64,000 nt of DNA from Nitrospinales bacterium (GTDB taxonomy: Bacteria; Nitrospinota; Nitrospinia; Nitrospinales; JAJDAT01): the NCBI GenBank assembly GCA_046757665.1, contig JBHHYO010000002.1, positions 43,129 through 107,128 on the forward strand. Direction: 5' to 3'. This document shows, one piece after another, positions 1 through 64,000 of this stretch. Position numbers and translations under genes: made by a program. How positions within the stretch are numbered: the first letter of the stretch is position 1; every line of letters begins with the position of its first letter. The notes beneath the pieces are model-generated. The model ran no database searches. It was given only the letters and a program-made list of their open reading frames with translations, and was not told the DNA's origin.

Positions 1-822
1 CAATGCGCCGACTTGCAAAGTCTCAAGGCCGTGCTTTCCACCGGCTCTCCCCTCGACGCAGAAAGCTTTCGCTGGGTTTACGAAAATGTAAACCGGCACG
101 TTCAACTATCCTCCATAAGCGGCGGAACGGATATTATCTCCTGTTTTATGCTGGGCAACCCCATGTTTCCGGTAAGAGCTGGGGAAATTCAATGTCTCGG
201 CCTGGGCATGGATGTTGCGGCCCTGGATGAGCAAAACCATCCGGTTCTGAATCAAAAGGGGGAACTGGCCTGCCTGTCTCCCGCGCCGTCCATGCCGATT
301 CATTTCTGGGACGACCCGGACGGAGAAAAATATCGAGATGCTTATTTCAACAAAGTTCCCGGAGTATGGATCCATGGCGATTTCATAGAAATCAAGAAGC
401 ATGGAGGAGTCCTCGTTTACGGCCGGAGCGATGCAACGCTTAATCCCGGCGGAGTACGCATCGGCACCGCAGAGATTTACCGGATTGTCGAGCAGTTGGA
501 TGAAATCCAGGATAGCTTGATCATTGGCGTGGAAAAAGACACCGATATCCGAATGATTCTTTTTGTGGTGCTAGTCCATCCGTTGCGTCTGGAAGAACCC
601 CTGATGAAAAAAATCAAAAGCCGTCTCAAAACAGAAGCCAGCCCGCGCCATGTGCCGCAGGAAATCCACCAAGTCAAGGAAATCCCCCACACCCTCAATG
701 GGAAAAAAGTCGAACTCATCGTCCGCAACATATTTCAAGGAATCCCGGTAAGCAATAAAGACGCCCTCGCCAATCCCGACTGCCTGGCAGAATTTGAAGC
801 ACTCCGCTCGCAAAAAGCTTAA
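1..822 (+). CDS. Acetoacetate-CoA ligase (acetoacetyl-CoA synthetase), C-terminal part; 5' end lies outside the window
   Basis: Motifs STGSPL, SISGGTDIISCF, GEIQCLGLGM, PSMP, VWIHGDF, YGRSDATLNPGGVRIGTAEIY and GKKVE are typical of this ANL-family subgroup. Confidence 0.9.
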   Translation, partial: QCADLQSLKAVLSTGSPLDAESFRWVYENVNRHVQLSSISGGTDIISCFMLGNPMFPVRAGEIQCLGLGMDVAALDEQNHPVLNQKGELACLSPAPSMPIHFWDDPDGEKYRDAYFNKVPGVWIHGDFIEIKKHGGVLVYGRSDATLNPGGVRIGTAEIYRIVEQLDEIQDSLIIGVEKDTDIRMILFVVLVHPLRLEEPLMKKIKSRLKTEASPRHVPQEIHQVKEIPHTLNGKKVELIVRNIFQGIPVSNKDALANPDCLAEFEALRSQKA

Positions 823-989
823 ACGGATCGATCGAAGCCGAAATCACCAGCACATTCGGATGATGGCTTCCGCCTGTTTTATTACTTGGCATTACCGGTC
901 ATTCTATGTCAGGATATTATCGCCGCCCCTGGAACCGGCCGCGAGGGGCCTCTTTGGCTTGTACAGAAAGAACGATTTGGAGAAATAAA

Positions 990-1754
990 TTGTTTGTGGG
1001 TTCCAAGCTCTGGAAAGGGCAAAAACATTATCTCAACAAGATGACTCTGGCGGATCTGGTGGCGGCCTATTTCGCCTATCCCGCCATCCAGGCCTACCTT
1101 TCTCTCACCGCAGTCAGCATCGGGCTGACCCTCCTTTGGGCGAAAGATATCGGGGCCATCGTTCTGTCTGTCGGCGCGGCAGTGGTGATTTACGGATTAG
1201 TCTGGTACCTTCTGCACCGATTCATTCTCCACGGACAGTTTCTCTACAAATCGCCCCGCACGGCGGCTCTGTGGAAACGCATCCACTTCGATCATCATCA
1301 GGACCCCAACGACCTCGGTGTTTTGTTCGGCGCACTGCATACCACCCTGCCGACGATTTTTTTCATGACCGTCCCGATAGGCTGGCTGATCGGCGGCCCG
1401 GCCGGCGGCGCGGCGGCGTTCGCGGCGGGGCTGGTGACCACCTGTTATTATGAGTTCTGCCATTGCATCCAGCATCTGGCCTATACCCCAAAATGGGCCT
1501 TTCTCCGCCGCATCAAGAAACTTCACCTGGCGCATCATTTCCATAACGAGCAAGGCAATTACGGCATCACAAATTTTTTCTGGGACCGGCTCGCGGGAAC
1601 CTATTACCCAAGCACCAACCAAGTCCCACGTAGCGCCACCGTTTTCAACCTCGGTTATGTGAACAAGGAATCCGAGCAATTCCCCTGGGTGGCAGAACTG
1701 TCCGGCGCAAATGTTGACACCGATCCAGGTTGCGCCCAAAGAAAAACGGGCTAA
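990..1754 (+). CDS. Fatty acid hydroxylase / sterol desaturase family protein (candidate sphingolipid 2-hydroxylase)
   Basis: Four His boxes (HRFILH, HFDHH, HCIQH, HLAHH), NYGIT..FWD motif and hydrophobic helices. Start placed at TTG 990 after GGAG (979-982); the ORF track starts at 906. Confidence 0.85.
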   Translation: MFVGSKLWKGQKHYLNKMTLADLVAAYFAYPAIQAYLSLTAVSIGLTLLWAKDIGAIVLSVGAAVVIYGLVWYLLHRFILHGQFLYKSPRTAALWKRIHFDHHQDPNDLGVLFGALHTTLPTIFFMTVPIGWLIGGPAGGAAAFAAGLVTTCYYEFCHCIQHLAYTPKWAFLRRIKKLHLAHHFHNEQGNYGITNFFWDRLAGTYYPSTNQVPRSATVFNLGYVNKESEQFPWVAELSGANVDTDPGCAQRKTG

Positions 1755-1829
1755 ACCCAAACCACCGGCATCATAACTTGAGCAACTCCGCGGTTTCCCT
1801 ATAAAGAAACTTCCTGAACCGCCCTTCCT

Positions 1830-4241
1830 TCAGTTTCTTGGTTCCTTTCTTCTGTTGTACTTGTAAAAGACCAGCTTGTGCGTATCCAGCTCAAACAAGG
1901 CCGGCAACATGAACAACGCGCAAGCCGTGCACGTTAATATCCCCAATTGAACCAGGGAAGCGATGGACTGAATACCGGCGTGCGACGCAATATTCAAACT
2001 GCCGTATCCGGCCAGGCTGGTCAAAGCCGAAAGGATGATAGCGCTCCCCGTTTCTTTTAAGGAAGTCAACGATCCTTCTCGGGAATAATCCTGTATGTGA
2101 TGAGCCAGATAGATGCAATGATCAATCATGATCCCGACAATCGAAGGTAGCATAACGAAGTTGATGAAATTAAGCTTGATATGTGAAACGGACAACAAGG
2201 CACCCGTCAAGGTCAAGCCGGCAAACAAAGGCAAAAAAGTTTTTAAAGCCAACCGCATACTCTGCATGTCAATTACCAAAATTAAAAACACAAGGCCCAT
2301 GGCTATTGCAAGAGTCCAGGGGCCTTTAGTTTTCACCCAGTCCAGGATTTTTGCCGCGAGCAGGTTTTCATTCATAACCGCGGTCTGTATGTGCCTTGGC
2401 TCGAGAGCCCGTTTCAAGTCCTGGATTTCCTTTTCCAGTTGATAAATATTCCTCACGTCAAAAAAATCCTTTTCGGCAGGGGAAAGAATCAGAACCAGAT
2501 ACTCCTCCTGAACTTTAAACTTTTTAACAAGAATTTTCGGCACCCGGGATTCATCAAAAGGTTTGGGGTTGACCAGCCGCTGAAGCTTGCGGAACCTCGA
2601 TTCGCCAAGGGACAATTTAATAATATCTTTTTCCCTCTCAAATAGCTCCCGGATGCGGACAAGCACGTCCTTTTTCGATTCATATTCCCGTGCGCTAAAC
2701 AGATTCAGGGAATGATGCAATCCAATAGTGGAATTCTCCCCATTTTTCTTTTTGATCCTGGCCAGAGCCTGGTGAATATAAAAAAGGTTTTCCTTTTTCG
2801 GCGTGAGGATCAACGTGGGAGAAAATGCAAAACCGAAGTCCCTGGTAGTGGCCGTTTCATAATCTCCCGCCGGTGATTCGCCGCGTAATTTTTTGAAATC
2901 GTATTCAAATTGCACGCCAGGCAACAAAAAAAGGCTGGAAACCGTCAGCAACATAAAAAGAACCGTCAGGAAATAAGGCGTGTTTGAATAAAGCCTGGAA
3001 ATCTTCAACGTAAACAACCGGGGCCTGGGTTTTCCAACCCAATGGATTTTATTGTAAAAAAGCACCTGCGCGGGGAAGATAAAATGATAGGTAATAAAAG
3101 CAAGGGTGATCCCCATGGCGGCAATCATTCCGAACTCGGAGAATCCCCTGAATTCAGAAAAGATCAAAACGGAAAAGACACTGATGGTGGTAAACATGGC
3201 CACCATCGCGGATCGTCCTACCTGGGTCATAACCAGTTCCGTAGCGGCGGGAATGGATTTCCCCTTGACCAGTTCCTGTTTGAAGCGGATATAAAAATGA
3301 ATTCCATAATCGACCCCAAGCCCCAGGAGAATCGCAACTAAAAATCCTGTGACGATATTGACATGGCCGATGACCAACCGTGTCAACGCAAAGGTATACG
3401 TCAGGGACAAGAGAAGAGGAAAAATAATCAGCGGAATCGAAAACACCGAACGGGTATAAATCAAAATGAGGGCGGTGGTCAGAAAAACGGCCAAAACCGC
3501 CGAACGCTTCAAGTCGCGTATTACCGTTTGATTCTCCTCCAGCCTCACCATCAGGGACCCGGTCAATTTGATTTGAAGGCCGGGTATTTTGCTTTCCAAA
3601 CCGGAGCGGCGGATTTCTTCCCGAACCCGAGCGACAAAATTTTCTGTGAAGGTTGTGTCCGTTACGGTTCCTCTTGGCTGTACGAAAATGTAATAATTTT
3701 TTTTACTCTTTCCCCGGTAGTAAGGGTTGATCTCTTCAAACAGGTTGTAATCATCAGCCAAAGATTGAAGCCTTTCGGGATTGAACAGTTCGGTTCCCAA
3801 ACCAAAACCTCCCAGTTCCTCCCGGGCGTACTCGACCGCTTCCTGCATGAGGGACTCCAGTTCAAGTAAATCCTGCCTGGAAACCAAAAGGAGCTGTCGA
3901 TTGTTCAAATAATCCTTGGGAATATGGGAATCGACGTAATAAGTATCGGGCAATTTTTCCAACCGGCGCGTCAATTCATTCAGAACCATTGGAGCTTTAT
4001 TCTGGTTCAAACCTTCCAGAACAAGGACAAGGGGGCCGGAGCCTCCCGTCTTCTCGACCACATGATTGAACTCCTTGACCAGTTGCAGATTTTCGGGGAG
4101 AAGATTATCCATCCGCGGGTTGTACGTCAAACCCGACGCGATCATCAGCGAAAAGCCGCTTGAAACAACAGCCAGCGCCAAAAGAGTCCCCGGGTATTTT
4201 GAGGTGATGTTCTGATAAAACCATTTAAGAATTGTTTTCAT
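1830..4241 (-). CDS. MMPL/RND-family lipid transporter (HpnN-like architecture)
   Basis: About 803 aa with two repeats of TM + periplasmic domain + 5 TM. Motifs GLGVDYGIH and GIMIDHCIY. ATG 4241 overlaps the end of the upstream gene. Confidence 0.88.
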   Translation of the reverse strand: MKTILKWFYQNITSKYPGTLLALAVVSSGFSLMIASGLTYNPRMDNLLPENLQLVKEFNHVVEKTGGSGPLVLVLEGLNQNKAPMVLNELTRRLEKLPDTYYVDSHIPKDYLNNRQLLLVSRQDLLELESLMQEAVEYAREELGGFGLGTELFNPERLQSLADDYNLFEEINPYYRGKSKKNYYIFVQPRGTVTDTTFTENFVARVREEIRRSGLESKIPGLQIKLTGSLMVRLEENQTVIRDLKRSAVLAVFLTTALILIYTRSVFSIPLIIFPLLLSLTYTFALTRLVIGHVNIVTGFLVAILLGLGVDYGIHFYIRFKQELVKGKSIPAATELVMTQVGRSAMVAMFTTISVFSVLIFSEFRGFSEFGMIAAMGITLAFITYHFIFPAQVLFYNKIHWVGKPRPRLFTLKISRLYSNTPYFLTVLFMLLTVSSLFLLPGVQFEYDFKKLRGESPAGDYETATTRDFGFAFSPTLILTPKKENLFYIHQALARIKKKNGENSTIGLHHSLNLFSAREYESKKDVLVRIRELFEREKDIIKLSLGESRFRKLQRLVNPKPFDESRVPKILVKKFKVQEEYLVLILSPAEKDFFDVRNIYQLEKEIQDLKRALEPRHIQTAVMNENLLAAKILDWVKTKGPWTLAIAMGLVFLILVIDMQSMRLALKTFLPLFAGLTLTGALLSVSHIKLNFINFVMLPSIVGIMIDHCIYLAHHIQDYSREGSLTSLKETGSAIILSALTSLAGYGSLNIASHAGIQSIASLVQLGILTCTACALFMLPALFELDTHKLVFYKYNRRKEPRN

Positions 4242-5082
4242 TGCACAGCAAAAACCGATGAAGTCCGAGCGTTGTAATATATTGTGCCCCCATGAGGTAA
4301 GCCATGGGGACCAGGAAAACGTCAAGAACACCAAGAACGGCAAACAGGGCGATAAGAAAAAGAGGCAGGTCGAGACCGTTCCACTTCCAGACAGCCATCA
4401 TAAGTTTGGCTTTTTGGTAATACTGTTCCCGTTGCCGCTCCGTCAGCAGAGTTTTTTCAACAATGTTTTTTTTCTCTTCATCAAGCCGGCTGAAAGAAAG
4501 CCAGCGTCCCTGAAACAAAAACCGCTGAAACTGCAAGTAATAAAAATAACTCCGGAGAACAACGGACTTCTCCTTTCTCATTTTCTGAAAAGTTTCCAGA
4601 ATTTCCCTTTTATTCCCGTCGTATCCATCGCGCACCAACGTGGTCATGCTTTGTTTGCAATAATCGTAGGATATGGCCCGCAAAATAGTTAACAGCGCGA
4701 TGCAGGCCAGGGAACCATAGTATGCCCCCATGCCAACCATGATGCCGATGACGACGGCGCCATAAGCAATGTAACCGGCAATGCCGTCGAGGAGCCTTCC
4801 CCATTCACTTGATCGGCCCGTGGCTCGTGCAAGTTGTCCGTCCACGCAATCCAGGATCAGGGTAATCTCCAAAAGCACCCCTCCCCAAACCATCGACGAG
4901 ACACTCCCCCGGCTAAAGACGTACCCCGACCACATACCAAACAGAACGGAAGCATAGGTCACCTGATTGGGAGTGACCGCGGTTTTTTTCAAAAAGCCAA
5001 CCATGGCTCCGGCAACAGGCACATGCAAATAACGGTTGACCGGTTCTTCAAGGTCTTTCAGAAAATGGCCGGATTTTTCCAT
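4225..5082 (-). CDS. CDP-alcohol phosphatidyltransferase family protein
   Basis: TPNQVT and DCVDGQLAR...GRLLDGIAG, matching DxxDGxxAR-GxxxD with the last Asp replaced by Gly. Confidence 0.88.
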   Translation of the reverse strand: MEKSGHFLKDLEEPVNRYLHVPVAGAMVGFLKKTAVTPNQVTYASVLFGMWSGYVFSRGSVSSMVWGGVLLEITLILDCVDGQLARATGRSSEWGRLLDGIAGYIAYGAVVIGIMVGMGAYYGSLACIALLTILRAISYDYCKQSMTTLVRDGYDGNKREILETFQKMRKEKSVVLRSYFYYLQFQRFLFQGRWLSFSRLDEEKKNIVEKTLLTERQREQYYQKAKLMMAVWKWNGLDLPLFLIALFAVLGVLDVFLVPMAYLMGAQYITTLGLHRFLLCNENNS

Positions 5083-5094
5083 AAGGACGATGTA

Positions 5095-6102
5095 TTACAA
5101 CCAGCGATGATTCTTATACCAATCAAGCGTTTTCGCCAGTCCCGCATTTAAATCATAACGTGGCTGAAATTCATATTGATCCATGAATTTTTCGCATGAT
5201 GCGGTCCAGGAGCTTTGACAAATATCGATCAGCCTCTGCCTGTCCAGCAGAGCGGGTTTCGTGCCGAACCGCGCCAGCGTTTCGCAAAGCAATGCCAAAG
5301 GCATCAAGGCACCTTCCGGAACCCTCAGCGATCGCGCCTTCACACCAAGAGCCCGCATGGCCGCCTGAGCCACATCCTCCCATGAGTACGTATTGCCGTC
5401 GGTGACAAAAAAAATATTCTCCTCTTGCCGGGGAGCGGCCGCGGCCATGACCATGGCGCGCACCAGGTCGGCAACATAAATCAAGGAAAGGTCGCGCCGG
5501 GTTCGACCGATTTTAATGTTCCATCCGCGACTCACCGTCCTGAGATAGACGAAAAAATTGTTCTCCCTGGGACCGTAAACCACGGGGGGGCGTAGAATGA
5601 CGATGGGCAGGGAAGAGGAAAACTGTCGGGCGATTTCCTCCCCGGCAAGCTTGGATTGTCCATAAAATGTAAGAGGACGGCAGGGCGTTTCCTCATTAAC
5701 CGGTCGATCCGGCTCTGCCGGGCCAACGGCCGCCAGACTGCTCAAGTGAACGACCGCCTTGAGCCGTTTTCCACGGGCCACGCAGTTGCTGTAAAACGGA
5801 GAGCAGAGGTCGGCATTGATTCGGAAATATTCTTGCCGCGTTCTGGCTTGCGTCAATCCCGCGCAGTGAAACAAATATTCCGCATCTTCCAGGCCATCGC
5901 CAAGCCGTTCCAATCGAGTCAGGTCCGCAGTATGAAGATGTACCCGGGAGGAATCGAGCCAGCGAAGGTCACTGGTCTTGCGAACCAGACAATGGACCGT
6001 GCAACCGAGGCTTAGGAGATAATCAACCAGATGACTGCCGATAAACCCGGACGCGCCTGTGACCAGCACAGTGGCGGGGTCAATTTTCGCAGGTTCGTTC
6101 AT
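5095..6102 (-). CDS. NAD(P)-dependent epimerase/dehydratase, extended SDR (candidate ceramide reductase, CerR-like)
   Basis: VLVTGASGFIG, HCAG, SSLAA, YGQSK and RPPVVYGP motifs. ATG 6102 overlaps the 3' end of the GNAT gene. Confidence 0.8.
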   Translation of the reverse strand: MNEPAKIDPATVLVTGASGFIGSHLVDYLLSLGCTVHCLVRKTSDLRWLDSSRVHLHTADLTRLERLGDGLEDAEYLFHCAGLTQARTRQEYFRINADLCSPFYSNCVARGKRLKAVVHLSSLAAVGPAEPDRPVNEETPCRPLTFYGQSKLAGEEIARQFSSSLPIVILRPPVVYGPRENNFFVYLRTVSRGWNIKIGRTRRDLSLIYVADLVRAMVMAAAAPRQEENIFFVTDGNTYSWEDVAQAAMRALGVKARSLRVPEGALMPLALLCETLARFGTKPALLDRQRLIDICQSSWTASCEKFMDQYEFQPRYDLNAGLAKTLDWYKNHRWL

Positions 6103-7204
6103 AGATGCGGTGCCGCTTGTAAACATCGGCGCCCATTCGATAAAGAGGAGCCAACATCGCCTGGTTATCTTCCAAAATCCAGGACATTTCGCACAACGCA
6201 ACTTTTTGGTCTAGGCACCGCCTATAAGTCTTGTGATAAAAAGAAACATCAATTCCCAAGCGTTGGAACTTCTTTTTTACACCGAGGGTCAGAACCCGGT
6301 AGGAATCGATTTTCTTCCTGTTCATTAAAAACCTGGCCCATCCAAAGGGAAAGAGCTTGCCGTCCAGGGTTTTGAGCACTTGATTAATGTCGGGAAGAGT
6401 CAGGGAGAAACCCACCGGTTCATCCTTAATTTCCGCAATCAAACAAAACTCGGGCTCAATGAAATGTTTCATCTCATCGGCGGCAAAGTAAAATTCGTCG
6501 CGAGTCATGGGCGTGAACCCCCAGTTGCGCTCCCAGGCGGAATTATAAATTTCCCATAAAACGTCTATTTCTTTTTGAAACTGATCCATCCGCAGACAGC
6601 GCACGGTAAACCGGTTTCTTTTTTGAATTCGGACCATCGCTTGCTCCAGGTACTCCGGCATTCTTATGAAAGGCGCGATTTTCAGGCAAACAAGGTCTTT
6701 GGCTTTTGTCAACCCCCAGCCTTCCAGCAGGCTCGAATAATAAGGAGGATTATAAGGTATCCCCAACATGGGAGCCTTGTCGAATCCCTCTACAAGCAGG
6801 CCGCATTCGTGGTTGATGGAGAGGTTCATAGGGCCCAGAAGTTTTTTGAGTCCCTTCGCCCGGCACCCTTCATAGACGACATCCAGCAACCGGTCCGCCA
6901 CCTCCCGGTCGTCAATGGACTCAAACAGGCCGAAAAAACCGACTTCCTGCGAGTGAAACGTATTGTGTGCGTGATCTACGACAAAGGCAATCCGTCCCAC
7001 CGGTTGCCTGTTTTCCCCCAGAGCCAGAAAAAAATCGACTTCGGCATGGTCGAAGAACGGGTTGGCTTTTGGATCCAGAAATTTTTTGCGTTCCACAAGC
7101 AAGGGAGGAACCCATCGGGAGTCATTCTTGTAAATTTCCCAAGGCAACTTGATGAATGCGTGCTTGTCTGCCGGCGTTTCGACCTTTTGAATTTCCGGGC
7201 GCAT
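6080..7204 (-). CDS. GNAT-fold N-acyltransferase (bacterial ceramide synthase bCerS-like)
   Basis: WVPPL..ER, NPFF.HA, GRI, FG.FE..DD, GP.N.S.N.ECGLLVEGF, YNPPYY, W..NWGF.P.T, LPD.N and E.SWILEDN motifs of the bCerS-like GNAT family. It directly follows spt with a TAATG overlap. Confidence 0.82.
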   Translation of the reverse strand: MRPEIQKVETPADKHAFIKLPWEIYKNDSRWVPPLLVERKKFLDPKANPFFDHAEVDFFLALGENRQPVGRIAFVVDHAHNTFHSQEVGFFGLFESIDDREVADRLLDVVYEGCRAKGLKKLLGPMNLSINHECGLLVEGFDKAPMLGIPYNPPYYSSLLEGWGLTKAKDLVCLKIAPFIRMPEYLEQAMVRIQKRNRFTVRCLRMDQFQKEIDVLWEIYNSAWERNWGFTPMTRDEFYFAADEMKHFIEPEFCLIAEIKDEPVGFSLTLPDINQVLKTLDGKLFPFGWARFLMNRKKIDSYRVLTLGVKKKFQRLGIDVSFYHKTYRRCLDQKVALCEMSWILEDNQAMLAPLYRMGADVYKRHRIYERTCEN

Positions 7205-8532
7205 TACCGCGGAATAATTCCCAGCTCGGTGCCGAACTTCTTGAAAGCCGACAGCACCCGGTCGAGGTCTTCCCGAGTATGGGAAGAGGTGTAACTGGAA
7301 CGAATCATGGCATTGAGGGGGGGAACTACAGGGGATACCGCCACGCCCGCAAAAACTCCATCATTGAACAAAAGCTGGTTGAGATACAAAGTCAAGGCTT
7401 CGTCGCCAATCTTGATGGGAACGATGGGAACCTGATTGTTGTTGATCTGGAAACCCATCTCGAAAAATCCCTTTTTGATATAAGAGGTATTTTCATGCAA
7501 CCGGTCGATGCGTTCGGTTTCCCGGCTCATAACGTCGAGGGCGGCGATCACTCCGGCAACCGACGCAGGCGGCAAGGCCGCCGTAAAAATAAACGCCGAG
7601 GCCTTGTGGCGGATAAACTCGGTGACCTTGGAATTGGCCGAAACGAAACCACCAATGGACCCCAGGCTCTTGGAAAAAGTCCCGACATAAATGTCGATTT
7701 CCTTTTCCAGGTCGAAATAACTTGTCAACCCTTTTCCACGGTCTCCCATAACGCCCAGCCCGTGAGCCTCATCCACCAGAACGCTGGCCCCATAGTCTTT
7801 CGCCAGCTTGACGATGCCGGGAAGATTGGCCACATCACCGCTCATGCTGAACACACTGTCCGTAATAATCAGTTTGCCGTCAACATCGGCATACCTCTTC
7901 AGACAGTACTCCAGATGATCCATGTCATTGTGCCGATAGCGCACGGTCTTGCCCGGCGCAATGGCGCACCCCTCATAAATGCTGGCATGATTTTCGCGGT
8001 CCGAAAAAGCAATGTCCTTGCGTCCCAGCAAACACGAGATGGTCCCCTGATTGGCCTGGAATCCGGTGGACATAACAATCGTGTCCTCGCGGCCGAGAAA
8101 ATCCGACAACGTCTTTTCCAACGTCCTGTGCAGGGTAAGGGTGCCGTTGAGAAACCGACTGCCGGTACAACCCGCGCCGAATTTTTCCAGCGCCTTTGTC
8201 GCCGCGGCAATTACGCGGGGATCCTTGGTCAAGCCCAAATAATTATTGGTCGAAACGGTTATAACGTCCCTGCCTTCGATAACCACATGAGCGCCATCCA
8301 TCTCCTCGGTCTCGCGGAAATACGGATAAATGCCCAAATCCTTGGCTTGATCGGGAGCGTCATAACTGAAACACTTGGAAAGAATGCCCTCGCCTTCCTT
8401 GGTCAGAAGCCGCAAGTGCGCATTCTCAAAATCGAACTTCTTCTTTAATAAAGAAATAATTTTGTCACGTTTCAGATGAGGCGGGGTGTCTTCCGGAGTT
8501 TCGTCCAGAACCGGCTGATGAAGATTTTTCAC
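7204..8532 (-). CDS. spt: Alpha-oxoamine synthase, serine palmitoyltransferase-like
   Basis: GIYPYFR, NNYLGL, GCTGSRFLNGT, STGFQAN, NHASI, DEAH and the PLP-lysine motif GTFSKS (Spt-type, versus GTLGKA/TFGKA in Kbl/BioF). Genomic context includes bCerS-like and CerR-like genes. Confidence 0.82.
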   Translation of the reverse strand: MKNLHQPVLDETPEDTPPHLKRDKIISLLKKKFDFENAHLRLLTKEGEGILSKCFSYDAPDQAKDLGIYPYFRETEEMDGAHVVIEGRDVITVSTNNYLGLTKDPRVIAAATKALEKFGAGCTGSRFLNGTLTLHRTLEKTLSDFLGREDTIVMSTGFQANQGTISCLLGRKDIAFSDRENHASIYEGCAIAPGKTVRYRHNDMDHLEYCLKRYADVDGKLIITDSVFSMSGDVANLPGIVKLAKDYGASVLVDEAHGLGVMGDRGKGLTSYFDLEKEIDIYVGTFSKSLGSIGGFVSANSKVTEFIRHKASAFIFTAALPPASVAGVIAALDVMSRETERIDRLHENTSYIKKGFFEMGFQINNNQVPIVPIKIGDEALTLYLNQLLFNDGVFAGVAVSPVVPPLNAMIRSSYTSSHTREDLDRVLSAFKKFGTELGIIPR

Positions 8533-9113
8533 GGCTTCGAAATTATCCTTTTAGGTTGGAGTTTAAATTTGAGAAACCAGGAGCTTCTCTGAAGGCTCGA
8601 CAGACACGGTTTCTCAGGATCTTTTTCTATTCACCGGAAACTCTTTAATTATTTCCCAACGCAAATCACGCAAGGGTAACATTAAATGCCCGTTTTGACA
8701 AGCGAAACTATAAATTTTCGCAAATCATCGCTTAATTTAATTAAATTTAACTGCAACTCAAAAGCCGATTCGTTAACATTCCCGAAAACATCCAACTACA
8801 AATTTCCCTCCACGCCCCTTTTCCGGGCCGTTGAACAACGACTCAAAAATCATCTTCACCAAAAACCTGCCGCACTTTCAACGAAGCGACCCGGTTTGCG
8901 CCGCACTTTTTCCTTAACGGCATCTTGCCGCTATTTATGACCCCGCCCACGCAAGAACTTTCCGGCGCGGAGGTTTTATAAAACCCGCCAAGGGAGACTT
9001 ATGAAATCCGAAGGCTTGTAAAGGAGCAGATGAAACGAGAAAGCGGCCGGGAAAAAACCGCGACACGAATCCGCGAAAGACCCGGACGCCAAACGGATAA
9101 GGCTGGCACGAAA

Positions 9114-9665
9114 TTAAAGTTTTTTGACCTGATTCTTGACCTGATAATAGCGGAAAAACGCGCCCATCATTATAATAATCAACAGCGCCAAAACCATCAA
9201 CGCCCCTTCCATGATAAGCGTCAAGGACAGAGGCATATTTTCCAGAATCCATACGACAATTTGATGCAACCCATACCAGGAGTCGGGGTCGCTAAGCCAG
9301 GCCTGGAGCGCCGTACCCTGAAACAGGTAATTAAACGCAACGATAAGAGGAAACTCGGTCCACGTGCCGCTTTGCAACCAGAGAAACCCTTGATACCCCA
9401 GCAGGAAAAATCCGGAAAAAAATACCAGCGACGCCGACACAACGGCTATCCCGCCGACAAAGCCAAGAAAAAAATCCAGCGGCGTCAGCTTTCGCACAAT
9501 TTCTTTAGACTCCGCCCAGCCTTTCAGGGCCATTTGTTTCGCGCGGATTTTCAGACGTTCCTTCAGCTCCACGCAAACCAGTATCGCAGGCTCAACCCAA
9601 TGGGTTATCTCCGCGATCCAGCGGGAACCATTGAACCCTCTTTCATAAAATTTTCTTTCCGACAT
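9114..9665 (-). CDS. Hypothetical membrane protein
   Basis: ATG 9665 preceded by GGAGG. Two to three hydrophobic segments with YQ..LWL..G.W and W.GL..IV.W.L motifs. Function unknown. Confidence 0.7.
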   Translation of the reverse strand: MSERKFYERGFNGSRWIAEITHWVEPAILVCVELKERLKIRAKQMALKGWAESKEIVRKLTPLDFFLGFVGGIAVVSASLVFFSGFFLLGYQGFLWLQSGTWTEFPLIVAFNYLFQGTALQAWLSDPDSWYGLHQIVVWILENMPLSLTLIMEGALMVLALLIIIMMGAFFRYYQVKNQVKKL

Positions 9666-9937
9666 GGGATTGCCCTCCCCGTATTTGGAAACCGCGGGAT
9701 TGCGGCTTTTTAACCTGGATCTTTCTTTTCGGTGGCGGTTCATCATTTCTCTACTCAACCTGCTCCTCTCGACCGGAGCAAACGATCATGATCCAATCCA
9801 TTTACAAGTATAGAACCATTATCATTATTTTCAACAAAAAGCATCTGCTTTATAAAATCCCGCTTTCAACTCCATACCGGGAACTGTGCCGGCCCGCAGG
9901 CCGGAAATATAAATTTAATCAAATTTAAACAATATTA

Positions 9938-9967
9938 TTGACATTTATTTAAAAATATCTATACTAT
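9938..9967 (+). promoter_or_regulatory. Sigma70-like promoter with no downstream ORF
   Basis: TTGACA (9938-9943) followed by TATACT (16 nt spacer) or TACTAT (18 nt spacer), with an AT-rich upstream tract. Confidence 0.6.
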
Positions 9968-9969
9968 AT

Positions 9970-10047
9970 ACAGATTGTATGTCCTCCTGTATTTGGACCC
10001 GCTTGTTTGGCCTCCTTCCCCCCCTGACAAGCGGGTCTACCTATTTG
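9970..10047 (+). ncRNA. Candidate small RNA with anti-Shine-Dalgarno-like CCUCCU motifs
   Basis: Lies downstream of the orphan promoter. TCCTCCT at 9982-9988 and a perfect 11 bp stem GACCCGCTTGT/ACAAGCGGGTC (9996-10006/10027-10037) enclosing a CCTCCTTCCCCCCC loop. Confidence 0.4.
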
Positions 10048-10111
10048 TAACCCCAAATTTTTCAAACCGTAATGCCCCTGTTTGCCAAAACCGGCAACGC
10101 TTTGGCAATCA

Positions 10112-12166
10112 TCAGCGGGGGCTGGCGGCGATGTTGCCGCCGTCAACGGTGATTACGCTTCCGGTGGTCTTTTCCGCCAGGGCAAGGTGCAAAAATCCCT
10201 CGGCCACGTCGGTATCGTAAACTTCCCGCGCCAGCAGGTTGTTCTTAAAATATTCATCGGCCTTCAAACCCCGCGCGCCGGCCCGCTCGGCGATAACCCG
10301 CGGCGAAAACAGGCCCGTCCGAACCCGGTCCGCGTTCACGGCATTCGACCGGACGCCCTCCTTGCCGTAGTCCAAGGCATATTGCTTGGCCAGGGCGACC
10401 ACGGCGGCCTTGGGCAGGGCGTAGGGACCGAAGTCCTTGCCCGGATTGAAAGCCGCCTTGGAAGCGTTGAACAATAAAACGCCGCCGGTTTTTTGCGCCA
10501 GAAAAATCCCGACCGCCCGCGCCGCCAGGCTCTGGTGAGCGAAAAAATTCAGATCGAAACTTTTCCGCAACACCGCGCCGTCCAGTTGCCCGATCCTCCC
10601 CTGAACCGCGTTGCCGGCATTGGATATCAGAATGTCCAGCCCCCCGTAAGCCGTTACCAGTTGGTCGAACGACTCCGCAACGGCTTCCTCATCGGTAACG
10701 TCGAGGACACAGGTCGTGACGCCGACGGCGGATTCCTCTTCGATGGTTTGCCGCGCCGCGACGAGCCTGGCTTCGTCCCGGTCCACCAGAAACAGGTTGG
10801 CGCCGTTTTTGGCGAACAGCCGGGCGGTGGCCAATCCGATCCCCGATGCCGCGCCCGACAGATAAACCACCCTCCCCTGAAGTTTCGCCGGCTTGCTCTT
10901 GCCCAGTTTGGCCTGCTCCAGCGACCAGTATTCCATGTCAAACAGATCGGCATCGTCGAGCGGCGCAAAACTTCCCACGCGGAACGCCTTTCGCACGGTG
11001 TCGATGGTGTGCTCGTAAATGTCCGCGGCAATACGGGTTTCCTTCGTCGTTTTCCCAAGAGTCAACAGCCCCAGCCCGGCGACGAGAACGACCCGCGGCA
11101 AGGGGTCCAGCTCCTTCTTGTCAACCCCCTTGGCTTCCCGGTTGGACATAAAGTACCGGTGATAATTTTTAATGTAACTCTCCAGGGCGGCGGCAATCTC
11201 CTGCCGCAATGCTTCCTCATCGTCCAGCGACTGCGGATTCAACAGCAACGGTTTTTGCTTGGTGCGAATCACGTGATCCGGCGTCGCCGTGCCGATTTGC
11301 GACCAGACGGCGCACTCCTTGCTGGAAGCGAAATCCCGTGCCGCCTCGCTTTGCCGATGATGCGCCACCCAGGACGCCCCCGACTGTTTCCGGTACAAGC
11401 CGCGCAACAACGGGCCGATTTTTCGCAGGATTTCCCCCGCGTCGGCGGAAGCAACCGAAATGGGCGTCAGCTTCTTCTCCGCCTTGCCGGCAATATATTT
11501 CTCCGCCCGCGCCACCGCCTCGATGTGGTAGTCATAACTTTCCCGGGCGGTTTCGGCAAACGTGAACAATCCGTGATTGATCAGCACCAGGCCCTTGACG
11601 CCGGGATTTTTCTCATAAGCCTCGGCGGCGGCCTTGGCGAGGGCAAACCCCGGCATGATGTAAGGCACAACCCCCAGAAAATCGCCGAACACCTCCCGGC
11701 ACAGCGCCTCGGCGTTCGGCTGGTTGGCGAGAACCAGAATCGCGTCGGCGTGGGAGTGGTCGACGAACTTGTGCGGCAGAAAAGCGTGCAACAGCGTTTC
11801 CACCGAGGGATTCGGCGACTTGGCGTCCAGCAAGTGAGTGCGCTGGTCGTTGACCATGGCCTCGTCACTGAGACTGCCCAGCTTTCTGAGCTTCAGCAGG
11901 TAATCGAGTTCGACCCCCGGCAAGCCCGGCGGTTCCAGAGTGTCCAGGTCCCAGCCGCTACCCTTGACGTAAAGCGCCCGCACCTCTTCCCCCACCCGGT
12001 TTTCGATCACCGACTTTACCGAGGTATTGCCGCCGCCATGTAGCACCAGAGCGGGGTCCGAACCGATCAGCCGGGACGTGTACACCCGCAGAGCGATGTC
12101 CTCGGAATAATCGGCGTATTTTTTCTTGAAAGCCTCTGCTTCTTCATCTTTCCATCGATTTTGCAT
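10112..12166 (-). CDS. Bifunctional class II aldolase / short-chain dehydrogenase (RhaD/YuxG-like)
   Basis: N-terminal GGGNTSVK, KGSGWDL, PSVETLLHA, DHSHAD, NHGL and TPDH. C-terminal GAASGIG, SNAG and YALPKAA. Confidence 0.92.
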   Translation of the reverse strand: MQNRWKDEEAEAFKKKYADYSEDIALRVYTSRLIGSDPALVLHGGGNTSVKSVIENRVGEEVRALYVKGSGWDLDTLEPPGLPGVELDYLLKLRKLGSLSDEAMVNDQRTHLLDAKSPNPSVETLLHAFLPHKFVDHSHADAILVLANQPNAEALCREVFGDFLGVVPYIMPGFALAKAAAEAYEKNPGVKGLVLINHGLFTFAETARESYDYHIEAVARAEKYIAGKAEKKLTPISVASADAGEILRKIGPLLRGLYRKQSGASWVAHHRQSEAARDFASSKECAVWSQIGTATPDHVIRTKQKPLLLNPQSLDDEEALRQEIAAALESYIKNYHRYFMSNREAKGVDKKELDPLPRVVLVAGLGLLTLGKTTKETRIAADIYEHTIDTVRKAFRVGSFAPLDDADLFDMEYWSLEQAKLGKSKPAKLQGRVVYLSGAASGIGLATARLFAKNGANLFLVDRDEARLVAARQTIEEESAVGVTTCVLDVTDEEAVAESFDQLVTAYGGLDILISNAGNAVQGRIGQLDGAVLRKSFDLNFFAHQSLAARAVGIFLAQKTGGVLLFNASKAAFNPGKDFGPYALPKAAVVALAKQYALDYGKEGVRSNAVNADRVRTGLFSPRVIAERAGARGLKADEYFKNNLLAREVYDTDVAEGFLHLALAEKTTGSVITVDGGNIAASPR

Positions 12167-12254
12167 ATCAGGAAAATAGCAAAACTCCGCATAAACTTAA
12201 AGATAAAAGCGGGGACGATGAAAACCGCCCGCCTGACCGAGCTCGCCCGCATTC

Positions 12255-12285
12255 CTGTCATGGTGAGCCCGTCGAACCATGACAG
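12255..12285. repeat. REP-like hairpin (GTCATGGTGAGCCCGTCGAACCATGAC family)
   Basis: Perfect 10 bp stem CTGTCATGGT/ACCATGACAG. A related half, CCCTTCGACAAGCTCAGGGCGAC, lies at 21363-21385. Confidence 0.65.
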
Positions 12286-12560
12286 CACCTGACTGGAGCC
12301 GGTTTTCGCAGAAAAAAAATTTTGAAAAAACGAGGAACGAAATAGTCTAAATGACAGGTTATAAACCCGGAAAACCCTTGTCATGCAACCGGTTTTCCAG
12401 CTCTCCCGTCAGGTAAAAAATCAACGATTTTCGCGGCAAAACGGCCCAAAAACCGGATCGAATTTTTCCTTGTATCCATATGACTTTAAATAACTTGTAA
12501 AGACAGGTTTTGGCATGTCGAACCCCGCCATTTGAAGATTAAAATTTACAATACCGAAAT

Positions 12561-12590
12561 CACCACGGAGTCACAGAGACACACAGAAAA
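12561..12590 (+). repeat. CACCACGGAGTCACAGAGACACACAGA short tandem-motif repeat
   Basis: Three CAC(A/G)GA-like units. Resembles a dispersed repeat I recall flanking GxxExxY genes (not verified). Confidence 0.4.
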
Positions 12591-12604
12591 GCCCCCTTCA
12601 AGGA

Positions 12605-12739
12605 GAGACCTTTGCATAAGTGTACTGGTTTGATTGTCATTGCGAGGCGGCTCAGCCGACGAGGCAATCCAGAAAGGACCATTCCCACCGGGCGTGGCCC
12701 GGCTGGATCGCCACGCCGCCGATGGCGGCTCGCGATGAC
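12605..12739 (+). mobile_element. MITE-like repeat, copy 1 (right end missing)
   Basis: Left end GAGACCTTTGCATAAG and palindromic core GTCATTGCGAG...CTCGCGATGAC (12636-12739) shared with four other loci. Confidence 0.75.
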
Positions 12740-12763
12740 ACCGAAGTTGATTTCCATGGCGTG

Positions 12764-12815
12764 GTGGCGCGGACTTTCCAGTCCGCGCATGGGCAGGCTG
12801 GAAAGCCTGCCCCAC
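12764..12815. repeat. Inverted REP doublet (REPIN-like)
   Basis: Two 9 bp stems, GCGCGGACT-ttcc-AGTCCGCGC and GGGCAGGCT-ggaa-AGCCTGCCC, in inverted orientation, each with an outer GTGG end. Confidence 0.7.
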
Positions 12816-12830
12816 CATTTCAGGGCCACC

Positions 12831-12858
12831 GCAGGGAACAGACATGTCTGTTCCCTGC
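12831..12858. repeat. Perfect 28 bp palindrome
   Basis: GCAGGGAACAGACATGTCTGTTCCCTGC equals its own reverse complement. Confidence 0.85.
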
Positions 12859-13059
12859 TTCCCGCGGTCTCCCGTCTCCGGGTTTTATCCCCCTACATAT
12901 AGCGCGAAATACAGGTATGCAACCGCGCAACCCTTTTCAATCCTGCGGGTTAAAAAAATAATGGGAGAGGCGCCGGGCGAAATATTTCGTCATCGCCTTG
13001 AGCCGTCGGAGAATAGACTTTTTCCCCCGGCGCTACTGGAAGTATTTTATACTGCCGTC

Positions 13060-13131
13060 ATGAAAGTCTGTATCCATCGAGGGACACAGGAGATCGGCGG
13101 CGCCTGCACTGAGCTTGAGAAAGAGAAATAA
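13060..13131 (+). pseudogene. 23-codon N-terminal remnant of an MBL-fold (RNase J/beta-CASP-like) hydrolase
   Basis: MKVCIHRGTQEIGGACTELE matches the IHRG..EIGG.C.E start of this family. It stops 2 nt before the SGNH gene. Confidence 0.65.
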
Positions 13132-13133
13132 TA

Positions 13134-14375
13134 ATGGTTGAAGATAGCTCCAGGACAAGCAAAAGAAGTCTTTGGGTCAATATCTGCGTGTTCAGCTTCA
13201 GCCTCTTTATTTCCTTGTTCCTTGCGGAGATGGCGGTAAGAACGCTCAGGCCGGATTTAAAATATTTGGTCCAAAGCCAGTTTGAAGAAAACAGATTCCG
13301 AATTCACGCCAATATCAAGAATACCGCGGGGTTTTATCCTCATCCCGATTCCGGGAAAAACCATATGGTAAGGCACAATTCGCTGGGCTTGCGGCAACAC
13401 AGAGAGTTTGACCGCAACAAACCGGCCCAAACCACCCGCATCGGTTTCTTTGGTGATTCCTTCACCGAAAATGTTCGTATGCCGGTACAGTACTCCTTTA
13501 CGGAACCTTTGGACTTCCTTCTCAATCGGACAGGCAAGGCTTTTGAAGTCCTGAATTTCGGCACGGATGGCTACGGCACGGATCAGGTTTATCTGCAATA
13601 TATGGAAGAGGGCAAAAAATCAAATTTGGACTTCGTCGTCTATTTATATTGTGAAAACGATTTGCGGGATATTTTGGCGAACAAGCTGATAGATATCGAC
13701 GAAAAGGGAAACATCAAATACATTCCGGCATTGCCCTCGGGCCTTTTTGTCTCAACCGTGAAAAAATTTTACCTTACCTACCTCTTGCTGGAGGCGCTAC
13801 TCAAATGGAATGTGGTGAAAGATAATTTCCTCAATGAGCGGTTGGACCCAAACAAAATCCGGGACGCTACAGATCATCAGGAAGAGGGAAGGCGCAAGTA
13901 CGAGGCGCTGGCCAGACAACTGGAACAGGACCCGGAGAATCCGGAATTGAAACACGCGCTGAAAATATTTTCCGCTCTGATGCAAGCAATGAAAAAGGAA
14001 AGCGAATCGAATTCATCGCGGTTGTACGTGGTTCTCTTTCCCGGATACAAATCAAACAACAAGGGCGTCCACAACCAGAAAATCACAAAGGTTCTTGAGG
14101 GCCTCGGGATTGACGTTTTAGACCTTTTCCCTGTATTCCGGCAAACGGAAAACCGTCATCGACTCAATCTCTATTTCAAAAAAGACAACCATTGGAACGA
14201 GGAAGGAAACAAAATAGCCGCGGTGGAGATATTCAAATTTCTCGCCGAAAAACTCGGATTGGTTTTTGCGGGCGACGCCTTCATAAAGGAAGGACTGAAC
14301 GAATATTACAGCTCCTTCCCGCCGGTTGCAATCAGCGATGTATGGCTTCAAAAAAAACCGTTGCGGACAACTTGA
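13134..14375 (+). CDS. SGNH/GDSL hydrolase family protein, membrane anchored
   Basis: N-terminal TM helix, HNSLGLR, block I FGDSFTE, NFGTDGYGTDQ, END and the catalytic DNHWN. Confidence 0.88.
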   Translation: MVEDSSRTSKRSLWVNICVFSFSLFISLFLAEMAVRTLRPDLKYLVQSQFEENRFRIHANIKNTAGFYPHPDSGKNHMVRHNSLGLRQHREFDRNKPAQTTRIGFFGDSFTENVRMPVQYSFTEPLDFLLNRTGKAFEVLNFGTDGYGTDQVYLQYMEEGKKSNLDFVVYLYCENDLRDILANKLIDIDEKGNIKYIPALPSGLFVSTVKKFYLTYLLLEALLKWNVVKDNFLNERLDPNKIRDATDHQEEGRRKYEALARQLEQDPENPELKHALKIFSALMQAMKKESESNSSRLYVVLFPGYKSNNKGVHNQKITKVLEGLGIDVLDLFPVFRQTENRHRLNLYFKKDNHWNEEGNKIAAVEIFKFLAEKLGLVFAGDAFIKEGLNEYYSSFPPVAISDVWLQKKPLRTT

Positions 14376-14419
14376 AAAAAAACATCGCACTTAGATACCT
14401 GGAGCTGGAACCTGAGGCC

Positions 14420-14737
14420 ATGACGGTGTATAGCGAATTGATCGCGTCAAACAAAGACTCGGCTCCAGTCTATGCCAGACTGGGAAATGCCTACTATTCC
14501 AGGGAAATGTATGATCGAGCCATCGAGGATTATAATAAAGCTCTTGCATTGGACCCGGAGGCCCTTGCCACTTACAACAATCGCGGCATGAGCTATTTGC
14601 GTTCAAATAACCTTCATATGGCGGTTTTGGATTTTAAGAAGGCATGTGATTCCGGTATTCAAGCCGCATGTAAAAATCTTGAAATGGTCGTTCAGGGGAT
14701 TAAAAACAAGAGCAAAAGGAATGCCATTCCCCACTGA
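14420..14737 (+). CDS. TPR-repeat protein; possibly the frameshifted C-terminus of the SGNH gene
   Basis: VYARLGNAYY...AIEDYNKALALDP, YNNRGMSY and KKACDSG..AC. The frame is open back across the A8 tract at 14350-14357. Confidence 0.7.
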   Translation: MTVYSELIASNKDSAPVYARLGNAYYSREMYDRAIEDYNKALALDPEALATYNNRGMSYLRSNNLHMAVLDFKKACDSGIQAACKNLEMVVQGIKNKSKRNAIPH

Positions 14738-14754
14738 ACGCTTTCGAGAAAAAC

Positions 14755-16410
14755 TCAACGATTCGGCAATGTCCCGCACTCACCGGCCTGCTTGCGGCAG
14801 TCAAAAACCAGGATGGAACCGCCGCCGAGTTGCGCCGTCGGCACGATTTTCCGGAGCGGCGCGTAGAAGTCCGGCGGGCGGTTGTAAAGCCCCTGCAACA
14901 AGGTCGCGCTGACGGCTATGACTCCCTCCAGCTTAAGCTCATCCACAGCCAGAGGCGTCTGCCGCCGCAAAAACGACGGCAGTGGCTCGGCGACAACGCC
15001 ATACGCTTTCGGGTCGGCGGTGCCGAAATAACCCAGCCGAACGGTCTTGATATTCCTCTCCCGCTGAAAACGCGCCAGCGCGGGAAGGGCCTGTCCCCAG
15101 TCCAGGTTGGAATCGACAAGATACAACCGCTTCTCCTGTTGCGGCACGGCGCGGTTGAAATAGGACAAGTAATCCGGGTGCGCGCTCAGCGTCGCAAAAA
15201 CCAGCCAGCCCAAAACCGGTATCAAAAGCAAACGCCACCGGGGAACCCGCGCCACGCCCCCCAGGTATAAAAACAAAAACGGATACGCCCACAGCAGGTA
15301 GCGCAGGCCCAGGTTGACTCTCTTCAAAACCACCGCCAGCACAATGCCGCCGAGAGCCAGGGCGATGAAGTTCGTCATTTTGCCGACCCGGAACTTTCCT
15401 CGCAGGTGCAACAAAAGCGCCGTGACCAGCAGGATCAAAACAGGCAGTGGGGTCTTGTACGCGAAGGCCAGGGGAAAATAGGCAAGCCATCCCTTGTCCG
15501 AAATCACGCCGTTCAGGTAATACACGCGCCCGGTCTCCAGGGATTGCCAGCCCTGCCGCAGGCCGCCGAAATAGTCCGGCGCGGGCGCCGGTATTCCGTT
15601 GCCGTCAATCCGCCCGACCTGGAACCCGTACACCCCCCATAGCACGACAAAAGCTATCGCCACCAGGGCCAGCCAGACCCAGACGGCGTTCAAGCGAGAT
15701 TTGGCAACCGGCGTCCGGCCCAGCGCCGGCGCCAGAACGGTCTTTCGTTCCGCGAGCACGAGAACCAGAAGCGCAACGGGCAATGCCAGGAGCGCCATGT
15801 GCTTGCTCGCCAGGGCCGCGCCCAGGCACAACCCCGCCACCGCCAGCCGCCAGGGCGCGGGCCGGCGGACAAGGCCCGACAAGGCGAAAAAAAACGCGAA
15901 CAGACACAGCGCCAGCCCCATGTCCGTGGTCACTAGCCGCCCGTGCGCCAGCATCATGGGCGAGAAAACGAACAGGCCAAGCGCCGTCAGCCCGCCCGCT
16001 TCCCCATGAAGCTCCCGCGCCCACAGGTAAACCAGAAACCCAAGAACCAGGGCAAGCCCCACCGTCACCCGGCGGGCTTGGCGAATCATTGCCTTGCCGT
16101 CATTATCCATCTCCCACAACACCCTGCCGGAATGGAAAAAGAACGGATACATTGCCGGAGTCGCCTCGGGAATTTCAGGGCGCCGCGTAACATGGACGGG
16201 TAGCGCCTGCAACAGGTTGATCAACGGCGGATGCTCGCGGTTCAACAGATAACCCTTCCCGGCAAGCGGGTACAGTCCCCGCACCAGATGGTTGCCCTCG
16301 TCGAACGTCGCCGACTTTTCCTCCAGGCCGGTAAGAGCCAGGCAGGCAAACACCGCCAGCAACGTGGCGGCCAATCCCCTGGCGGCGTAGCGGTAGGAAT
16401 CTTTATTCAC
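14755..16410 (-). CDS. GT-C fold glycosyltransferase (ArnT/PMT-like, family 39/83)
   Basis: SATFDE, EHPPL, HGRLVTTD, LASK, GLRY and DSNLDWGQ motifs with many TM helices. Confidence 0.85.
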   Translation of the reverse strand: MNKDSYRYAARGLAATLLAVFACLALTGLEEKSATFDEGNHLVRGLYPLAGKGYLLNREHPPLINLLQALPVHVTRRPEIPEATPAMYPFFFHSGRVLWEMDNDGKAMIRQARRVTVGLALVLGFLVYLWARELHGEAGGLTALGLFVFSPMMLAHGRLVTTDMGLALCLFAFFFALSGLVRRPAPWRLAVAGLCLGAALASKHMALLALPVALLVLVLAERKTVLAPALGRTPVAKSRLNAVWVWLALVAIAFVVLWGVYGFQVGRIDGNGIPAPAPDYFGGLRQGWQSLETGRVYYLNGVISDKGWLAYFPLAFAYKTPLPVLILLVTALLLHLRGKFRVGKMTNFIALALGGIVLAVVLKRVNLGLRYLLWAYPFLFLYLGGVARVPRWRLLLIPVLGWLVFATLSAHPDYLSYFNRAVPQQEKRLYLVDSNLDWGQALPALARFQRERNIKTVRLGYFGTADPKAYGVVAEPLPSFLRRQTPLAVDELKLEGVIAVSATLLQGLYNRPPDFYAPLRKIVPTAQLGGGSILVFDCRKQAGECGTLPNR

Positions 16411-16547
16411 GGTTATGGTTTGGCCGGAGATTTGTTAAAACAAGCTTCTTCCCGAAAAGGATTCGACATCCCGTCGATGGTATTCGTGATAAGCCCCTCC
16501 CGCAACTCATTTTTCGCGGAGAAAAAATATAAGGAGCCGGGACATTC

Positions 16548-16556
16548 TGTTATAAT
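16548..16556 (+). promoter_or_regulatory. Extended -10 promoter element (TGnTATAAT) for purS
   Basis: TGTTATAAT ends 8 nt before the purS ATG. Confidence 0.55.
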
Positions 16557-16564
16557 CTTCCACC

Positions 16565-16813
16565 ATGCTGGCGAAAATTCACGTGACATTCAAGAACGGC
16601 GTGCTGGACCCTCAGGGCAAGGCCGTGCATCATGCCCTCACCGACCTCGGATACACGGAAGTGACCGCCGTCAATATCGGCAAATACATGGAAATCCGGT
16701 TGGACGGCGTTTCCAGGGCCGAAGCCCAGAGCCGCGTTGCGGAAATGTGCGATAAACTTCTCGCCAACCCGATCATCGAATCCTACCGGTTCACCTTGGA
16801 CCCTGCCGGATGA
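16565..16813 (+). CDS. purS: FGAM synthase subunit PurS
   Basis: VLDPQG.AV..AL, GKY.E and C.KLLANP.IE.Y. Confidence 0.96.
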
Positions 16814-16838
16814 ATCTTTCCTTGAAGGACGTCGTGCC

Positions 16839-17525
16839 ATGAAATGCGGTGTTGTTGTTTTTCCGGGATCGAACTGCGACCGGGATTGCTACCATGTCCT
16901 GAAACAGGTTTACAAACTGGATGCGCAATGGATATGGCATAAGGACCTGCGCCTGGGGAAGTTTGATTTTATCGTGCTTCCGGGCGGCTTTTCCTATGGG
17001 GACTATCTGCGGCCCGGCGCGATTGCCCGGTTTTCTCCGGTCATGAAAACCTTGCTGGACTACGCCCGGGCCGGCGGGCGCATCCTGGGCATATGCAACG
17101 GCTTTCAGATTCTGCTCGAAGCCGGCCTGTTGCCCGGAGCCCTCATGCGCAACTATTCCCAGAACTTCATTTGCAAGCCCGTGTACGTTCGCGTGGAGAA
17201 CAACCGGACACCGTTCACCGGCCAGTGCAGGGAAAAAGCGGTTTTGAAAATCCCTATCGCCCACGCCGACGGACGCTTCTTCATTTCCACCGCCAGGCTC
17301 AAGCGGATTGAGGACAACGGCCAGGTCGTTCTTCGTTATTGCGACCGCGACGGCGAAATCACCGAGGCCGCCAACCCCAACGGCTCGGTGGCAAACATCG
17401 CCGCCGTCGCCAACGACACGAAAACGGTTCTGGGAATGATGCCGCACCCCGAACGTTGCGCCGACCCGCTGTGGGCCGACCTCGACGGCAAGCATATTTT
17501 TCAATCCCTGATTCAATCCTTCTGA
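16839..17525 (+). CDS. purQ: FGAM synthase glutaminase subunit PurQ
   Basis: [33 protein letters not shown] and MPHPER. Confidence 0.97.
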
Positions 17526-17541
17526 CGTCCCGGCGCCCACT

Positions 17542-19765
17542 ATGAAACCCGAGATCAAACCGCCCTACAGTTTGGAAACGGTGGAAGGAGTCGGCCTGAG
17601 CATCGACGAATACCAGCGCATCGAGGACCTGCTGGGCCGGGCGCCCAATTGGCCCGAGCTGGGCATCCTGGGCGTCATGTGGAGTGAACATTGCAGTTAC
17701 AAAAGTTCGAAGGTTCATTTGCAGACCCTGCCCACGGAAGGCCCGCGGGTGCTCCAGGGCCCCGGCGAGAATGCCGGCGCCGTCGATCTCGGCAACGGCA
17801 TGGCGGCCGTTTTCAAGATCGAGAGCCACAACCATCCGTCCTACGTCGAACCGCGTCAGGGAGCCGCCACGGGTGTCGGCGGCATCCTGCGCGATATCTT
17901 CACCATGGGAGCCCGGCCCGTGGCCCTGCTCGATTCCCTGCGCTTCGGCGACCCGGAACACGCCCGCACCCGGTATCTGCTCAAGGGCGTGGTCAAGGGC
18001 ATTGCCGATTATGGAAACTGCGTCGGCGTGCCCACCGTGGGCGGCGAAATCGGTTTCGACTTCTGTTATAACCAGAACATCCTGGTCAACGTGTTTTGCC
18101 TGGGCCTGGTAAAAAGCGACCGCATATTTTGCGCCAGCGCGGGAGGCCCCGGCAACACGGTGTTCTATGTCGGCTCCAAAACCGGAAGGGACGGCATTCA
18201 CGGCGCCAGCCTGCTGGCCTCCAGCGAGTTCGACGAAACCACGGAGGACAAACGGCCCACCGTTCAGGTCGGGGACCCGTTCACCGAAAAACTCCTCATC
18301 GAGGCCTGCATGGAACTGTTACAGCACGACTGGGTCGTCGGCATCCAGGATATGGGCGCGGCGGGGTTGACCTCCTCCTCATTTGAAATGGCCGGCCGCT
18401 CCGGCGCCGGCATTGAAATCGACCTCTCCCGCGTCCCCCTGCGGGAAGCAGGCATGACGCCCTACGAAATCCTCCTCTCGGAATCCCAGGAACGCATGTT
18501 GATCGTCGTCAAAAAAGGTTGCGAAGAGGACGTTAAAACCCTGTTCAAAAAATGGGAACTGGAAGCGGAAGTCATCGGCAAAGTCACCACCGGCGGCAAA
18601 ATGCAAATGCAATTCAACGGCGAAGTCGTCGTGAACCTGCCCATTTCCCTGGTCGTCGACGATGCGCCCGTTTACCATCGCGCCGCATCCGAACCGGCCC
18701 ATATCGGTGAATTGGACAGCTTGAATTTAAAAGTCCTGCCGGTCCCCGAAAGAGGCGAACCGGCATTGAGAAAAATCCTGTCCTCTTTCAACATCGCCAG
18801 CAAGGCCTGGGTGTATGAACAGTACGACCACATGGTGGGCCTCAACACCCTCGTACTGCCCGGCTCGGATGCGGCCGTGGTCCGCGTCAAGGAAACGCAA
18901 CAGGCCCTGGCCATTTCCGTTGACGGAAACAGCCGCTATTGCCATCTCAACCCCTTTAGCGGAGCGCAGATAGCGGTGGCCGAATGTTGCCGCAACATCG
19001 TCTGTTCCGGCGGACAGCCCATCGGCGTGACCAATTGCCTCAACTTCGGCTCTCCGGAGCGTCCGGAAACCATGTGGCATTTTGAACAATGCGTGAAGGG
19101 AATCGGCGAGGCCTGCCGATTGTTTGAAATTCCGGTGGTCAGCGGCAACGTCAGCTTATATAATGAAACGAAAGGAAAGCCCATTTACCCAACTCCCATC
19201 ATCGCCGTGGTGGGCTTGCTGGAGGACCAAAAACGCCACTGTACGCAATGGTTCAAGGAACCCGGTCACCTGATCGGCCTGCTGGGCCTGACCATGGAGG
19301 AGTTGGGCGGGACCGAGTACCTGGAATTGATGTTCGATTTATGCCAGGGACGCATTCCGCACCTCGACCTCAAATATGAAAACACGATTCAACAGGTTTG
19401 CCGGGACTTGATCCGCCAGAACCTCATCGCGTCCGCTCACGACTGTTCCGAGGGAGGACTGGCGACAGCGCTGGCGGAATCCTGCGTTTCCGGGCGGGAA
19501 CGGGTGCTGGGCGCGGATATCCGGCTGGATTCTACAATCCGGGCCGACGCCCTTTTGTTCGGGGAGTCCCAGTCGCGAATCGTTATCTCCTTTCCTCCAG
19601 AAAACAGGGATGCCATTGAGAAACTGACCCAAGCCAGGCAAGCCGATTTTACGGTCATCGGCAAGGTCGGCGGCAAGCATTTCACGGTCAGCCTCAACGA
19701 CCGGGAGTTTATCAAGGAAGACGTTCACACCTTAAAAAAAGTCTGGGCGGAGCCCCTGGAAAATT

Positions 19766-19785
<20 letters not shown>
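17542..19785 (+). CDS. purL: FGAM synthase subunit PurL
   Basis: [35 protein letters not shown] and LSESQERM. Confidence 0.98.
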
Positions 19786-21163
<1,378 letters not shown>

Positions 21164-21166
<3 letters not shown>

Positions 21167-21425
21167 CAGGTCGCTGAGAAAGTCAGGTTGAGGCGATTTC
21201 CTTCCCGGTGTGTCATCGCGAGCCGCCACCGGCGGCGCGGCGATCCAGCCGGGCCACGCCCGGTAGGAATGGGGCCTTTCTGGATTGCTTCGGCTACCGC
21301 CTCGCAATGACGATCAAGCAAGAAGACTTATGCAAATCTCTCCTTATTTAAAAGGCTTGCCACCCTTCGACAAGCTCAGGGCGACAACCCGATGCCTCTC
21401 AAAAGACTTTTTCAGCGCCCCGCTA
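21164..21425. mobile_element. Nested non-autonomous element: outer inverted repeats enclosing MITE copy 2 and a REP-like half
   Basis: Outer IRs TAACAGGTCGCTGAGAAAGTC (21164-21184) and GACTTTTTCAGCGCCCCGCTA (21405-21425) match at 17/21. Inside are the reverse MITE core (21212-21311) with end CTTATGCAAATCTCTC and CCCTTCGACAAGCTCAGGGCGAC. Confidence 0.7.
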
Positions 21426-21452
21426 TATGCTGATTTCCGACAAGCCGCGGGT

Positions 21453-22157
21453 TTATTCCTCGGGTTGTCGGCGTTCCTCCAGCTCCCGCAACTGGCGGCG
21501 CACTTCAAGATGCACGGTCAGGGTATTCGACATATCCTTCAAATCGTCCAGGGATTCGAGGCCGAACTGTCGCAAAAACTTCCGATACCGCGAATCGTGA
21601 ATCAGGTAATCCGGCAGGGGCTCGATGCTGGGGAATTTGGTGATTTCCCCGAGTTCTTCCTCGGAAAGAAATATTTTGTATTTTCTTCCCCTGATGATTT
21701 TTTTCTTTTTATGCTCCTGATCAGCCTCGTCTAATACTTTGGCCGTTTTCTGAATGGACCGCCCGACGGAGTCTCCGCCTCCCAGCAACCAGACGCGGCG
21801 CAACCGTCCCCGGTCCCAAAGCTCCACCTTATTAAAATCCTCCAACAACTTTTTCACCGCCGAGGTCCAATCGACCGCGGAAATTCGGGCGGTAATCGTT
21901 ATATCCCCCAGTTCATCCCGAACCGCGAAAAGAATGCCGCTGTCATTCTGGATGCGCCGCAAAACGTCCTTCAAGGAACGCTCCGTCACATCAATTGTAA
22001 CGCCTTTCTCGAAAGATCGGATTTCCAGGGCGCCGATGGGATCGGCGGCGGCGCGGGGGGGTGAAGCTGTCTCCGCAAAAACCGGCAAGCCCAAAAACGG
22101 CAACAGGAGTACCAGCGCCACCAGCCCGGCAAACCGGTTCTTCTCTTGAAACAACAT
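21453..22157 (-). CDS. Exported hypothetical protein with an STN/secretin-N0-like domain
   Basis: Signal peptide ending PVFA, then TIDVTERSLKDVLRRI...SGI.F.V and ITARI....W..AV..LL. Alternative start at 22190. Confidence 0.6.
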   Translation of the reverse strand: MLFQEKNRFAGLVALVLLLPFLGLPVFAETASPPRAAADPIGALEIRSFEKGVTIDVTERSLKDVLRRIQNDSGILFAVRDELGDITITARISAVDWTSAVKKLLEDFNKVELWDRGRLRRVWLLGGGDSVGRSIQKTAKVLDEADQEHKKKKIIRGRKYKIFLSEEELGEITKFPSIEPLPDYLIHDSRYRKFLRQFGLESLDDLKDMSNTLTVHLEVRRQLRELEERRQPEE

Positions 22158-22280
22158 TCCAGGCCCTTTCAAGACGGTTGAGGAGATCATTATAATCCTT
22201 TGATAAACAAGGGAGAGCCCGCTTACGGGTCAACCGATTATAATTCTCGGATCGGGGAAACTCAACGCTTTATTGGCAAA

Positions 22281-22450
22281 GAGAGTTTTGCATAACCCGA
22301 AATTTTTCGCCGACCCGGTGTCATCGCGAGCCGCCACCGGCGGCGTGGCGATCCAGCCGGGCCACGCCCGGTAGGCATGGGTCCTTTCTGGATTGCTTCG
22401 GCTACCGCCTCGCAATGACAATCAAACAAACGCCCTTATGCAAAGGTCTG
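22281..22450 (-). mobile_element. MITE-like repeat, copy 3 (full length, 170 bp)
   Basis: Imperfect TIRs GAGAGTTTTGCATAA / TTATGCAAAGGTCTG around the core at 22320-22419. Confidence 0.8.
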
Positions 22451-22468
22451 AACGGCAAAAAGGATGCC

Positions 22469-22497
22469 TTGACAAACCTCAATAAATTCATTAGGTT
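22469..22497 (+). promoter_or_regulatory. Sigma70-like promoter of the T2SS operon
   Basis: TTGACA-17 nt-TAGGTT, followed by AAGGA and the TTG start at 22511. Confidence 0.5.
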
Positions 22498-22510
22498 ATA
22501 AAGGAATACA

Positions 22511-23296
22511 TTGTTTTTTCGAGAGCCCGTGGACAAAAAATTATCCGTCCTGAATTTGTTTTTGATTTTCACTGCAGGAAGCCTTGTCGTCATGATCCTG
22601 AAAGTTTGGACGGACCCGGCGAGTCAATCCCGCATTGAAGGAACTCCGGTATCCGGCGCTCCAAAAAGTTTGCAGAAGTTTTCCACCAAGCGCAAGACGT
22701 ATCCCGCGTCCATCGTGTCCCGGATTACCGGGAAAAATCTTTTTCGCAAAGAGCGGGTTGAATTCAAAACGGAGCAACCGGTCGTTGTGGCGGCGGCATC
22801 CGCGCCGGCCCTGCCGCCTCCGGAAATAACCGTGAAAGGCATCTTGTTGCTGGAGGGGACCCGAATCGCCGTTCTGGAAGGCCATTATTCCGTGCATAAC
22901 GACGGAATGTCCATCGAGAAAAAAGCCATCAAAAAAAAGGGCTACCGTCCCGGGGATTATATCGGTGATTATCAGATAACAGCCATCGAGCAAAACACGG
23001 TTATTTTGAGCCATAAAAACGGAAACCAGCTGATCGTCAAACTGAAGAAGCGCGGTTCTCCCACGCCGATAGAGCGGGCCGGCAACCGGTTGTTCTACAA
23101 GCCGCCCAAACCCGGCGGCGCCCCAAAACCGGCGCCGGTTCCAACGCCCGCGGCGATACGGGCCCGGACGGCAGTGACACGGGCCAAGCCGCATATATCC
23201 GGCAATCCGCAACCGGCGGCGACGCCTCCTCCGGCGGCCATTTCCGGAGCACGGACCAAGCCGCGGCAAACCAAACCGCATATTTCAGGACGATAA
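22511..23296 (+). CDS. T2SS assembly protein, GspC/PilP-like HR domain with Pro-rich tail
   Basis: N-terminal TM, NLF...R, ITVKGILL...RIAVL and GD.I.DY.I..IE...V.L. First gene of the gsp operon. Confidence 0.65.
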   Translation: MFFREPVDKKLSVLNLFLIFTAGSLVVMILKVWTDPASQSRIEGTPVSGAPKSLQKFSTKRKTYPASIVSRITGKNLFRKERVEFKTEQPVVVAAASAPALPPPEITVKGILLLEGTRIAVLEGHYSVHNDGMSIEKKAIKKKGYRPGDYIGDYQITAIEQNTVILSHKNGNQLIVKLKKRGSPTPIERAGNRLFYKPPKPGGAPKPAPVPTPAAIRARTAVTRAKPHISGNPQPAATPPPAAISGARTKPRQTKPHISGR

Positions 23297-23309
23297 TTTA
23301 CTGTTTGTC

Positions 23310-25016
23310 ATGTTAAAAAAAATCGATCCAGTTGAAAAAATCCTTCTGACCCACAACAAGATTTCCCCGAAGGCCCTGGAGGAAGTTAAAACCAACGACT
23401 TTCAAAACGGCAAGTTTCTCGGGAAAACTCTGGTGGAGCACGGTTACATACACAGCAATACCCTGCTCGAGACCCTGGCGCAAGAGCTTGACAAGCCTTA
23501 CCTGAAACTGAAGGACTACCCGCGCGACAATCTGCCCGTTCCCGACCTGGAAATTTCCGCCGCCTTTATGAAAGAGAAAGTCGTCTTCCCTCTCAGCCTG
23601 GAAAATGACGTATTGACCCTGGCGGTTTTTAACCCGTTCGACTTCAACTCGATTGAGGATTTGCAAATCTCGCTGGGCCGGCCCATCCAGACCGCCCTCA
23701 GCAGTGAGGAAGACATTCTGGAGGCCATTGAAACCTTTTACGGCGAGGGCGGTTCGGCCTTGGACCGAATGATTGACGATATCGAGGAGGAGGAAGCCGA
23801 CAACCTGGCGCTGGATTCGGAAAGCGCCGAGCACATTCGCGACATGGCCTCCGAGGCGCCGGTGATCAAACTGGTGAACCATATCATCAGCCAGGCCATT
23901 GAGAGCGGAGCCAGCGACATCCACATCGAACCGTTTGCGGACGATCTCATTCTGCGTTATCGCATTGACGGCGTTTTGCACGACCTGGAAGCGCCGCCCA
24001 AAAAACTCTTCGCCGCCATCACGTCGCGGATCAAGATCATGGCGAAGCTGGACATTTCCGAGCGCCGGCTTCCCCAGGACGGCAGGATCAGGATCAAAAC
24101 GCTGGGCAAGGATATCGACATCCGCGTCTCCACCCTGCCGACGTTGTACGGTGAAAGCGTGGTCATGCGAATCCTGGATCGGGCGGGCGTGGTGGTCAAC
24201 CTCCAGCAGTTGGGATTTCCCGAAAAGGAACTGGCGGAATTTCAGGCGCTCATTCAAAAACCTTACGGCAAGCTTCTGGTCACCGGTCCCACCGGTAGCG
24301 GCAAAACCACCACCTTGTACGCCGCCCTGGAAAAGATCAACACCCCCGACAAAAAGATCATCACCATCGAAGACCCGGTGGAATACCAATTGCGCGGCGT
24401 CAATCAAATTCACGTCAAACCGCAAATCGGCTTGTCTTTCGCCGGCGGACTGCGGGCCATCGTGCGCCAAGACCCGGACGTAATCATGGTGGGCGAGATC
24501 CGCGACGCGGAAACGGCGGCAATCGCCATTCAAGCCGCGCTTACCGGACACATGGTTTTCAGTACGATCCATACCAACGACGCCGCCGGAGCCATCACCC
24601 GACTGCTGGACATGGGAATCGAAAATTTCCTGATCGCCTCCGCCGTGCTGGGGGTTTTGGCACAACGCCTCGTCCGCATCATCTGCCGCCACTGCAAGGA
24701 AGAAATCGAACTCGAATCCGCCTACGCCAGGGAAATGGGCGACATGGCGCCGGACAACTTGAAGGTCTTCCACGGCAAGGGGTGCGACCATTGCAGTCAT
24801 ACCGGGTACCGCGGACGCAAAGGCATCTATGAGCTTCTGATCATCGACGATGCCATCCACAACCTCATCCTCGCCAAAGCCAGCGCTCATGTGATCCGCG
24901 CCAAGGCACGGGAAAACGGTATGAGAGTTCTGCGCGAGGACGGCTGGAGAAAGGTGCTACAAGGAGAAACCACCGCCGAGGAAGTTCTCCGCGTTACCTT
25001 GAATAATGAGTTATAA
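23310..25016 (+). CDS. gspE: T2SS ATPase GspE
   Basis: ASDIHIEP, ERRLPQDG, GPTGSGKTTT, EDPVEY, RQDPDVIMVGEIRD, TGH and a tetra-Cys motif. Confidence 0.95.
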   Translation: MLKKIDPVEKILLTHNKISPKALEEVKTNDFQNGKFLGKTLVEHGYIHSNTLLETLAQELDKPYLKLKDYPRDNLPVPDLEISAAFMKEKVVFPLSLENDVLTLAVFNPFDFNSIEDLQISLGRPIQTALSSEEDILEAIETFYGEGGSALDRMIDDIEEEEADNLALDSESAEHIRDMASEAPVIKLVNHIISQAIESGASDIHIEPFADDLILRYRIDGVLHDLEAPPKKLFAAITSRIKIMAKLDISERRLPQDGRIRIKTLGKDIDIRVSTLPTLYGESVVMRILDRAGVVVNLQQLGFPEKELAEFQALIQKPYGKLLVTGPTGSGKTTTLYAALEKINTPDKKIITIEDPVEYQLRGVNQIHVKPQIGLSFAGGLRAIVRQDPDVIMVGEIRDAETAAIAIQAALTGHMVFSTIHTNDAAGAITRLLDMGIENFLIASAVLGVLAQRLVRIICRHCKEEIELESAYAREMGDMAPDNLKVFHGKGCDHCSHTGYRGRKGIYELLIIDDAIHNLILAKASAHVIRAKARENGMRVLREDGWRKVLQGETTAEEVLRVTLNNEL

Positions 25017-25073
25017 TAACAGTTTTATCCTTGCCAAAATGGAAAGTTCCCTCGTTACGCAACCGGACAAATC

Positions 25074-26300
25074 ATGACTGTTTATTTTTACCAGGCCACG
25101 GACCGGACCGGGAAGGTCATTGAAGGCAATATCGACGCGCCGGATTACCGCCTGGCGATTCAAAAGGTGCGCGGCCTGAATTATTTTCCCATTCAGGTTT
25201 CGGAACAAAAAATCAAAAACGGTTTTTCTCTTAACCTGGATTTTTCCGGTTTCCGGCTTTTCCCGAAAATCTCGCACAAGCAATTGCTGGCATTCACTCA
25301 GCAATTGGCCACGCTGGTATCTTCCGGCTTGACTCTGGACAAAAGCCTTTCCGTGCTGGTGAAACTGGCCGACGGGGAAGCCATCCGCTCCACCCTGACC
25401 GACATCCAAAAGCGGGTGCACTCGGGGAGCACTTTCGCCGATGCGTTGAACCGTTACCCGAACATATTTTCCAAGCTCTACCTCAACATGATCCGGGCGG
25501 GGGAAACCGGAGGCATTCTCGGCCCCGTTCTTTTGCGGCTGTCGGATTTTCTGGAAAGTAGCGAGGAGTTGAAAAACAATATTCGATCGGCGCTGGTGTA
25601 TCCTATTCTTTTGACGCTGGTGGGCGGAGCGGCAATCGTGGTGCTGATGACGGTGGTGATTCCAAAGTTTGCCGTTATTTTCTCCGACCTGGATCAAGGG
25701 CTCCCGCTTCCCACAATGCTCCTCCTTGCGACAAGCGACTTTATCGGAAAGTACTGGTGGGCGCTTATCCTGCTTCTTGTCGGAGGAATCGTTTCGTTGA
25801 GCCGGTACCTGAAAACGGAGGCGGGAAAACACCGCTGGGACAGCTTGCTGTTAAAGCTCCCCCTGTTCGGCGCTCTGGTTCAAAAAATCGAGGTCTCCCG
25901 GTTCAGCCGCACCATGGCCGCGCTGTTGAACAGCGGCGTGCCCATTCTGCAATCGCTCTCCGTCGTGCAGTCCATTCTGGGCAACAGCGTCATCGCGGCT
26001 TCCATGGACAGCCTCCATAAAGGCCTGAAGGGAGGCAAAGGAATTTCGACCCCGCTCCAGAAAGCCGACCTTTTCCCGCCGATGGCCGTTCACATGATCA
26101 CCGTCGGCGAAGAAACGGGGACCCTGGAAGAAATGTTAACCAAAATAGCCGACAATTACGATAAAGAGGTGGCGCGCGCCATCAAAAGCCTGATCTCACT
26201 CATCGAACCCCTCATGATCCTCATCATGGGCGCGGCAGTGGGTTTCATTGTAATTTCCATGTTGATGGCTGTTTTCAGCATCAACGACGTTCCACTTTGA
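25074..26300 (+). CDS. gspF: T2SS inner membrane platform protein GspF
   Basis: FTQQLATLVSSG, AGETGG, ALVYP, GEETG and IEP. Confidence 0.95.
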   Translation: MTVYFYQATDRTGKVIEGNIDAPDYRLAIQKVRGLNYFPIQVSEQKIKNGFSLNLDFSGFRLFPKISHKQLLAFTQQLATLVSSGLTLDKSLSVLVKLADGEAIRSTLTDIQKRVHSGSTFADALNRYPNIFSKLYLNMIRAGETGGILGPVLLRLSDFLESSEELKNNIRSALVYPILLTLVGGAAIVVLMTVVIPKFAVIFSDLDQGLPLPTMLLLATSDFIGKYWWALILLLVGGIVSLSRYLKTEAGKHRWDSLLLKLPLFGALVQKIEVSRFSRTMAALLNSGVPILQSLSVVQSILGNSVIAASMDSLHKGLKGGKGISTPLQKADLFPPMAVHMITVGEETGTLEEMLTKIADNYDKEVARAIKSLISLIEPLMILIMGAAVGFIVISMLMAVFSINDVPL

Positions 26301-26325
26301 TTAACCGGTTTTAAGGTCGGAGACC

Positions 26326-26745
26326 ATGAAACATCAAAAAATTCGGACAGGACTTGGGCGTTTGCAAGCCAACGGTTTTACCTTGATTGAACTGCTCGTG
26401 GTGATGGTGATCATCGGCTTGCTGGCTTCCCTTGTCGGGCCGAAATTATTCGGTCACGTGGACAAGGCCCGGCAAAAGGATGCCCAGGCGCAAATTGAAC
26501 TGCTGAGCCAGGCGCTGGACCTCTACCGCCTGGAAAACCACAAATTCCCCACCACCTCCGAAGGGCTGGAGGCTATCGAACCCTATCTCAAGAAAGAAAT
26601 CCCAAAGGACCCCTTTGGAAACGACTATGTTTATAAATCACCCGGCATCCACGGAGACTACGATTTATTGTCCTATGGAGCCGACAACGCCGAAGGAGGA
26701 GAGGGCAACGACAAGGACATCGTCAATTGGAAAAACCTTGAGTAA
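26326..26745 (+). CDS. gspG: Major pseudopilin GspG
   Basis: G|FTLIELLVV, ALDLYRLE, DPFGNDY.Y.SPG and SYGAD..EGG.G...DI.NW. Confidence 0.95.
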   Translation: MKHQKIRTGLGRLQANGFTLIELLVVMVIIGLLASLVGPKLFGHVDKARQKDAQAQIELLSQALDLYRLENHKFPTTSEGLEAIEPYLKKEIPKDPFGNDYVYKSPGIHGDYDLLSYGADNAEGGEGNDKDIVNWKNLE

Positions 26746-27229
26746 GTTTTTATTCCACGGTTTCGACAAACGCGCGTTTTCCCTGCTGGAACTTATTTTG
26801 GTTCTGTTTCTGGTCGGTTTGATGGCGGGCCTGACAACTCCTTTTTTAGTATCCACGCTCGAACGGATCAAGAGCCAATCCTCGGTGCGCGAACTTGCCA
26901 CATCCCTCCGTTACGCAAGAAGCCTGGCCATCACCCAGAAAACGCCGTTTGCTTTCAACATCAATATGGACAACAACAAGTATTGGCTGACGGACCTGGA
27001 AACGGAAGAACCCCGAATCGTCAGGGAATTGGACCCGGGAGTCCAGGTCATCCGTTTTTCGGATAAGGAAGAAACCATTGTCAGCGGCACATTTTTTATT
27101 ATTTTTTACCCGCAGGGAAACTCCAGCGGCGGTTCCATTTCCATTGAAAGCAAGGACCCATCCGGCAAATCATTTTTCATCACTTTGGATAGCGTAACGG
27201 GAAAACCCCATGTCGACCAAGAGACTTGA
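26738..27229 (+). CDS. gspH: Minor pseudopilin GspH/FimT-like
   Basis: A|FSLLELILV, LRYARS.A and FYPQG.SSGG. TTG start overlaps the end of gspG. Confidence 0.85.
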   Translation: MSKFLFHGFDKRAFSLLELILVLFLVGLMAGLTTPFLVSTLERIKSQSSVRELATSLRYARSLAITQKTPFAFNINMDNNKYWLTDLETEEPRIVRELDPGVQVIRFSDKEETIVSGTFFIIFYPQGNSSGGSISIESKDPSGKSFFITLDSVTGKPHVDQET

Positions 27230-27851
27230 TGAACAGGGATTCTCCTTGCTGGAGGTTATCGTCGCCCTGGCCATCATGGCCGTGGGCTTCGCCACCGTTC
27301 TGCAACTGTTTTCCGGGAGTATTCGCTCTATCGGCATGTCCCGGGACTATCTCAAGGGAATCACCCTGGCAAGCCACAAGATCAACGAACTGGAATTGGC
27401 GGATTTCGCCACGGAGGAATTTTCCGGGCGATTCAAGGACGAAGAAGATTACGGCTGGAATTTGAGCATCGAGCCCTACGAAACACCGTTGAACGACGAA
27501 GAGGCCAACATCCGGGTTTTGAAAATAAACGTGCAGGTTTTCTGGAACCAGTTTGGCAAGGAAAGGGATGTGACGCTGGCAACCCTCCGCACCCTCGGCA
27601 CCACTTATCCCTCCGCCGACACGACGCTGTTGGGATTGAACAAATCGGGTATTTACGGCAACGTCATCGGCGGGGCGGGCAAGGTATCCCTGTCCGGCGC
27701 GGACACGGAAAACCCGCCACCGCCGCCACCCGCGGAAAGCCCCAGCGCCAACATTTCCGGCCAGGCAACCGCTCCCGTGGAGATCAGCGGATTCCAGTTG
27801 AATATACCGCCGGTCGATATTTCCGGACTACGATCGGGGGGGAGGCCATGA
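27210..27851 (+). CDS. gspI: Minor pseudopilin GspI with long C-terminal extension
   Basis: G|FSLLEVIVALAI prepilin motif and position between gspH and gspJ. Pro-rich tail. Confidence 0.8.
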   Translation: MSTKRLDEQGFSLLEVIVALAIMAVGFATVLQLFSGSIRSIGMSRDYLKGITLASHKINELELADFATEEFSGRFKDEEDYGWNLSIEPYETPLNDEEANIRVLKINVQVFWNQFGKERDVTLATLRTLGTTYPSADTTLLGLNKSGIYGNVIGGAGKVSLSGADTENPPPPPPAESPSANISGQATAPVEISGFQLNIPPVDISGLRSGGRP

Positions 27852-28738
27852 AGAGACTTAAAAATCCGCACGGTTTTACTCTGCTGGAGTTGATTATATC
27901 CATAACCATGATCGCCGTTATCATCGGCATTGCCCTGGGAGGAATGCGGCTCGGCATCTCCACCAGGGAACTCGGAGAACAAAAAGCCGACACTTATCAG
28001 CGGCTCCGGTTCATTGGCGAGCAAATTTCCCAAAATATCAAATCGCTTCATCCTCTTTTCATCAAAGAGAAAACAGAAGAATTATTTTTTGAAGAACAGA
28101 AAAACAAACAGGAGCCGCCCAAGTATCTTGCTTTCGAAGGCTTGCCCGACTCCATCCGCATCATCACGTTTGCCAACACATTGTCGATGGTCAAAAATCC
28201 TCCATGGATCCACGAAGTCCGGTTTTACCTCGGCGCTCATCCGGAAACCCGCGAAACAGGCATTATTATGATGGAGCGGGACTTGGACAGCGAAGAAGCG
28301 TTTATGGAGGTTCAATCCGATTCGCCGGGCGTCCACTACATTATGCTGGCTAACGAAGTGAACCATCTGGGGTTTCGTTATCTCAAAATGACCCCCATCC
28401 CCCCCGAAGAACTTGAGCAACAGGAAGATCCCTCGATAAAGTACAAGACGGAATGGGTCGATACGATAATCATCGAACCGGATAAGGAGACCCAGAATCC
28501 GTTTTTTGTAAAAGACGAAAAAACCGACACACCCAAACCCGAAAACACGATCAGTTTGCCCCGGGCCATAGAGGTTTCTATCGGCCTGAAACAACCCGTC
28601 GTCTCGTCAAACGTCAGGGAACCCGAAATCGTTTATTTGCCGCCGATGCTGATTCCCTTGAACTCGGGGATCGAGTTCTCCCGGCCGCCGATTGAGGATG
28701 AGGAAGAAAAGAAAACAGACAAAAATGAAACGACTTAA
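27848..28738 (+). CDS. gspJ: Minor pseudopilin GspJ
   Basis: G|FTLLELIISI, F.G..D.I, LA..V..L.FRY, W.D and LPRAIEV. Confidence 0.82.
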   Translation: MKRLKNPHGFTLLELIISITMIAVIIGIALGGMRLGISTRELGEQKADTYQRLRFIGEQISQNIKSLHPLFIKEKTEELFFEEQKNKQEPPKYLAFEGLPDSIRIITFANTLSMVKNPPWIHEVRFYLGAHPETRETGIIMMERDLDSEEAFMEVQSDSPGVHYIMLANEVNHLGFRYLKMTPIPPEELEQQEDPSIKYKTEWVDTIIIEPDKETQNPFFVKDEKTDTPKPENTISLPRAIEVSIGLKQPVVSSNVREPEIVYLPPMLIPLNSGIEFSRPPIEDEEEKKTDKNETT

Positions 28739-29720
28739 AAAGAATCAAAAGGGAATCGCCCTCATGGTGGTATTATGGATTCTGGTCTTGCTGACCGGTC
28801 TGGCCACGGAATTCGCTTTTTCCATGCGAACCGAGGTCAACACCACCAGAAATTACAAAGAGGACGTCGAAAGCTATTTTCTCGCCAAGGCGGGAATCAA
28901 CCTGGCGTTCGCGGAGATTTTGCAAAATGCGCGATTTCATTCGATTCACAATGAACATGGGTTCATTTTCGGCAAACCCAAGATTTCGCCAAGCCCCCGG
29001 AACCAGGAAACCCAAAAATTCCAGGATGAGGAAAACACGGATTTCGATATCGTCAACCGCACCGAAATTCCCCTGGGCGCCGGAACGATTTCCTACAAGA
29101 TCACGGATGAAAACGGTAAAATCAATATCAACAAGGTTTCCAGGGAAACCCTGGTCAAGATTCTCGCCGCCTCCGGAATCGAGATTGGCGAAGAAAGAGA
29201 TGTTATCGCCGATTCCATACTGGACTGGATCGACAAGGACAGCGACCATAAGCTCAACGGGGCGGAAAACGACTATTACCAGAACCTGACCCCCCCTTAT
29301 TCCGCCAAGAACGATTTTTTCGACAGTCTGAGCGAGCTTCTCAAAGTGCGTGGCATAACGGAAGAAATCCTTTATGGCACGCCGGAAGATGAAATCGGTG
29401 ACGGCTCCCGTCAAACTTACCTGGGGCTCGACAAATTTTTCACCGCACAAAACGTGTTGTCGTTCAACCCCAATACCGCCGACCCGGCTATTCTCCCCGT
29501 TTATTTCGATGAGGTCAAAGTCGAGGATATTCTGGCGCAAAGGGCAGAAAAAGGTTTTTACAACGACTCCCTGTCAAGCCATTTCAAAATCGAATGCACG
29601 GGGAAAATCAATGGCAGTCGGACAAGACATACCATTATTGCCATCGTCCAGAAATTCGGCAACTCGGAGCAATCCAAATTGTTAATACGCTATTGGAACG
29701 ACAACGCGGTGGAGTCATGA
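28725..29720 (+). CDS. gspK: Minor pseudopilin GspK
   Basis: G|IALMVVLW, DENGKININ, I.DWID.D, GAE..YY, ELLKVRGI and NPNTA. Confidence 0.92.
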   Translation: MKRLKKNQKGIALMVVLWILVLLTGLATEFAFSMRTEVNTTRNYKEDVESYFLAKAGINLAFAEILQNARFHSIHNEHGFIFGKPKISPSPRNQETQKFQDEENTDFDIVNRTEIPLGAGTISYKITDENGKININKVSRETLVKILAASGIEIGEERDVIADSILDWIDKDSDHKLNGAENDYYQNLTPPYSAKNDFFDSLSELLKVRGITEEILYGTPEDEIGDGSRQTYLGLDKFFTAQNVLSFNPNTADPAILPVYFDEVKVEDILAQRAEKGFYNDSLSSHFKIECTGKINGSRTRHTIIAIVQKFGNSEQSKLLIRYWNDNAVES

Positions 29721-31204
29721 AACCCTTTTATCTCGACAAATCCCTCGGTTTGGATATCCGGGAAGAATCGGTGGCGATAACGCTTCTGGGAAAACAGTTG
29801 CGTTCCATTCATACGCTGGGTTCCCGTTTTTTCAAGATTCAACCTTTAAGGGGGAATGACGAGTCCGCCGAAAAGGCCGAGAAATTTTTTCTGGAGGAAA
29901 TCAACCGTTTCCTTATGCGCTATCCCCATGCGCCCAACAATGTGATTCTCAGTCTGCCGCGCAACCTCATCACCTTCAAAACCTTTGACCTGCCCGCGCC
30001 GGACAGAAAATCCATCGACGCCATGATCAAGTTTGAGCTGGAGAAGCACTGCGCCGTCAGCGTGGACAGCTTATATTTTTCCTATCTCGCAACCGAAAAA
30101 GCAAAAAACCAGTTCCACATCGTTTTATCCGCCGTCAAACGGGAGGTGGCCGATTACTATCTGGACCTGATCAAAAAGATTGACCTCAAACCTTCGATCA
30201 TGGACGTTTCCACGTTTTCCAACCTGAATTTAATCCAATCCAACGGCGGAGTGAAGGAACGCATCGCCACGGTCATCGACCTTGGTTCAACCGGCATGGA
30301 TATCAGCATTCTCAAGGAAGGAGTTATCGAAACGTCCAGGAATGTTCCCATTCAGGACGCGGAGTTTCTTGCCTCATACTTCCGCGATGACTACCCCCCG
30401 GAACATTTCAAGAAATCGTCCGAGAAGTTGGGACGGATCATCATTGACGAAATACAAACCTGCCTGTCTTCCTGCAACAGCATCGCCCCCGACGAACCGG
30501 TCGAAAAAATCTACCTCTTCGGTGGAGGCTATTACGCGGAACCCCTGGCCGAATACCTGGAGCAACAGACCGGCGTAACCGCCAAAACCGTTGCCCCGCC
30601 TTACGATAAAAACCAGACCATTTCCCCAAACTTCGTGCCCTCCCTGATGGGCACCTCCTTGAGCCTGGGGCTAAGGAAATTAAGAAGCAACTGGGCGGAA
30701 ATCAACATTCTGCCGCGGACGTTGCGTCCCAAGAAAAGCAAGTTCAACCTGAAAACCACGTTGGCCTTTTCCGTCATCGTCGCCTTGTTGCTCGTGGGTT
30801 TGCTCGTGGTGAAAATCGTTCACAACAACTTAACGTTGAACAACCTTAAAGACCAATTGAAAGAAGCCAGGTCGCAAGTGGTGGGTCTGGAGAAAATCGA
30901 CCTGGAATATGACGCCCTGATGCAATTTGTCGATCTTTTCGCCAACATTGATAAACAATCACCCCCCAAATTGCCGGTACTCCAGGAGCTGAGCACAATC
31001 ATTCCCAAGGATACCTGGCTGACGGACATTTCCTTTTCCAAGGACAAGATGGAGATCAAGGGCTTGTCCGCTTCGGCCTCCAAGCTGATCCCGATTCTGG
31101 AAAGTTCGCCTTATTTCAAGGACACCGCGTTCAACGGCAGTATCGTCACCCAGGGCAATGGGGAAAAATTTACCATCCGTTCCACGGTGGAGGCTCGGCA
31201 ATGA
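29717..31204 (+). CDS. gspL: GspL-like (PilM/PilN fusion-type) protein
   Basis: Actin-like N-terminal domain (SLGLDI, DLG, GGG), INILP, one TM helix and a PilN-like C-terminus (L.EL...IP.D.WL, LE.SPYF). Confidence 0.8.
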   Translation: MKPFYLDKSLGLDIREESVAITLLGKQLRSIHTLGSRFFKIQPLRGNDESAEKAEKFFLEEINRFLMRYPHAPNNVILSLPRNLITFKTFDLPAPDRKSIDAMIKFELEKHCAVSVDSLYFSYLATEKAKNQFHIVLSAVKREVADYYLDLIKKIDLKPSIMDVSTFSNLNLIQSNGGVKERIATVIDLGSTGMDISILKEGVIETSRNVPIQDAEFLASYFRDDYPPEHFKKSSEKLGRIIIDEIQTCLSSCNSIAPDEPVEKIYLFGGGYYAEPLAEYLEQQTGVTAKTVAPPYDKNQTISPNFVPSLMGTSLSLGLRKLRSNWAEINILPRTLRPKKSKFNLKTTLAFSVIVALLLVGLLVVKIVHNNLTLNNLKDQLKEARSQVVGLEKIDLEYDALMQFVDLFANIDKQSPPKLPVLQELSTIIPKDTWLTDISFSKDKMEIKGLSASASKLIPILESSPYFKDTAFNGSIVTQGNGEKFTIRSTVEARQ

Positions 31205-31782
31205 TCAAGAATCTGAGCCAAAAAGACAAACGCGCTTTAATTCTCGGAGGCGTCTGCGTCGTTGCCTACCTCCTTTTTGTGTTTGGAGTACAACCGATTT
31301 ACCTGAAACAGAAAAATATCAACGAACAAATCCACAATAAAATCTTCTTTATAAAAAAATACCGGGAAATTCTGAACCAGAAGGCTTATTATAATCAGAA
31401 GCGCGAGGCGGCCAAAGCCATCCAGGCCGATCTGAACCGCAAATTCCTGGGAAAGAAAAAACCGGCGCTGGCCGCGGCAAGCCTGCAAAAAGTCCTGGAG
31501 AACTATGCTCAGCGGACTTCCGTAAATATCGAGAGCGCCCGAATAAAAAAATCCCAGTTTACCGGACACCTCCTCGCGGTTCCGGTTGAGATCAATGTTC
31601 GTTCCACTTTAAACAACCTCATTCAGTTTATTTATTTGATCGAAAACCATGAAAAATTTTTGGTGATTGACGAGGCCGCCATACGGCGGGTCAACAAAAC
31701 CGATCCGGAAGAACTGCAAACCCGATTATCGATTTTGGGTTTTATTCGTGAACGGGAAAAGAGCAACACAAAAAAGACATGA
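31201..31782 (+). CDS. gspM: GspM/PilO-like protein
   Basis: LS.KDKR.L, TM helix, coiled coil and L.QF.Y.IE. Lies between gspL and gspD. Confidence 0.75.
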   Translation: MIKNLSQKDKRALILGGVCVVAYLLFVFGVQPIYLKQKNINEQIHNKIFFIKKYREILNQKAYYNQKREAAKAIQADLNRKFLGKKKPALAAASLQKVLENYAQRTSVNIESARIKKSQFTGHLLAVPVEINVRSTLNNLIQFIYLIENHEKFLVIDEAAIRRVNKTDPEELQTRLSILGFIREREKSNTKKT

Positions 31783-34238
31783 AAAAATCATTTCTTATTC
31801 TAGCCGTTTCGAGCTTGATCCTGAGTTCGGCTTGCATGTCCCACAAGCCAAGCGCCGTGGAACGCCTGAAAACCCAATTTTCAAAAGATCAAATCGAAAG
31901 TATGAAGTTTCCCGACCGGGTTCCTTCGGAAAAAAAAATCCCCTCCACTCAGGAGCAATACCAGGCCAAGGGCATTGAAGAGGAGCTTAAAACCTTAAGA
32001 AAAATCCCTCCGGCCCCCAAGGTCAAAACCGTAGTGGTCACCGCCATGGAAACCACATTGCGGAAAGGACCCGGGACCCGGTTCAAGAAAGTTGGCGTCG
32101 CCCGCAAGGGGAATTCCTTTAAGCTGTTGCGGATCACCCACAGCCCCCGCGAAGGGCAAGCCTGGTACCTGGTGCAGGACAGAAACGGAAAAAAATATTT
32201 CCTGTCCAGCATGTTCTCCACCATCCACGTAGCCAATAACATAAATATAGAAAAGGAAACCATTCACAAGAAACAAAAGACATCCCTGTCGAAACTGCAA
32301 ACCATCATCAACCCCACGCCTCCCCTGCCCCCCGAACTGGTTAAAGCCAAGCACATCACCCTGAACTTCGAGGATACCGACATCAACGATGTCATCACCA
32401 CCTTCAGCGAACTCTTGAAAATCGACTACATCATTGAAGGGAACGTCAGCGGCAAGGTCACTTTGCAAACCTTCAACAAAATTCCGGTCGAGGACCTGTA
32501 CTCCGTTTTGGAGCAAATCCTGGCCCTGCACAATATCACCGTCGTTAAAAGCGGCAATTTTTATCGCTTTTTGCCGGTTGCCAACGCGGTCAAAAAACCT
32601 CTCAGCATTTACTATGGCATCGACGCCAAAGTCCCGCCCAACGAAAGGTTGGTCATCGAGATCATTCCACTCAGGCATATTTCCGTGGAATCGATGAAAA
32701 AAATCATCGCTCCGCTTTTGACCACCAATGCCAGCTTCATCGAGATTCCCGAGACCAACAATCTGATGATGATCGAGCTCGGCTCCAACATCAAAAGAAT
32801 TCTTAAAGTGGTGGAGGCTCTGGACATCGACAAGCTCGCCTCCTCGGACATCGAACTGTACACCATCAAACACACGGACGCGGATCTTGTGGCCAACGAG
32901 CTCAGTGAAATTTTCTCGACCCTGGGGTTTGAGGATGCCATCGGCGAATCGCTCAACTTTCTTCCCCTGTCCCGGTTAAATTCCATCCTGGTCGTCAACG
33001 CTTTCAAATCCATCCTGCCGACCATCGAGTTCTGGATCAACAAGCTGGACAAGCCGATCGCCGAAAGCCAGGTCAGCACTTTTGTTTATTACGTCCAAAA
33101 CGGGGAAGCGGACAAGTTGGCGGCGCTGTTGAATGCCATATTCAAGAAGAAAGAAAAACCGGTAAAGGCCTCCCGCGCCAGGAAGCTTTTGAGGAAAAAA
33201 CCGGAAACCGCGAAGACCTCCACAAAAGCCAAGACGGCGGGAAAACCCAAGACCCAAACAAAAAAAAGGCGGCCTACGCTCAAAGTAACGGGGGGCCTGG
33301 AAGAAAAACTGAAAGGCGAACTCACCATCATTGCCGACAAGGATACCAATTCCCTGATCATCCGCACCAACCCCAAAAATTATCCGCCCATTTTGGAGTT
33401 GCTCAAAAAGTTGGACCTCATGCCCAAGCAGGTTTTCATCGAGGTACTGATCCTGGACCTGACCATCGACAAACAGGTTAAATCGGGGCTGGAATGGGCT
33501 CTGGAGGGAAAGGTGGACAATGCCAATTTCGCCACCGGCTCGGACACGGGAAGCGGCGCCGGCCTGGGCCCCAGCCTGGGGTCCGCAACCTCGCTTTTCG
33601 CCAATCCCGGATTCAGCTTCTTCCTCGGCAATGCCAACAAGCTGAAAGCGTTGTTGCAAGCCTTCGCCTCGGACTCCAAGGCCAATGTGCTTTCCAATCC
33701 GATCCTGATCACCTCCAACAACAAAAAAGCCAACATTTCCATCACGGATGAAATTCCCATCCAAAGCACCACCATAACCACGCCAACCGCCGGCCAGCCG
33801 CTGACCCAGTCCACCATCCAGTTCCGCAGTGTCGGCATCAAGCTGAGTATTGAGCCCAAAATCAATTCGGAGAATTTCGTCAACTTGAAAGTCAATCAGG
33901 AAATCAGCAAGCCCGGTCCGGTCATTCAAGGCACCACTTCATTTAATATTCGTACGATCAACACGGAAGTCGTGGTCAAGGACAACCAGGTTCTCGTGAT
34001 GGGAGGGTTGATGCAAACGCTCACAAATGAAGCCAACAGCGGCATTCCGGGTTTGAAGAACCTGCCGTTTTTCGGCAGATTGTTCCGTTCCCAAAACAAC
34101 TCCAAAAACAAAACGGAACTGATGATTTTCATTGCGCCTCACGTCATCAACACTATTTACGACGCAGACACCGCCACCAGCCAGATCAAGAACCGGCTTT
34201 TCAATTTAAAAAAAGAATTTCACTTGAACAACAGTTAA
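31779..34238 (+). CDS. gspD: T2SS secretin GspD, lipoprotein with N-terminal SH3b-like domain
   Basis: Lipobox LSSAC, ITLNF.D.DI (N0), N1-N3 repeats, LD..P.QV.IE, GIPGL..LP..G.LF and TELMIFI.P. Confidence 0.93.
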   Translation: MKKSFLILAVSSLILSSACMSHKPSAVERLKTQFSKDQIESMKFPDRVPSEKKIPSTQEQYQAKGIEEELKTLRKIPPAPKVKTVVVTAMETTLRKGPGTRFKKVGVARKGNSFKLLRITHSPREGQAWYLVQDRNGKKYFLSSMFSTIHVANNINIEKETIHKKQKTSLSKLQTIINPTPPLPPELVKAKHITLNFEDTDINDVITTFSELLKIDYIIEGNVSGKVTLQTFNKIPVEDLYSVLEQILALHNITVVKSGNFYRFLPVANAVKKPLSIYYGIDAKVPPNERLVIEIIPLRHISVESMKKIIAPLLTTNASFIEIPETNNLMMIELGSNIKRILKVVEALDIDKLASSDIELYTIKHTDADLVANELSEIFSTLGFEDAIGESLNFLPLSRLNSILVVNAFKSILPTIEFWINKLDKPIAESQVSTFVYYVQNGEADKLAALLNAIFKKKEKPVKASRARKLLRKKPETAKTSTKAKTAGKPKTQTKKRRPTLKVTGGLEEKLKGELTIIADKDTNSLIIRTNPKNYPPILELLKKLDLMPKQVFIEVLILDLTIDKQVKSGLEWALEGKVDNANFATGSDTGSGAGLGPSLGSATSLFANPGFSFFLGNANKLKALLQAFASDSKANVLSNPILITSNNKKANISITDEIPIQSTTITTPTAGQPLTQSTIQFRSVGIKLSIEPKINSENFVNLKVNQEISKPGPVIQGTTSFNIRTINTEVVVKDNQVLVMGGLMQTLTNEANSGIPGLKNLPFFGRLFRSQNNSKNKTELMIFIAPHVINTIYDADTATSQIKNRLFNLKKEFHLNNS

Positions 34239-34350
34239 CCTGATTCCCAAGTCCCGTACGCAAGCCCTGGGGCAAGACGGAAACGGCAATCCACGGCGCC
34301 GCGCCAAAAGGCGCCATCTGCCGAAAACCCGCTATCCCCGGAGACCCTTG

Positions 34351-34380
34351 TTGACTTTGTCCGGAGGGTGCTTTTATAAT
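34351..34380 (+). promoter_or_regulatory. Sigma70-like promoter upstream of cysK
   Basis: TTGACT-18 nt-TATAAT, with AAGGA before the ATG at 34432. Confidence 0.65.
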
Positions 34381-34431
34381 TTATATCTTTGCCTTGCTTG
34401 AAGGGCTCCACTCCCACAAGGAAACACCGAT

Positions 34432-35373
34432 ATGACACTGCTGGACAAACTCAAATCCAAAGCCAGGAATAGTTTGGAGTTGATCGGCTCCACGCCTTTG
34501 GTTAAACTGAACAAAGTCGCCCCTTCCAACGGATCGAACATTTACGCGAAACTGGAGTTCTTCAATCCAGGGGGAAGCGTTAAGGACCGCATCGCCCTGT
34601 CCATGATTGAAAGCGCCGAGAAAGCGGGACTTCTCAAACCCGGCGCGACGATCATTGAACCCACAAGCGGAAATACCGGGATTGGCCTGGCATTGGTGGG
34701 AGCGGTCAAGGGCTATGACGTCATCCTCGTCATGTCGGAAAACATGAGCGCGGAACGCAGGATGATTCTGGAAAGCTTTGGAGCCAAAACGGAATTGAGC
34801 CGCGCGGAATTTGGCATGCAGGGTACCATCGAGCGGGCCGAGGAGTTAATGGCGGCCCATCCGGATTACTTCATGCCGCAACAATTCAACAACCCCGCCA
34901 ACCCGGAAGTGCATCGCAAAACCACCGGGCCGGAAATTGTCGAAGCCATGCAGGACGCGCCTCTCCATGCCTTCGTCGCCGGCATCGGCACCGGCGGCAC
35001 GATCACCGGAGTCGGGGAAGTCTTGAAACAACATTTCGCCGAAGTTAAAATCGTTGGAGTCGAACCGTCCACCTCCGCCGTGCTGTCCGGGAATCCGCCC
35101 GGACCCCATAAAATCCAGGGCATCGGCGCCGGGTTCAAACCCAAGGTTCTGAATATGGATATCGTCGACGATATCCGGCCGATTTCAGACGAGGATGCCT
35201 TCAAATTTTCCCAACGGCTGGCCAAGGAAGAAGGCCTCTTCGTGGGCATTTCCGCCGGCGCCGCATGTTGCGCCGCGCATCGGCTCGCCCAGGAAATGGG
35301 GCCGGGAAAAAATGTCGTCGTTATCCTGCCCGACACCGGAGAAAGATATTTCAGTTTTCACCAATATTTTTAA
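34432..35373 (+). CDS. cysK: Cysteine synthase A
   Basis: KLEFFNPGGSVKDR, EPTSGNTG, QQF.NPANP, GIGTGGT, HKIQGIGAGF and PDTGERY. Confidence 0.93.
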   Translation: MTLLDKLKSKARNSLELIGSTPLVKLNKVAPSNGSNIYAKLEFFNPGGSVKDRIALSMIESAEKAGLLKPGATIIEPTSGNTGIGLALVGAVKGYDVILVMSENMSAERRMILESFGAKTELSRAEFGMQGTIERAEELMAAHPDYFMPQQFNNPANPEVHRKTTGPEIVEAMQDAPLHAFVAGIGTGGTITGVGEVLKQHFAEVKIVGVEPSTSAVLSGNPPGPHKIQGIGAGFKPKVLNMDIVDDIRPISDEDAFKFSQRLAKEEGLFVGISAGAACCAAHRLAQEMGPGKNVVVILPDTGERYFSFHQYF

Positions 35374-35402
35374 TCCTTAATCTTTTGGGAAGTCAATCTG
35401 CG

Positions 35403-36641
35403 ATGGGATACGTAAAAGGTTTGCGGTGTAAAGAATGCGGCAGAAATTACGACAAACTGCCGATTCATGTCTGCGAATATTGTTTTGGACCGTTGGAAGT
35501 CGATTACGATTACGAAAAAATAAAAAAGGTCGTCAGCCGGAAATCCATCCTGGCCGGCCCCTGTTCCATGTGGCGGTACAAGGCGCTGTTGCCTATTGAC
35601 GAGGAACCCAAGGTCGGCCATCACGTCGGCTTCACCCCGCTGATCAAAGCCAAAAACCTGGGCAAGGCCCTCGGACTGAACAACCTTTACATCAAGAACG
35701 ATTCCGTCAACCACCCCACATTTTCTTTCAAGGACCGGGTGGTTTGCGTCGCCATCTCCAAGGCTCTTGAGTTCGGGTTCGACACGGTGTCCTGCGCCTC
35801 AACCGGCAATCTGGCCAATTCGGTGGCGGCCCACTCGGCGGAAGCCGGCTTGAAAAGCTATATCTTCATCCCCGACGGCCTGGAAGCGGGGAAAATCCTT
35901 GCTACCCTCGTTTACGGCACGCAACTGATCCGCGTTCGCGGCAATTACGACGATGTCAACCGATTGTGCAGTGAGATCGCCGGCAGACACAAATGGGCCT
36001 TCGTGAATATCAATATCCGTCCCTACTATGGCGACGGCTCCAAGTCCTACGGTTACGAAATCGCCGAGCAACTGGGTTGGAAAGCTCCGGACAACGTCGT
36101 CGTCCCCGTGGCGGGAAGCTCGCTGATCACCAAAATCTGGAAAGCCTTTCAGGAGTTTAACAACCTGGAACTGATCGACAAAGTGCAAACAAAAATATTC
36201 GCCGCCCAGGCCAGCGGGTGCGCCCCCGTGACAACGGCGATCAAAAACGGCGCCGATTTTTTCAAACCCGTCAAACCCCACACCATCGCCAAATCCATAG
36301 CCATCGGCAATCCCGCGGACGGCTTTTACGGCATAAAAATCGCCAACCAAAGCGGCGGATACGGCGAAGACGTCAGCGACGAAGAAATCGTCAAGTCCAT
36401 GATGCTCCTGGCGGAAACCGAGGGAATTTTCACGGAAACCGCCGGCGGCGTGGTGGTCGGCGTGACTCAAAAACTGGTCCAGCAGGGCCGCATCAAGCCC
36501 GACGAGTTGACCGTGATCTGCATTACCGGCAACGGCCTCAAAACCCAGGAAGCGCTGGATGGCTCCTTCGCCGAACCGGTTTTGATCGAACCGCGCCTTA
36601 ACAGTTTTGAAGAAATTTTGTCCAACAGTTTAATGGTCTAA
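35403..36641 (+). CDS. thrC: Threonine synthase (fold-type II PLP enzyme)
   Basis: N-terminal CxxC...CxxC, PTFSFKDR, ASTGNLA, TIAKSIAIGNPADG and TGNGLKT. Confidence 0.88.
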   Translation: MGYVKGLRCKECGRNYDKLPIHVCEYCFGPLEVDYDYEKIKKVVSRKSILAGPCSMWRYKALLPIDEEPKVGHHVGFTPLIKAKNLGKALGLNNLYIKNDSVNHPTFSFKDRVVCVAISKALEFGFDTVSCASTGNLANSVAAHSAEAGLKSYIFIPDGLEAGKILATLVYGTQLIRVRGNYDDVNRLCSEIAGRHKWAFVNINIRPYYGDGSKSYGYEIAEQLGWKAPDNVVVPVAGSSLITKIWKAFQEFNNLELIDKVQTKIFAAQASGCAPVTTAIKNGADFFKPVKPHTIAKSIAIGNPADGFYGIKIANQSGGYGEDVSDEEIVKSMMLLAETEGIFTETAGGVVVGVTQKLVQQGRIKPDELTVICITGNGLKTQEALDGSFAEPVLIEPRLNSFEEILSNSLMV

Positions 36642-36656
36642 AGGAGACAGCAAACG

Positions 36657-36941
36657 ATGACCGTAACCGTCAGAATTCCCTCCCCTCTGCTGAAATTAAC
36701 CGACAATCAAAGCGAAGTTTCCGCGGAGGGGAAAACCATCGCCGAAATTCTCGACAACCTGGAGAGCCAGTTTGCCGGAATCAAGGAAAGAATCTGCGAG
36801 GAAAACGGCGCCCCCAGAAGATTCATCAACATTTACCTGAATGAAGAGGACATCCGCTTTATGCAGGGCGAGAATACCGAAGTCAAGGCGGGCGATGAAA
36901 TTTCCATTATTCCCGCCATAGCCGGCGGCCGAAACCCATGA
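36657..36941 (+). CDS. Ubiquitin-like sulfur carrier (MoaD/ThiS/CysO family)
   Basis: V.VRIP..L, FINIYLN.EDIRF and IIPAIAGG followed by RNP. Confidence 0.92.
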   Translation: MTVTVRIPSPLLKLTDNQSEVSAEGKTIAEILDNLESQFAGIKERICEENGAPRRFINIYLNEEDIRFMQGENTEVKAGDEISIIPAIAGGRNP

Positions 36942-37744
36942 CCGATTTCACCGACGAACAGATCGAACGCTACAGCCGCCATATTATTCTGCCCGAAGTG
37001 GGCGGCATCGGACAAAAAAAGATGCTGGACGCCAAAGTGCTCCTCATCGGCGCGGGCGGGCTGGGTAGCCCCGCCGCCCTGTATCTTGCCGCCGCCGGCG
37101 TCGGATGCCTCGGCATCGTCGATTTCGACGTGGTGGACCTCAGCAATTTGCAACGGCAGATTCTTCACACCACGTCGCGCATCGGTATGCGAAAAACCGA
37201 CTCCGCCAAACAAACGATTCAGGCCCTCAACCCGGATGTCCGGGTGACCCTGTTCGATGAACAACTGAACGCGCAAAATATTCTGCAAATCATCGAGGAT
37301 TTCGATTACGTGCTCGACGGCACCGACAACTTTCCCACTCGCTACCTGATCAACGATGCGTGCGTCATGAAGGGGAAACCCAACATCCATGGCAGTATGT
37401 TTCGGTTTGAGGGTCAGGTTTCCGTTTTCAAGCCCAAGGAAGGGCCGTGTTACCGTTGCCTTTACCCGGCCCCTCCCCCGCCCGGGCTGGTGCCCAATTG
37501 TCAGGAAGGCGGCGTTCTGGGAGTCCTTCCCGGAATCATCGGCAACCTGCAAGTGGTTGAAACCCTGAAATTGATTCTGGGCATTGGCAAGCCGCTCATC
37601 GGCCGCCTGCTGATTTACGACGCCCTGCAAACCTCATTTCGCACCCTGAAGCTAAAGCGGGATGTCAACTGCCCTGTATGCAGTGAACACCCAACAATCA
37701 CGGAACTGGTGGATTACGAGCAATTTTGCGGGGTTTCCCGATAA
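36938..37744 (+). CDS. moeB: E1-like adenylyltransferase MoeB/ThiF (no rhodanese domain)
   Basis: RYSRH, GAGGLG, SNLQRQ, DGTDNF.TRY, PCYRC and CPVC. Confidence 0.92.
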   Translation: MTDFTDEQIERYSRHIILPEVGGIGQKKMLDAKVLLIGAGGLGSPAALYLAAAGVGCLGIVDFDVVDLSNLQRQILHTTSRIGMRKTDSAKQTIQALNPDVRVTLFDEQLNAQNILQIIEDFDYVLDGTDNFPTRYLINDACVMKGKPNIHGSMFRFEGQVSVFKPKEGPCYRCLYPAPPPPGLVPNCQEGGVLGVLPGIIGNLQVVETLKLILGIGKPLIGRLLIYDALQTSFRTLKLKRDVNCPVCSEHPTITELVDYEQFCGVSR

Positions 37745-37861
37745 GCACGGCCGGCCCTGGTCCAGCAAACCATTTTTTTCAGCCGCATTTGAAATACTTG
37801 GTTATAATCAAGTAGATACGTTAATTTTCCCTTGAAACAAATTTCGAACGAACGCCCGACA

Positions 37862-38863
37862 ATGAACAAACCTGTCGTCCAAGCAGAAGACCTCCTCCCA
37901 GCCTGTCCCCTGATCACCGATAACTCCATATTGAAAGATATCGGAAACACGCCGTTGATCCGCATAAAAAACCTGGGCCGGGAATTCAAAGATGTTGAAA
38001 TCCACGCCAAGGCGGAATGGCGCAATGCCGGCGGCTCCGTGAAATCCCGGCCCGCCCTGAAAATGATCGAGGAAGGAGAAAAATCCGGCAAGCTCACCAA
38101 GGACAAAATCATCCTCGACTCCACTTCCGGCAACACCGGCATCGCCTACGCCCTGATCGGCAAGGTCAAGGGGTACAAAGTGAAACTCGTCATGCCGGCG
38201 AACGTCTGCAACGAGCGCAAGGGCCTTATGGCGGATTTTTACGGCGCCGAAATCATCACCTCCAGCCCCTTTGAGGGCTCCGACGGCGCCATTCGACTGG
38301 CACATAAAATCTACGAGGAAAATCCGGACATTTATTTCATGCCGGATCAATACAACAACCCCGCCAACTGGCAAGCCCATCTGGAAACCACCTCCAGGGA
38401 AATCTGGAAACAGACCCAGGGCCGCGTCACCCATTTTCTCGCCGGCATCGGCACCGGCGGAACCATCATGGGAACCACCCGCGGCCTGCACGAGTTCAAC
38501 CCGGACATCCTGTGCTACGCCGTGGAACCCGCCGAGGACCTCCATGGCATTGAAGGTCTGAAACACATGGCCAGCTCCATCGTGCCGGGGATTTACGACG
38601 AATCCATTCTTGACGGCAAAATCAGCGTTTCCACCGAAGACAGCTACGACATGGTCTCGACCCTGGAAAAGGAAGAAGGCATTCTGGTCGGGCAATCCTC
38701 CGCCGCCGCCATGAAAGCCGCGCTGGACCTGGCCTCGCGAATCAAGTCCGGAGTCATTATCACCGTCTTCCCCGACAGTTGCGAGCGGTGCTATATCAAT
38801 TTCGGCAAATTCCAGGAGTACGGCGAAACCCATTCCCACAAACTGCCCAAACACGACGCTTAG
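37862..38863 (+). CDS. cysM: Second cysteine synthase family protein (CysM / O-phosphoserine sulfhydrylase-like)
   Basis: KAEW.NAGGSVKSRPA, DSTSGNTG, DQY.N..N, GTGGT and HGIEGLKHM...VPGIYD. Confidence 0.78.
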   Translation: MNKPVVQAEDLLPACPLITDNSILKDIGNTPLIRIKNLGREFKDVEIHAKAEWRNAGGSVKSRPALKMIEEGEKSGKLTKDKIILDSTSGNTGIAYALIGKVKGYKVKLVMPANVCNERKGLMADFYGAEIITSSPFEGSDGAIRLAHKIYEENPDIYFMPDQYNNPANWQAHLETTSREIWKQTQGRVTHFLAGIGTGGTIMGTTRGLHEFNPDILCYAVEPAEDLHGIEGLKHMASSIVPGIYDESILDGKISVSTEDSYDMVSTLEKEEGILVGQSSAAAMKAALDLASRIKSGVIITVFPDSCERCYINFGKFQEYGETHSHKLPKHDA

Positions 38864-38892
38864 TAAAACATTTTTACTCGCCGGTCCCCGTC

Positions 38893-39225
38893 ATGTCCCG
38901 ATTCGACAAACACTTGTTCTTCTGCGTCAACGAACGCGCCGCCGGCAACCGCAAGGGTTGCTGTTCCTCCAAGGGGTCCGCGGAACTGTTGGACCATGCC
39001 AAAATGCGCGTCCACGAAATGGGCCTCAAGGGCAAGGTGCGGGTCAACAAAGCCGGTTGCCTGGACGCTTGCGCCCATGGCCCTACGCTGGTCGTCTATC
39101 CGGACGACACCTGGTACAGCCCACGCAACAAGGACGACGTCGAGGAAATTCTGCAAGAGCATATCCAAAACAACCGCATCGTCACGCGCCTGCTCATCCG
39201 ATTCAACCGGGGAAAAACCAACTGA
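38893..39225 (+). CDS. Thioredoxin-like [2Fe-2S] ferredoxin
   Basis: H.F.C.N.R......CC, R.NK.GCLD.C..GP..V.YP...WY and I..EH. Confidence 0.92.
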   Translation: MSRFDKHLFFCVNERAAGNRKGCCSSKGSAELLDHAKMRVHEMGLKGKVRVNKAGCLDACAHGPTLVVYPDDTWYSPRNKDDVEEILQEHIQNNRIVTRLLIRFNRGKTN

Positions 39226-39322
39226 TTCCGGCCGGGCGTGGCCCGGCTGGATCGCCACGCCGCTGGTCGCGGCTCGCGATGACGCCGGGGCGGCGAAGAA
39301 TCTCGGGCGATGCAAAGGTCTC
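39226..39322 (+). mobile_element. MITE-like repeat, copy 4 (left half missing)
   Basis: CCGGGCGTGGCCCGGCTGGATCGCCACGCCGC...CTCGCGATGAC followed by the right end TGCAAAGGTCTC, the exact reverse complement of GAGACCTTTGCA. Confidence 0.75.
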
Positions 39323-40550
39323 AAAAAAAATAGGCCAGTTCCAACTGCATCAAATCATCGTTACGCAACGAGAAAAAAGTGTCGTCCGCGGGCTGACTGA
39401 AAAAAGTGCGTATTTCCAGAGTGGTTTTCCAGTGATCGCCAAACCGGCGACTGGCTTCCAGAAACAGGAAGCGCGCACTGCTTGCCACGTCCTGAACCCA
39501 ACCGAACAACAACTCCGTGCTGTCAACATCATTGAAGGCCAGGCGCAATCCATAGGCAATGTCATTGTCGAAAGGGGTGAACGCTTTTTTGCCGCGCTCA
39601 TCGTACATCCATTCGGCGAGCACCCCCAGGTCCATGGGGGTTTCCATGATGCCGGTGAACGTGTATTCAAAACCTCCCGTCCACGCCACGAAGCGCTTTC
39701 CCTGTCCAAAACGCTGTAAGGCTTCCAGCTTCCACAGCCAGTCCCCCGCTACATAGGACACATCCAGTCCGGTCTGATTGATCTGCTCGTAAAAAGGAAT
39801 CAGTACCGGATTGCCTTCGTCGTCCTTTCCGGGCAACAGGGTCGGTTCGCGTCCCGTCCCGTTAAAATGATATATGCCCACGTCCCACTCGCCGATGGTA
39901 TGGCTGTAACGAATGGTCCAATCCGGATGCCACTTTCCCTGGGAACTCTCGAACGCGGCGCGGTCGGTATCGACCACCAGGGAGCTACGCAGGCGTCCGC
40001 TCCGGCCGGGAAAGGTGCGTTCCCGAAAAAAGGGCAGGTAAAACAGGTCGAGGGTGCCCCAATCGCGCGCGATGGATAAATTGGCCATGGGCTGGCCCAA
40101 AAAATCCTCGAAGTCTATATTTTCGATAAAATCGACCTGGTTGATGACGTTGACCAGGTGGAGCACTTCGGTCACCCCCCAGAACTCTCTTCGCACTCCA
40201 AGACGAAGCTCGAAATCATCATGCAGATACAAAAAAGTAAGCTCGCGCAGGTCGAAATGCGTTCTCTCGGAATCCGCCCTGTCCAGGCGGTAAAAAGGCA
40301 CAAAGGTAAAACTGTTCCCGTCTTCCCATTCGTGAAAATACTCCGGCTGAGCGGCCAGGGACACCGTTTGGTCCGCCTGGCCGAGATGCGTTGCGCTGTT
40401 GGCGAACAACCGCGCCTGCCCCTCAACAAAGCCGGACAACTCGTGAGCCGCCGCGCCACTCCCGATATCGGACACTGGAGAAAGGAACAAAGCCATCATC
40501 AGCCGCAAGATGAAAGACCGAACAATCCGGTTTTCACATTTGTTTTCCAT
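39321..40550 (-). CDS. Putative outer membrane beta-barrel protein
   Basis: Signal peptide, amphipathic strands, D.RE, G.....WG, INQ.D and C-terminal ELAYFF. Typical partner of MMPL and LolA-like genes. Confidence 0.75.
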   Translation of the reverse strand: MENKCENRIVRSFILRLMMALFLSPVSDIGSGAAAHELSGFVEGQARLFANSATHLGQADQTVSLAAQPEYFHEWEDGNSFTFVPFYRLDRADSERTHFDLRELTFLYLHDDFELRLGVRREFWGVTEVLHLVNVINQVDFIENIDFEDFLGQPMANLSIARDWGTLDLFYLPFFRERTFPGRSGRLRSSLVVDTDRAAFESSQGKWHPDWTIRYSHTIGEWDVGIYHFNGTGREPTLLPGKDDEGNPVLIPFYEQINQTGLDVSYVAGDWLWKLEALQRFGQGKRFVAWTGGFEYTFTGIMETPMDLGVLAEWMYDERGKKAFTPFDNDIAYGLRLAFNDVDSTELLFGWVQDVASSARFLFLEASRRFGDHWKTTLEIRTFFSQPADDTFFSLRNDDLMQLELAYFF

Positions 40551-40592
40551 TTTCCACGCGGAGTTTGAAATTCCCGGCATCCCGGCGTCCGA

Positions 40593-41249
40593 TCAATGGC
40601 GCACTTGTAAAGTCTTCAAAACCTCGACAACGTCAGCGGGGTCCAGCCGCTTGCTGTAATCCGCATCGACAAAGGCCTTGCGGATCATTCCGGCGGAATC
40701 CACCACATACGTCGCGGCAAGGGGCAACTCAAAGCTTGCCTCGCCGTTGTATTCCGGCAAGTCGATGCCGAAACTTTTGTAAAGCGGCCGCAGGTTCTCG
40801 GGCACTTGAAAGACGAGCCCGAATTGTTTTGCCGCCCCGTTGCCGGCGTCGCTCAACATTTCAAAATCCAGGTTGCATGTCGTTTTTGTCTCCAGCGACT
40901 TGCCGGGCACCTGGGGAGAGATGGCTACCAGAGCGGCGCCCATTGAGCGGATATCGGACAGCGCTTCCTGAAACGCCTGCAATTCGAGACTGCAATAAGG
41001 GCACCAGGAACCGCGGAAGAAACTGATGACCAGCGGCCCCCTGGCCAGAAGTTCCGCCGACCGCACCGTCCGGCCCTCCGCGTCGGGAAGAGCGAACTCG
41101 GGCGCCTTGTCCCCTTCCTTGAGAGCGCGCTCCGCGATTTTCGACTGGACAAGTTTTTCCATGGCCTCGCCCATAACCTTGCGTACGTTCGACGGAATTT
41201 TCTCCGCCATCTGATTTTTCAATTCAACAAGTTTCTGAGTCAGCGACAT
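40593..41249 (-). CDS. Peroxiredoxin-like AhpC/TSA family protein
   Basis: GD.AP.F.LPD, FFRGSWCPYC.LEL, LVAISPQ, LPL.ATYV and DY..R.DP. Confidence 0.9.
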   Translation of the reverse strand: MSLTQKLVELKNQMAEKIPSNVRKVMGEAMEKLVQSKIAERALKEGDKAPEFALPDAEGRTVRSAELLARGPLVISFFRGSWCPYCSLELQAFQEALSDIRSMGAALVAISPQVPGKSLETKTTCNLDFEMLSDAGNGAAKQFGLVFQVPENLRPLYKSFGIDLPEYNGEASFELPLAATYVVDSAGMIRKAFVDADYSKRLDPADVVEVLKTLQVRH

Positions 41250-41284
41250 GATATACCCTCCTTGCTCAAATTAAAGTAAACGGC

Positions 41285-42064
41285 TCAACGAGCACGTTTC
41301 AAACTGTTTTTATTAAAATCCTTGTCATTCAATCCAACACGGAATGCGTACTCTTTCCAAAGCAACCGGGTTGTTTTTCCCGTCTGATGGTTGACCATGA
41401 ACATTTCGTCGGGATACCAGTATTTGTCCAGATAGAGATGGTATCCCTTGAACGTCTGCGTTTTGAGCAGAGCGTTTTTGCGGTCATAATAATCGATCTT
41501 GAGCAAACGGTATTCCTTTTTATCAATCCACACAACCTGCCGGGTGTAGCCGGAGTTCCTGTACTCCGGGTAACGCTCAACGACAAAACAATCCTGCCCT
41601 TCATAGGGCTCGTCGCGCAACCACTTGTAGGTGTATTTTTCAACCTCCTGGCTGGTGATATCCTCGTAGGCAAACTCACTGCCCATGAACGGGCCGGACT
41701 TGTTCGAGGAACTGATGCGCTTGACCCTTTTCAGGGCCGGCAAGTAGAGCCATTGATCGTCGTCGCCTTTCAGATGCGTATAATTCAGCAAGGCGGTGCC
41801 CTTGACATCCCGCGGCCGGTCAAAGATGACCAGGCTCTTATCGCCGTCCCGCCTCACCTCCAGAGTGCGATTGCGCATGTAACGGACACTTTCTTCCCCC
41901 TGGCGGTTTTTCAACGTCATAATCAGTTTAGCCTTAAAATCATGAAAATCGTCATACCGCCTGTCGGCCTCCCGGGCGATGGCCAGACCTTTTTCCTCCG
42001 GCGTCTCGGCGGCGGCCGGCAAGACCATCAGCAACAAAAGACCCGTCAAAAGATAGCGTTTCAT
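41285..42064 (-). CDS. Outer membrane lipoprotein-sorting (LolA-like) periplasmic protein
   Basis: Signal peptide, F..P.DVKGT..L, DDQWLYLPALKRVKRI and FMGSEFAYED. ATG overlaps the MMPL stop. Confidence 0.88.
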   Translation of the reverse strand: MKRYLLTGLLLLMVLPAAAETPEEKGLAIAREADRRYDDFHDFKAKLIMTLKNRQGEESVRYMRNRTLEVRRDGDKSLVIFDRPRDVKGTALLNYTHLKGDDDQWLYLPALKRVKRISSSNKSGPFMGSEFAYEDITSQEVEKYTYKWLRDEPYEGQDCFVVERYPEYRNSGYTRQVVWIDKKEYRLLKIDYYDRKNALLKTQTFKGYHLYLDKYWYPDEMFMVNHQTGKTTRLLWKEYAFRVGLNDKDFNKNSLKRAR

Positions 42065-44358
42065 AGTTTTCCTTCCTCCTTCTCGAATTTCATCAGCAAC
42101 GGCGGCAGGAATAGAAAGTCGGCCACCAGCGCAAAACTGATCGTTATGGTGGTGAGAAGCCCCATATGCGAGTTCATGGTAAACCCGGAACCCGACAGCA
42201 GTAAAAACCCGCAGACCAGGGTTACGGAGGTTATCCAAAGGGCCATGCCGACTGTTTTGAACGAATACCGCACCGCTTCCTGGGGCGAGGCCCCGCGTTC
42301 GCGCCGGGCGCGCAAGTATTTACTCAGGAAATGCACCGTATCGTCAACAATGATTCCCAACGACAACACGGCCACCACGGAAACCGCCAGCCCTATTTCT
42401 TTCCACACAATAGCCCAGAGACCAAAAGCCATGAGCGCCGGGACGAGGTTCGGCACCAGGCTGAGCAGTCCAATCTTGAAACTCCGCAACGCGACAACAA
42501 GAATGACTGTCATCAAAATCAACGCCAATATCCCGCCGGAAATCATGCTGTGCACATTGCGCAAAGCGATGTTGGAAAACATGATCAGCGGACTCGCCCC
42601 ATGCGACCGCATCCCAGGCAAACCGTGCTCGCCCAGCCAGGCCTGGGCTTTTTCCTCCAGCGCCAGGGCGTATTGAGTGGTGAGATCGTCGAAGACCACC
42701 GTGAAGCGGACGGCGGACTTATCCACGTTGATCTGGTTGTTCAGGTCCAAACCGTAAGGCAGGGACATTTCAAACAGCAGGAGATATTGCGCCGCCAGGT
42801 CGCGGCTCTCCGGCAACCGGTAATAGGCATCGTCGTCGCCGTGCATGTTGCGGTTCAGGCGTTTCATGATGTCGGTCAGGCTTCCCACATACACGACGTG
42901 GGGTTGTTTGGCATACCACTGCTTGAATTCCTCCAGCTTGGCGAGGTATTCGGGTTTGCTGATGCCGCCCGGCTCTCCAGCCCGCAGGGAATATTCGATG
43001 GTTTCAAAACCCGTCAGATTTTTGATGATAAAATCATTGTCGTTGCGGAACTGGTAACGATGGTCAAAATATTTTGTAAACAGATCGTTGATTTCGATTC
43101 TGGGAATCTGCGCCGCCAGGAGAACGACAACAGCCAACATGCCCCAAAAAAGGCGGTTGCGGTGGCGGATCACGAAATCCGAAAAATGGTCCATGAATTC
43201 CCTGTGCTCCGAGTCACGCACGGATTTGCGCAACGGAAGCACCGCCATGAAAGCCGGCAGGAACAACACCGAATAAACAAAAGCCGCCATAACCCCCGTT
43301 GCAACCATATTTCCCAAATCACGGAACGGCGGCGAATCGCTGAAATTCAAACTGAGAAAACCGATGGCCGTCGTGATACTGGTAATGAACACCGGTTGCA
43401 TGTTGACCCGCAAGGATTCCACAATTGCCTCATGCCGGGTTCTGCCGCGGTGCATTTCATGAAACATCGTGATCAGGAGATGGACGCTGTCCGCCACGCC
43501 CATGGTCAGAATAAACGTCGGCGCGTTGGCCGAAACGGGGGTCAGCAAAATGCCGAACCAGCCCGCCAGTCCCATGCCGGTGAGCGTGGCGAAAGTGATC
43601 ACCAACAGCGCCGCCAACGTGCCGTAAAACGTGCGCAGGGACACCCACATAATGACGATAATCAACAGATACATCGCCGGGATGAGCGTTTCCATGTCCA
43701 TCTTGCTGGCTTCGGAAAACTGGTTGTCCATAAACACAACGCCGGACAGGTAAATTTTCAAGTCAGGATGCTTTTTGCCAAAATCCGCCACCATGCGGCG
43801 CACAAACGAGGCCACCTCCGGCACTTCGGAAATATTCTTTTCCGGCATGTGAACCGTGACGTTTATTCCCGTCACATGGGCGGAGGGAGAAATCAGCCGG
43901 CGGAACAGCAAAGGCTCGGCAAGAGCGATTTTCTTTATGCGCTGTAATTCGGCGTCGGAGAGGGTCTCGGCATTTTTCACCAGGTCCTCCACCACCAAAT
44001 CGTCTCCCTTGGCCCAGGAATGTTGAAAGTTCGTGATGGATTCCACACGGGTTGAATAGGGAATCTGCCAGGCCTCTTTGGTCAGTTCCTCGACGGCGGC
44101 CAGGTTTTCGCGGGTAAACACATGACCGTTATCGGGGGCGAGAGCGATCAGCACATTGTCATTTTTGTTATAGGTATTTTGCAGAGTTTCGAACGCCTGC
44201 AACTGGGGATTGTCTTTGCCGAAAAACACGCGATAATCCGTGGTGAACCCCAAAAACCTGCCGCCCGACGCCGACGCCGCAACAAGCAGAAGAGTTGCGG
44301 CAAGAATTCCCCAGCGGCGGCGCACCACCCATTCACCGTATTCGTACCTGGATTGCAT
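42061..44358 (-). CDS. MMPL/RND family transporter
   Basis: DYRVFF...NP, TMGVADSVH, TSITTAIGF and GIIVDDTVH. Confidence 0.92.
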   Translation of the reverse strand: MQSRYEYGEWVVRRRWGILAATLLLVAASASGGRFLGFTTDYRVFFGKDNPQLQAFETLQNTYNKNDNVLIALAPDNGHVFTRENLAAVEELTKEAWQIPYSTRVESITNFQHSWAKGDDLVVEDLVKNAETLSDAELQRIKKIALAEPLLFRRLISPSAHVTGINVTVHMPEKNISEVPEVASFVRRMVADFGKKHPDLKIYLSGVVFMDNQFSEASKMDMETLIPAMYLLIIVIMWVSLRTFYGTLAALLVITFATLTGMGLAGWFGILLTPVSANAPTFILTMGVADSVHLLITMFHEMHRGRTRHEAIVESLRVNMQPVFITSITTAIGFLSLNFSDSPPFRDLGNMVATGVMAAFVYSVLFLPAFMAVLPLRKSVRDSEHREFMDHFSDFVIRHRNRLFWGMLAVVVLLAAQIPRIEINDLFTKYFDHRYQFRNDNDFIIKNLTGFETIEYSLRAGEPGGISKPEYLAKLEEFKQWYAKQPHVVYVGSLTDIMKRLNRNMHGDDDAYYRLPESRDLAAQYLLLFEMSLPYGLDLNNQINVDKSAVRFTVVFDDLTTQYALALEEKAQAWLGEHGLPGMRSHGASPLIMFSNIALRNVHSMISGGILALILMTVILVVALRSFKIGLLSLVPNLVPALMAFGLWAIVWKEIGLAVSVVAVLSLGIIVDDTVHFLSKYLRARRERGASPQEAVRYSFKTVGMALWITSVTLVCGFLLLSGSGFTMNSHMGLLTTITISFALVADFLFLPPLLMKFEKEEGKL

Positions 44359-44403
44359 TCCCGGTTTTCGCCTTTATAGTTCAGTAAATATTTTTAACTT
44401 TAT

Positions 44404-45024
44404 TCAGCGTCCGCGTTTGCGGCCGTCCACTTTTGCCAATCCCCGGATGAGCAACCGCACCACGCCCCGGGCTTCCTGCTCCAATTCCCGAAGGGAGAAT
44501 ATATTCATAAAATGCGGAGCGTTGAATTTCACGGTCGCCGCTTGAATCATCCGCGCGGTGGACAGAATGTCGGGGATATCGAATTCTCCCGACCGGTTGC
44601 CCTCGGCCAGGATTTCCGCCATCAGGGAGCGCTGAACCTCCAGACTGCGGCTGACCAAATCCCAGCGTTTTTCGGAAATGAACGCCAGCAATTCGAAAAT
44701 TCGCGGCTGATCGGAAAACTGCTCGTACTTGTGGTGAAGGATTTGCAGGACGAACTGCTCCAGGCGCTTGCCCGGTGAAAGTTTTTGCTTCCTCAAAACA
44801 TTCCGCAAAAGATTTTCCGTTTGGTCCAGGCACCGCGCCGCGCACTCTGCGGCGATCTCCGCCTTGTTTTCATAGTAACGGTAAAGGTTTCCCGCCGACA
44901 TATCACAGTCGGCGGCAATTTCTGCCATGGTCGTTTTACCCATTCCATACTTGCCGAAGCGGGCAAATGCCGCATCCAGAATCCGGCTCCGGATTGCCTC
45001 CGTGGTTCGCTCCAAGGTTTTCAT
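44404..45024 (-). CDS. TetR/AcrR family transcriptional regulator
   Basis: ILDAA...F...G...TTM.EIA....MS.GNLYRYY.NK HTH. Confidence 0.93.
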   Translation of the reverse strand: MKTLERTTEAIRSRILDAAFARFGKYGMGKTTMAEIAADCDMSAGNLYRYYENKAEIAAECAARCLDQTENLLRNVLRKQKLSPGKRLEQFVLQILHHKYEQFSDQPRIFELLAFISEKRWDLVSRSLEVQRSLMAEILAEGNRSGEFDIPDILSTARMIQAATVKFNAPHFMNIFSLRELEQEARGVVRLLIRGLAKVDGRKRGR

Positions 45025-45044
45025 GGTTTCGCCCTGCCTTGCTG

Positions 45045-45056
45045 GTAAATATTTAC
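45045..45056. promoter_or_regulatory. Candidate TetR operator
   Basis: Perfect palindrome GTAAATATTTAC upstream of tetR. GTAAATATTT recurs at 44384-44393 upstream of the MMPL gene. Confidence 0.5.
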
Positions 45057-45103
45057 TATTTTATTTAATTTTTACTATAACAGAAAGGCTTCCTCTTGCA
45101 AAG

Positions 45104-45276
45104 GAGACCTTTGCACAAATGTACTTGTCCGACCGTCATTGCGAGTCGGCGAAGCCGACGAAGCAATCCAGAAAGGAGCCATTCCCACCGGGCGTGGCCC
45201 GGCTGGATCGCCACGCCGCCGGTGGCGGCTCGCGATGGCGCCGGGGTGGGGGAATCTCGGGTTAGGCAGAGAAAGT
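45104..45276 (+). mobile_element. MITE-like repeat, copy 5 (right TIR degenerate)
   Basis: GAGACCTTTGCAC left end, core 45135-45239, right end GAATCTCGGGTTAGGCAGAG. Confidence 0.78.
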
Positions 45277-47976
45277 TTAAACGGCCAGTTGGTTGGCGCC
45301 AAGCCGCTTGTAGATTTTCAGGGACTGGTGGTGGCAGGAGAGGACGATCACTTGCCGGGTTGCGGCAAAGGCTTTGAGGATTTTCATGAGGCTGAGCGCC
45401 CGTTCGTCGTCGAAATTGACCAGCACATCATCCATGATCACCGGCAACGGCTCCGAGCGTTTTTCGTATTCTTCAATCAATCCGAGGCGCATGGCCAGGT
45501 AAAGCTGTTCCCGGGTGCCCCGGCTCATTTCCACGACGCCGCGCCGTTGTCCCGATTCGTTGTCGATGAGAATTTCGTCCTTGTCGAGGGGTTTGAAAAT
45601 TTTATTGTACCTGCCGCCGGTCACCCGCGAGAAGATATTTTCCGCGGCCCGTATGACTTCGGGTTGCCGCTCGCGCTCGTATTTTTGCTTGGCCCGCTCC
45701 AGCATGAAATGCGCGATTTTGCAGGTCACCCATTCCCTGGCGCAAAACTTCAATTGCTCGTTCTTGATTCCCAATTCATTCTGCTTGATGAGAAGCTCAT
45801 CCTCCGAGGCCAACTGGTTTAATTCATTACGGATTTCGCCCATTTCCTGATTGACGCGGTCCTTGGCTTCCTGCAATTCCTTTAAATACCGGGTCACTTC
45901 ATCAAGTTCGCGCTGGATTTCCTCGGGATGAGTCTCGTTGATGGATTGCAGGAATTGTTCATAGGCCGCGTCCAACCCGATCCTGGACTGAATGAGGCGG
46001 CGCTTTTCGTCCACGGTGTTTTGTAGCAGTTTCTTTTTATCGAGTTGGCGGCGCTTGTTTTCAAAATCTTCGCCATCGGCAACGTCAAGGGATCGAAAAA
46101 ATTCCTGCAACCCTATTTCGTGTTCATTGATCTGCGACATGAGCCGGTCGATTTTTCCTTCGAGGGCGCTCAACTGAATTTGCAGGCCGGATCGTTTTTC
46201 CCGGTTTCTTTCGGCTTCTTCATAGGCGAGGTTGATCAGATTAATGGCCGGCCCCAGATCCTGCTCCAGGACGGGGGTTTGCAGGGCGGGGGCGATTTCG
46301 CCGACCAGGCCGCCGGCCTTGTCCAGGGTCTCCCGCATCCTTTCCAGCCTCTGGGCCAACTCGTCCCTTTGGCGAAGCAGAGCCTTGACGCGCTTGATGG
46401 TGCCGATCGCCTCTTGCGTGCGGGTGGGAGTCAAATGCTCGTTCAGTTTCTTTTTTCGCAACCAGGCGCGCCAGTCGGCGAATTTTTTATCTTCCTCTTG
46501 CTGTGCCCGCTCCAGCTTTTCGACCAAGAGAGGTTCGAACCGGTCCTCCTTGACCAAAGTATCTTTTCTTTTATAAATCATGCGGGCGGAAACCGCGCCC
46601 AAAACCAGGGTCACCAGCGAAAACGCCATCAGGGGAAAGATCGAGATCAACCAGCCCCACAAAAGCCCGGCCGCGCCCATCCCCAACAGACCGTAAGAAA
46701 CCACTTTCAGCCATTCCGGGATATTCATTCCCCTGGACATTTCCTCCGCTTTCTGGCGCTTATGCTCCTCCAGTTTCTCCCTCGCCCGGCGCACGTTTTG
46801 CTGGCTTTCCACCAAATCTTTCTGACTGACCTCAATGATATCTTTTTCCGCCGGGGTGATCTCAAAACCAGCCACGGCATCCTCATCCCATTGAGGATCG
46901 ATCTCATTGATGTCCGCCTGAATTTGCTCCTTCAACAAGTCCATTTTTTCGCTGATGGCCGGCCGGTCCGCCAGGATCGACAGCGCCTGCTCCGTCATAT
47001 TGCGCAGGCCAACCACGGCTTCCTGGCGCTGTAACAACTTTTCATTGACGGAAATACCGTCGCGTTCCACTTTCAGCTTTTCCCGGTTTTCATTTTCTTC
47101 ATCAAGCCGGTTCTTCAGGTTGCTGAGTTCCAGTTGCATCCCGCGGAGCGTTTCGCAGGCATGTTCCGGAAAGTCGGGAAGGCCGCCAAACCGCCCCAGT
47201 TCTTCCTCGGCTTCCTTTAACTCGACGTACGCCGGATACAAATCCAGCCGGGTCTCCAGAACGCGCCTTTGAGTTTCCAGTTCCTGCGCGGCGCGTTCCT
47301 GGCTTGTTTTATCCTCCTTCAATTTCCCGGCCTTGCTCTGAAGGTCGTCGTACCGGGCCAGGCGGTCCTGAATCTCGCCGATCTCCTGCTGAAGCCCTTT
47401 GATGTCGTTCAGCAACACAGACATTTCCCGGGTTTTTCCTCGCGGAGCAAACAACTCATTACAGCGTTTGCGAAAACTGTCGGCCATGTTGATAATCGAC
47501 TTGGCTCCCAGCCCCATTCCCACGCCGTAAATATGGGTCTTGATCTCTTCCCCCTGAAGCGACCCGAAAGCTTGCAGTTCTTCCAGGGTAAAAGCGAATA
47601 TATTCTGGTAAAGCTCTTTCGAGGCATTGCCGAGAAAAGCGTTTAAATTTTCCTGGCCGTGAAGTTGGCGGGAATCCACCCAAACGGTGACCGTTCCTTT
47701 CTGCGGCCCCGAAGTCCGGGCAATGATAATCTCCTCGCCATTGGCCAGTTGGGAAACAAGCCTTCCCCCGTAAGTCCCTCCATTCAGTGGCGGGTATTGA
47801 TTGACGTTCTGACTTTTGCCGGGAAACCCAAACAAAATCCGCCGAATAAATTCCAGCAGTGTGGTCTTGCCGAACTCATTGGGACCATGGATCACGTTGA
47901 TTCCGGAAGTGAGCCCCTTGACCTGACGGTTGGCAAAGGCTCCGAACCCGTCGATATGTAATTCACGAATTTGCAT
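45277..47976 (-). CDS. YhaN/SbcE-like SMC/Rad50-type ATPase with central transmembrane segment
   Basis: I..L.I.GFG, Walker A GPNEFGKTT, long coiled coils, signature MSRGTREQ and Walker B VIMDDVLVNFD. Confidence 0.9.
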   Translation of the reverse strand: MQIRELHIDGFGAFANRQVKGLTSGINVIHGPNEFGKTTLLEFIRRILFGFPGKSQNVNQYPPLNGGTYGGRLVSQLANGEEIIIARTSGPQKGTVTVWVDSRQLHGQENLNAFLGNASKELYQNIFAFTLEELQAFGSLQGEEIKTHIYGVGMGLGAKSIINMADSFRKRCNELFAPRGKTREMSVLLNDIKGLQQEIGEIQDRLARYDDLQSKAGKLKEDKTSQERAAQELETQRRVLETRLDLYPAYVELKEAEEELGRFGGLPDFPEHACETLRGMQLELSNLKNRLDEENENREKLKVERDGISVNEKLLQRQEAVVGLRNMTEQALSILADRPAISEKMDLLKEQIQADINEIDPQWDEDAVAGFEITPAEKDIIEVSQKDLVESQQNVRRAREKLEEHKRQKAEEMSRGMNIPEWLKVVSYGLLGMGAAGLLWGWLISIFPLMAFSLVTLVLGAVSARMIYKRKDTLVKEDRFEPLLVEKLERAQQEEDKKFADWRAWLRKKKLNEHLTPTRTQEAIGTIKRVKALLRQRDELAQRLERMRETLDKAGGLVGEIAPALQTPVLEQDLGPAINLINLAYEEAERNREKRSGLQIQLSALEGKIDRLMSQINEHEIGLQEFFRSLDVADGEDFENKRRQLDKKKLLQNTVDEKRRLIQSRIGLDAAYEQFLQSINETHPEEIQRELDEVTRYLKELQEAKDRVNQEMGEIRNELNQLASEDELLIKQNELGIKNEQLKFCAREWVTCKIAHFMLERAKQKYERERQPEVIRAAENIFSRVTGGRYNKIFKPLDKDEILIDNESGQRRGVVEMSRGTREQLYLAMRLGLIEEYEKRSEPLPVIMDDVLVNFDDERALSLMKILKAFAATRQVIVLSCHHQSLKIYKRLGANQLAV

Positions 47977-48005
47977 GGATTGGCTTGCTTCCCGTCCGAG
48001 GAAGG

Positions 48006-49262
48006 TTAATCGTCTTCCATCAGTTGATCGAGCGTCAATTCCCTTGCTTCCTGGACCAGGCGCATCAATTCCTCCGGCGTCAAATCGTCCAGGTAGCGGC
48101 CCCCCGGCCACTCTTCAAACAAAGGTTTCAACGTGTCTTTAATGTCATCCAGCAACGCCCCGTTTTCCGCCTCGTCATAAAGGGAAAGAATGTCGGCAAT
48201 GAAATCGTTTCCCTGCCGGCGGGAATCAATGTCATACAATCCCCGCGTATCGAGCCCCAAGTCCACCCAGACGCCGGGAGACCGGGCTGAAAATTGATCG
48301 TGGATATCCTCCTGCAATTCATCCAGGGCTCCCCCCCTGTGCAATTCGGCATGAAGCATCGAGCGGCCGGTAAGTTTGAAGCGAATCAGCACGTCCCGGC
48401 CGTCCATGTCCGAGGAGATTTCTTTGCTTTTGGATCGGATGCTACGCAAAACGTCGTCCAGGCTTGAGCAATGGGTGATATCCATGTCCTGCGAAACGTA
48501 GCGGATGACATCGGTCGCCACGAAGCGAACCTGGGGAGGAGCCTGTTCGCGCAGGGTGACCAGGCAACAGCCTTTCCGGCCCTGTTCCTTGAAACTTCGC
48601 GCCTGGGAGTTGCCGGAATACACCACGGCGGGATCGTGTTCCCTTAATATCTGATGTGCATGAACATGCCCAAGCGCCCAGTAGTCCATGCCTTTTCCCA
48701 AAAGTTGTTTCAATTGGCACGGCGCGTAATTCTCATGGCTGGAGTTGCCGCCCACATTGGTATGCAAAACGCCGACGGCAAATCCCGACGCATGTTTTTT
48801 GTCGAACCGCAAGGCCAGGTTCTCCGTAACCTGGCGCTCGGGAAAACCGATTCCATAAACATGCGCGGTAGGTTTGCCCTCGCGGGCCACCTCGCAACGC
48901 TCCACCCGGTCGCCGGGGAAGATGGTTACATTTTCCGGATACTGGAGAGAGGCGGAGCGACTGTTCAAGGGATCGTGGTTGCCGTGAGCCACAAAGGCCG
49001 GGATGCCGGCCTCGGCAAGCTTTGTCAGGGCGTTGCGGAATTTCAACTGCGCTTGCAGACTTTTGTCCTCCGCGTCATACACGTCTCCGGCGACGATCAC
49101 CGCATCGACCTGTTCCCGCAAGGCCAGGTCGATGATGTTCTGAAACGCCTGGAAAGTCGCGTGGCGCAGTTTTTCCTTCAACTCGGGGCGCACCTTCGCC
49201 AATCCCGAAAACGGCGTGTCCAGATGCAGGTCGGAACAATGTATGAAACGAAACTCAGACAT
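48006..49262 (-). CDS. YhaO-like Mre11/SbcD-family DNA repair nuclease
   Basis: FIHCSDLHLD, AGDVYD, GNHD, LH, YAPC, YWALGHVH and Y.GN.Q.R. Confidence 0.92.
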   Translation of the reverse strand: MSEFRFIHCSDLHLDTPFSGLAKVRPELKEKLRHATFQAFQNIIDLALREQVDAVIVAGDVYDAEDKSLQAQLKFRNALTKLAEAGIPAFVAHGNHDPLNSRSASLQYPENVTIFPGDRVERCEVAREGKPTAHVYGIGFPERQVTENLALRFDKKHASGFAVGVLHTNVGGNSSHENYAPCQLKQLLGKGMDYWALGHVHAHQILREHDPAVVYSGNSQARSFKEQGRKGCCLVTLREQAPPQVRFVATDVIRYVSQDMDITHCSSLDDVLRSIRSKSKEISSDMDGRDVLIRFKLTGRSMLHAELHRGGALDELQEDIHDQFSARSPGVWVDLGLDTRGLYDIDSRRQGNDFIADILSLYDEAENGALLDDIKDTLKPLFEEWPGGRYLDDLTPEELMRLVQEARELTLDQLMEDD

Positions 49263-49310
49263 CAGTTAAAAATCATCCTATCCCAAAAAATTTTCACGCG
49301 GCCCGGACTA

Positions 49311-50471
49311 TCAGGATTTTACAGCTTGAGCCAGGCCCCCGGCATCCATACGCGGCAGTTTATCCAACTGCTCCAGGATTTTCGATCCGTGTTTCGACCA
49401 CTCAAAGCGTCTTTTCGACATGTACACTAAATAGTCCGACGGCAATAATTCCTGTTGGTTGGCAGGGTTCAGCGCCAGTTCCTTTTCGCCTGCCCGGCTG
49501 ATCCCCAAAATTTCCACAGGCAGGTTCAGGAAAATCAGGGACAGTTTCAGGGCGCCAAACGTCAGTTTTTTGTTTTCGGGATTCCATTGTCCCACGGAGG
49601 TCCTGCTGATATAAAGCTGACTGCCACCCACATTGGACGAAAGCTGATCGTACACTTTAAAAACTCCCTGGCTCGTCAGCTCCTGCACCAGAAGCCCCAT
49701 CTGCAAATCCGTCACGCTGACTCCCCCGTCAATGCTGAACAGGCGAAGGTTTTTCAGAGTTTCCGGGCGGCCGCAGTCGATGATCGTTATGATCCTGGGC
49801 CAGTGTTTTTCGATCAGGCTGGCGGTCAGGGTATTGGTGTCGTCCATCGCCGGATGGGATGCGGCGGAAAGCAACAGGCAAGCCTTGGCCCGGGACATGT
49901 TGATCCTCTCCAGCGTATCGAGGGCGGAAGGCATTCCCATGACAAACCCGTCAATCCGCTCCGAAATCGCCGAGGGAATTTCCCTGTCCTGGCCGGGAAG
50001 GCTTTCCGTTAAAAGAACCCGGGGCGTTTCCCTGTACTCCGGACTTGAATCCAGCTCATTCAACAATTCCTTGATTTCCGTATAGGAGGGAACATTGACA
50101 ATGACCAGGTGCCCTTCGCCGGAATAGTTTCCTTCTCCTTTCATTTTCTTTAGCCTCCTCTGCATGGCTTTTTCAACGATGATTCCGGTAAATACCGCGA
50201 AACAACCGATCCCGAACATGGAGGTGACAATGGTGACCAGCCTGCCTTCCCATGTTTTGGCGAAAATATCGCCGTAGCCGATGGTGGTCAGCGTCACATA
50301 AGCGGCCCACAGCCCGTCGGTGAAAGTGACGCCTTTCTCATACACCGCGAACACGGCGGCAAACACCGCCACCATTCCCAGCAAAACGAAGGCCAGGACA
50401 AGGGGGAACCGCGCTCCCGGCCGCAGGAGTTTTTTTACCAGCCGTTTAAATATCCGGGATTTTCCGATCAT
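49311..50471 (-). CDS. 2-TM potassium channel with C-terminal RCK-like domain
   Basis: Filter motif TLTTIGYGD flanked by TM helices and a degenerate TrkA-N-like C-terminal region. Confidence 0.85.
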   Translation of the reverse strand: MIGKSRIFKRLVKKLLRPGARFPLVLAFVLLGMVAVFAAVFAVYEKGVTFTDGLWAAYVTLTTIGYGDIFAKTWEGRLVTIVTSMFGIGCFAVFTGIIVEKAMQRRLKKMKGEGNYSGEGHLVIVNVPSYTEIKELLNELDSSPEYRETPRVLLTESLPGQDREIPSAISERIDGFVMGMPSALDTLERINMSRAKACLLLSAASHPAMDDTNTLTASLIEKHWPRIITIIDCGRPETLKNLRLFSIDGGVSVTDLQMGLLVQELTSQGVFKVYDQLSSNVGGSQLYISRTSVGQWNPENKKLTFGALKLSLIFLNLPVEILGISRAGEKELALNPANQQELLPSDYLVYMSKRRFEWSKHGSKILEQLDKLPRMDAGGLAQAVKS

Positions 50472-50597
50472 TGGGCGCTTTCAAAAAATAACTGTCAAAT
50501 CAGGCTATTATAGCGGTATCCCGCGCCAAATGAAATTGACGGCGAAGATTTTTCCTTCTCCGAAGGACGAATTCGCCATCCGGCCAAGTCAACGGTA

Positions 50598-50626
50598 TTG
50601 ACAGTGTTATCTTTCTCTTATAGGGT
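50598..50626 (+). promoter_or_regulatory. Sigma70-like promoter
   Basis: TTGACA-17 nt-TAGGGT upstream of the lipoprotein gene. Confidence 0.45.
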
Positions 50627-50693
50627 GTAAACGGCTTCACGGGTGGTTCACCATACCTTCTTATCCATTTCGTCGAACGACGTTTATCGAACG

Positions 50694-51416
50694 ATGCAAC
50701 CCGGTATTTTAACCTTGAAACGTTTCATTTACGTCCCGGTTTTTTTTCTTCTTTCCGCAAGCCTGTTGCTGACCGGGTGCGGCGGGAAAGAAACCGGCCC
50801 CGTCGAACGATTGGCGCAACAGCTTCAAAAGGAGCCGGAGTATGCCATCATTCTCAACGATATGAAGGAGGAGGGGAATTTTTTCCCCACGTATTACCAC
50901 CAGTACCGCGTAGATATTGGAGAAGAGTCCAAGACCTATCCGTTTGTGGAAGTCAGCGAATCCTATTACAAGAAAAATCAACCGTACCTGGGAATGGTGC
51001 TGGCATCCAAAACGGCCGACGGCAAAGTCTCGCATACCCCGTTTCCCAACGGCTATCAATACGTGGGAAACCCTCAATACGGACAATGGAGAACGGATTC
51101 CAGCGGCGGCAGTTTTTGGGAGTTTTATGGGAAATACATGCTGATTTCCCAATTGATGCACTGGGCCGGGGGCGGCCTGGGGCGAAATCATTACAATACC
51201 TATGCCTCCTACCAGGCAAACGGCCGGCCCTTTATGGGGCCCCGCGGGGAATACGGCACCAACGGCACCATCACCCGCAAGCAAAAACCGAATTTCTACG
51301 CCCGCAGACAAATGCGAAAGGCCCGGTCGACGGGCCGGTTTCAAGACAAAATCAACAGAAGAATCGGCCGCAGTAAAAATACCTTCAGAAGCCGCGGTTT
51401 CGGGTTCGGGAAATAA
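50694..51416 (+). CDS. Conserved hypothetical lipoprotein with Arg/Gly-rich tail
   Basis: Lipobox LLTGC, IIL.DM, YYHQY, YVGNP.YG.W and SFW.FYG.Y, ending RSRGFGFGK. Start uncertain (50643, 50694 or 50714). Confidence 0.75.
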   Translation: MQPGILTLKRFIYVPVFFLLSASLLLTGCGGKETGPVERLAQQLQKEPEYAIILNDMKEEGNFFPTYYHQYRVDIGEESKTYPFVEVSESYYKKNQPYLGMVLASKTADGKVSHTPFPNGYQYVGNPQYGQWRTDSSGGSFWEFYGKYMLISQLMHWAGGGLGRNHYNTYASYQANGRPFMGPRGEYGTNGTITRKQKPNFYARRQMRKARSTGRFQDKINRRIGRSKNTFRSRGFGFGK

Positions 51417-51418
51417 CC

Positions 51419-52264
51419 ATGTGGCTTGATCAATTCCTCACTTCCATAATCTACCTGGCATCCTGTTTCGCCATTTTTGTCCTGGGACACTTCGGTTTCC
51501 TCCTGTTTCGATCGGGCTACAACATCAAGAATGAACTGGTGGAAAAGGACAACGCCGCCCTGGCCTTGACCTTATGCGGATATTATCTGGCGCTGATTTT
51601 TTCCGTCGGCGGGGTGATCGACGGCCCATCCGCCGGCTTGTCCGAAGACATGGCGGACATCGTGGTTTACGGCCTGCTCGCCATCGTCTTGCTGAATATT
51701 TCGGCAGTCATCAATGATCGGTTGATTCTCTCGAAGTTCAATATCCGCAAGGAAATTCTCGAGGATCAAAATTGCGGCACCGGCGTCGTGGAGATGGCGG
51801 TTTTCATTGCGACGGGATTGAATATTTATGGCGCGGTCTTCGGCCAGGGAGGAGACATTTATACCGCCATCGCCTTTTGGGCCGTCGGCCAGGCCATCCT
51901 GGTTCTGGTCGGCAAATATTACAACCTGATTACCCGTTACGATATTCACACCCATATTGAGCGGGACAACGTAGCGGTCGGAGTCGGCTTTGCAGGCGCC
52001 ATGATCGCCATGGGCAATCTGTTGCGGGCCGCTTCCGCCGAGGACTTTGTTTCGTGGGGGACAAACCTGTGGGGATTTTTTTCCTTTGTGGTCGTCGGAG
52101 CGATTCTGTTGCCCGCCGCCCGTACCTTTACCGACCGGATTCTACTGCCCGGAAGAAAACTGGCGGACGAATTGACCAACCAGGAAAAACCCAACATGGG
52201 CGCGGCATATCTGGAAGCCTGTTCCTATATCGGGTCATCCCTCTTGATCACCTGGTGTTTCTAA
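51419..52264 (+). CDS. DUF350 family membrane protein (duplicated)
   Basis: Repeated EL..KDN.A.A, EI..QN.G.G, IE.DN.AVG and EL..Q..N.G.A units. Confidence 0.85.
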   Translation: MWLDQFLTSIIYLASCFAIFVLGHFGFLLFRSGYNIKNELVEKDNAALALTLCGYYLALIFSVGGVIDGPSAGLSEDMADIVVYGLLAIVLLNISAVINDRLILSKFNIRKEILEDQNCGTGVVEMAVFIATGLNIYGAVFGQGGDIYTAIAFWAVGQAILVLVGKYYNLITRYDIHTHIERDNVAVGVGFAGAMIAMGNLLRAASAEDFVSWGTNLWGFFSFVVVGAILLPAARTFTDRILLPGRKLADELTNQEKPNMGAAYLEACSYIGSSLLITWCF

Positions 52265-52361
52265 ACGACGGGGAATCATTCGGAGCCGGTTCCCGGATTT
52301 TTCATTACCCCATACCCGTTGAAGACCGTAGCGGGTCGGCCCTTGCTCCACCCCTTGGCGG

Positions 52362-53939
52362 GTGAACCGTGCCATGGAGAACGCCTCATCTCCGCCCGAT
52401 ACTCGCGGGCTGAATTTCACGCTTAAGTCCTGCATATTCGCCACCGGTTGCGCCGCCATTGTTGCCGAATACACCCTGGCCACCCTGGCCAGCTATTTGC
52501 TCGGCAATTCCATTTTCCAATGGACGGTGGTGATTTCCCTGATGCTGTTCAGCATGGGGCTGGGAAGCCGGTTCAGCAGGGAAATCCGGGAACACTTGCT
52601 CGACCGCTACGTGCTCATCGAATTTGCCCTTTCGTTTTTTTGTTCCGTATCGGCCATTTTCTGCTATGGCATTTCCGCGTTCACTCCGCACACCAGCCTG
52701 GTCATTTACGGAGCCGCCTGCCTGATCGGATTTTTCATCGGCCTGGAACTGCCGCTCATCACCCGCATCAACAACGCCTACGAATCGTTGCGGATCAACA
52801 TTTCCTCCGTCATGGAATACGATTATTATGGCGCGCTGGTCGGCGGCGGCCTGTTCGCGTTTTTTCTCCTGCCCGTTCTGGGGCTGACGTATACGCCCAT
52901 CCTGCTGGGGGCAATCAACCTGCTGGTCGCCGGGGTGGTCATCTGGAAGTTCGCGGCATTGCTGGTTCGGCCCTTCGTCCTGCGCGCCGCCTTCGCCGCT
53001 TCGCTGACCGCGATTTGCCTGGCCGGCCTCGCCGCCAAACCCATTGTCCTGTTTGGCGAACAACACAAGTACAAGGATAAAATCATTTACCAGGAACAAA
53101 CCCGGTTCCAGAAAATCGTCGTCACCCAATGGAAAAACAACTACTGGCTTTTTCTCAACGGCAGTACCCAGTTCAGCACCTACGATGAGGAGCGCTACCA
53201 CGAACCGCTGATCCATCCGGCGCTACAATTGCTGAAGGAACGCGGCAACATCCTTGTTCTCGGCGGTGGCGACGGACTGGCCGTCCGGGAAATTTTAAAA
53301 TATCCCGACGTGAAACACATCACGCTGGTTGACCTCGACCCGGCCATGACCCGCCTCGCCCGAACCCATCCCGTTTTCCTGAACATCAACCACGGCTCCC
53401 TGAACGACCCCCGGGTTGGGGTGATCAATCGAGACGCTTACCAGTTCGTCGCCACCAACAACGAACTTTATGATGCGGTGATCATCGACCTGCCGGACCC
53501 CAAGTCCGTTTCCCTGTCCCTGCTTTACTCCGTCGGATTTTACAAAATGATCCGAAGGCACTTAAAGCCATACGGCGCGATGGTCACCCAGAGCGCAAGC
53601 CCGCTGTATTCTCCGGATGCCTTCCTGTGCGTCAAAAAAAGCCTGGAGGCGGCGGGATTTTCCGTTGTCCCGTACCAAAATTCCATCCCCACCATGGGCC
53701 AATGGGGATGGAACCTCGGAGTCAAAAAACAAACCATGCACGCCGAAGCCGTCAGGGAAAAACTGCTTCGACTCGATTTTAAAAACATCGAAACCCGGTT
53801 CATCAATCGGGACGCCATGATCGCCATGACCCATTTCGGCAAGGGATTGTTTGAGCGCGAGGCATCGATCGAACCCAACACCGAGTTCAATCACAAGATC
53901 ATGGAATATTACCGGAAAGGGAGTTGGGACGTTTACTAG
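52362..53939 (+). CDS. speE: Membrane-bound polyamine aminopropyltransferase (spermidine synthase-like)
   Basis: N-terminal TM block (L.SYLLGNS..Q, G.E.P, DY.G.L.G), then T.FQ.IV, YHE.L.HP, LGGGDG and DLPDP. Confidence 0.9.
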   Translation: MNRAMENASSPPDTRGLNFTLKSCIFATGCAAIVAEYTLATLASYLLGNSIFQWTVVISLMLFSMGLGSRFSREIREHLLDRYVLIEFALSFFCSVSAIFCYGISAFTPHTSLVIYGAACLIGFFIGLELPLITRINNAYESLRINISSVMEYDYYGALVGGGLFAFFLLPVLGLTYTPILLGAINLLVAGVVIWKFAALLVRPFVLRAAFAASLTAICLAGLAAKPIVLFGEQHKYKDKIIYQEQTRFQKIVVTQWKNNYWLFLNGSTQFSTYDEERYHEPLIHPALQLLKERGNILVLGGGDGLAVREILKYPDVKHITLVDLDPAMTRLARTHPVFLNINHGSLNDPRVGVINRDAYQFVATNNELYDAVIIDLPDPKSVSLSLLYSVGFYKMIRRHLKPYGAMVTQSASPLYSPDAFLCVKKSLEAAGFSVVPYQNSIPTMGQWGWNLGVKKQTMHAEAVREKLLRLDFKNIETRFINRDAMIAMTHFGKGLFEREASIEPNTEFNHKIMEYYRKGSWDVY

Positions 53940-54018
53940 AGGGTTTTTGCAGGGTGGTCGGACACCCCATCCTGTGCTATATTTATTTTCTGCCTTTGCA
54001 TTCTTCGTTTGAAAAAAA

Positions 54019-54092
<74 letters not shown>

Positions 54093-54102
54093 CTGAACAA
54101 AC

Positions 54103-54135
54103 AAGGGGTTAACCATTATCTGGTTAACCCCTTTT
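54103..54135 (+). terminator. Intrinsic terminator after the tRNA
   Basis: 13 bp stem AAGGGGTTAACCA/TGGTTAACCCCTT followed by T residues. Confidence 0.75.
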
Positions 54136-54301
54136 ATCATTTCTACTCATTAATCGAGGTATAATACATGTGTTTCTTGCTCAGAATGTGATAATTTTCA
54201 CCCAGAACCGTTTCCTTATTCTAAAATGTTTGAAAATTAAAAGTTTTCCTCTGAAAAAGAGGCCAGGGGCCGGGTCAATTTCGGAATAAAGGAAGAAACC
54301 A

Positions 54302-55264
54302 ATGGAAACGACGAAAAAGCGCTTCAACGGGTTTTACCTTTTGCTGATACTGGTTTTATCGGTTGCCCATCCATTCGAAGAAAACAGTGACGCACAGGAG
54401 ATCACTCCGCCGGACGTTTTTTCCCGTGTGGCGCTTGTGCGAAATGAGATTGAACTCATTCGACGTTATATGGGCAAGCCAAAAGAAACTCGGCCCGAAA
54501 TTGAAATCGCCGATGCCGCTCCACGGGAAGTTTATTTCCAGGCTTTAACTCTTTTTCGCAAGATAGATCAGCTTTGTTTTGAGTTGACCCGCCAGCGCGC
54601 TGTTATGCCGCCCATCCCCGCCGCTGAAATTCATCCGTCCCATGTACTGGAGGTGGTACAGGCCGGCCTGGAATGCCTGCAGGAAATCAAAAAGGAGATG
54701 AATATCACCCAAACCAACGTTGCGCCGGAGCGGGATATGAATAAAACACCTAGCGATGTGTTTCGCTCTGTCGTTCAAGGCAACCGTCAGATTAACCTTC
54801 TGCTTGTCAGGGAATTTTCCCCGAGCGACGTCTACCAGGAAGTAACAACAGCGATCAATTATGCGGCTTTTCTTTTGAGGCGATTCCCGGACATAGAAAC
54901 AAGAATCCCGGACGCCCCGCCCTTTGAAAGCAACAAGGTTCCTGCCGATGTTTACCGCCTTCTCGTCAAATGCTTTGCCCTGATCCGGGAAATTTCCAAT
55001 TTGTCGGGATTGACAATGTTAAAATGGAACGACACCGAAGACACGGATAAACTTGTTCCGAGTGACGTGTATGACATTGCTTCCCTGCTCATCTCCGAGT
55101 TGCATTATATCAACCAGCAAGCCGGAAATAATCCTCCTCCGAAATCTTATTTTCCGGGTCTCAGGTTTCCGTCTCATGTTTTCCAGCGCGCCGGAATCCT
55201 TAAAACGCAACTGATGGAATTGCTAAAACAAGTTAAGGCTCAGCCGAACTGGCTGAAAAAATGA
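54302..55264 (+). CDS. Exported hypothetical protein with eight P-x-(D/E/H)-V helical repeats
   Basis: N-terminal hydrophobic segment. Repeats PPDVF, PREVY, PSHVL, PSDVF, PSDVY, PADVY, PSDVY and PSHVF. Confidence 0.75.
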   Translation: METTKKRFNGFYLLLILVLSVAHPFEENSDAQEITPPDVFSRVALVRNEIELIRRYMGKPKETRPEIEIADAAPREVYFQALTLFRKIDQLCFELTRQRAVMPPIPAAEIHPSHVLEVVQAGLECLQEIKKEMNITQTNVAPERDMNKTPSDVFRSVVQGNRQINLLLVREFSPSDVYQEVTTAINYAAFLLRRFPDIETRIPDAPPFESNKVPADVYRLLVKCFALIREISNLSGLTMLKWNDTEDTDKLVPSDVYDIASLLISELHYINQQAGNNPPPKSYFPGLRFPSHVFQRAGILKTQLMELLKQVKAQPNWLKK

Positions 55265-55265
55265 A

Positions 55266-57632
55266 ATGACAGGTGGCTCAATGGAAGTCGGGCAAAAACT
55301 TGGGAAAATAAAGTTCGGCCTTAAGCACAAACTGTTGCGCTCCCATTTGGGTTTGGCGGGAATTGGAGTAGGTTTGCTTTTGGTTTCTTTAACCTCCACT
55401 TTATGGTTGCGGGATAGCACTCTTCACCTGGCTTTGGAAAGCGGGCCTAAATTGGGGTCCTTAAAAAGTCTGGACAAGGGAATCCAACGTTCCCTTGCCG
55501 CTTTGCGTGGATGGTTGCTGTTGAAAACCCCCGATCTCCGGGATGAAAGAAAACATACCTGGAAAGAGGAAATATGGCCTCAAGTAAACGCGCTCGAAAA
55601 AGCAAACTGGGTGGCAACGGCAGGCAACCAAAATGCCTTGGCAAAATTGAAACGCCTCCTCATCGACTTGTTTGAATGGCAGTGGCGGATTGAGGATGTC
55701 GCGGATACTCCAGGCAATGAACCGGCACAAGTGGCCTTGCGACATAACGTAATTCCGGTAGCGGATTCTATCAAGGTGGCCATTACCGCTCTCATTAAAT
55801 TGGAGAATCAGTTACAGGAAAACGGGAAACGAAAAAGAATACTTTCCTCAATAGCGGAATTTCGCCACTTGTTCAGCCGCGGCCATGCGTTTCTTACCGG
55901 TTTTGTAGCGTCTGCCGATCCCATTGATGAAGAACGGTTCCATCAGGATTTAAATTCAGCAGTCAACGTGCTTCAAGACTTGAACGACAGCCAGAATATT
56001 TTAACCGTGGAACAGTGGGAACTGCTTCGCTGGATTCAAACCGAGTTTCAAGCTTACGTTTTTTTCAGCAAGGAAACTTTATCCCTAAGAAAAACCGACA
56101 ACTGGAACGTATCGCAAGCATGGCTGGGCAATCAGGCATTACCGCTTGTGCGGCAGATAAACGATCTTTTGCAGTTCCTTTCGCTTAACCTCGAAAAGGA
56201 AATGGCAACAGACGCCGAAGAGGCCGCAACCCTCAGCAATATTTCCATATCGCTGGATTTTCTGTTGATCGTGATCATGATCCTGGCGGCGGTTTTTGTG
56301 TCCAGGTATGGCGCCGAACAAATCATCAAACCCATCGCGGCGCTGGCACGGGGCACCAAAAAATTCGCGGACAACCAGTTGACCACGGATATTCCTGTAA
56401 CCAGCGAGGATGAAATCGGGCTTCTCACCAAATATTTTAATACCATGCGAGCGTCTCTGGTCGAAAGCTATGGCCGCACTCGATCTATCGTGGACTCCGC
56501 CGTGGACGGCATTATCACAATCGATGAAAGCGGCACCGTGGAGTCGTTCAACAAATCCGCCGAACAAATTTTCGGCTACTCGGCCAAGGACGTGGTTGGC
56601 CGGAATGTGAAAATGCTGATGCCTGAATCCTATTCCAACGAACACGGCGATGAGCTTGTGAATGACCTGAAAGCAGGTAAAGCCGGAATTCTGGGCGTCG
56701 GACACGAAGTGAAGGGACAACGAGAAGACGGATCCGTTTTTCCCATGGACCTCGCCGTCAGCGAAATGCACGCAGGTAAAAATCATTTGTTTATTGGCAT
56801 CGTGCGCGACATCACCGAGCGCAAGCAGATAGAGAAGGAGCTGGCAAGGCACCGTGATTATCTCGATGAACTGGTGAAAAAACGAACCCGCGACCTGGAA
56901 GCGGCCCAGGAGGAATTGGTGCGCAGGGAGCGACTGGCGACCCTGGGTGAATTGTCCGCCAAGGTCAGCCACGAAATCCGCAACCCCCTGATGACCTTGC
57001 GTATGTTGATTACCAGCTTCGGCCAGTCGGTGCACGGCAACCCGGAGATCGAGAATATGCTGACGATGGCGGAACGCAACATCGTGCGTTGCGAGAACAT
57101 CATCGAAGAGCTTCTGGATTTTGCCCGCTCCCATCGTGACAGAAAGCAGGAAGTCACCGCCATAGACCCGTGGTTGAATGAACTGATCGACGAACAAACG
57201 GCGCCGGAGCAAGTGACGGTCGAAAAAAATCTTGCTTCCGGGGCAAAGGTAAATTTGGACCGGGAGCGGTTTCGCCGGGCCGTAATCAATGTCATGAACA
57301 ATGGGTACCAGGCTTTAATGGGGAAGTATGACCGGGGGAATGAAGACTCTCGGGAAACAGAAGACTACCTGTTGGTTGTGGAAACCGGGGTTGCCATGGA
57401 AAAGCTTGAAATCCGTATCCGCGATACCGGCATCGGCATTCCACCCGATCAGCTGGAAAAAATTTTCGAACCCATGTACAGCACCAAGAGCTTTGGCGTC
57501 GGCCTGGGATTGCCGATCGTCAAGGAAATCCTGCAACAACACAACGGTGGAATTGAAATTGAAAGCCAACTCAACAAAGGCACTACCATCCTTTTATGGT
57601 TGCCCCTGATCAAGAGTGAAAGCGCATCATGA
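55266..57632 (+). CDS. Sensor histidine kinase (TM-periplasmic helical sensor-TM-HAMP-PAS-HisKA-HATPase)
   Basis: DEIG.L...FN.M, DGII.ID..G....FN, RDITERK, HEIRNPL, DTGIGI and GLGL. Confidence 0.93.
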   Translation: MTGGSMEVGQKLGKIKFGLKHKLLRSHLGLAGIGVGLLLVSLTSTLWLRDSTLHLALESGPKLGSLKSLDKGIQRSLAALRGWLLLKTPDLRDERKHTWKEEIWPQVNALEKANWVATAGNQNALAKLKRLLIDLFEWQWRIEDVADTPGNEPAQVALRHNVIPVADSIKVAITALIKLENQLQENGKRKRILSSIAEFRHLFSRGHAFLTGFVASADPIDEERFHQDLNSAVNVLQDLNDSQNILTVEQWELLRWIQTEFQAYVFFSKETLSLRKTDNWNVSQAWLGNQALPLVRQINDLLQFLSLNLEKEMATDAEEAATLSNISISLDFLLIVIMILAAVFVSRYGAEQIIKPIAALARGTKKFADNQLTTDIPVTSEDEIGLLTKYFNTMRASLVESYGRTRSIVDSAVDGIITIDESGTVESFNKSAEQIFGYSAKDVVGRNVKMLMPESYSNEHGDELVNDLKAGKAGILGVGHEVKGQREDGSVFPMDLAVSEMHAGKNHLFIGIVRDITERKQIEKELARHRDYLDELVKKRTRDLEAAQEELVRRERLATLGELSAKVSHEIRNPLMTLRMLITSFGQSVHGNPEIENMLTMAERNIVRCENIIEELLDFARSHRDRKQEVTAIDPWLNELIDEQTAPEQVTVEKNLASGAKVNLDRERFRRAVINVMNNGYQALMGKYDRGNEDSRETEDYLLVVETGVAMEKLEIRIRDTGIGIPPDQLEKIFEPMYSTKSFGVGLGLPIVKEILQQHNGGIEIESQLNKGTTILLWLPLIKSESAS

Positions 57633-58441
57633 CGGATAAGACCTCGACTTCAAAAGAAGGATCGCCCGCCCGCCGGGTTCTGGTCGTGGACGACGATCGG
57701 GATTTGGCGAAATCTCTTAGCTTCGTTCTGGATTTAAACGGGTACGAAACCCTGGTGGTGCACAACGAAAAGGATGCTCTGGAAGCGGTTAAAAAATTTG
57801 ATGCCCAGGCGGCTTTGCTCGACGTCCGTTTGGGGCAAGCCAACGGTATCGATCTGATTCCCGCGCTCCAGAAAGAGCGTCCTTCTATTCTTTGCATCAT
57901 GATCACCGCCTATGGCACGGTGGACTTCGCCGTCCGCGCCCTGAAAAAAGGCGCCTACGACTACCTTCGCAAACCGACCAGTTCGCAGGAACTGCTGGCC
58001 ACTCTGAACCGGTGCTTTGAAAAAATCCGCCTGGAAAATGAAAAGGCGGCCGCCGAAAATGCCTTGCGGGAAAGCGAGACCCGTTTTCGAGCCATTGTCC
58101 AGACCGCGGCAGACGGTATTATCACCTTCGATGAACGCGGCATTATTGAATCCATCAACCCGGCGGTAGAACGGATTTTCGCCTACAAGGCGGAGGAAAT
58201 GATCGGCAAAAACATCCGCCTGTTGATTCCGGAATCAGGCAAAAATGAAAACGACAACCCTATTGGAAATTTTTGCGGCGGGGAAGCCGACAACATAGGC
58301 CGAAGACGGGAGGTGGTCGCTCAACGCAAGGATGGTTCGACTTTTCCAATAATGCTGAGCGTCAGCGAAATCCATTTGCATGGACGGCGCCTTTTTTCCG
58401 GCATCATGTGCGACATCGCCGACCGAAAGCAAGCTTTATAG
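57629..58441 (+). CDS. Response regulator, REC + PAS, with no output domain (possibly truncated)
   Basis: VLVVDDD, LLDVRL, ITAY and GAYDYLRKP, then a PAS domain ending CDIADRKQAL*. Confidence 0.8.
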   Translation: MTDKTSTSKEGSPARRVLVVDDDRDLAKSLSFVLDLNGYETLVVHNEKDALEAVKKFDAQAALLDVRLGQANGIDLIPALQKERPSILCIMITAYGTVDFAVRALKKGAYDYLRKPTSSQELLATLNRCFEKIRLENEKAAAENALRESETRFRAIVQTAADGIITFDERGIIESINPAVERIFAYKAEEMIGKNIRLLIPESGKNENDNPIGNFCGGEADNIGRRREVVAQRKDGSTFPIMLSVSEIHLHGRRLFSGIMCDIADRKQAL

Positions 58442-58574
58442 GAGGTCGATCCGCTTCGCAATGCATTTGAGCCAAATTCCAAAATTCGGATTCATTCATC
58501 CTGCACAGCCTTTTCCCTACTCGTTTTTCCAATTAACTTCTCCCATAACCCGCTCGATTTTTTAAGGGTGTCCC

Positions 58575-61500
58575 ATGGCAGAATATTTTGAAGTTGCAAT
58601 AATCGGCGCGGGCCCCGGAGGATTGAGCGCCGCGGCCAATGCCGCCCATCACAACCTCTCCCACGTTCTCTTTGAAAAGGGCGAGATCGCCAACACCATC
58701 CATGAATATCAGTTGCGCAAACACGTCATGGCGGAGCCGGCAAAACTCCCTTTGCGCTCACACATAAAATTTGAACCGGGAACTCGGGAGGAGACCTTGC
58801 AGTCCTGGATCAGGACTGTTCACGAAGCCAACATCAATGTCCGGCAACAAACAGCGGTTTCCAGAATTGAAAAAACAGAGGCAGGTTTTAAAGTATTTTT
58901 TGGCAACAAGCATATCACCTGCAAAACAATCATTCTGGCGATTGGAGCGATGGGAACCCCGCGGCGACTGGAGGCGCCAGGGAGCGATTTGCCTCATGTC
59001 ACTTACCGATTGGCCGATCCGGGCGCGTTTGAGGATGAAGATATCATTGTGGTCGGCGCCGGCGACGCCGCCATCGAAAATGCCCTGGCGCTGGCCGATA
59101 AAAACCGCGTCTCCATCATCAACCGGAAGGGCGAGTTCGCCCGCGCCAAGGACGCCAACGCGGCCTTGATCAAGAAAGCCATCGACACGGGAAAAGTGTG
59201 TTGTTATTACAACTCCACGGCCGCCAGAATCGAACCCAAACAAATCGTCATCAATACTCCCGACGGTGAAGTCGTTTCAAACTGTACGCACTTGATCGCC
59301 CGCCTGGGCGGCATCATGCCGCGAAAGTTTCTGGAGGAATGCGGCATCGAGTTTCCGTCTCCCAACCCCACCGCCGTACCGGTCGTGGATAGCCGGTACG
59401 AGTCCAATGTCAAGGGCCTCTACCTGGTTGGATCCCTCATTGGCTATCCCCTGATCAAGCAGGCGATCAACCAGGGTTATGAAGTCATCGAACATATCCT
59501 GGGAAACCCCATCGAACCCTCGGACCAGGTCTTGATCGAGGAAAAACTCAATTGCCTGCCCGGCACGGTCAACGAAAATCTGGAGATGATCCGGAACAGC
59601 CTGCCCCTGTTCCGCGAATTAAGCGACCCTCAGTTCCGCGAGCTTGTCTCGGAATCGACCGTTCATGTCAAAAAACAGGGAGACCTCATTTTCCAGAGGA
59701 ACGATTATACCGACACTTTTTTCAGCATTATCTCGGGAAGCGTCAAAATCGAACTGCCGGACCATAAATTTAAGGAAATAGAGACGGGCAACTTCTTTGG
59801 AGAAGCGGGTTTGTTGTCGGGCCGCCGGAGGGCCGCGACCATTCGCATGTACCAGCCGGGCCTGCTCCTTGAGACGCCGCGCAAACAAATGCTCAAGCTC
59901 ATCAGTTCGGTGGAATCGGTCAAGCGGGACCTGGATGAAATTTCCATGTTCCGGGCAACCCAAACCGGCCTCTTCCCCTATGTGACCTTGCAAATCCTGA
60001 AAGATATCATCTCCACGGCTTCCTTGAAGCAGTACCAAAAGGGGCAACCCCTGTTCAGGGAAGGAGATGAGGCCAATACGTTCTTTGTGATCCGCAAGGG
60101 GTCGGTAAAAATTTCCCGCCTTATCAATGATGTCGATGTGACCCAATCCTACTTGCCGGCGGGACATTATGTCGGCGAAATGGCAATCCTCAATCCCGAC
60201 CCGACGCCGTGCCGTGAAACAGCTACCGCGGCGGTTGCCTGTGAAACCATTGTGATCAACAAATCCGATTTTTTGGAATCGCTGGAGGATAACCCCATTG
60301 CGGCTGAAAAGATCCGCAAAACCGCCAAGGCGCGCCTGATCGAAGATCGCGCCATCGGAGGGCAAAGGTTATCGGGAGAACTCTTGGATTTCATGATCGG
60401 CAAAGGTTTGTCCGACGCGGACAACGTCTTGCTCATCGACTCCAACCGCTGTGTGGGATGCGACAACTGCGAACAGGCCTGCGCCGCCACGCATGATGGT
60501 TTCAGCCGCCTGGACCGCAAAGGCGGAGAAAGTTTTGCGTCCATTCAAATTCCCATTTCCTGCCGGCATTGCGAAAACCCCTTGTGCATGATCGACTGTC
60601 CACCCGACGCCCTGGCCCGCCAGCCCAACGGAGAAATCACCATAAAAGATTCCTGCATCGGTTGCGGCAACTGCGAGAAGAACTGTCCTTACGACGTCAT
60701 CCAGATGGTTTACGAACCCCTTAAAAAGGAAAAGTTTTCGTTTCTTACTTCCTTTTTCAAGCCAAAGGCGACCGGCGAAAATGCTGTTCAAAAGGCGGCG
60801 AAATGTGACTTGTGCACCGGCCTGGAGGGCGGCCCGGCCTGCGTCCGGTCCTGCCCCACCGGCGCCGCCATGCGCGTAAATCCCGCTGAAATGCTCGAAT
60901 TGACGGAACAGGAAGCATCCAAGGAAAACATTCTCAACTATAAACACTACCGCTGGTTCTGGCTCAACCTTTCAGGCCTTGCCTTGTTGATCCTGTTTTA
61001 TTTTGTCGATGACCCGGTTGGCGGCAAGGGAGGGAATACCTTGCTGGGGTACATTTATGGAGGTTTGGCCACCCTCGGAATCATTACATTGATGGGGTTT
61101 GGCATCAGGAAACGCTCCTACTCTTCTACCAAAGGAACCGTGACGGGCTGGCTGTCGGCGCATATCTGGATCGGTTTATCCCTGTTACTGATCGTTCCCA
61201 TGCACAGCGGTTTTCAATTCAATCTTAATGTCCATACGCTGGCTTATGGCCTCCTGGTCGCCACGATTGCCAGCGGCATCTGGGGCGCTCACAATTACGT
61301 TCGCTTCCCGCCCCAGATCCCTTCCCACCGGGGAGATGATAAAACCACGGACCTCGCGGACCAAATCATGGAGATTTCGTTGGACCTGGCAAGATTGGAA
61401 CAAAACCAAAGCGATCAATTTCTCAAGTTGATCGACTTAATAGACTTTCCGTTTAAGCCCCGTCTTCAAAGGCTGATAATTTTTAAAACCCGATCAAAAT

Positions 61501-61736
61501 CTTCAAAGGAAAAAAAGCTTAAGAGTCTCATTGCCGACCTGCCTGAAGTGGAGAGGGACAAGGCGCTCAAGGCCGTGAGCCTTGTCAGCAAAAAAAGAGA
61601 ACTGATGGGCAAGCTACAACAGGATATCAGCGTTAACTTCTGGATGAAAGTCTGGCTTTATTTCCATCTGCCCCTGTCGTTTGCCCTTATTCTTGCAGTC
61701 ACCATACACATTTTTTTGGTTTTTTATTACTGGTAA
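58575..61736 (+). CDS. Multidomain oxidoreductase: TrxB/YpdA-like FAD/NAD(P)H domain + 2 cNMP-binding domains + 4x[4Fe-4S] + His-containing membrane domain
   Basis: GAGPGG, GAGDAA, FFGEAGL...RAAT and YVGEMA. Four Cys clusters of DmsB/HydN type. TM helices carry WLSAH, MHSG, NVH, FHLP and IH. Confidence 0.88.
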   Translation: MAEYFEVAIIGAGPGGLSAAANAAHHNLSHVLFEKGEIANTIHEYQLRKHVMAEPAKLPLRSHIKFEPGTREETLQSWIRTVHEANINVRQQTAVSRIEKTEAGFKVFFGNKHITCKTIILAIGAMGTPRRLEAPGSDLPHVTYRLADPGAFEDEDIIVVGAGDAAIENALALADKNRVSIINRKGEFARAKDANAALIKKAIDTGKVCCYYNSTAARIEPKQIVINTPDGEVVSNCTHLIARLGGIMPRKFLEECGIEFPSPNPTAVPVVDSRYESNVKGLYLVGSLIGYPLIKQAINQGYEVIEHILGNPIEPSDQVLIEEKLNCLPGTVNENLEMIRNSLPLFRELSDPQFRELVSESTVHVKKQGDLIFQRNDYTDTFFSIISGSVKIELPDHKFKEIETGNFFGEAGLLSGRRRAATIRMYQPGLLLETPRKQMLKLISSVESVKRDLDEISMFRATQTGLFPYVTLQILKDIISTASLKQYQKGQPLFREGDEANTFFVIRKGSVKISRLINDVDVTQSYLPAGHYVGEMAILNPDPTPCRETATAAVACETIVINKSDFLESLEDNPIAAEKIRKTAKARLIEDRAIGGQRLSGELLDFMIGKGLSDADNVLLIDSNRCVGCDNCEQACAATHDGFSRLDRKGGESFASIQIPISCRHCENPLCMIDCPPDALARQPNGEITIKDSCIGCGNCEKNCPYDVIQMVYEPLKKEKFSFLTSFFKPKATGENAVQKAAKCDLCTGLEGGPACVRSCPTGAAMRVNPAEMLELTEQEASKENILNYKHYRWFWLNLSGLALLILFYFVDDPVGGKGGNTLLGYIYGGLATLGIITLMGFGIRKRSYSSTKGTVTGWLSAHIWIGLSLLLIVPMHSGFQFNLNVHTLAYGLLVATIASGIWGAHNYVRFPPQIPSHRGDDKTTDLADQIMEISLDLARLEQNQSDQFLKLIDLIDFPFKPRLQRLIIFKTRSKSSKEKKLKSLIADLPEVERDKALKAVSLVSKKRELMGKLQQDISVNFWMKVWLYFHLPLSFALILAVTIHIFLVFYYW

Positions 61737-61763
61737 AAGTTTCTGGAAATAAAAAAACCCGCC

Positions 61764-64000
61764 ATGAAAATCAAACACGTTGTCGAAACCATAAGCCCGG
61801 ATGGCCACCGCCAGTCCTTCACCAAGGAATTTGACAAAGAGAAGATCATTATCGGGCGCGGCAGTGCCTCGGATATTTTATTTACCAGCCGCCTCGTTTC
61901 CTTCAGACATGCCCGGTTGACGCTTGCCGAAGGCAAGCTTTTGGTCGAGGACCTTGGCTCCACTAGCGGGATCAGCATTAACGACCACGTTGAAACGAGG
62001 GCTTTCCTCAAACCTGATGACATCCTGAAAATCGGCGATGTGTTTCTAAAGGTGGTTTTTGAGAATGAGGTCTGGTCGCTTCTCGAAACCCGCCTGGAAA
62101 GCGATGCCGAAGACAAAAAAATCCGGGACGCAACCACTCCCGACAAACTGGATTTAACCAACCGCCTGCCCTCCTACGCGGGAATTTCCCTGGCCTTGGT
62201 CAGCCTCATCCTGTTGCTTTTTCTGGCCGCTCCGTTAATCAGCGGCAACGAAGTCATCTGGAACAGCGGGCCTATTTCCAGGGCGCACAAGTTTCTTGAA
62301 AAGGATTGCAAGACTTGCCATCAAAACGGATTTGAAAGGGTTAAAGACGAAGCCTGCGAGACTTGCCATGCCATGGGCAACCATTCCAAAATCCTGGTGC
62401 AAAATCCGCGGTTCAACGAGAAATGCGCCACCTGTCACCGGGAACATGCCTCCCATGCGAGATTGATTGCAAACAGCCCCAAGGTCTGCGTAAACTGCCA
62501 CGCCGGCATCCGGGATATCCATCCGGAATCAAAATCTCCTTCCATAACCGGATTCAACCAAACACACCCGGAATTCGCCCTGATCCGGCAAGGCCGCGCC
62601 GACCGCGCCAACATCAAACTAAACCACAACTTCCACCTCACCAAGGTGGAAGTGGCAGAACCCGTCACCAGGAAAAAGCGGCGCATGAAATGTGAGGACT
62701 GCCATGCTCTCGATCCGTCCGGGGCCTATATGAAACCCATCACCTTCAATGAAGTCTGTTGGAGGTGTCATGAGTTAAGCGTTGGGCTGACCGCCCTCGA
62801 CTTGCAGGCTCCGCATGTTATCCCCGCCTCGGTGAGAGCTTTTCTTGCGACGCCCGATGATTTTCTACTCGAATATATCAATAACGGCGACTCAACAGGC
62901 AATCCAAAGGCTCCCCCAATAAGAAAGGAAAGGACCGAGCCGCCTCAAAAAACCAGAGCACAATGGCTCCAGACCTATATGGAAAAAATCAAAAAGCAGG
63001 AAGGATTGAATGCAAGAGAAAGCAACATATTTTTTTTAAACAGGGACGCCTGCGTCCGCTGCCATTTTCTCGATGTCGAACCGGTTGCAGGTGTGAACCC
63101 CAACTCCTCCCTGACCGCATTCAGCCTGTGGGATCACGACGTCAGAATATGGGATATCGCGTCCGGCAAGGACAAGGCGTTGCTCAAGGGACATAAGGAT
63201 GTTGTGAATGCCGTCCAGTTCAGCCCGGACGGCAACCGGCTGGTCACCGCCTCCAGGGATTTTACCGCCAGAGTCTGGAACCTCGCCGACCTGGAAAAAC
63301 CTCCGCTGGTACTCCAGAAGCATACCAGGTCGGTGAACAGCGCGGTCTTCAATTCCGCTCAGGACAAAATCATAACCGCTTCCAGCGACAAAACCGCCAT
63401 CCTATGGGATGTCGCTTCCCAAAAGGCAATTCACACCCTGGAGAAACATAACAGTCCCGTCCTGAAAGCTCTTTTCAACAAGGATGCAACCCGGATGGCA
63501 ACCCTGGCGGCCGATTACACCGCCATGATTTGGGACGCGGAAACCGGCAAGGTTCTTGCCGACAACCTCAAACCCGAGTCCCAGGATATTATGGACGTGG
63601 TTTTCAGTCCGGACGGCGGCAGGCTGGTCGGAGCGCTTTCCGACGGTTCCATCAAGGTGTGGAGCGCCGTGGATGGAAAAGAATTGCAAACCCTCCCCAG
63701 GGGGCAAGGGCCGCGGGATTTCGTCTCCGGGCACAGCAAGGAAGTAACCGCTATCACGTTCAGCCCGGACGGCTCGAAACTGCTTTCCATCTCCAAGGAT
63801 CAATCGGTGAAGATTTGGCACCTGAGCCAGGCCGTTGTCCAGACCACCCTGGTGGTTTATGATCCCCCCGAAAAGGACGAGGACAAAAAAATCGCGCCTC
63901 AGCGGTTTCTCACCGCGGCGTTCAACCCTGACGGGTCAAAGGTGGTTACCGGCTCCACCGACAAACTGGTTCGGCTGTGGGATGCGGAATCCGGCAGGAT
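61764..64000 (+). CDS. FHA domain + TM + multiheme cytochrome c (at least 7 CXXCH) + WD40 propeller; 3' end outside the window and absent from the ORF track
   Basis: Manual translation from ATG 61764 is open to the window end. It gives IIIGRG...VSFRHA...VEDLGSTSG, a TM helix, CKTCH, CETCH, CATCH, CVNCH, CEDCH, CWRCH, CVRCH, then WD repeats (VRIWD, ARVWN, AILWD, AMIWD, IKVWS, VKIWH, VRLWD). Confidence 0.9.
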   Translation, partial: MKIKHVVETISPDGHRQSFTKEFDKEKIIIGRGSASDILFTSRLVSFRHARLTLAEGKLLVEDLGSTSGISINDHVETRAFLKPDDILKIGDVFLKVVFENEVWSLLETRLESDAEDKKIRDATTPDKLDLTNRLPSYAGISLALVSLILLLFLAAPLISGNEVIWNSGPISRAHKFLEKDCKTCHQNGFERVKDEACETCHAMGNHSKILVQNPRFNEKCATCHREHASHARLIANSPKVCVNCHAGIRDIHPESKSPSITGFNQTHPEFALIRQGRADRANIKLNHNFHLTKVEVAEPVTRKKRRMKCEDCHALDPSGAYMKPITFNEVCWRCHELSVGLTALDLQAPHVIPASVRAFLATPDDFLLEYINNGDSTGNPKAPPIRKERTEPPQKTRAQWLQTYMEKIKKQEGLNARESNIFFLNRDACVRCHFLDVEPVAGVNPNSSLTAFSLWDHDVRIWDIASGKDKALLKGHKDVVNAVQFSPDGNRLVTASRDFTARVWNLADLEKPPLVLQKHTRSVNSAVFNSAQDKIITASSDKTAILWDVASQKAIHTLEKHNSPVLKALFNKDATRMATLAADYTAMIWDAETGKVLADNLKPESQDIMDVVFSPDGGRLVGALSDGSIKVWSAVDGKELQTLPRGQGPRDFVSGHSKEVTAITFSPDGSKLLSISKDQSVKIWHLSQAVVQTTLVVYDPPEKDEDKKIAPQRFLTAAFNPDGSKVVTGSTDKLVRLWDAESGR

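Follow-up and report, generated by a model that had tools for sequence, protein, structure and literature searches.

A predicted sphingolipid operon in Nitrospinales joining ceramide-synthesis genes to a CDP-alcohol phosphotransferase homologue and an MMPL transporter

The Spt–bCerS–CerR triad of bacteria is already known, and the ceramide pathway that it forms was reportedly defined in a 2022 Nat Chem Biol paper. Spt of Escherichia coli BL21 has been shown to be active, and in this strain yghO/ECD_02850 is described as the homologue of the acyltransferase of Caulobacter and ECD_02852 as that of its reductase (PMC9386255). Caulobacter CerR is reported to be periplasmic, which requires passage of an intermediate across the inner membrane (PMC11087976). 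For bacteria without LptF2G2, the way in which sphingolipids exit this membrane is presented as an open question in bioRxiv 10.64898/2026.04.12.717747, with MmpL as a guess: in one sentence and for one genome, the spt-adjacent MmpL of Myxococcus xanthus is proposed there as an alternative sphingolipid transporter, and spt-adjacent MmpL export is thus already in print as a hypothesis. In Bacteroidota, an "alternative" inositol-lipid cluster of putative function comprises an NTP transferase, a CDP-alcohol phosphotransferase and a HAD protein (PMC9246714). Spt is attributed to 38–40 phyla, not named in the main text of PMC11334938, and Nitrospinota may already be among them. A literature search by title and abstract found no paper on Nitrospina sphingolipids.

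The window analysed here, a 64,000-nucleotide stretch from a Nitrospinales bacterium, carries on its minus strand five ORFs in a pathway-like order (Table 1). The closest named relatives of the operon proteins are from Nitrospinota; purL and purF, the markers suggested for taxonomic placement, yielded no names in a cluster look-up, so the placement of the host rests on these relatives; it agrees with the initial annotation, which had taken it to be neither an alphaproteobacterium nor a Bacteroidete.

Table 1. Features of the operon and its accessory gene, in window coordinates.
Feature	Position	Strand	Characteristics
Spt, alpha-oxoamine synthase	8532-7204	-	442 aa, GTG start; PLP lysine in GTFSK (284-288); Pfam Aminotran_1_2
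bCerS/YghO-family N-acyltransferase, tandem GNAT	7204-6080	-	374 aa; Pfam GNAT 20.6 bits (cut-off 20.7)
CerR-like extended SDR	6102-5095	-	335 aa from ATG; Pfam Epimerase; GxxGxxG at 16, YxxxK at 147
CDP-alcohol phosphotransferase (CDP-AP), long "Kennedy-type" subfamily	5082-4225	-	285 aa; CDP-OH_P_transf, PF01066
MMPL/HpnN-like RND transporter	4241-1830	-	803 aa from ATG; PF03176, two repeats
Fatty-acid hydroxylase family protein, accessory, outside operon	990-1754	+	four His motifs; PF04116

The ORF check reproduced exactly the five co-directional genes and four junctions described in the initial annotation: spt and bcerS overlap by 1 nt (TAATG), bcerS and cerR by 23 nt, and the CDP-AP and MMPL genes by 17 nt, with a 12-nt gap between cerR and the CDP-AP gene. 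With starts extrapolated from tblastn matches, the CDP-AP/MMPL overlap was estimated at 17 nt in 8/8 intact relative operons and the bCerS/CerR overlap at 23 nt in 7/8, and since the same overlaps are kept in relatives, the junctions do not reflect chance. Every NCBIfam model remained below its cut-off in a scan of all five proteins, so automated pipelines would likely assign generic names, as had been anticipated. Promoter and terminator scans gave counts near chance, and an Rfam search of positions 1–14000 returned zero matches. The ORF at 9114–9758 had no match in related loci and was not counted as part of the operon.

Compared with the pathway of Caulobacter crescentus and E. coli BL21 (ECD_02854/02850/02852; PMC11087976, PMC9386255, PMC11324152), counterparts of all three enzymes, with a CerR-like one among them, are clustered, each BL21 enzyme has its operon counterpart as best match in the genome, and a similar hydroxylase is found in proteobacterial sphingolipid clusters. 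Unlike in those loci, an MMPL gene is joined into the operon, and Spt is closer to the Bacteroidota type. Queries with BL21 AcpR, LptF2 and LptG2 gave no match in the genome and AasR gave only weak generic ones; dedicated AcpR/AasR and LptF2/G2, typical of Caulobacter/E. coli-type loci, were not found. The CDP-AP belongs to a different subfamily from CpgC-like headgroup enzymes, which it matches over only 66 aa. Judged by its description, the Myxococcus xanthus locus is alike in that its lineage has one lptFG and a gene of the MmpL family lies downstream of spt; Nitrospinota differ from that proposal in the phylum-wide joint gain and loss and in the coupled CDP-AP.

Starting from the observed gene identities, order, conservation and joint gain and loss, we infer the chemical steps by homology, together with the headgroup and the direction and cargo of transport. 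Most Nitrospinales would have this locus as their sphingolipid operon. Through condensation of L-serine and a long-chain acyl thioester, either acyl-CoA or housekeeping acyl-ACP, Spt would form 3-ketosphinganine, which bCerS would N-acylate, after which CerR would reduce the ketone to yield dihydroceramide; the product of the convergent hydroxylase gene, or in other genera that of an operon desaturase, may decorate it. At the cytoplasmic face, the CDP-AP would most likely complete the lipid, with a small CDP-alcohol as donor of the phospho-alcohol and the 1-OH of ceramide as acceptor, and MMPL, as a proton-driven HpnN/MmpL-type pump, would move the finished lipid from the inner towards the outer membrane, the job of the LptF2G2 pair in Caulobacter. 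We assign a probability of roughly 0.6 to this explanation as a whole. Within it, synthesis of a ceramide backbone by the operon is very probable, and carriage of the operon's lipid by MMPL is likely.

Across the phylum, orthologues of bCerS, CDP-AP and MMPL were found in the identical 34 of 57 near-complete genomes, and the seven bCerS/MMPL mismatches among 120 genomes were all in assemblies 61–83% complete. MMPL is kept in five genomes although unlinked (46 kb to 1.5 Mb away), and in six a second linked arrangement places it upstream of spt. Conversely, five genomes have spt–cerR with this bCerS, CDP-AP and MMPL all missing; in genera g14 and g15, spt and cerR lie ~160–210 nt apart in 5/5 loci, and these loci contain no CDP-AP or MMPL gene. 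These genera, with spt, cerR and a second bCerS, appear still to make sphingolipids, which indicates that MMPL is not needed for every sphingolipid. Each of the four families of the order holds both states, with and without the gene set, so bCerS, CDP-AP and MMPL have changed jointly on at least four separate occasions. In the family of the window's host, bCerS was matched in none of the five other genomes, and comparison at that level was uninformative. The published MmpL-export guess gains comparative support from the shared genomes, the unlinked retention and the joint loss in a natural deletion.

The fourth operon protein is a CDP-AP-fold homologue and a putative phosphotransferase. Its nearest structure is AF2299, and motif residues D78, D81, G82, A85, R86, G95 and D99 were invariant in the 48 aligned rows. 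It had been put forward as a headgroup transferase; family and CDP site are consistent with this, but the fourth Asp of the motif (D4), the presumed catalytic base of the family (PMC6506517), is replaced by Gly103. Among the 137 members of the wider family whose motif could be read, 130 have Asp at this position, compared with 5 of the 48 aligned rows, all from genus g10, and none of the 120 closest homologues, all of which have Gly. The closest annotated relatives are Bacteroidota enzymes adjoining cytidylyl/nucleotidyltransferases, and the window protein is a near full-length homologue of the enzyme from the Bacteroidota inositol-lipid cluster, with Gly at D4 in both. That cluster includes nucleotidyltransferase and inositol-phosphate synthase neighbours and has DAG as its proposed substrate (PMC9246714), whereas the neighbours here are ceramide genes. 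The operon contains no cytidylyltransferase, compared with 22 of 38 distant loci of the family that have one, and a search across genomes found no donor pathway co-occurring with the CDP-AP.

An alternative is that the triad makes (dihydro)ceramide and MMPL handles this product, with the D4-less CDP-AP reduced to a degenerate protein that binds lipid or CDP as a partner of MMPL or bCerS and supplies no phospho-headgroup. The Gly at D4, followed directly by Tyr in most orthologues, would fit such a role, as would the lack of a partner cytidylyltransferase or general donor pathway, the preserved overlap with the MMPL gene and the exact co-occurrence of both genes. We nevertheless regard it as unlikely, given the invariance of D1, D2 and D3 and of the G, A and R residues of the CDP site, and the retention of D4 in genus g10 and in one metagenomic operon of the same gene context. 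In addition, the Bacteroidota relatives, likewise with Gly at D4, have Asp one residue later, where the window protein has Tyr, and the invariant D140 could replace D4. Addition of a phospho-headgroup to ceramide by the CDP-AP is therefore only slightly favoured, and the phosphosphingolipid proposed in the initial annotation is plausible rather than established, given the missing D4 and donor pathway. A conserved CDP-AP without the fourth Asp is a mechanistic puzzle by itself.

Two specific headgroup routes were considered and rejected. Of the two inositol-phosphate synthases encoded in the window genome, one has a nucleotidyltransferase as its neighbour; the synthase family occurs in 63 of 120 genomes with a distribution that does not follow the operon, and it was not found in the single-contig operon genomes G019, G036 and G077, which argues against inositol as a general headgroup. 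A Caulobacter-like CDP-ceramide route was dismissed, as the genome has no match to the kinase or the nucleotidyltransferase of the Roseomonas cluster. A single DAGK-domain match is present in the genome, unlinked to the operon.

MMPL shares the fold family, the two repeats and the transmembrane Asp residues of the HpnN hopanoid and BstA sterol transporters (MMPL/HAE-type RND), with Asp311 (GLGVDY) conserved in 38 and Asp707 (GIMIDH) in 40 of 41 aligned rows. It scored 231 bits on HpnN (TIGR03480/NF052374), its best NCBIfam model, and 197 on BstA, compared with cut-offs of 752 and 1400, respectively. The nearest Atlas clusters beyond Nitrospinota are mostly Myxococcota MMPLs, which is a lead only, and a plasmid search gave no match. 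Genomes of another phylum contained an MMPL match of 24–27% identity in 7 of 251 cases, and none of nine examined loci of such distant relatives was near spt, bcerS or cerR; among the 80 bCerS loci, a single one, from Nitrospinota, held an MMPL of this kind. The link between MMPL and the pathway thus appears to be lineage-specific.

As for the dedicated exporter of the initial annotation, the tight functional link to the pathway was borne out by the co-occurrence, whereas export itself is suggested by genome comparison. Ceramide and phosphosphingolipid might instead be exported by the one canonical Lpt system, or along some other path, with MMPL moving other pathway-linked cargo, which may be oxo-ceramide towards a periplasmic CerR, a fatty acid or long-chain base during import, or a glycerolipid made by the CDP-AP. 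The crossing of the inner membrane by an intermediate in Caulobacter (PMC11087976) is compatible with this, a single Lpt pathway for both lipids is left possible in bioRxiv 10.64898/2026.04.12.717747, genera g14 and g15 have spt–cerR but no MMPL, and the MMPL family is found in many non-sphingolipid contexts. Against it, the same genera kept cerR and lost MMPL, so MMPL follows bCerS1 and CDP-AP rather than CerR, and the structurally solved MmpL/HpnN proteins are lipid or siderophore exporters; we consider this reading quite unlikely. The window genome has one LptF and one LptG, exactly two LptF/LptG matches were found in 31 of 34 operon genomes and four in none, and none of the 34 has the additional LptFG pair that serves as the export route in Caulobacter. 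Export by MMPL remains the preferred reading, and the protein is a testable candidate for sphingolipid export in some bacteria. That MMPL is instead a hopanoid transporter, or the CDP-AP a substitute for a missing PgsA, both as mere neighbours of the ceramide genes, would accord with HpnN being the best NCBIfam and PDB match of MMPL, with a squalene-hopene cyclase in the genome and with canonical pgsA not being found in 51/51 near-complete genomes of the order, but is highly improbable, since on contig C6 a 923-aa paralogue reaches 630 bits with the HpnN model and is thus the better hopanoid-export candidate, 48 of 58 genomes, regardless of whether they have the operon, encode another CDP-AP with the full motif, pgsA is also missing in genera without the operon CDP-AP, and mere neighbours would be neither jointly lost nor retained when unlinked.

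The Nitrospinales lineage includes abundant marine nitrite oxidisers, in which the operon predicts sphingolipids. A far-reaching version, which we find doubtful, is that Nitrospinales have a route of their own, in which a CDP-AP without its catalytic Asp adds a novel headgroup to ceramide and extraction of the lipid from the inner membrane falls to a dedicated MMPL instead of an Lpt paralogue. Given that canonical PgsA was not found across the order, the phosphosphingolipid could then be a main anionic lipid of ocean nitrite oxidisers and a candidate biomarker. The five-gene unit is compact enough for transfer into a laboratory host.

The oxoamine synthase had been designated Spt, and a phylogeny against Spt, BioF, Kbl and ALAS had been suggested; in it, the protein falls in the SPT clade, apart from the others, with support of 100/98, together with the BL21, Sphingomonas, Bacteroides, Parabacteroides and Aureispira proteins. 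Bootstrap and AU tests were computed on a 22-row subset of 51 rows, with 29 rows omitted and in a tree without cysteate enzymes; grouping with Kbl (p 5e-5) or BioF (p 1e-3) was rejected, and the SPT grouping had an SH-aLRT value of 99 in the 51-row quick tree. The BL21 protein, the only reference in the clade with a known biochemical test, has the window Spt as its reciprocal best match in this genome. The best PDB matches were the SPT entries 3a2b/8guh at 360 bits, compared with at most 301 for Kbl/BioF and 227–229 for cysteate acyltransferases, which form a separate clade according to PMC13692747. About 45 extra N-terminal residues are common to the window Spt and its Nitrospinales orthologues.

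Use of another amino acid (alanine, glycine or cysteate), giving a 1-deoxy-, amino- or sulfono-lipid, or identity as Kbl or BioF, would be in line with the long branch to the other SPTs in the 22-row tree, with the acceptance of alanine by Spt (PMC11334938), and with the failure to reach any curated SPT model (best NF047600, 461 bits vs a cut-off of 640). These models are lineage-specific, and the Aureispira cluster protein also falls short at 487. The AU tests and the cysteate scores oppose this alternative, the genome already has, in addition to a separate BioF-like gene, a Kbl that passes its model cut-off and adjoins tdh, and the phosphotransferase would need a serine-derived 1-OH; it is thus very improbable, and Spt is retained as the assignment.

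The bCerS-like label given to the GNAT protein was substantiated, with the BL21 protein as reference: it has 36% identity to YghO over 375 aa (E 4e-80), is the sole match of YghO in this genome, and hhalign gave a probability of 100. The alignment-based predicted structure (pLDDT 93; single-sequence folding gave 36) resembles tandem GNATs most closely, and a PDB sequence search gave no match. Among 80 related bCerS loci from many phyla, 74 have spt within the locus and 67 a CerR-like SDR. The latter figure is part of the strong synteny on which the CerR-like designation, a weaker assignment, mainly depends; orthology is weak. The SDR is the best genome match of the BL21, Sphingomonas and Aureispira cluster SDRs (25–34% identity), clearly so for Aureispira (218 bits vs 109 for the next), whereas for BL21 CerR the reciprocal best match is narrow (96 bits vs 89 for a paralogue, 25% identity). 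No N-terminal signal peptide is visible, and the Rossmann motif begins at residue 16.

The hydroxylase gene is convergent to the operon, with 75 nt between its end and the MMPL stop, and lies just to the left of the region covered by the initial annotation, where it went unmentioned. Its likely start is TTG 990, and the longest ORF begins at 906. The product is a probable ceramide acyl-chain hydroxylase and shares 59% identity across 241 aa with that of a bCerS-adjoining gene in a Roseomonas sphingolipid cluster. Homologues were found in 11 of 120 genomes, each with sphingolipid genes, and the gene is adjacent to the operon only here.

The initial annotation had described a compact sphingolipid operon, and all five minus-strand reading frames, from Spt through bCerS, a CerR-like SDR and a CDP-alcohol phosphotransferase (CDP-AP) to an MMPL transporter, were recovered in the claimed order, with the claimed 1-nt overlap, 23-nt overlap, 12-nt gap and 17-nt overlap at their junctions. 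Among eight intact operons of relatives, the 17-nt CDP-AP/MMPL overlap was estimated in all and the 23-nt bCerS/CerR overlap in seven. The five proteins matched generic Pfam families only, and none reached an NCBIfam cut-off. We favour a ceramide pathway with a CDP-AP headgroup step and MMPL export as the overall explanation, with a probability of roughly 0.6. The Spt–bCerS–CerR triad is already known; new here are the phylum-wide concordance, a natural deletion, the loss of the fourth motif aspartate (D4) of CDP-AP, the hydroxylase and the missing PgsA. A literature search by title and start of abstract found nothing on sphingolipids, ceramide or intact polar lipids of Nitrospina/Nitrospin*, and Nitrospinota may be among the 38 phyla of Black Sea genomes for which PMC11334938 describes Spt-like genes.

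Operon genes and other features of the window
Feature	Position	Strand	Length	Remarks
Spt	8532-7204	-	442 aa	
bCerS	7204-6080	-	374 aa	
CerR-like SDR	6102-5095	-	335 aa	
CDP-AP	5082-4225	-	285 aa	
MMPL	4241-1830	-	803 aa	
Fatty-acid hydroxylase	990-1754			faces the operon's end; outside the initial annotation
Membrane protein	9114-9758	-	214 aa	upstream of spt
Type II secretion/pilus-like cluster	25074-34238	+		GspF, pseudopilins, K, L/PilM-N, M, secretin
LolA-like/DUF1329 protein	41285-42238			
Second MMPL/HAE3 transporter	42061-44358	-		part of the minus-strand stretch 40593-44358, as is the LolA-like/DUF1329 protein

Compared with solved structures, Spt scored best against serine palmitoyltransferases (SPT; 3a2b/8guh, 360 bits), followed by Kbl/BioF-type enzymes (at most 301 bits) and cysteate acyltransferases (227-229 bits), and its best NCBIfam model was the Bacteroidota SPT at 461 bits, below the cut-off of 640. 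It was placed inside the SPT clade with a support of 100/98 in a tree of 22 proteins, forced grouping with Kbl (p = 5e-5) or BioF (p = 1e-3) was rejected, and a quick tree of 51 rows concurred. Separate genes of the host genome encode a Kbl (625 bits, above cut-off), which adjoins tdh, and a BioF-like protein. The clustering with BioF/Kbl that the initial annotation had named as counting against an Spt was therefore not observed. bCerS was 36% identical over its full length to YghO of E. coli BL21, which as a query retrieved it as the sole match in the host genome; in PMC9386255, yghO/ECD_02850 is listed as homologous to the Caulobacter acyltransferase. The predicted structure (pLDDT 93) displayed a tandem GNAT arrangement. 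In the best 80 of 269 related bCerS loci, Spt was matched in 74 and a CerR-like protein in 67. The operon SDR was the top host-genome match of three cluster SDRs, for that of BL21 by a narrow 96 vs 89 bits, so the CerR call rests on synteny. Neither AcpR nor AasR of the BL21 type was found in the host genome. Outside Nitrospinota (loci L004, L006, L009, L010, L019, L069 and L076), a PAP2/AUR1-like gene commonly comes after the triad, in Acidobacteriota among other phyla, and in Bdellovibrionota this place is taken by PAP2 together with a hydroxylase; the headgroup slot is thus filled by different enzyme families according to phylum.

Gene identity and joint inheritance are shown here. Across 120 phylum genomes, bCerS was matched in 74 (67 at ≥51% identity, seven with a 39-41% paralogue only), Spt in 77 (72 at ≥69%), MMPL in 66 and CDP-AP in 64. 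Orthologues of bCerS and MMPL were co-present in 63, and the seven mismatched genomes were 61-83% complete; at ≥90% completeness, bCerS, CDP-AP and MMPL occupied an identical set of 34 of 57 genomes. All four families of the order contain genomes with and without the genes, which implies at least four separate changes. Within the 63 genomes, MMPL was found at the operon end in 22, upstream of spt with a desaturase between the two in six, on the same contig 46 kb to 1.5 Mb away in five and on another contig in 30. Spt was retained in five near-complete genomes of genera g14/g15, in all of which cerR lies ~160-210 nt after spt and bCerS, CDP-AP and MMPL are absent. This loss pattern, together with the 34/57 concordance, argues that MMPL tracks the bCerS/CDP-AP product rather than Spt or CerR. 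In genera g18, g20 and g22 (L162:4655-5710, L132, L128, L260-L301; 18 of 42 metagenomic loci), spt is immediately preceded by a PF00487 fatty-acid desaturase, which in g20 lies between MMPL and spt; it had no match in the host genome.

In the chemistry and transport that we infer, Spt would convert serine and an acyl thioester into 3-ketosphinganine, and N-acylation by bCerS and reduction by CerR would yield dihydroceramide, the step order in Caulobacter being debated (PMC11087976). CDP-AP would most likely attach a phospho-alcohol, and MMPL most likely move the completed lipid outwards from the inner membrane. A non-catalytic CDP-AP, the stronger of the two main alternatives, is judged unlikely. 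Gly103 occupies the position of D4, the presumed catalytic base of the family according to PMC6506517, but D78, D81, G82, A85, R86, G95 and D99 are invariant. Of 150 members of the wider family that were examined, the motif could be read in 137, and 130 of these have Asp at D4. The position is Gly in all 120 nearest homologues and Asp in genus g10 (5/48 aligned rows). The nearest annotated relatives, Bacteroidota enzymes including those of an 'alternative' inositol cluster described in PMC9246714 as of unconfirmed function, likewise carry Gly at D4, with Asp one residue on; they adjoin cytidylyl- or nucleotidyltransferases, which suggests a small CDP-alcohol as the putative donor. In metagenomes, 37 of 42 close CDP-AP orthologues follow cerR and the other five begin at most 130 nt from a contig edge; near distant homologues (38 loci), ceramide genes were found in none and a nucleotidyltransferase in 22, many being near-identical gut copies. 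Inositol-phosphate synthase does not track the operon across genomes. The host genome holds two, one (G000:C96:1691-5907) followed by a stand-alone nucleotidyltransferase, with a nucleotidyltransferase–CDP-AP fusion nearby, and one (C25:1971-3822) by an IPCT/DIPPS-like fusion, a gene set that would give capacity for CDP-inositol or di-myo-inositol-phosphate-type products.

The operon transporter belongs to the MMPL family of RND proteins, and its Asp311 and Asp707 are conserved. HpnN is its nearest model and structure, far under cut-off; the host genome is predicted to specify hopanoid synthesis, but a much better HpnN candidate (630 bits) lies elsewhere in it. That MMPL carries another cargo, the second alternative, is slightly less probable still than a non-catalytic CDP-AP. 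Two counts speak against a general rule for export by MMPL: a related MMPL occurred in one of the best 80 of 269 bCerS loci, itself from Nitrospinota, and sphingolipid genes in none of nine loci examined around distant MMPL relatives (24-27%). LptF and LptG are present once each in the host genome; by manual count, 34 operon genomes had two matches (31), three (3) or four (0). The preprint bioRxiv 10.64898/2026.04.12.717747 describes LptF2G2 as shown in Caulobacter and an spt-adjacent MmpL of Myxococcus as a proposed alternative. After Nitrospinota, the Atlas clusters closest to MMPL were mainly from Myxococcota, a lead only.

The fatty-acid hydroxylase is 59% identical to a gene adjoining bCerS in a Roseomonas sphingolipid cluster, and a Caulobacter enzyme of its kind hydroxylates the amide-linked chain according to PMC11324152. 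Of 120 genomes, 11 carry it, each of which also has sphingolipid genes; it adjoins the operon in the host alone and is a probable accessory. Canonical pgsA (TIGR00560, E 1e-15) was found in none of 51 near-complete genomes of the order, the host included, and in all seven phylum genomes outside it; a 310-aa CDP-AP whose motif is complete (G000:C76:2029-2961), present in 48 of 58 genomes, may stand in for PgsA.

Some Nitrospinales carry a second sphingolipid-like cluster (L156:5457-19318, L157, L158, L159 and L199-L201, in genomes G041, G043, G045, G046, G049 and G051), which in G012 lacks the PKS (L160). This PKS is a 2560-aa reducing type I enzyme (KS-AT-DH-MT-ER-KR-ACP) with no oxoamine synthase match, and its neighbours encode a divergent bCerS paralogue, a PAP2_3 (AUR1/IPC-synthase-like) protein, a full-motif CDP-AP, a GT2 and a hydroxylase, plus a sphingolipid Delta4-desaturase in G046. 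In g14/g15, the cluster replaces the lost bCerS, with spt–cerR kept elsewhere. The cluster is reminiscent of Pseudomonas SgaAB and its PKS-derived sphingolipids, described in PMC12134224, but differs in its stand-alone Spt and ceramide synthase. A third LptF/LptG-family gene occurs in G012, G043, G045, G049 and G051, all bearing the second bCerS cluster, and in several genomes an lptF-type gene lies ~10-25 kb from it; Lpt-linked export of its lipid is possible.

The host genome comprises 2.97 Mb and is 97.6% complete, and the nearest named relatives of bCerS (54-57%), MMPL and CDP-AP are Nitrospinota/Nitrospinaceae records. It includes a type II DMSO-reductase-family frame of ~1160 aa, possibly NxrA. 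Within the window, the membrane protein upstream of spt has no Pfam or NCBIfam match and no counterpart beside the operon in relatives, and the second MMPL/HAE3 transporter, unrelated to that of the operon, is followed by the LolA-like/DUF1329 protein and a redoxin.

Follow-up and report, generated by a model that had tools for sequence, protein, structure and literature searches.

A fused flavin–ferredoxin–membrane protein and a WD40-containing multiheme cytochrome form a predicted trans-membrane electron conduit in a Nitrospinales bacterium

The 64,000-nucleotide stretch of Nitrospinales DNA analysed here (the window) ends in two genes which, like all their features described below, lie on the forward strand. 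Gene 1 (58575..61736) is a single open reading frame of 1053 aa, in which a soluble subunit (~780 aa) and a membrane subunit (~270 aa) that are normally separate are fused. Gene 2 (61764..64000) begins 27 nt past the stop codon of gene 1, as originally predicted, and runs off the window at the contig end. A search for the downstream sequence, which the original prediction had proposed, recovered its continuation through a 55-nt overlap with contig C30 (G000:C30:3-605), where three further CXXCH motifs bring the total to ten in a protein of about 928 aa. Pfam assigns Pyr_redox_3 (residues 9-286, E 3.6e-37), cNMP_binding in two stretches (E 1.7e-32) and several Fer4 models (across residues 659-764) to gene 1. 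Together with an alignment of 118 homologues (the 119 listed non-self matches minus one internally duplicated protein), this bears out the original prediction of a TrxB/YpdA-like flavin domain without CxxC, two cNMP domains and four Fe-S motifs. A promoter and terminator scan at the locus gave chance-level results. The upstream kinase and regulator genes (54302-58441) were considered as members of the system and rejected, because the upstream neighbours differ in L002, C148 and L017/L018/L022; the response regulator upstream of gene 1 is cut short behind its PAS domain, as would be seen at a point of rearrangement. Elsewhere, a small stand-alone cNMP protein lies divergently upstream in three same-family genomes, and a class III cyclase-like gene, labelled from its sequence, lies 7 kb upstream in L003.

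The N-terminal domain of gene 1 (residues 1-310, 58575..59504) is a TrxR-like/YpdA-like FAD/NAD(P)H domain with the motifs GxGxxG, GAGDAA and N-R-x-x-x-F-x-R-A-K. In the 118-homologue alignment gene 1 shows no redox-active CxxC at the TrxR position, which sets it apart from TrxB, and its scores stay below the family cut-offs of TIGR01292 (73.7 against 343 bits) and of TIGR04018 for YpdA/Bdr (161.7 against 339.9 bits); it matches PDB 7a7b at E 1e-18. The motif GxGxxA plus an Arg for the 2'-phosphate is presumably an NADPH-type signature. A TrxR fold without CXXC and an NAD(P)H-binding motif, as found here, define the TrxR-like ferredoxin-NADP+ reductases. As far as the accessible text of PMC10294844 goes, NAD(P)H–ferredoxin electron transfer is common among TrxR-like proteins without CXXC, and these reductases and Bdr/YpdA share that fold and the NADPH-type motif with gene 1, whose flavin domain differs in being fused to cNMP, ferredoxin and membrane domains.

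Two cNMP-binding domains follow. In domain 1 (59595..59939) the phosphate-binding cassette G-E...R-x-A is intact, with G409, E410 and R419 in 118/118 homologues and A421 in 117/118. In domain 2 (59958..60344) the cassette is degenerate in gene 1: Cys546 replaces an Arg of 118/118 homologues and Glu548 an Ala of 116/118. The degenerate position is covered without differences in contigs of two samples (one study; both may be the source of this DNA), and the loss of the conserved Arg from site 2 is new in this copy. The cyclic-nucleotide control put forward in the original prediction is plausible through site 1, given its invariant cassette and the two class III cyclases in the genome, but site 2 is degenerate in this copy.

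The DmsB/HydN/NrfC-type ferredoxin (60429..60890) carries a basic-aromatic insert after motif 3 and the four expected cysteine motifs, whose 16 Cys (four predicted [4Fe-4S] clusters) are kept in 118/118 aligned homologues for 15 positions and in 117/118 for the remaining one. The fusion junction (60891..60944) lies where relatives have a stop and a new start. An assembly frameshift was rejected as its origin, since contigs of the same two samples span the junction with 0 differences. Nearly all relatives encode the soluble and membrane subunits separately: the closest relatives of gene 1 have split subunits, none of 33 loci carrying both subunits has them fused, and the fusion is new in this copy. 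A distant lineage has a second fusion (P0055/P0291; 50% and 40% identical, 14 contigs). A search for longer homologues as further fusions returned only the query, but it is uninformative, since P0055, a known fusion, escaped it as well. The natural fusion is an argument for the ferredoxin and membrane subunits being direct partners. An AF2 model of the two together (pTM 0.65) has a ferredoxin part of low confidence, with many blocks under pLDDT 55.

The membrane domain (60945..61733), which the original prediction had described as His-rich, has five hydrophobic helices, a basic RKR loop and a cytoplasmic helical insert of ~110 residues. H-x13-H pairs on TM3 (H863, H877) and TM5 (H1031, H1045) predict a di-heme b arrangement. 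Among 135 homologues (those of 240-360 aa among 150 matches), His863 and His877 are kept in all 135 and His1031 and His1045 in 131. Four conserved His on TM3 and TM5 are also the definition of the ferric reductase domain (FRD) in the available part of PMC3591440. The AF2 model is confident (pLDDT 93), but fold searches single out no cytochrome b: Foldseek gave no match at E<=0.001, a PDB profile search returned coiled-coil noise only, and in fold comparison cytochrome b561 (Z 8.0-8.1) and STEAP4 (Z 7.9, rmsd 4.3, 146 aligned) ranked among, or tied with, unrelated helical bundles. No Pfam cut-off is passed by the domain itself, and no protein of the genome exceeds that of PF01794. Across 126 family members, weak matches to b cytochromes (E<=0.1) fall on PF01292 in 82 and on PF01794 in 13 (best E 3.4e-4). 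We regard the domain as a predicted b-heme carrier.

An alternative is a quinone-coupled module, in which the membrane domain would hold a quinone site and either the multiheme protein would feed the quinone pool inward or NADPH would reduce quinone, as in FdnHI-/NrfCD-type complexes. Ferredoxins of this DmsB/NrfC/FdnH type normally sit against a quinone-reactive anchor, a fifth His (H887) at the periplasmic end of TM4 is kept in 130/135 homologues, 82 of the 126 family members match PF01292 weakly, and inward flow was proposed for an iron oxidiser in the accessible text of Becker et al. (bioRxiv 10.64898/2026.01.22.701106). However, the four predicted heme-ligand His are all conserved, those on the cytoplasmic side among them, we recognised no quinone-site motif, and an NAD(P)H-flavin module, found repeatedly in fusion or next door, goes beyond what a quinone reductase requires. 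We consider such a module unlikely.

Gene 2 encodes, in order, an FHA domain, a TM helix, seven hemes, a WD40 propeller and three hemes; the N-terminal FHA, single TM helix and at least seven CXXCH of the original prediction were all found, seven of the motifs within the window. The helix (62172..62237, about residues 137-158) was placed from sequence and alignment. It is followed by seven CXXCH motifs and seven further His (175, 207, 228, 268, 288, 291 and 351) that are invariant in an alignment of 18 sequences (62259..63083), which predicts bis-His c hemes. The original prediction did not report the WD40 beta-propeller (63084..64000; residues ~445-745, PF00400 E 8.5e-46), which is inserted between heme 7 and hemes 8-10 and has eight repeats by our own count, the final one on C30. 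WD40 is found in 1 of 29 gene 2 homologues and, at the same place, in L002, L018 and L067; the insertion is a new feature. Complex prediction of the membrane domain with gene 2 residues 125-345 scored 0.52, against 0.00 for the best of three controls, with at least 88% of contacts in common between runs and partner pLDDT of at least 70. Of 157 solved complexes, 116 attained the mark applied, as did 2 of 215 mismatches; scores of 0.60 or below contributed only 18 of the 157 and both mismatches. The prediction lends weak support to contact between the membrane domain and gene 2.

The FHA/YscD-like domain of gene 2 is predicted to be cytoplasmic (61803..62057; residues 28-91, E 9.6e-12). Canonical phospho-Thr recognition by FHA domains relies on G-R, S-x-x-H and N-G residues. 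Gene 2 has G31-R32 and S46-x-x-H49 and lacks the usual Asn of N-G-T; the Arg recurs in 14/17 and the Ser in 11/17 homologues, and the Asn is absent in all 18 sequences. In the 97.6%-complete genome we found no Hanks kinase (PF00069, with a query that detects it in 11/14 controls), no PP2C (PF13672) and no kinase or phosphatase in a motif scan, and the only FHA domains in the bin are those of the two copies of gene 2. A Ser/Thr kinase was likewise not found in G023, and such kinases are present in 3/5 relatives. The phospho-Thr control envisaged in the original prediction is therefore unsupported, and a role of the FHA domain in assembly or docking, independent of phosphorylation, is more likely. 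A rival reading is a signalling device: the chain would report the redox state of the periplasm and, together with cNMP and FHA, would control partners instead of carrying a bulk current. Two cNMP domains, FHA and WD40 are unusual in respiratory complexes, and the upstream cNMP protein and cyclase-like gene mentioned above would suit such a role, but the core contains no output domain (kinase, DNA-binding or cyclase), the kinase searches in this genome and G023 were negative, and sixteen redox centres would be excessive for a sensor, making this reading improbable.

The family is large: gene 1 has 2470 homologous matches, the membrane domain forms 1264 clusters at 50% identity, and 41 of 92 Nitrospinota genomes contain a membrane-domain match. 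What was first taken for a two-gene system is normally a three-gene core within a 6-7-gene operon, whose further members in relatives are usually HbpS/GlcG-like, porin-like, tri/tetraheme and large multiheme genes; a GlcG-like gene is next in 15/20 metagenome loci with a 9-10-heme gene 2. In 47/80 metagenome loci the membrane gene was not seen in the fetched DNA; the soluble gene is the last of the cluster in several of those that have 7 kb of downstream sequence, where the membrane gene may lie further upstream. The core itself is not new: it is homologous to ptdEFG and matches the described Ferrigenium NHC trio in architecture. The ptdABCDEFG core, as given in the available text of Elbon, Stewart and Glass 2024 (bioRxiv 10.1101/2023.11.21.568154), comprises a cNMP and Fe-S protein (PtdE), a ferric-reductase-like membrane protein (PtdF) and a decaheme protein (PtdG). 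Using as reference a ptd-type operon in G018 (L021), recognised by gene content alone, gene 1 matches the PtdE-like (E 3.8e-42) and PtdF-like (E 1e-8; profile E 7.8e-26) proteins, and gene 2, with its 10 CXXCH, the PtdG-like protein (E 1e-12). In contrast to ptd, a fused TrxR-like flavin domain replaces the separate FNR-type PtdC, the E and F parts are fused, the decaheme gene carries FHA and WD40, and four Fe-S clusters are predicted where that text gives two. PtdA (pentaheme), PtdB (porin), PtdC and PtdD (tetraheme) gave no tblastn match at E<=1e-3 in the genome. The NHC unit of Ferrigenium straubiae, in the accessible part of Becker et al. 2026, likewise sets an FHA-TM-multiheme protein beside a 5-TM and a [4Fe-4S] protein, a match by architecture to the published description, and is expressed in all conditions tested there; it differs in having nine hemes, no WD40 in that description and three separate genes, and its authors did not recognise any redox motif in the membrane protein. 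The same order of soluble, membrane and decaheme genes is also found in the Sphingobium herbicidovorans pMSHV operon (B6S01_RS18455-18410). As the original prediction had noted, such clusters are annotated elsewhere, and the literature found, with most subscription journals outside the search, contains in-silico mentions only and no functional characterisation of any member.

At locus L059 of a same-family genome, a single chain joins two cNMP domains, [2Fe-2S], FNR and a membrane domain with both H-x13-H pairs (hhalign 80%, E 1.4e-5), followed by an 11-heme cytochrome, and in ptd-type operons an FNR-[2Fe-2S] gene accompanies the same core. By sequence, the input chemistry therefore appears to vary around a constant membrane domain and multiheme protein.

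With the queries used, neither the operon porin nor the outer multiheme cytochrome turned up in this genome (the porin query detects its target in G001, G069 and G089), and we list this form as new here; a three-gene form without porin also occurs in G023 (97% complete). The bin holds a second, split copy of the gene set (C148/C150), with a GC content of 49.6% against 54.8% genome-wide, a tetranucleotide distance in the 7% tail and no overlap link to other contigs, which may be a true paralogue or a binned sister population. The gene set might be read as a decaying orphan that lost its outer module, its fusion and broken cNMP site being neutral accidents, as the missing outer genes, the degenerate site 2, the truncated response regulator upstream and the split second copy could suggest. 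Such decay is very unlikely: no Cys, His or CXXCH ligand has been lost, each of the five regions tested gives a dN/dS of 0.15-0.23 against the second copy, and the porin-less form recurs in G023.

The reading we favour, with somewhat better than even confidence, is an outward, cNMP-gated inner-membrane conduit that would work like NOX or a ferric reductase with a longer wire. NADPH would reduce FAD in the TrxR-like domain, acting as a ferredoxin-NADP+ reductase rather than a disulfide reductase; single electrons would pass through four [4Fe-4S] clusters, cross the membrane via two bis-His b hemes between TM3 and TM5, reach the periplasmic decaheme c chain of gene 2, which its TM helix would hold alongside, and exit to an acceptor in the periplasm that may dock on the WD40 propeller. 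Relatives probably extend the chain to the tri/tetraheme, porin and large multiheme cytochrome. Binding of cAMP or cGMP to the cNMP tandem between flavin and ferredoxin would switch the flow, here via site 1. Domains, ligand conservation, gene order and fusions are observed, and cofactors, direction, gating and acceptor are all inferred. The direction is proposed because outward flow is favoured both by the potential of NADPH, near -320 mV, and by that of the membrane, and because nitrite, at about +420 mV, is unable to reduce NADP+ by way of such a chain. The trans-membrane wire of the original prediction fits this anatomy, with cofactor ligands in series that are conserved over 118-135 homologues, a ferric-reductase-like His topology, repeated input-module fusion and a weakly supported contact between membrane domain and gene 2; of its gating, the cyclic-nucleotide input through site 1 is plausible and the phospho-Thr input unsupported. 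Against the conduit count the weak fold-search specificity and absence of a Pfam cut-off match, the missing outer module, the loci without a seen membrane gene and the cost to a nitrite oxidiser of spending NADPH outward.

Compared with NOX/FRD and MsrPQ, as described in the available part of PMC3591440, the gene set has in common an NAD(P)H-flavin input, four His on TM3 and TM5 and trans-membrane export, predicted here, and cNMP domains stand where NOX5 has EF-hands as ligand-binding regulatory domains. It differs in having five helices, with a long insert on the cytoplasmic side, a flavin domain of TrxR instead of FNR fold, a relay of four cubanes and a multiheme acceptor. We tentatively suggest, as a doubtful extension, that the family is a cyclic-nucleotide-gated bacterial NOX analogue exporting NADPH electrons via a four-cubane and di-heme wire, of which the nitrite-oxidiser copy would be a self-contained two-protein version whose WD40 docks a periplasmic client (e.g. 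in the reductive repair or the maturation of periplasmic Nxr, or in removing ROS/NO). Descriptions of the family are all in silico and make opposite guesses about the direction of electron flow. If the cNMP gating is real, it would represent second-messenger control of trans-membrane electron export in bacteria, which we did not find described in the literature searched. The fusion offers a single-ORF construct for biochemistry and, if this proposal is true, the nitrite-oxidiser copy would be the simplest construct for second-messenger-switched trans-membrane electron export.

Gene 1 (58575–61736, + strand, 1053 aa) and gene 2, which starts 27 nt after it and runs on the same strand from 61764 to the window end, where contig C2 also ends, have the layout that the original prediction claimed, as borne out by ORF positions and domain matches. 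Gene 2 carries on into contig C30, which shares an exact 55-nt overlap with the window's contig C2; joined, the two give a protein of about 928 aa with 10 CXXCH motifs. No more operon genes lie 3' of gene 2 on C30. WD40 repeats occupy residues ~445–745 of gene 2, between heme 7 and hemes 8–10, and the alignment reveals seven additional invariant His for hemes 1–7. The closest homologues carry the names Nitrospinaceae or Nitrospinota, and the window DNA is present in two hydrothermal-vent metagenome runs. Contig C22 of the same bin (G000) holds a Tat-exported molybdoenzyme operon, which we take to be periplasmic NxrABC.

In the homologue alignment, the flavin domain of gene 1 has GxGxxG, GAGDAA and N-R and lacks a CxxC; it is nearest to YpdA/Bdr, yet under the cut-off of that family. 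Ferredoxin-NAD(P)+ reductase is the common role of TrxR-like proteins without CXXC in the available text of one source (PMC10294844). The ferredoxin contains 16 conserved Cys, and past its third motif lies a basic-aromatic insert (window ~60720–60790, gene 1 residues ~716–738), alike in character among homologues and possibly a membrane-binding segment. The membrane domain forms five helices in the AF2 model (pLDDT 93), with H-x13-H on both TM3 and TM5 plus a basic RKR loop, matching the arrangement of His by which ferric reductase domains are defined in an excerpted source (PMC3591440). Members of its family show weak sequence matches to b cytochromes (PF01292 in 82 of 126, PF01794 in 13 of 126); the weak fold matches to b561 and STEAP4 (Z about 8) are equalled by unrelated bundles, and Foldseek with this model returned nothing significant. 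The complex modelling called for earlier gave weak support to a contact between the membrane domain and gene 2: with residues 125–345 the model scored 0.52 versus 0.00 for the best control, with contact agreement of at least 88% and partner pLDDT of at least 70, in a low passing range reached by 18 of the 157 solved complexes and, among 215 mismatches, by the two that passed. The AF2 model of ferredoxin and membrane domain was uninformative on docking and cofactor spacing.

We propose that the two genes probably encode an outward conduit, of which we infer cofactors, direction, gating and acceptor alike, in which (i) NADPH electrons would pass to FAD and on to four [4Fe-4S] clusters, all predicted cofactors; (ii) the clusters would deliver them outward to a predicted heme b pair and the decaheme; (iii) a cyclic nucleotide at site 1 would switch this flow; and (iv) the WD40 propeller would dock a putative periplasmic acceptor. 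The direction is taken to be outward because of redox potentials and the membrane potential, and a quinone-coupled or inward module is considered rather unlikely. That the genes are a decaying orphan is improbable, and dN/dS values of 0.15–0.23 speak against it. Elsewhere in the bin, tandem 11- and 10-CXXCH cytochromes with a diheme gene (L056:14045–19547, − strand, contig C10), ExtM-like at a score below the cut-off, are a possible periplasmic partner.

The predicted control by cyclic nucleotides is plausible at site 1, which is intact in a genome with two class III cyclases. Site 2 is degenerate: among the matches listed, it has Cys where 118 of 118 homologues have Arg and Glu where 116 of 118 have Ala. 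Such degeneration is not unique to the window copy, since a crude pattern count in more distant homologues gave a single canonical cassette in 18 of 66 and none in 4 of 66. Three same-family genomes encode a divergent stand-alone cNMP-binding protein of ~110 aa upstream of the operon (L017:13932–14267, L018:5466–5795, L022:13000–13329). The FHA domain of gene 2 has G-R and S-x-x-H and misses the usual Asn; across 17 gene 2 homologues, R is kept in 14 and S in 11. Neither a Hanks kinase nor PP2C, nor any FHA protein besides the two copies of gene 2, was found in the bin (97.6% complete), so phospho-Thr gating, as originally envisaged, is unsupported here. Among comparison genomes, no Hanks kinase was found in G023 or G087, and such kinases are present in G001, G003 and G004. 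That these genes serve as a signalling device, rather than the electron conduit we favour, seems improbable.

On sequence comparison, gene 1 is a fusion of a soluble and a membrane subunit. Among the matches listed, 117 of 119 non-self homologues are at most 830 aa long and cover the soluble part alone; of the other two, P0055 is fused and the second is internally duplicated. Homologue P0013 (1458 aa) carries a doubled flavin-cNMP-cNMP block ahead of a single ferredoxin. No membrane-domain relative among the best 150 is longer than 474 aa; a membrane-domain match occurs in 41 of 92 genomes of the phylum, and the close subfamily (E<1e-89) occupies 9 places in 8 genomes, with the long frame in the window copy only. 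Both subunits are visible in 33 of 80 metagenome loci and fused in none of the 33. Contigs of two samples cross the fusion junction with zero differences. The nearest relative of gene 1 belongs to a second, unfused operon copy in the same bin (C148:1424 to C150:2487), after a presumably CheB-like gene; this copy is split and is possibly a paralogue, or else stems from a sister population placed in the same bin. The P0055/P0291 fusion, found on 14 contigs, has 50% and 40% identity to the window copy in its two parts, so that two separate origins of the fusion are the most parsimonious reading.

Downstream of the core (soluble, membrane and multiheme genes), three same-family genomes have a triheme gene together with genes of the HbpS/GlcG-like, porin-like and large multiheme kinds, the porin label resting on size, position and sequence, with no family model matched; Sphingobium herbicidovorans arranges the same set as two convergent blocks. 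The queries used did not find these outer genes in the window's bin, just a small generic GlcG; the porin-like gene turned up in G001, G069 and G089, and in neither G023 nor G087. The WD40 insertion recurs in Nitrospinales homologues (L002, L018; forms of ~930–1000 aa in L017, L022, L053); of 29 gene 2 homologues from metagenomes, 1 has it. No membrane gene is visible in the fetched DNA of 47 of the 80 metagenome loci, which counts against the proposed conduit; a tetraheme gene lies upstream in 26 of these 47, which suggests a possible permuted operon order there. Among L087–L143 (26 loci), large multiheme and tetraheme genes apparently stand upstream and the soluble gene last.

Other input modules occur on related membrane domains. 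A single 856-aa chain (L059:7509–10079, − strand, G001 contig C3) joins two cNMP domains, a BFD [2Fe-2S] domain, an FNR-type FAD/NAD(P) domain and a membrane domain with two H-x13-H, and an 11-CXXCH cytochrome gene comes after it; it is NOX-like, but has cNMP domains where EF-hands would be. At L058:4031–8557 (G028 contig C46), an FNR-[2Fe-2S] protein comes first, then a related membrane domain in one chain with DUF547, and last a 7-heme cytochrome. Directly upstream of gene 1 in the window lies a response regulator with PAS and without an output domain (57629–58441, + strand), preceded by a HAMP-PAS histidine kinase (55266–57632) and a 320-aa protein without a Pfam or NCBIfam match (54302–55264). 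Farther upstream are, presumably, Gly/Tyr-rich lipoprotein-like, DUF350-like membrane and spermidine-synthase-like membrane genes in a row (50643–53939, + strand), and an SbcD/SbcC- or YhaO/YhaN-like pair (45277–49262, − strand) that we take to be a metallophosphoesterase and, after it, a long coiled-coil ATPase.

Related clusters appear in the available portions of several reports. Elbon et al. named ptdABCDEFG (bioRxiv 10.1101/2023.11.21.568154); the E, F and G genes of the operon of comparison genome G018, chosen by gene content, are homologous to the window's genes, whereas A–D lack a match in the window's bin, and because of this lack the window genes are, by homology, a sister system and do not belong to ptd itself. 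Becker et al. describe a Ferrigenium trio of FHA-multiheme, 5-TM and Fe-S proteins and assign it no function in the text available (bioRxiv 10.64898/2026.01.22.701106), Hoover et al. a Gallionellaceae cluster with a 10-heme 'Forkhead-associated protein' (PMC10734462), and surveys of the Kop et al. type contain unexplained multiheme clusters in Nitrospinaceae, whose identity with the window cluster is not implied (PMC11995701). The system is real, well conserved and uncharacterised and is not a new kind; what is new and useful in detail is that the two subunits are fused, that gene 2 has a WD40 insertion, that the gene set is reduced and that no kinase was found.
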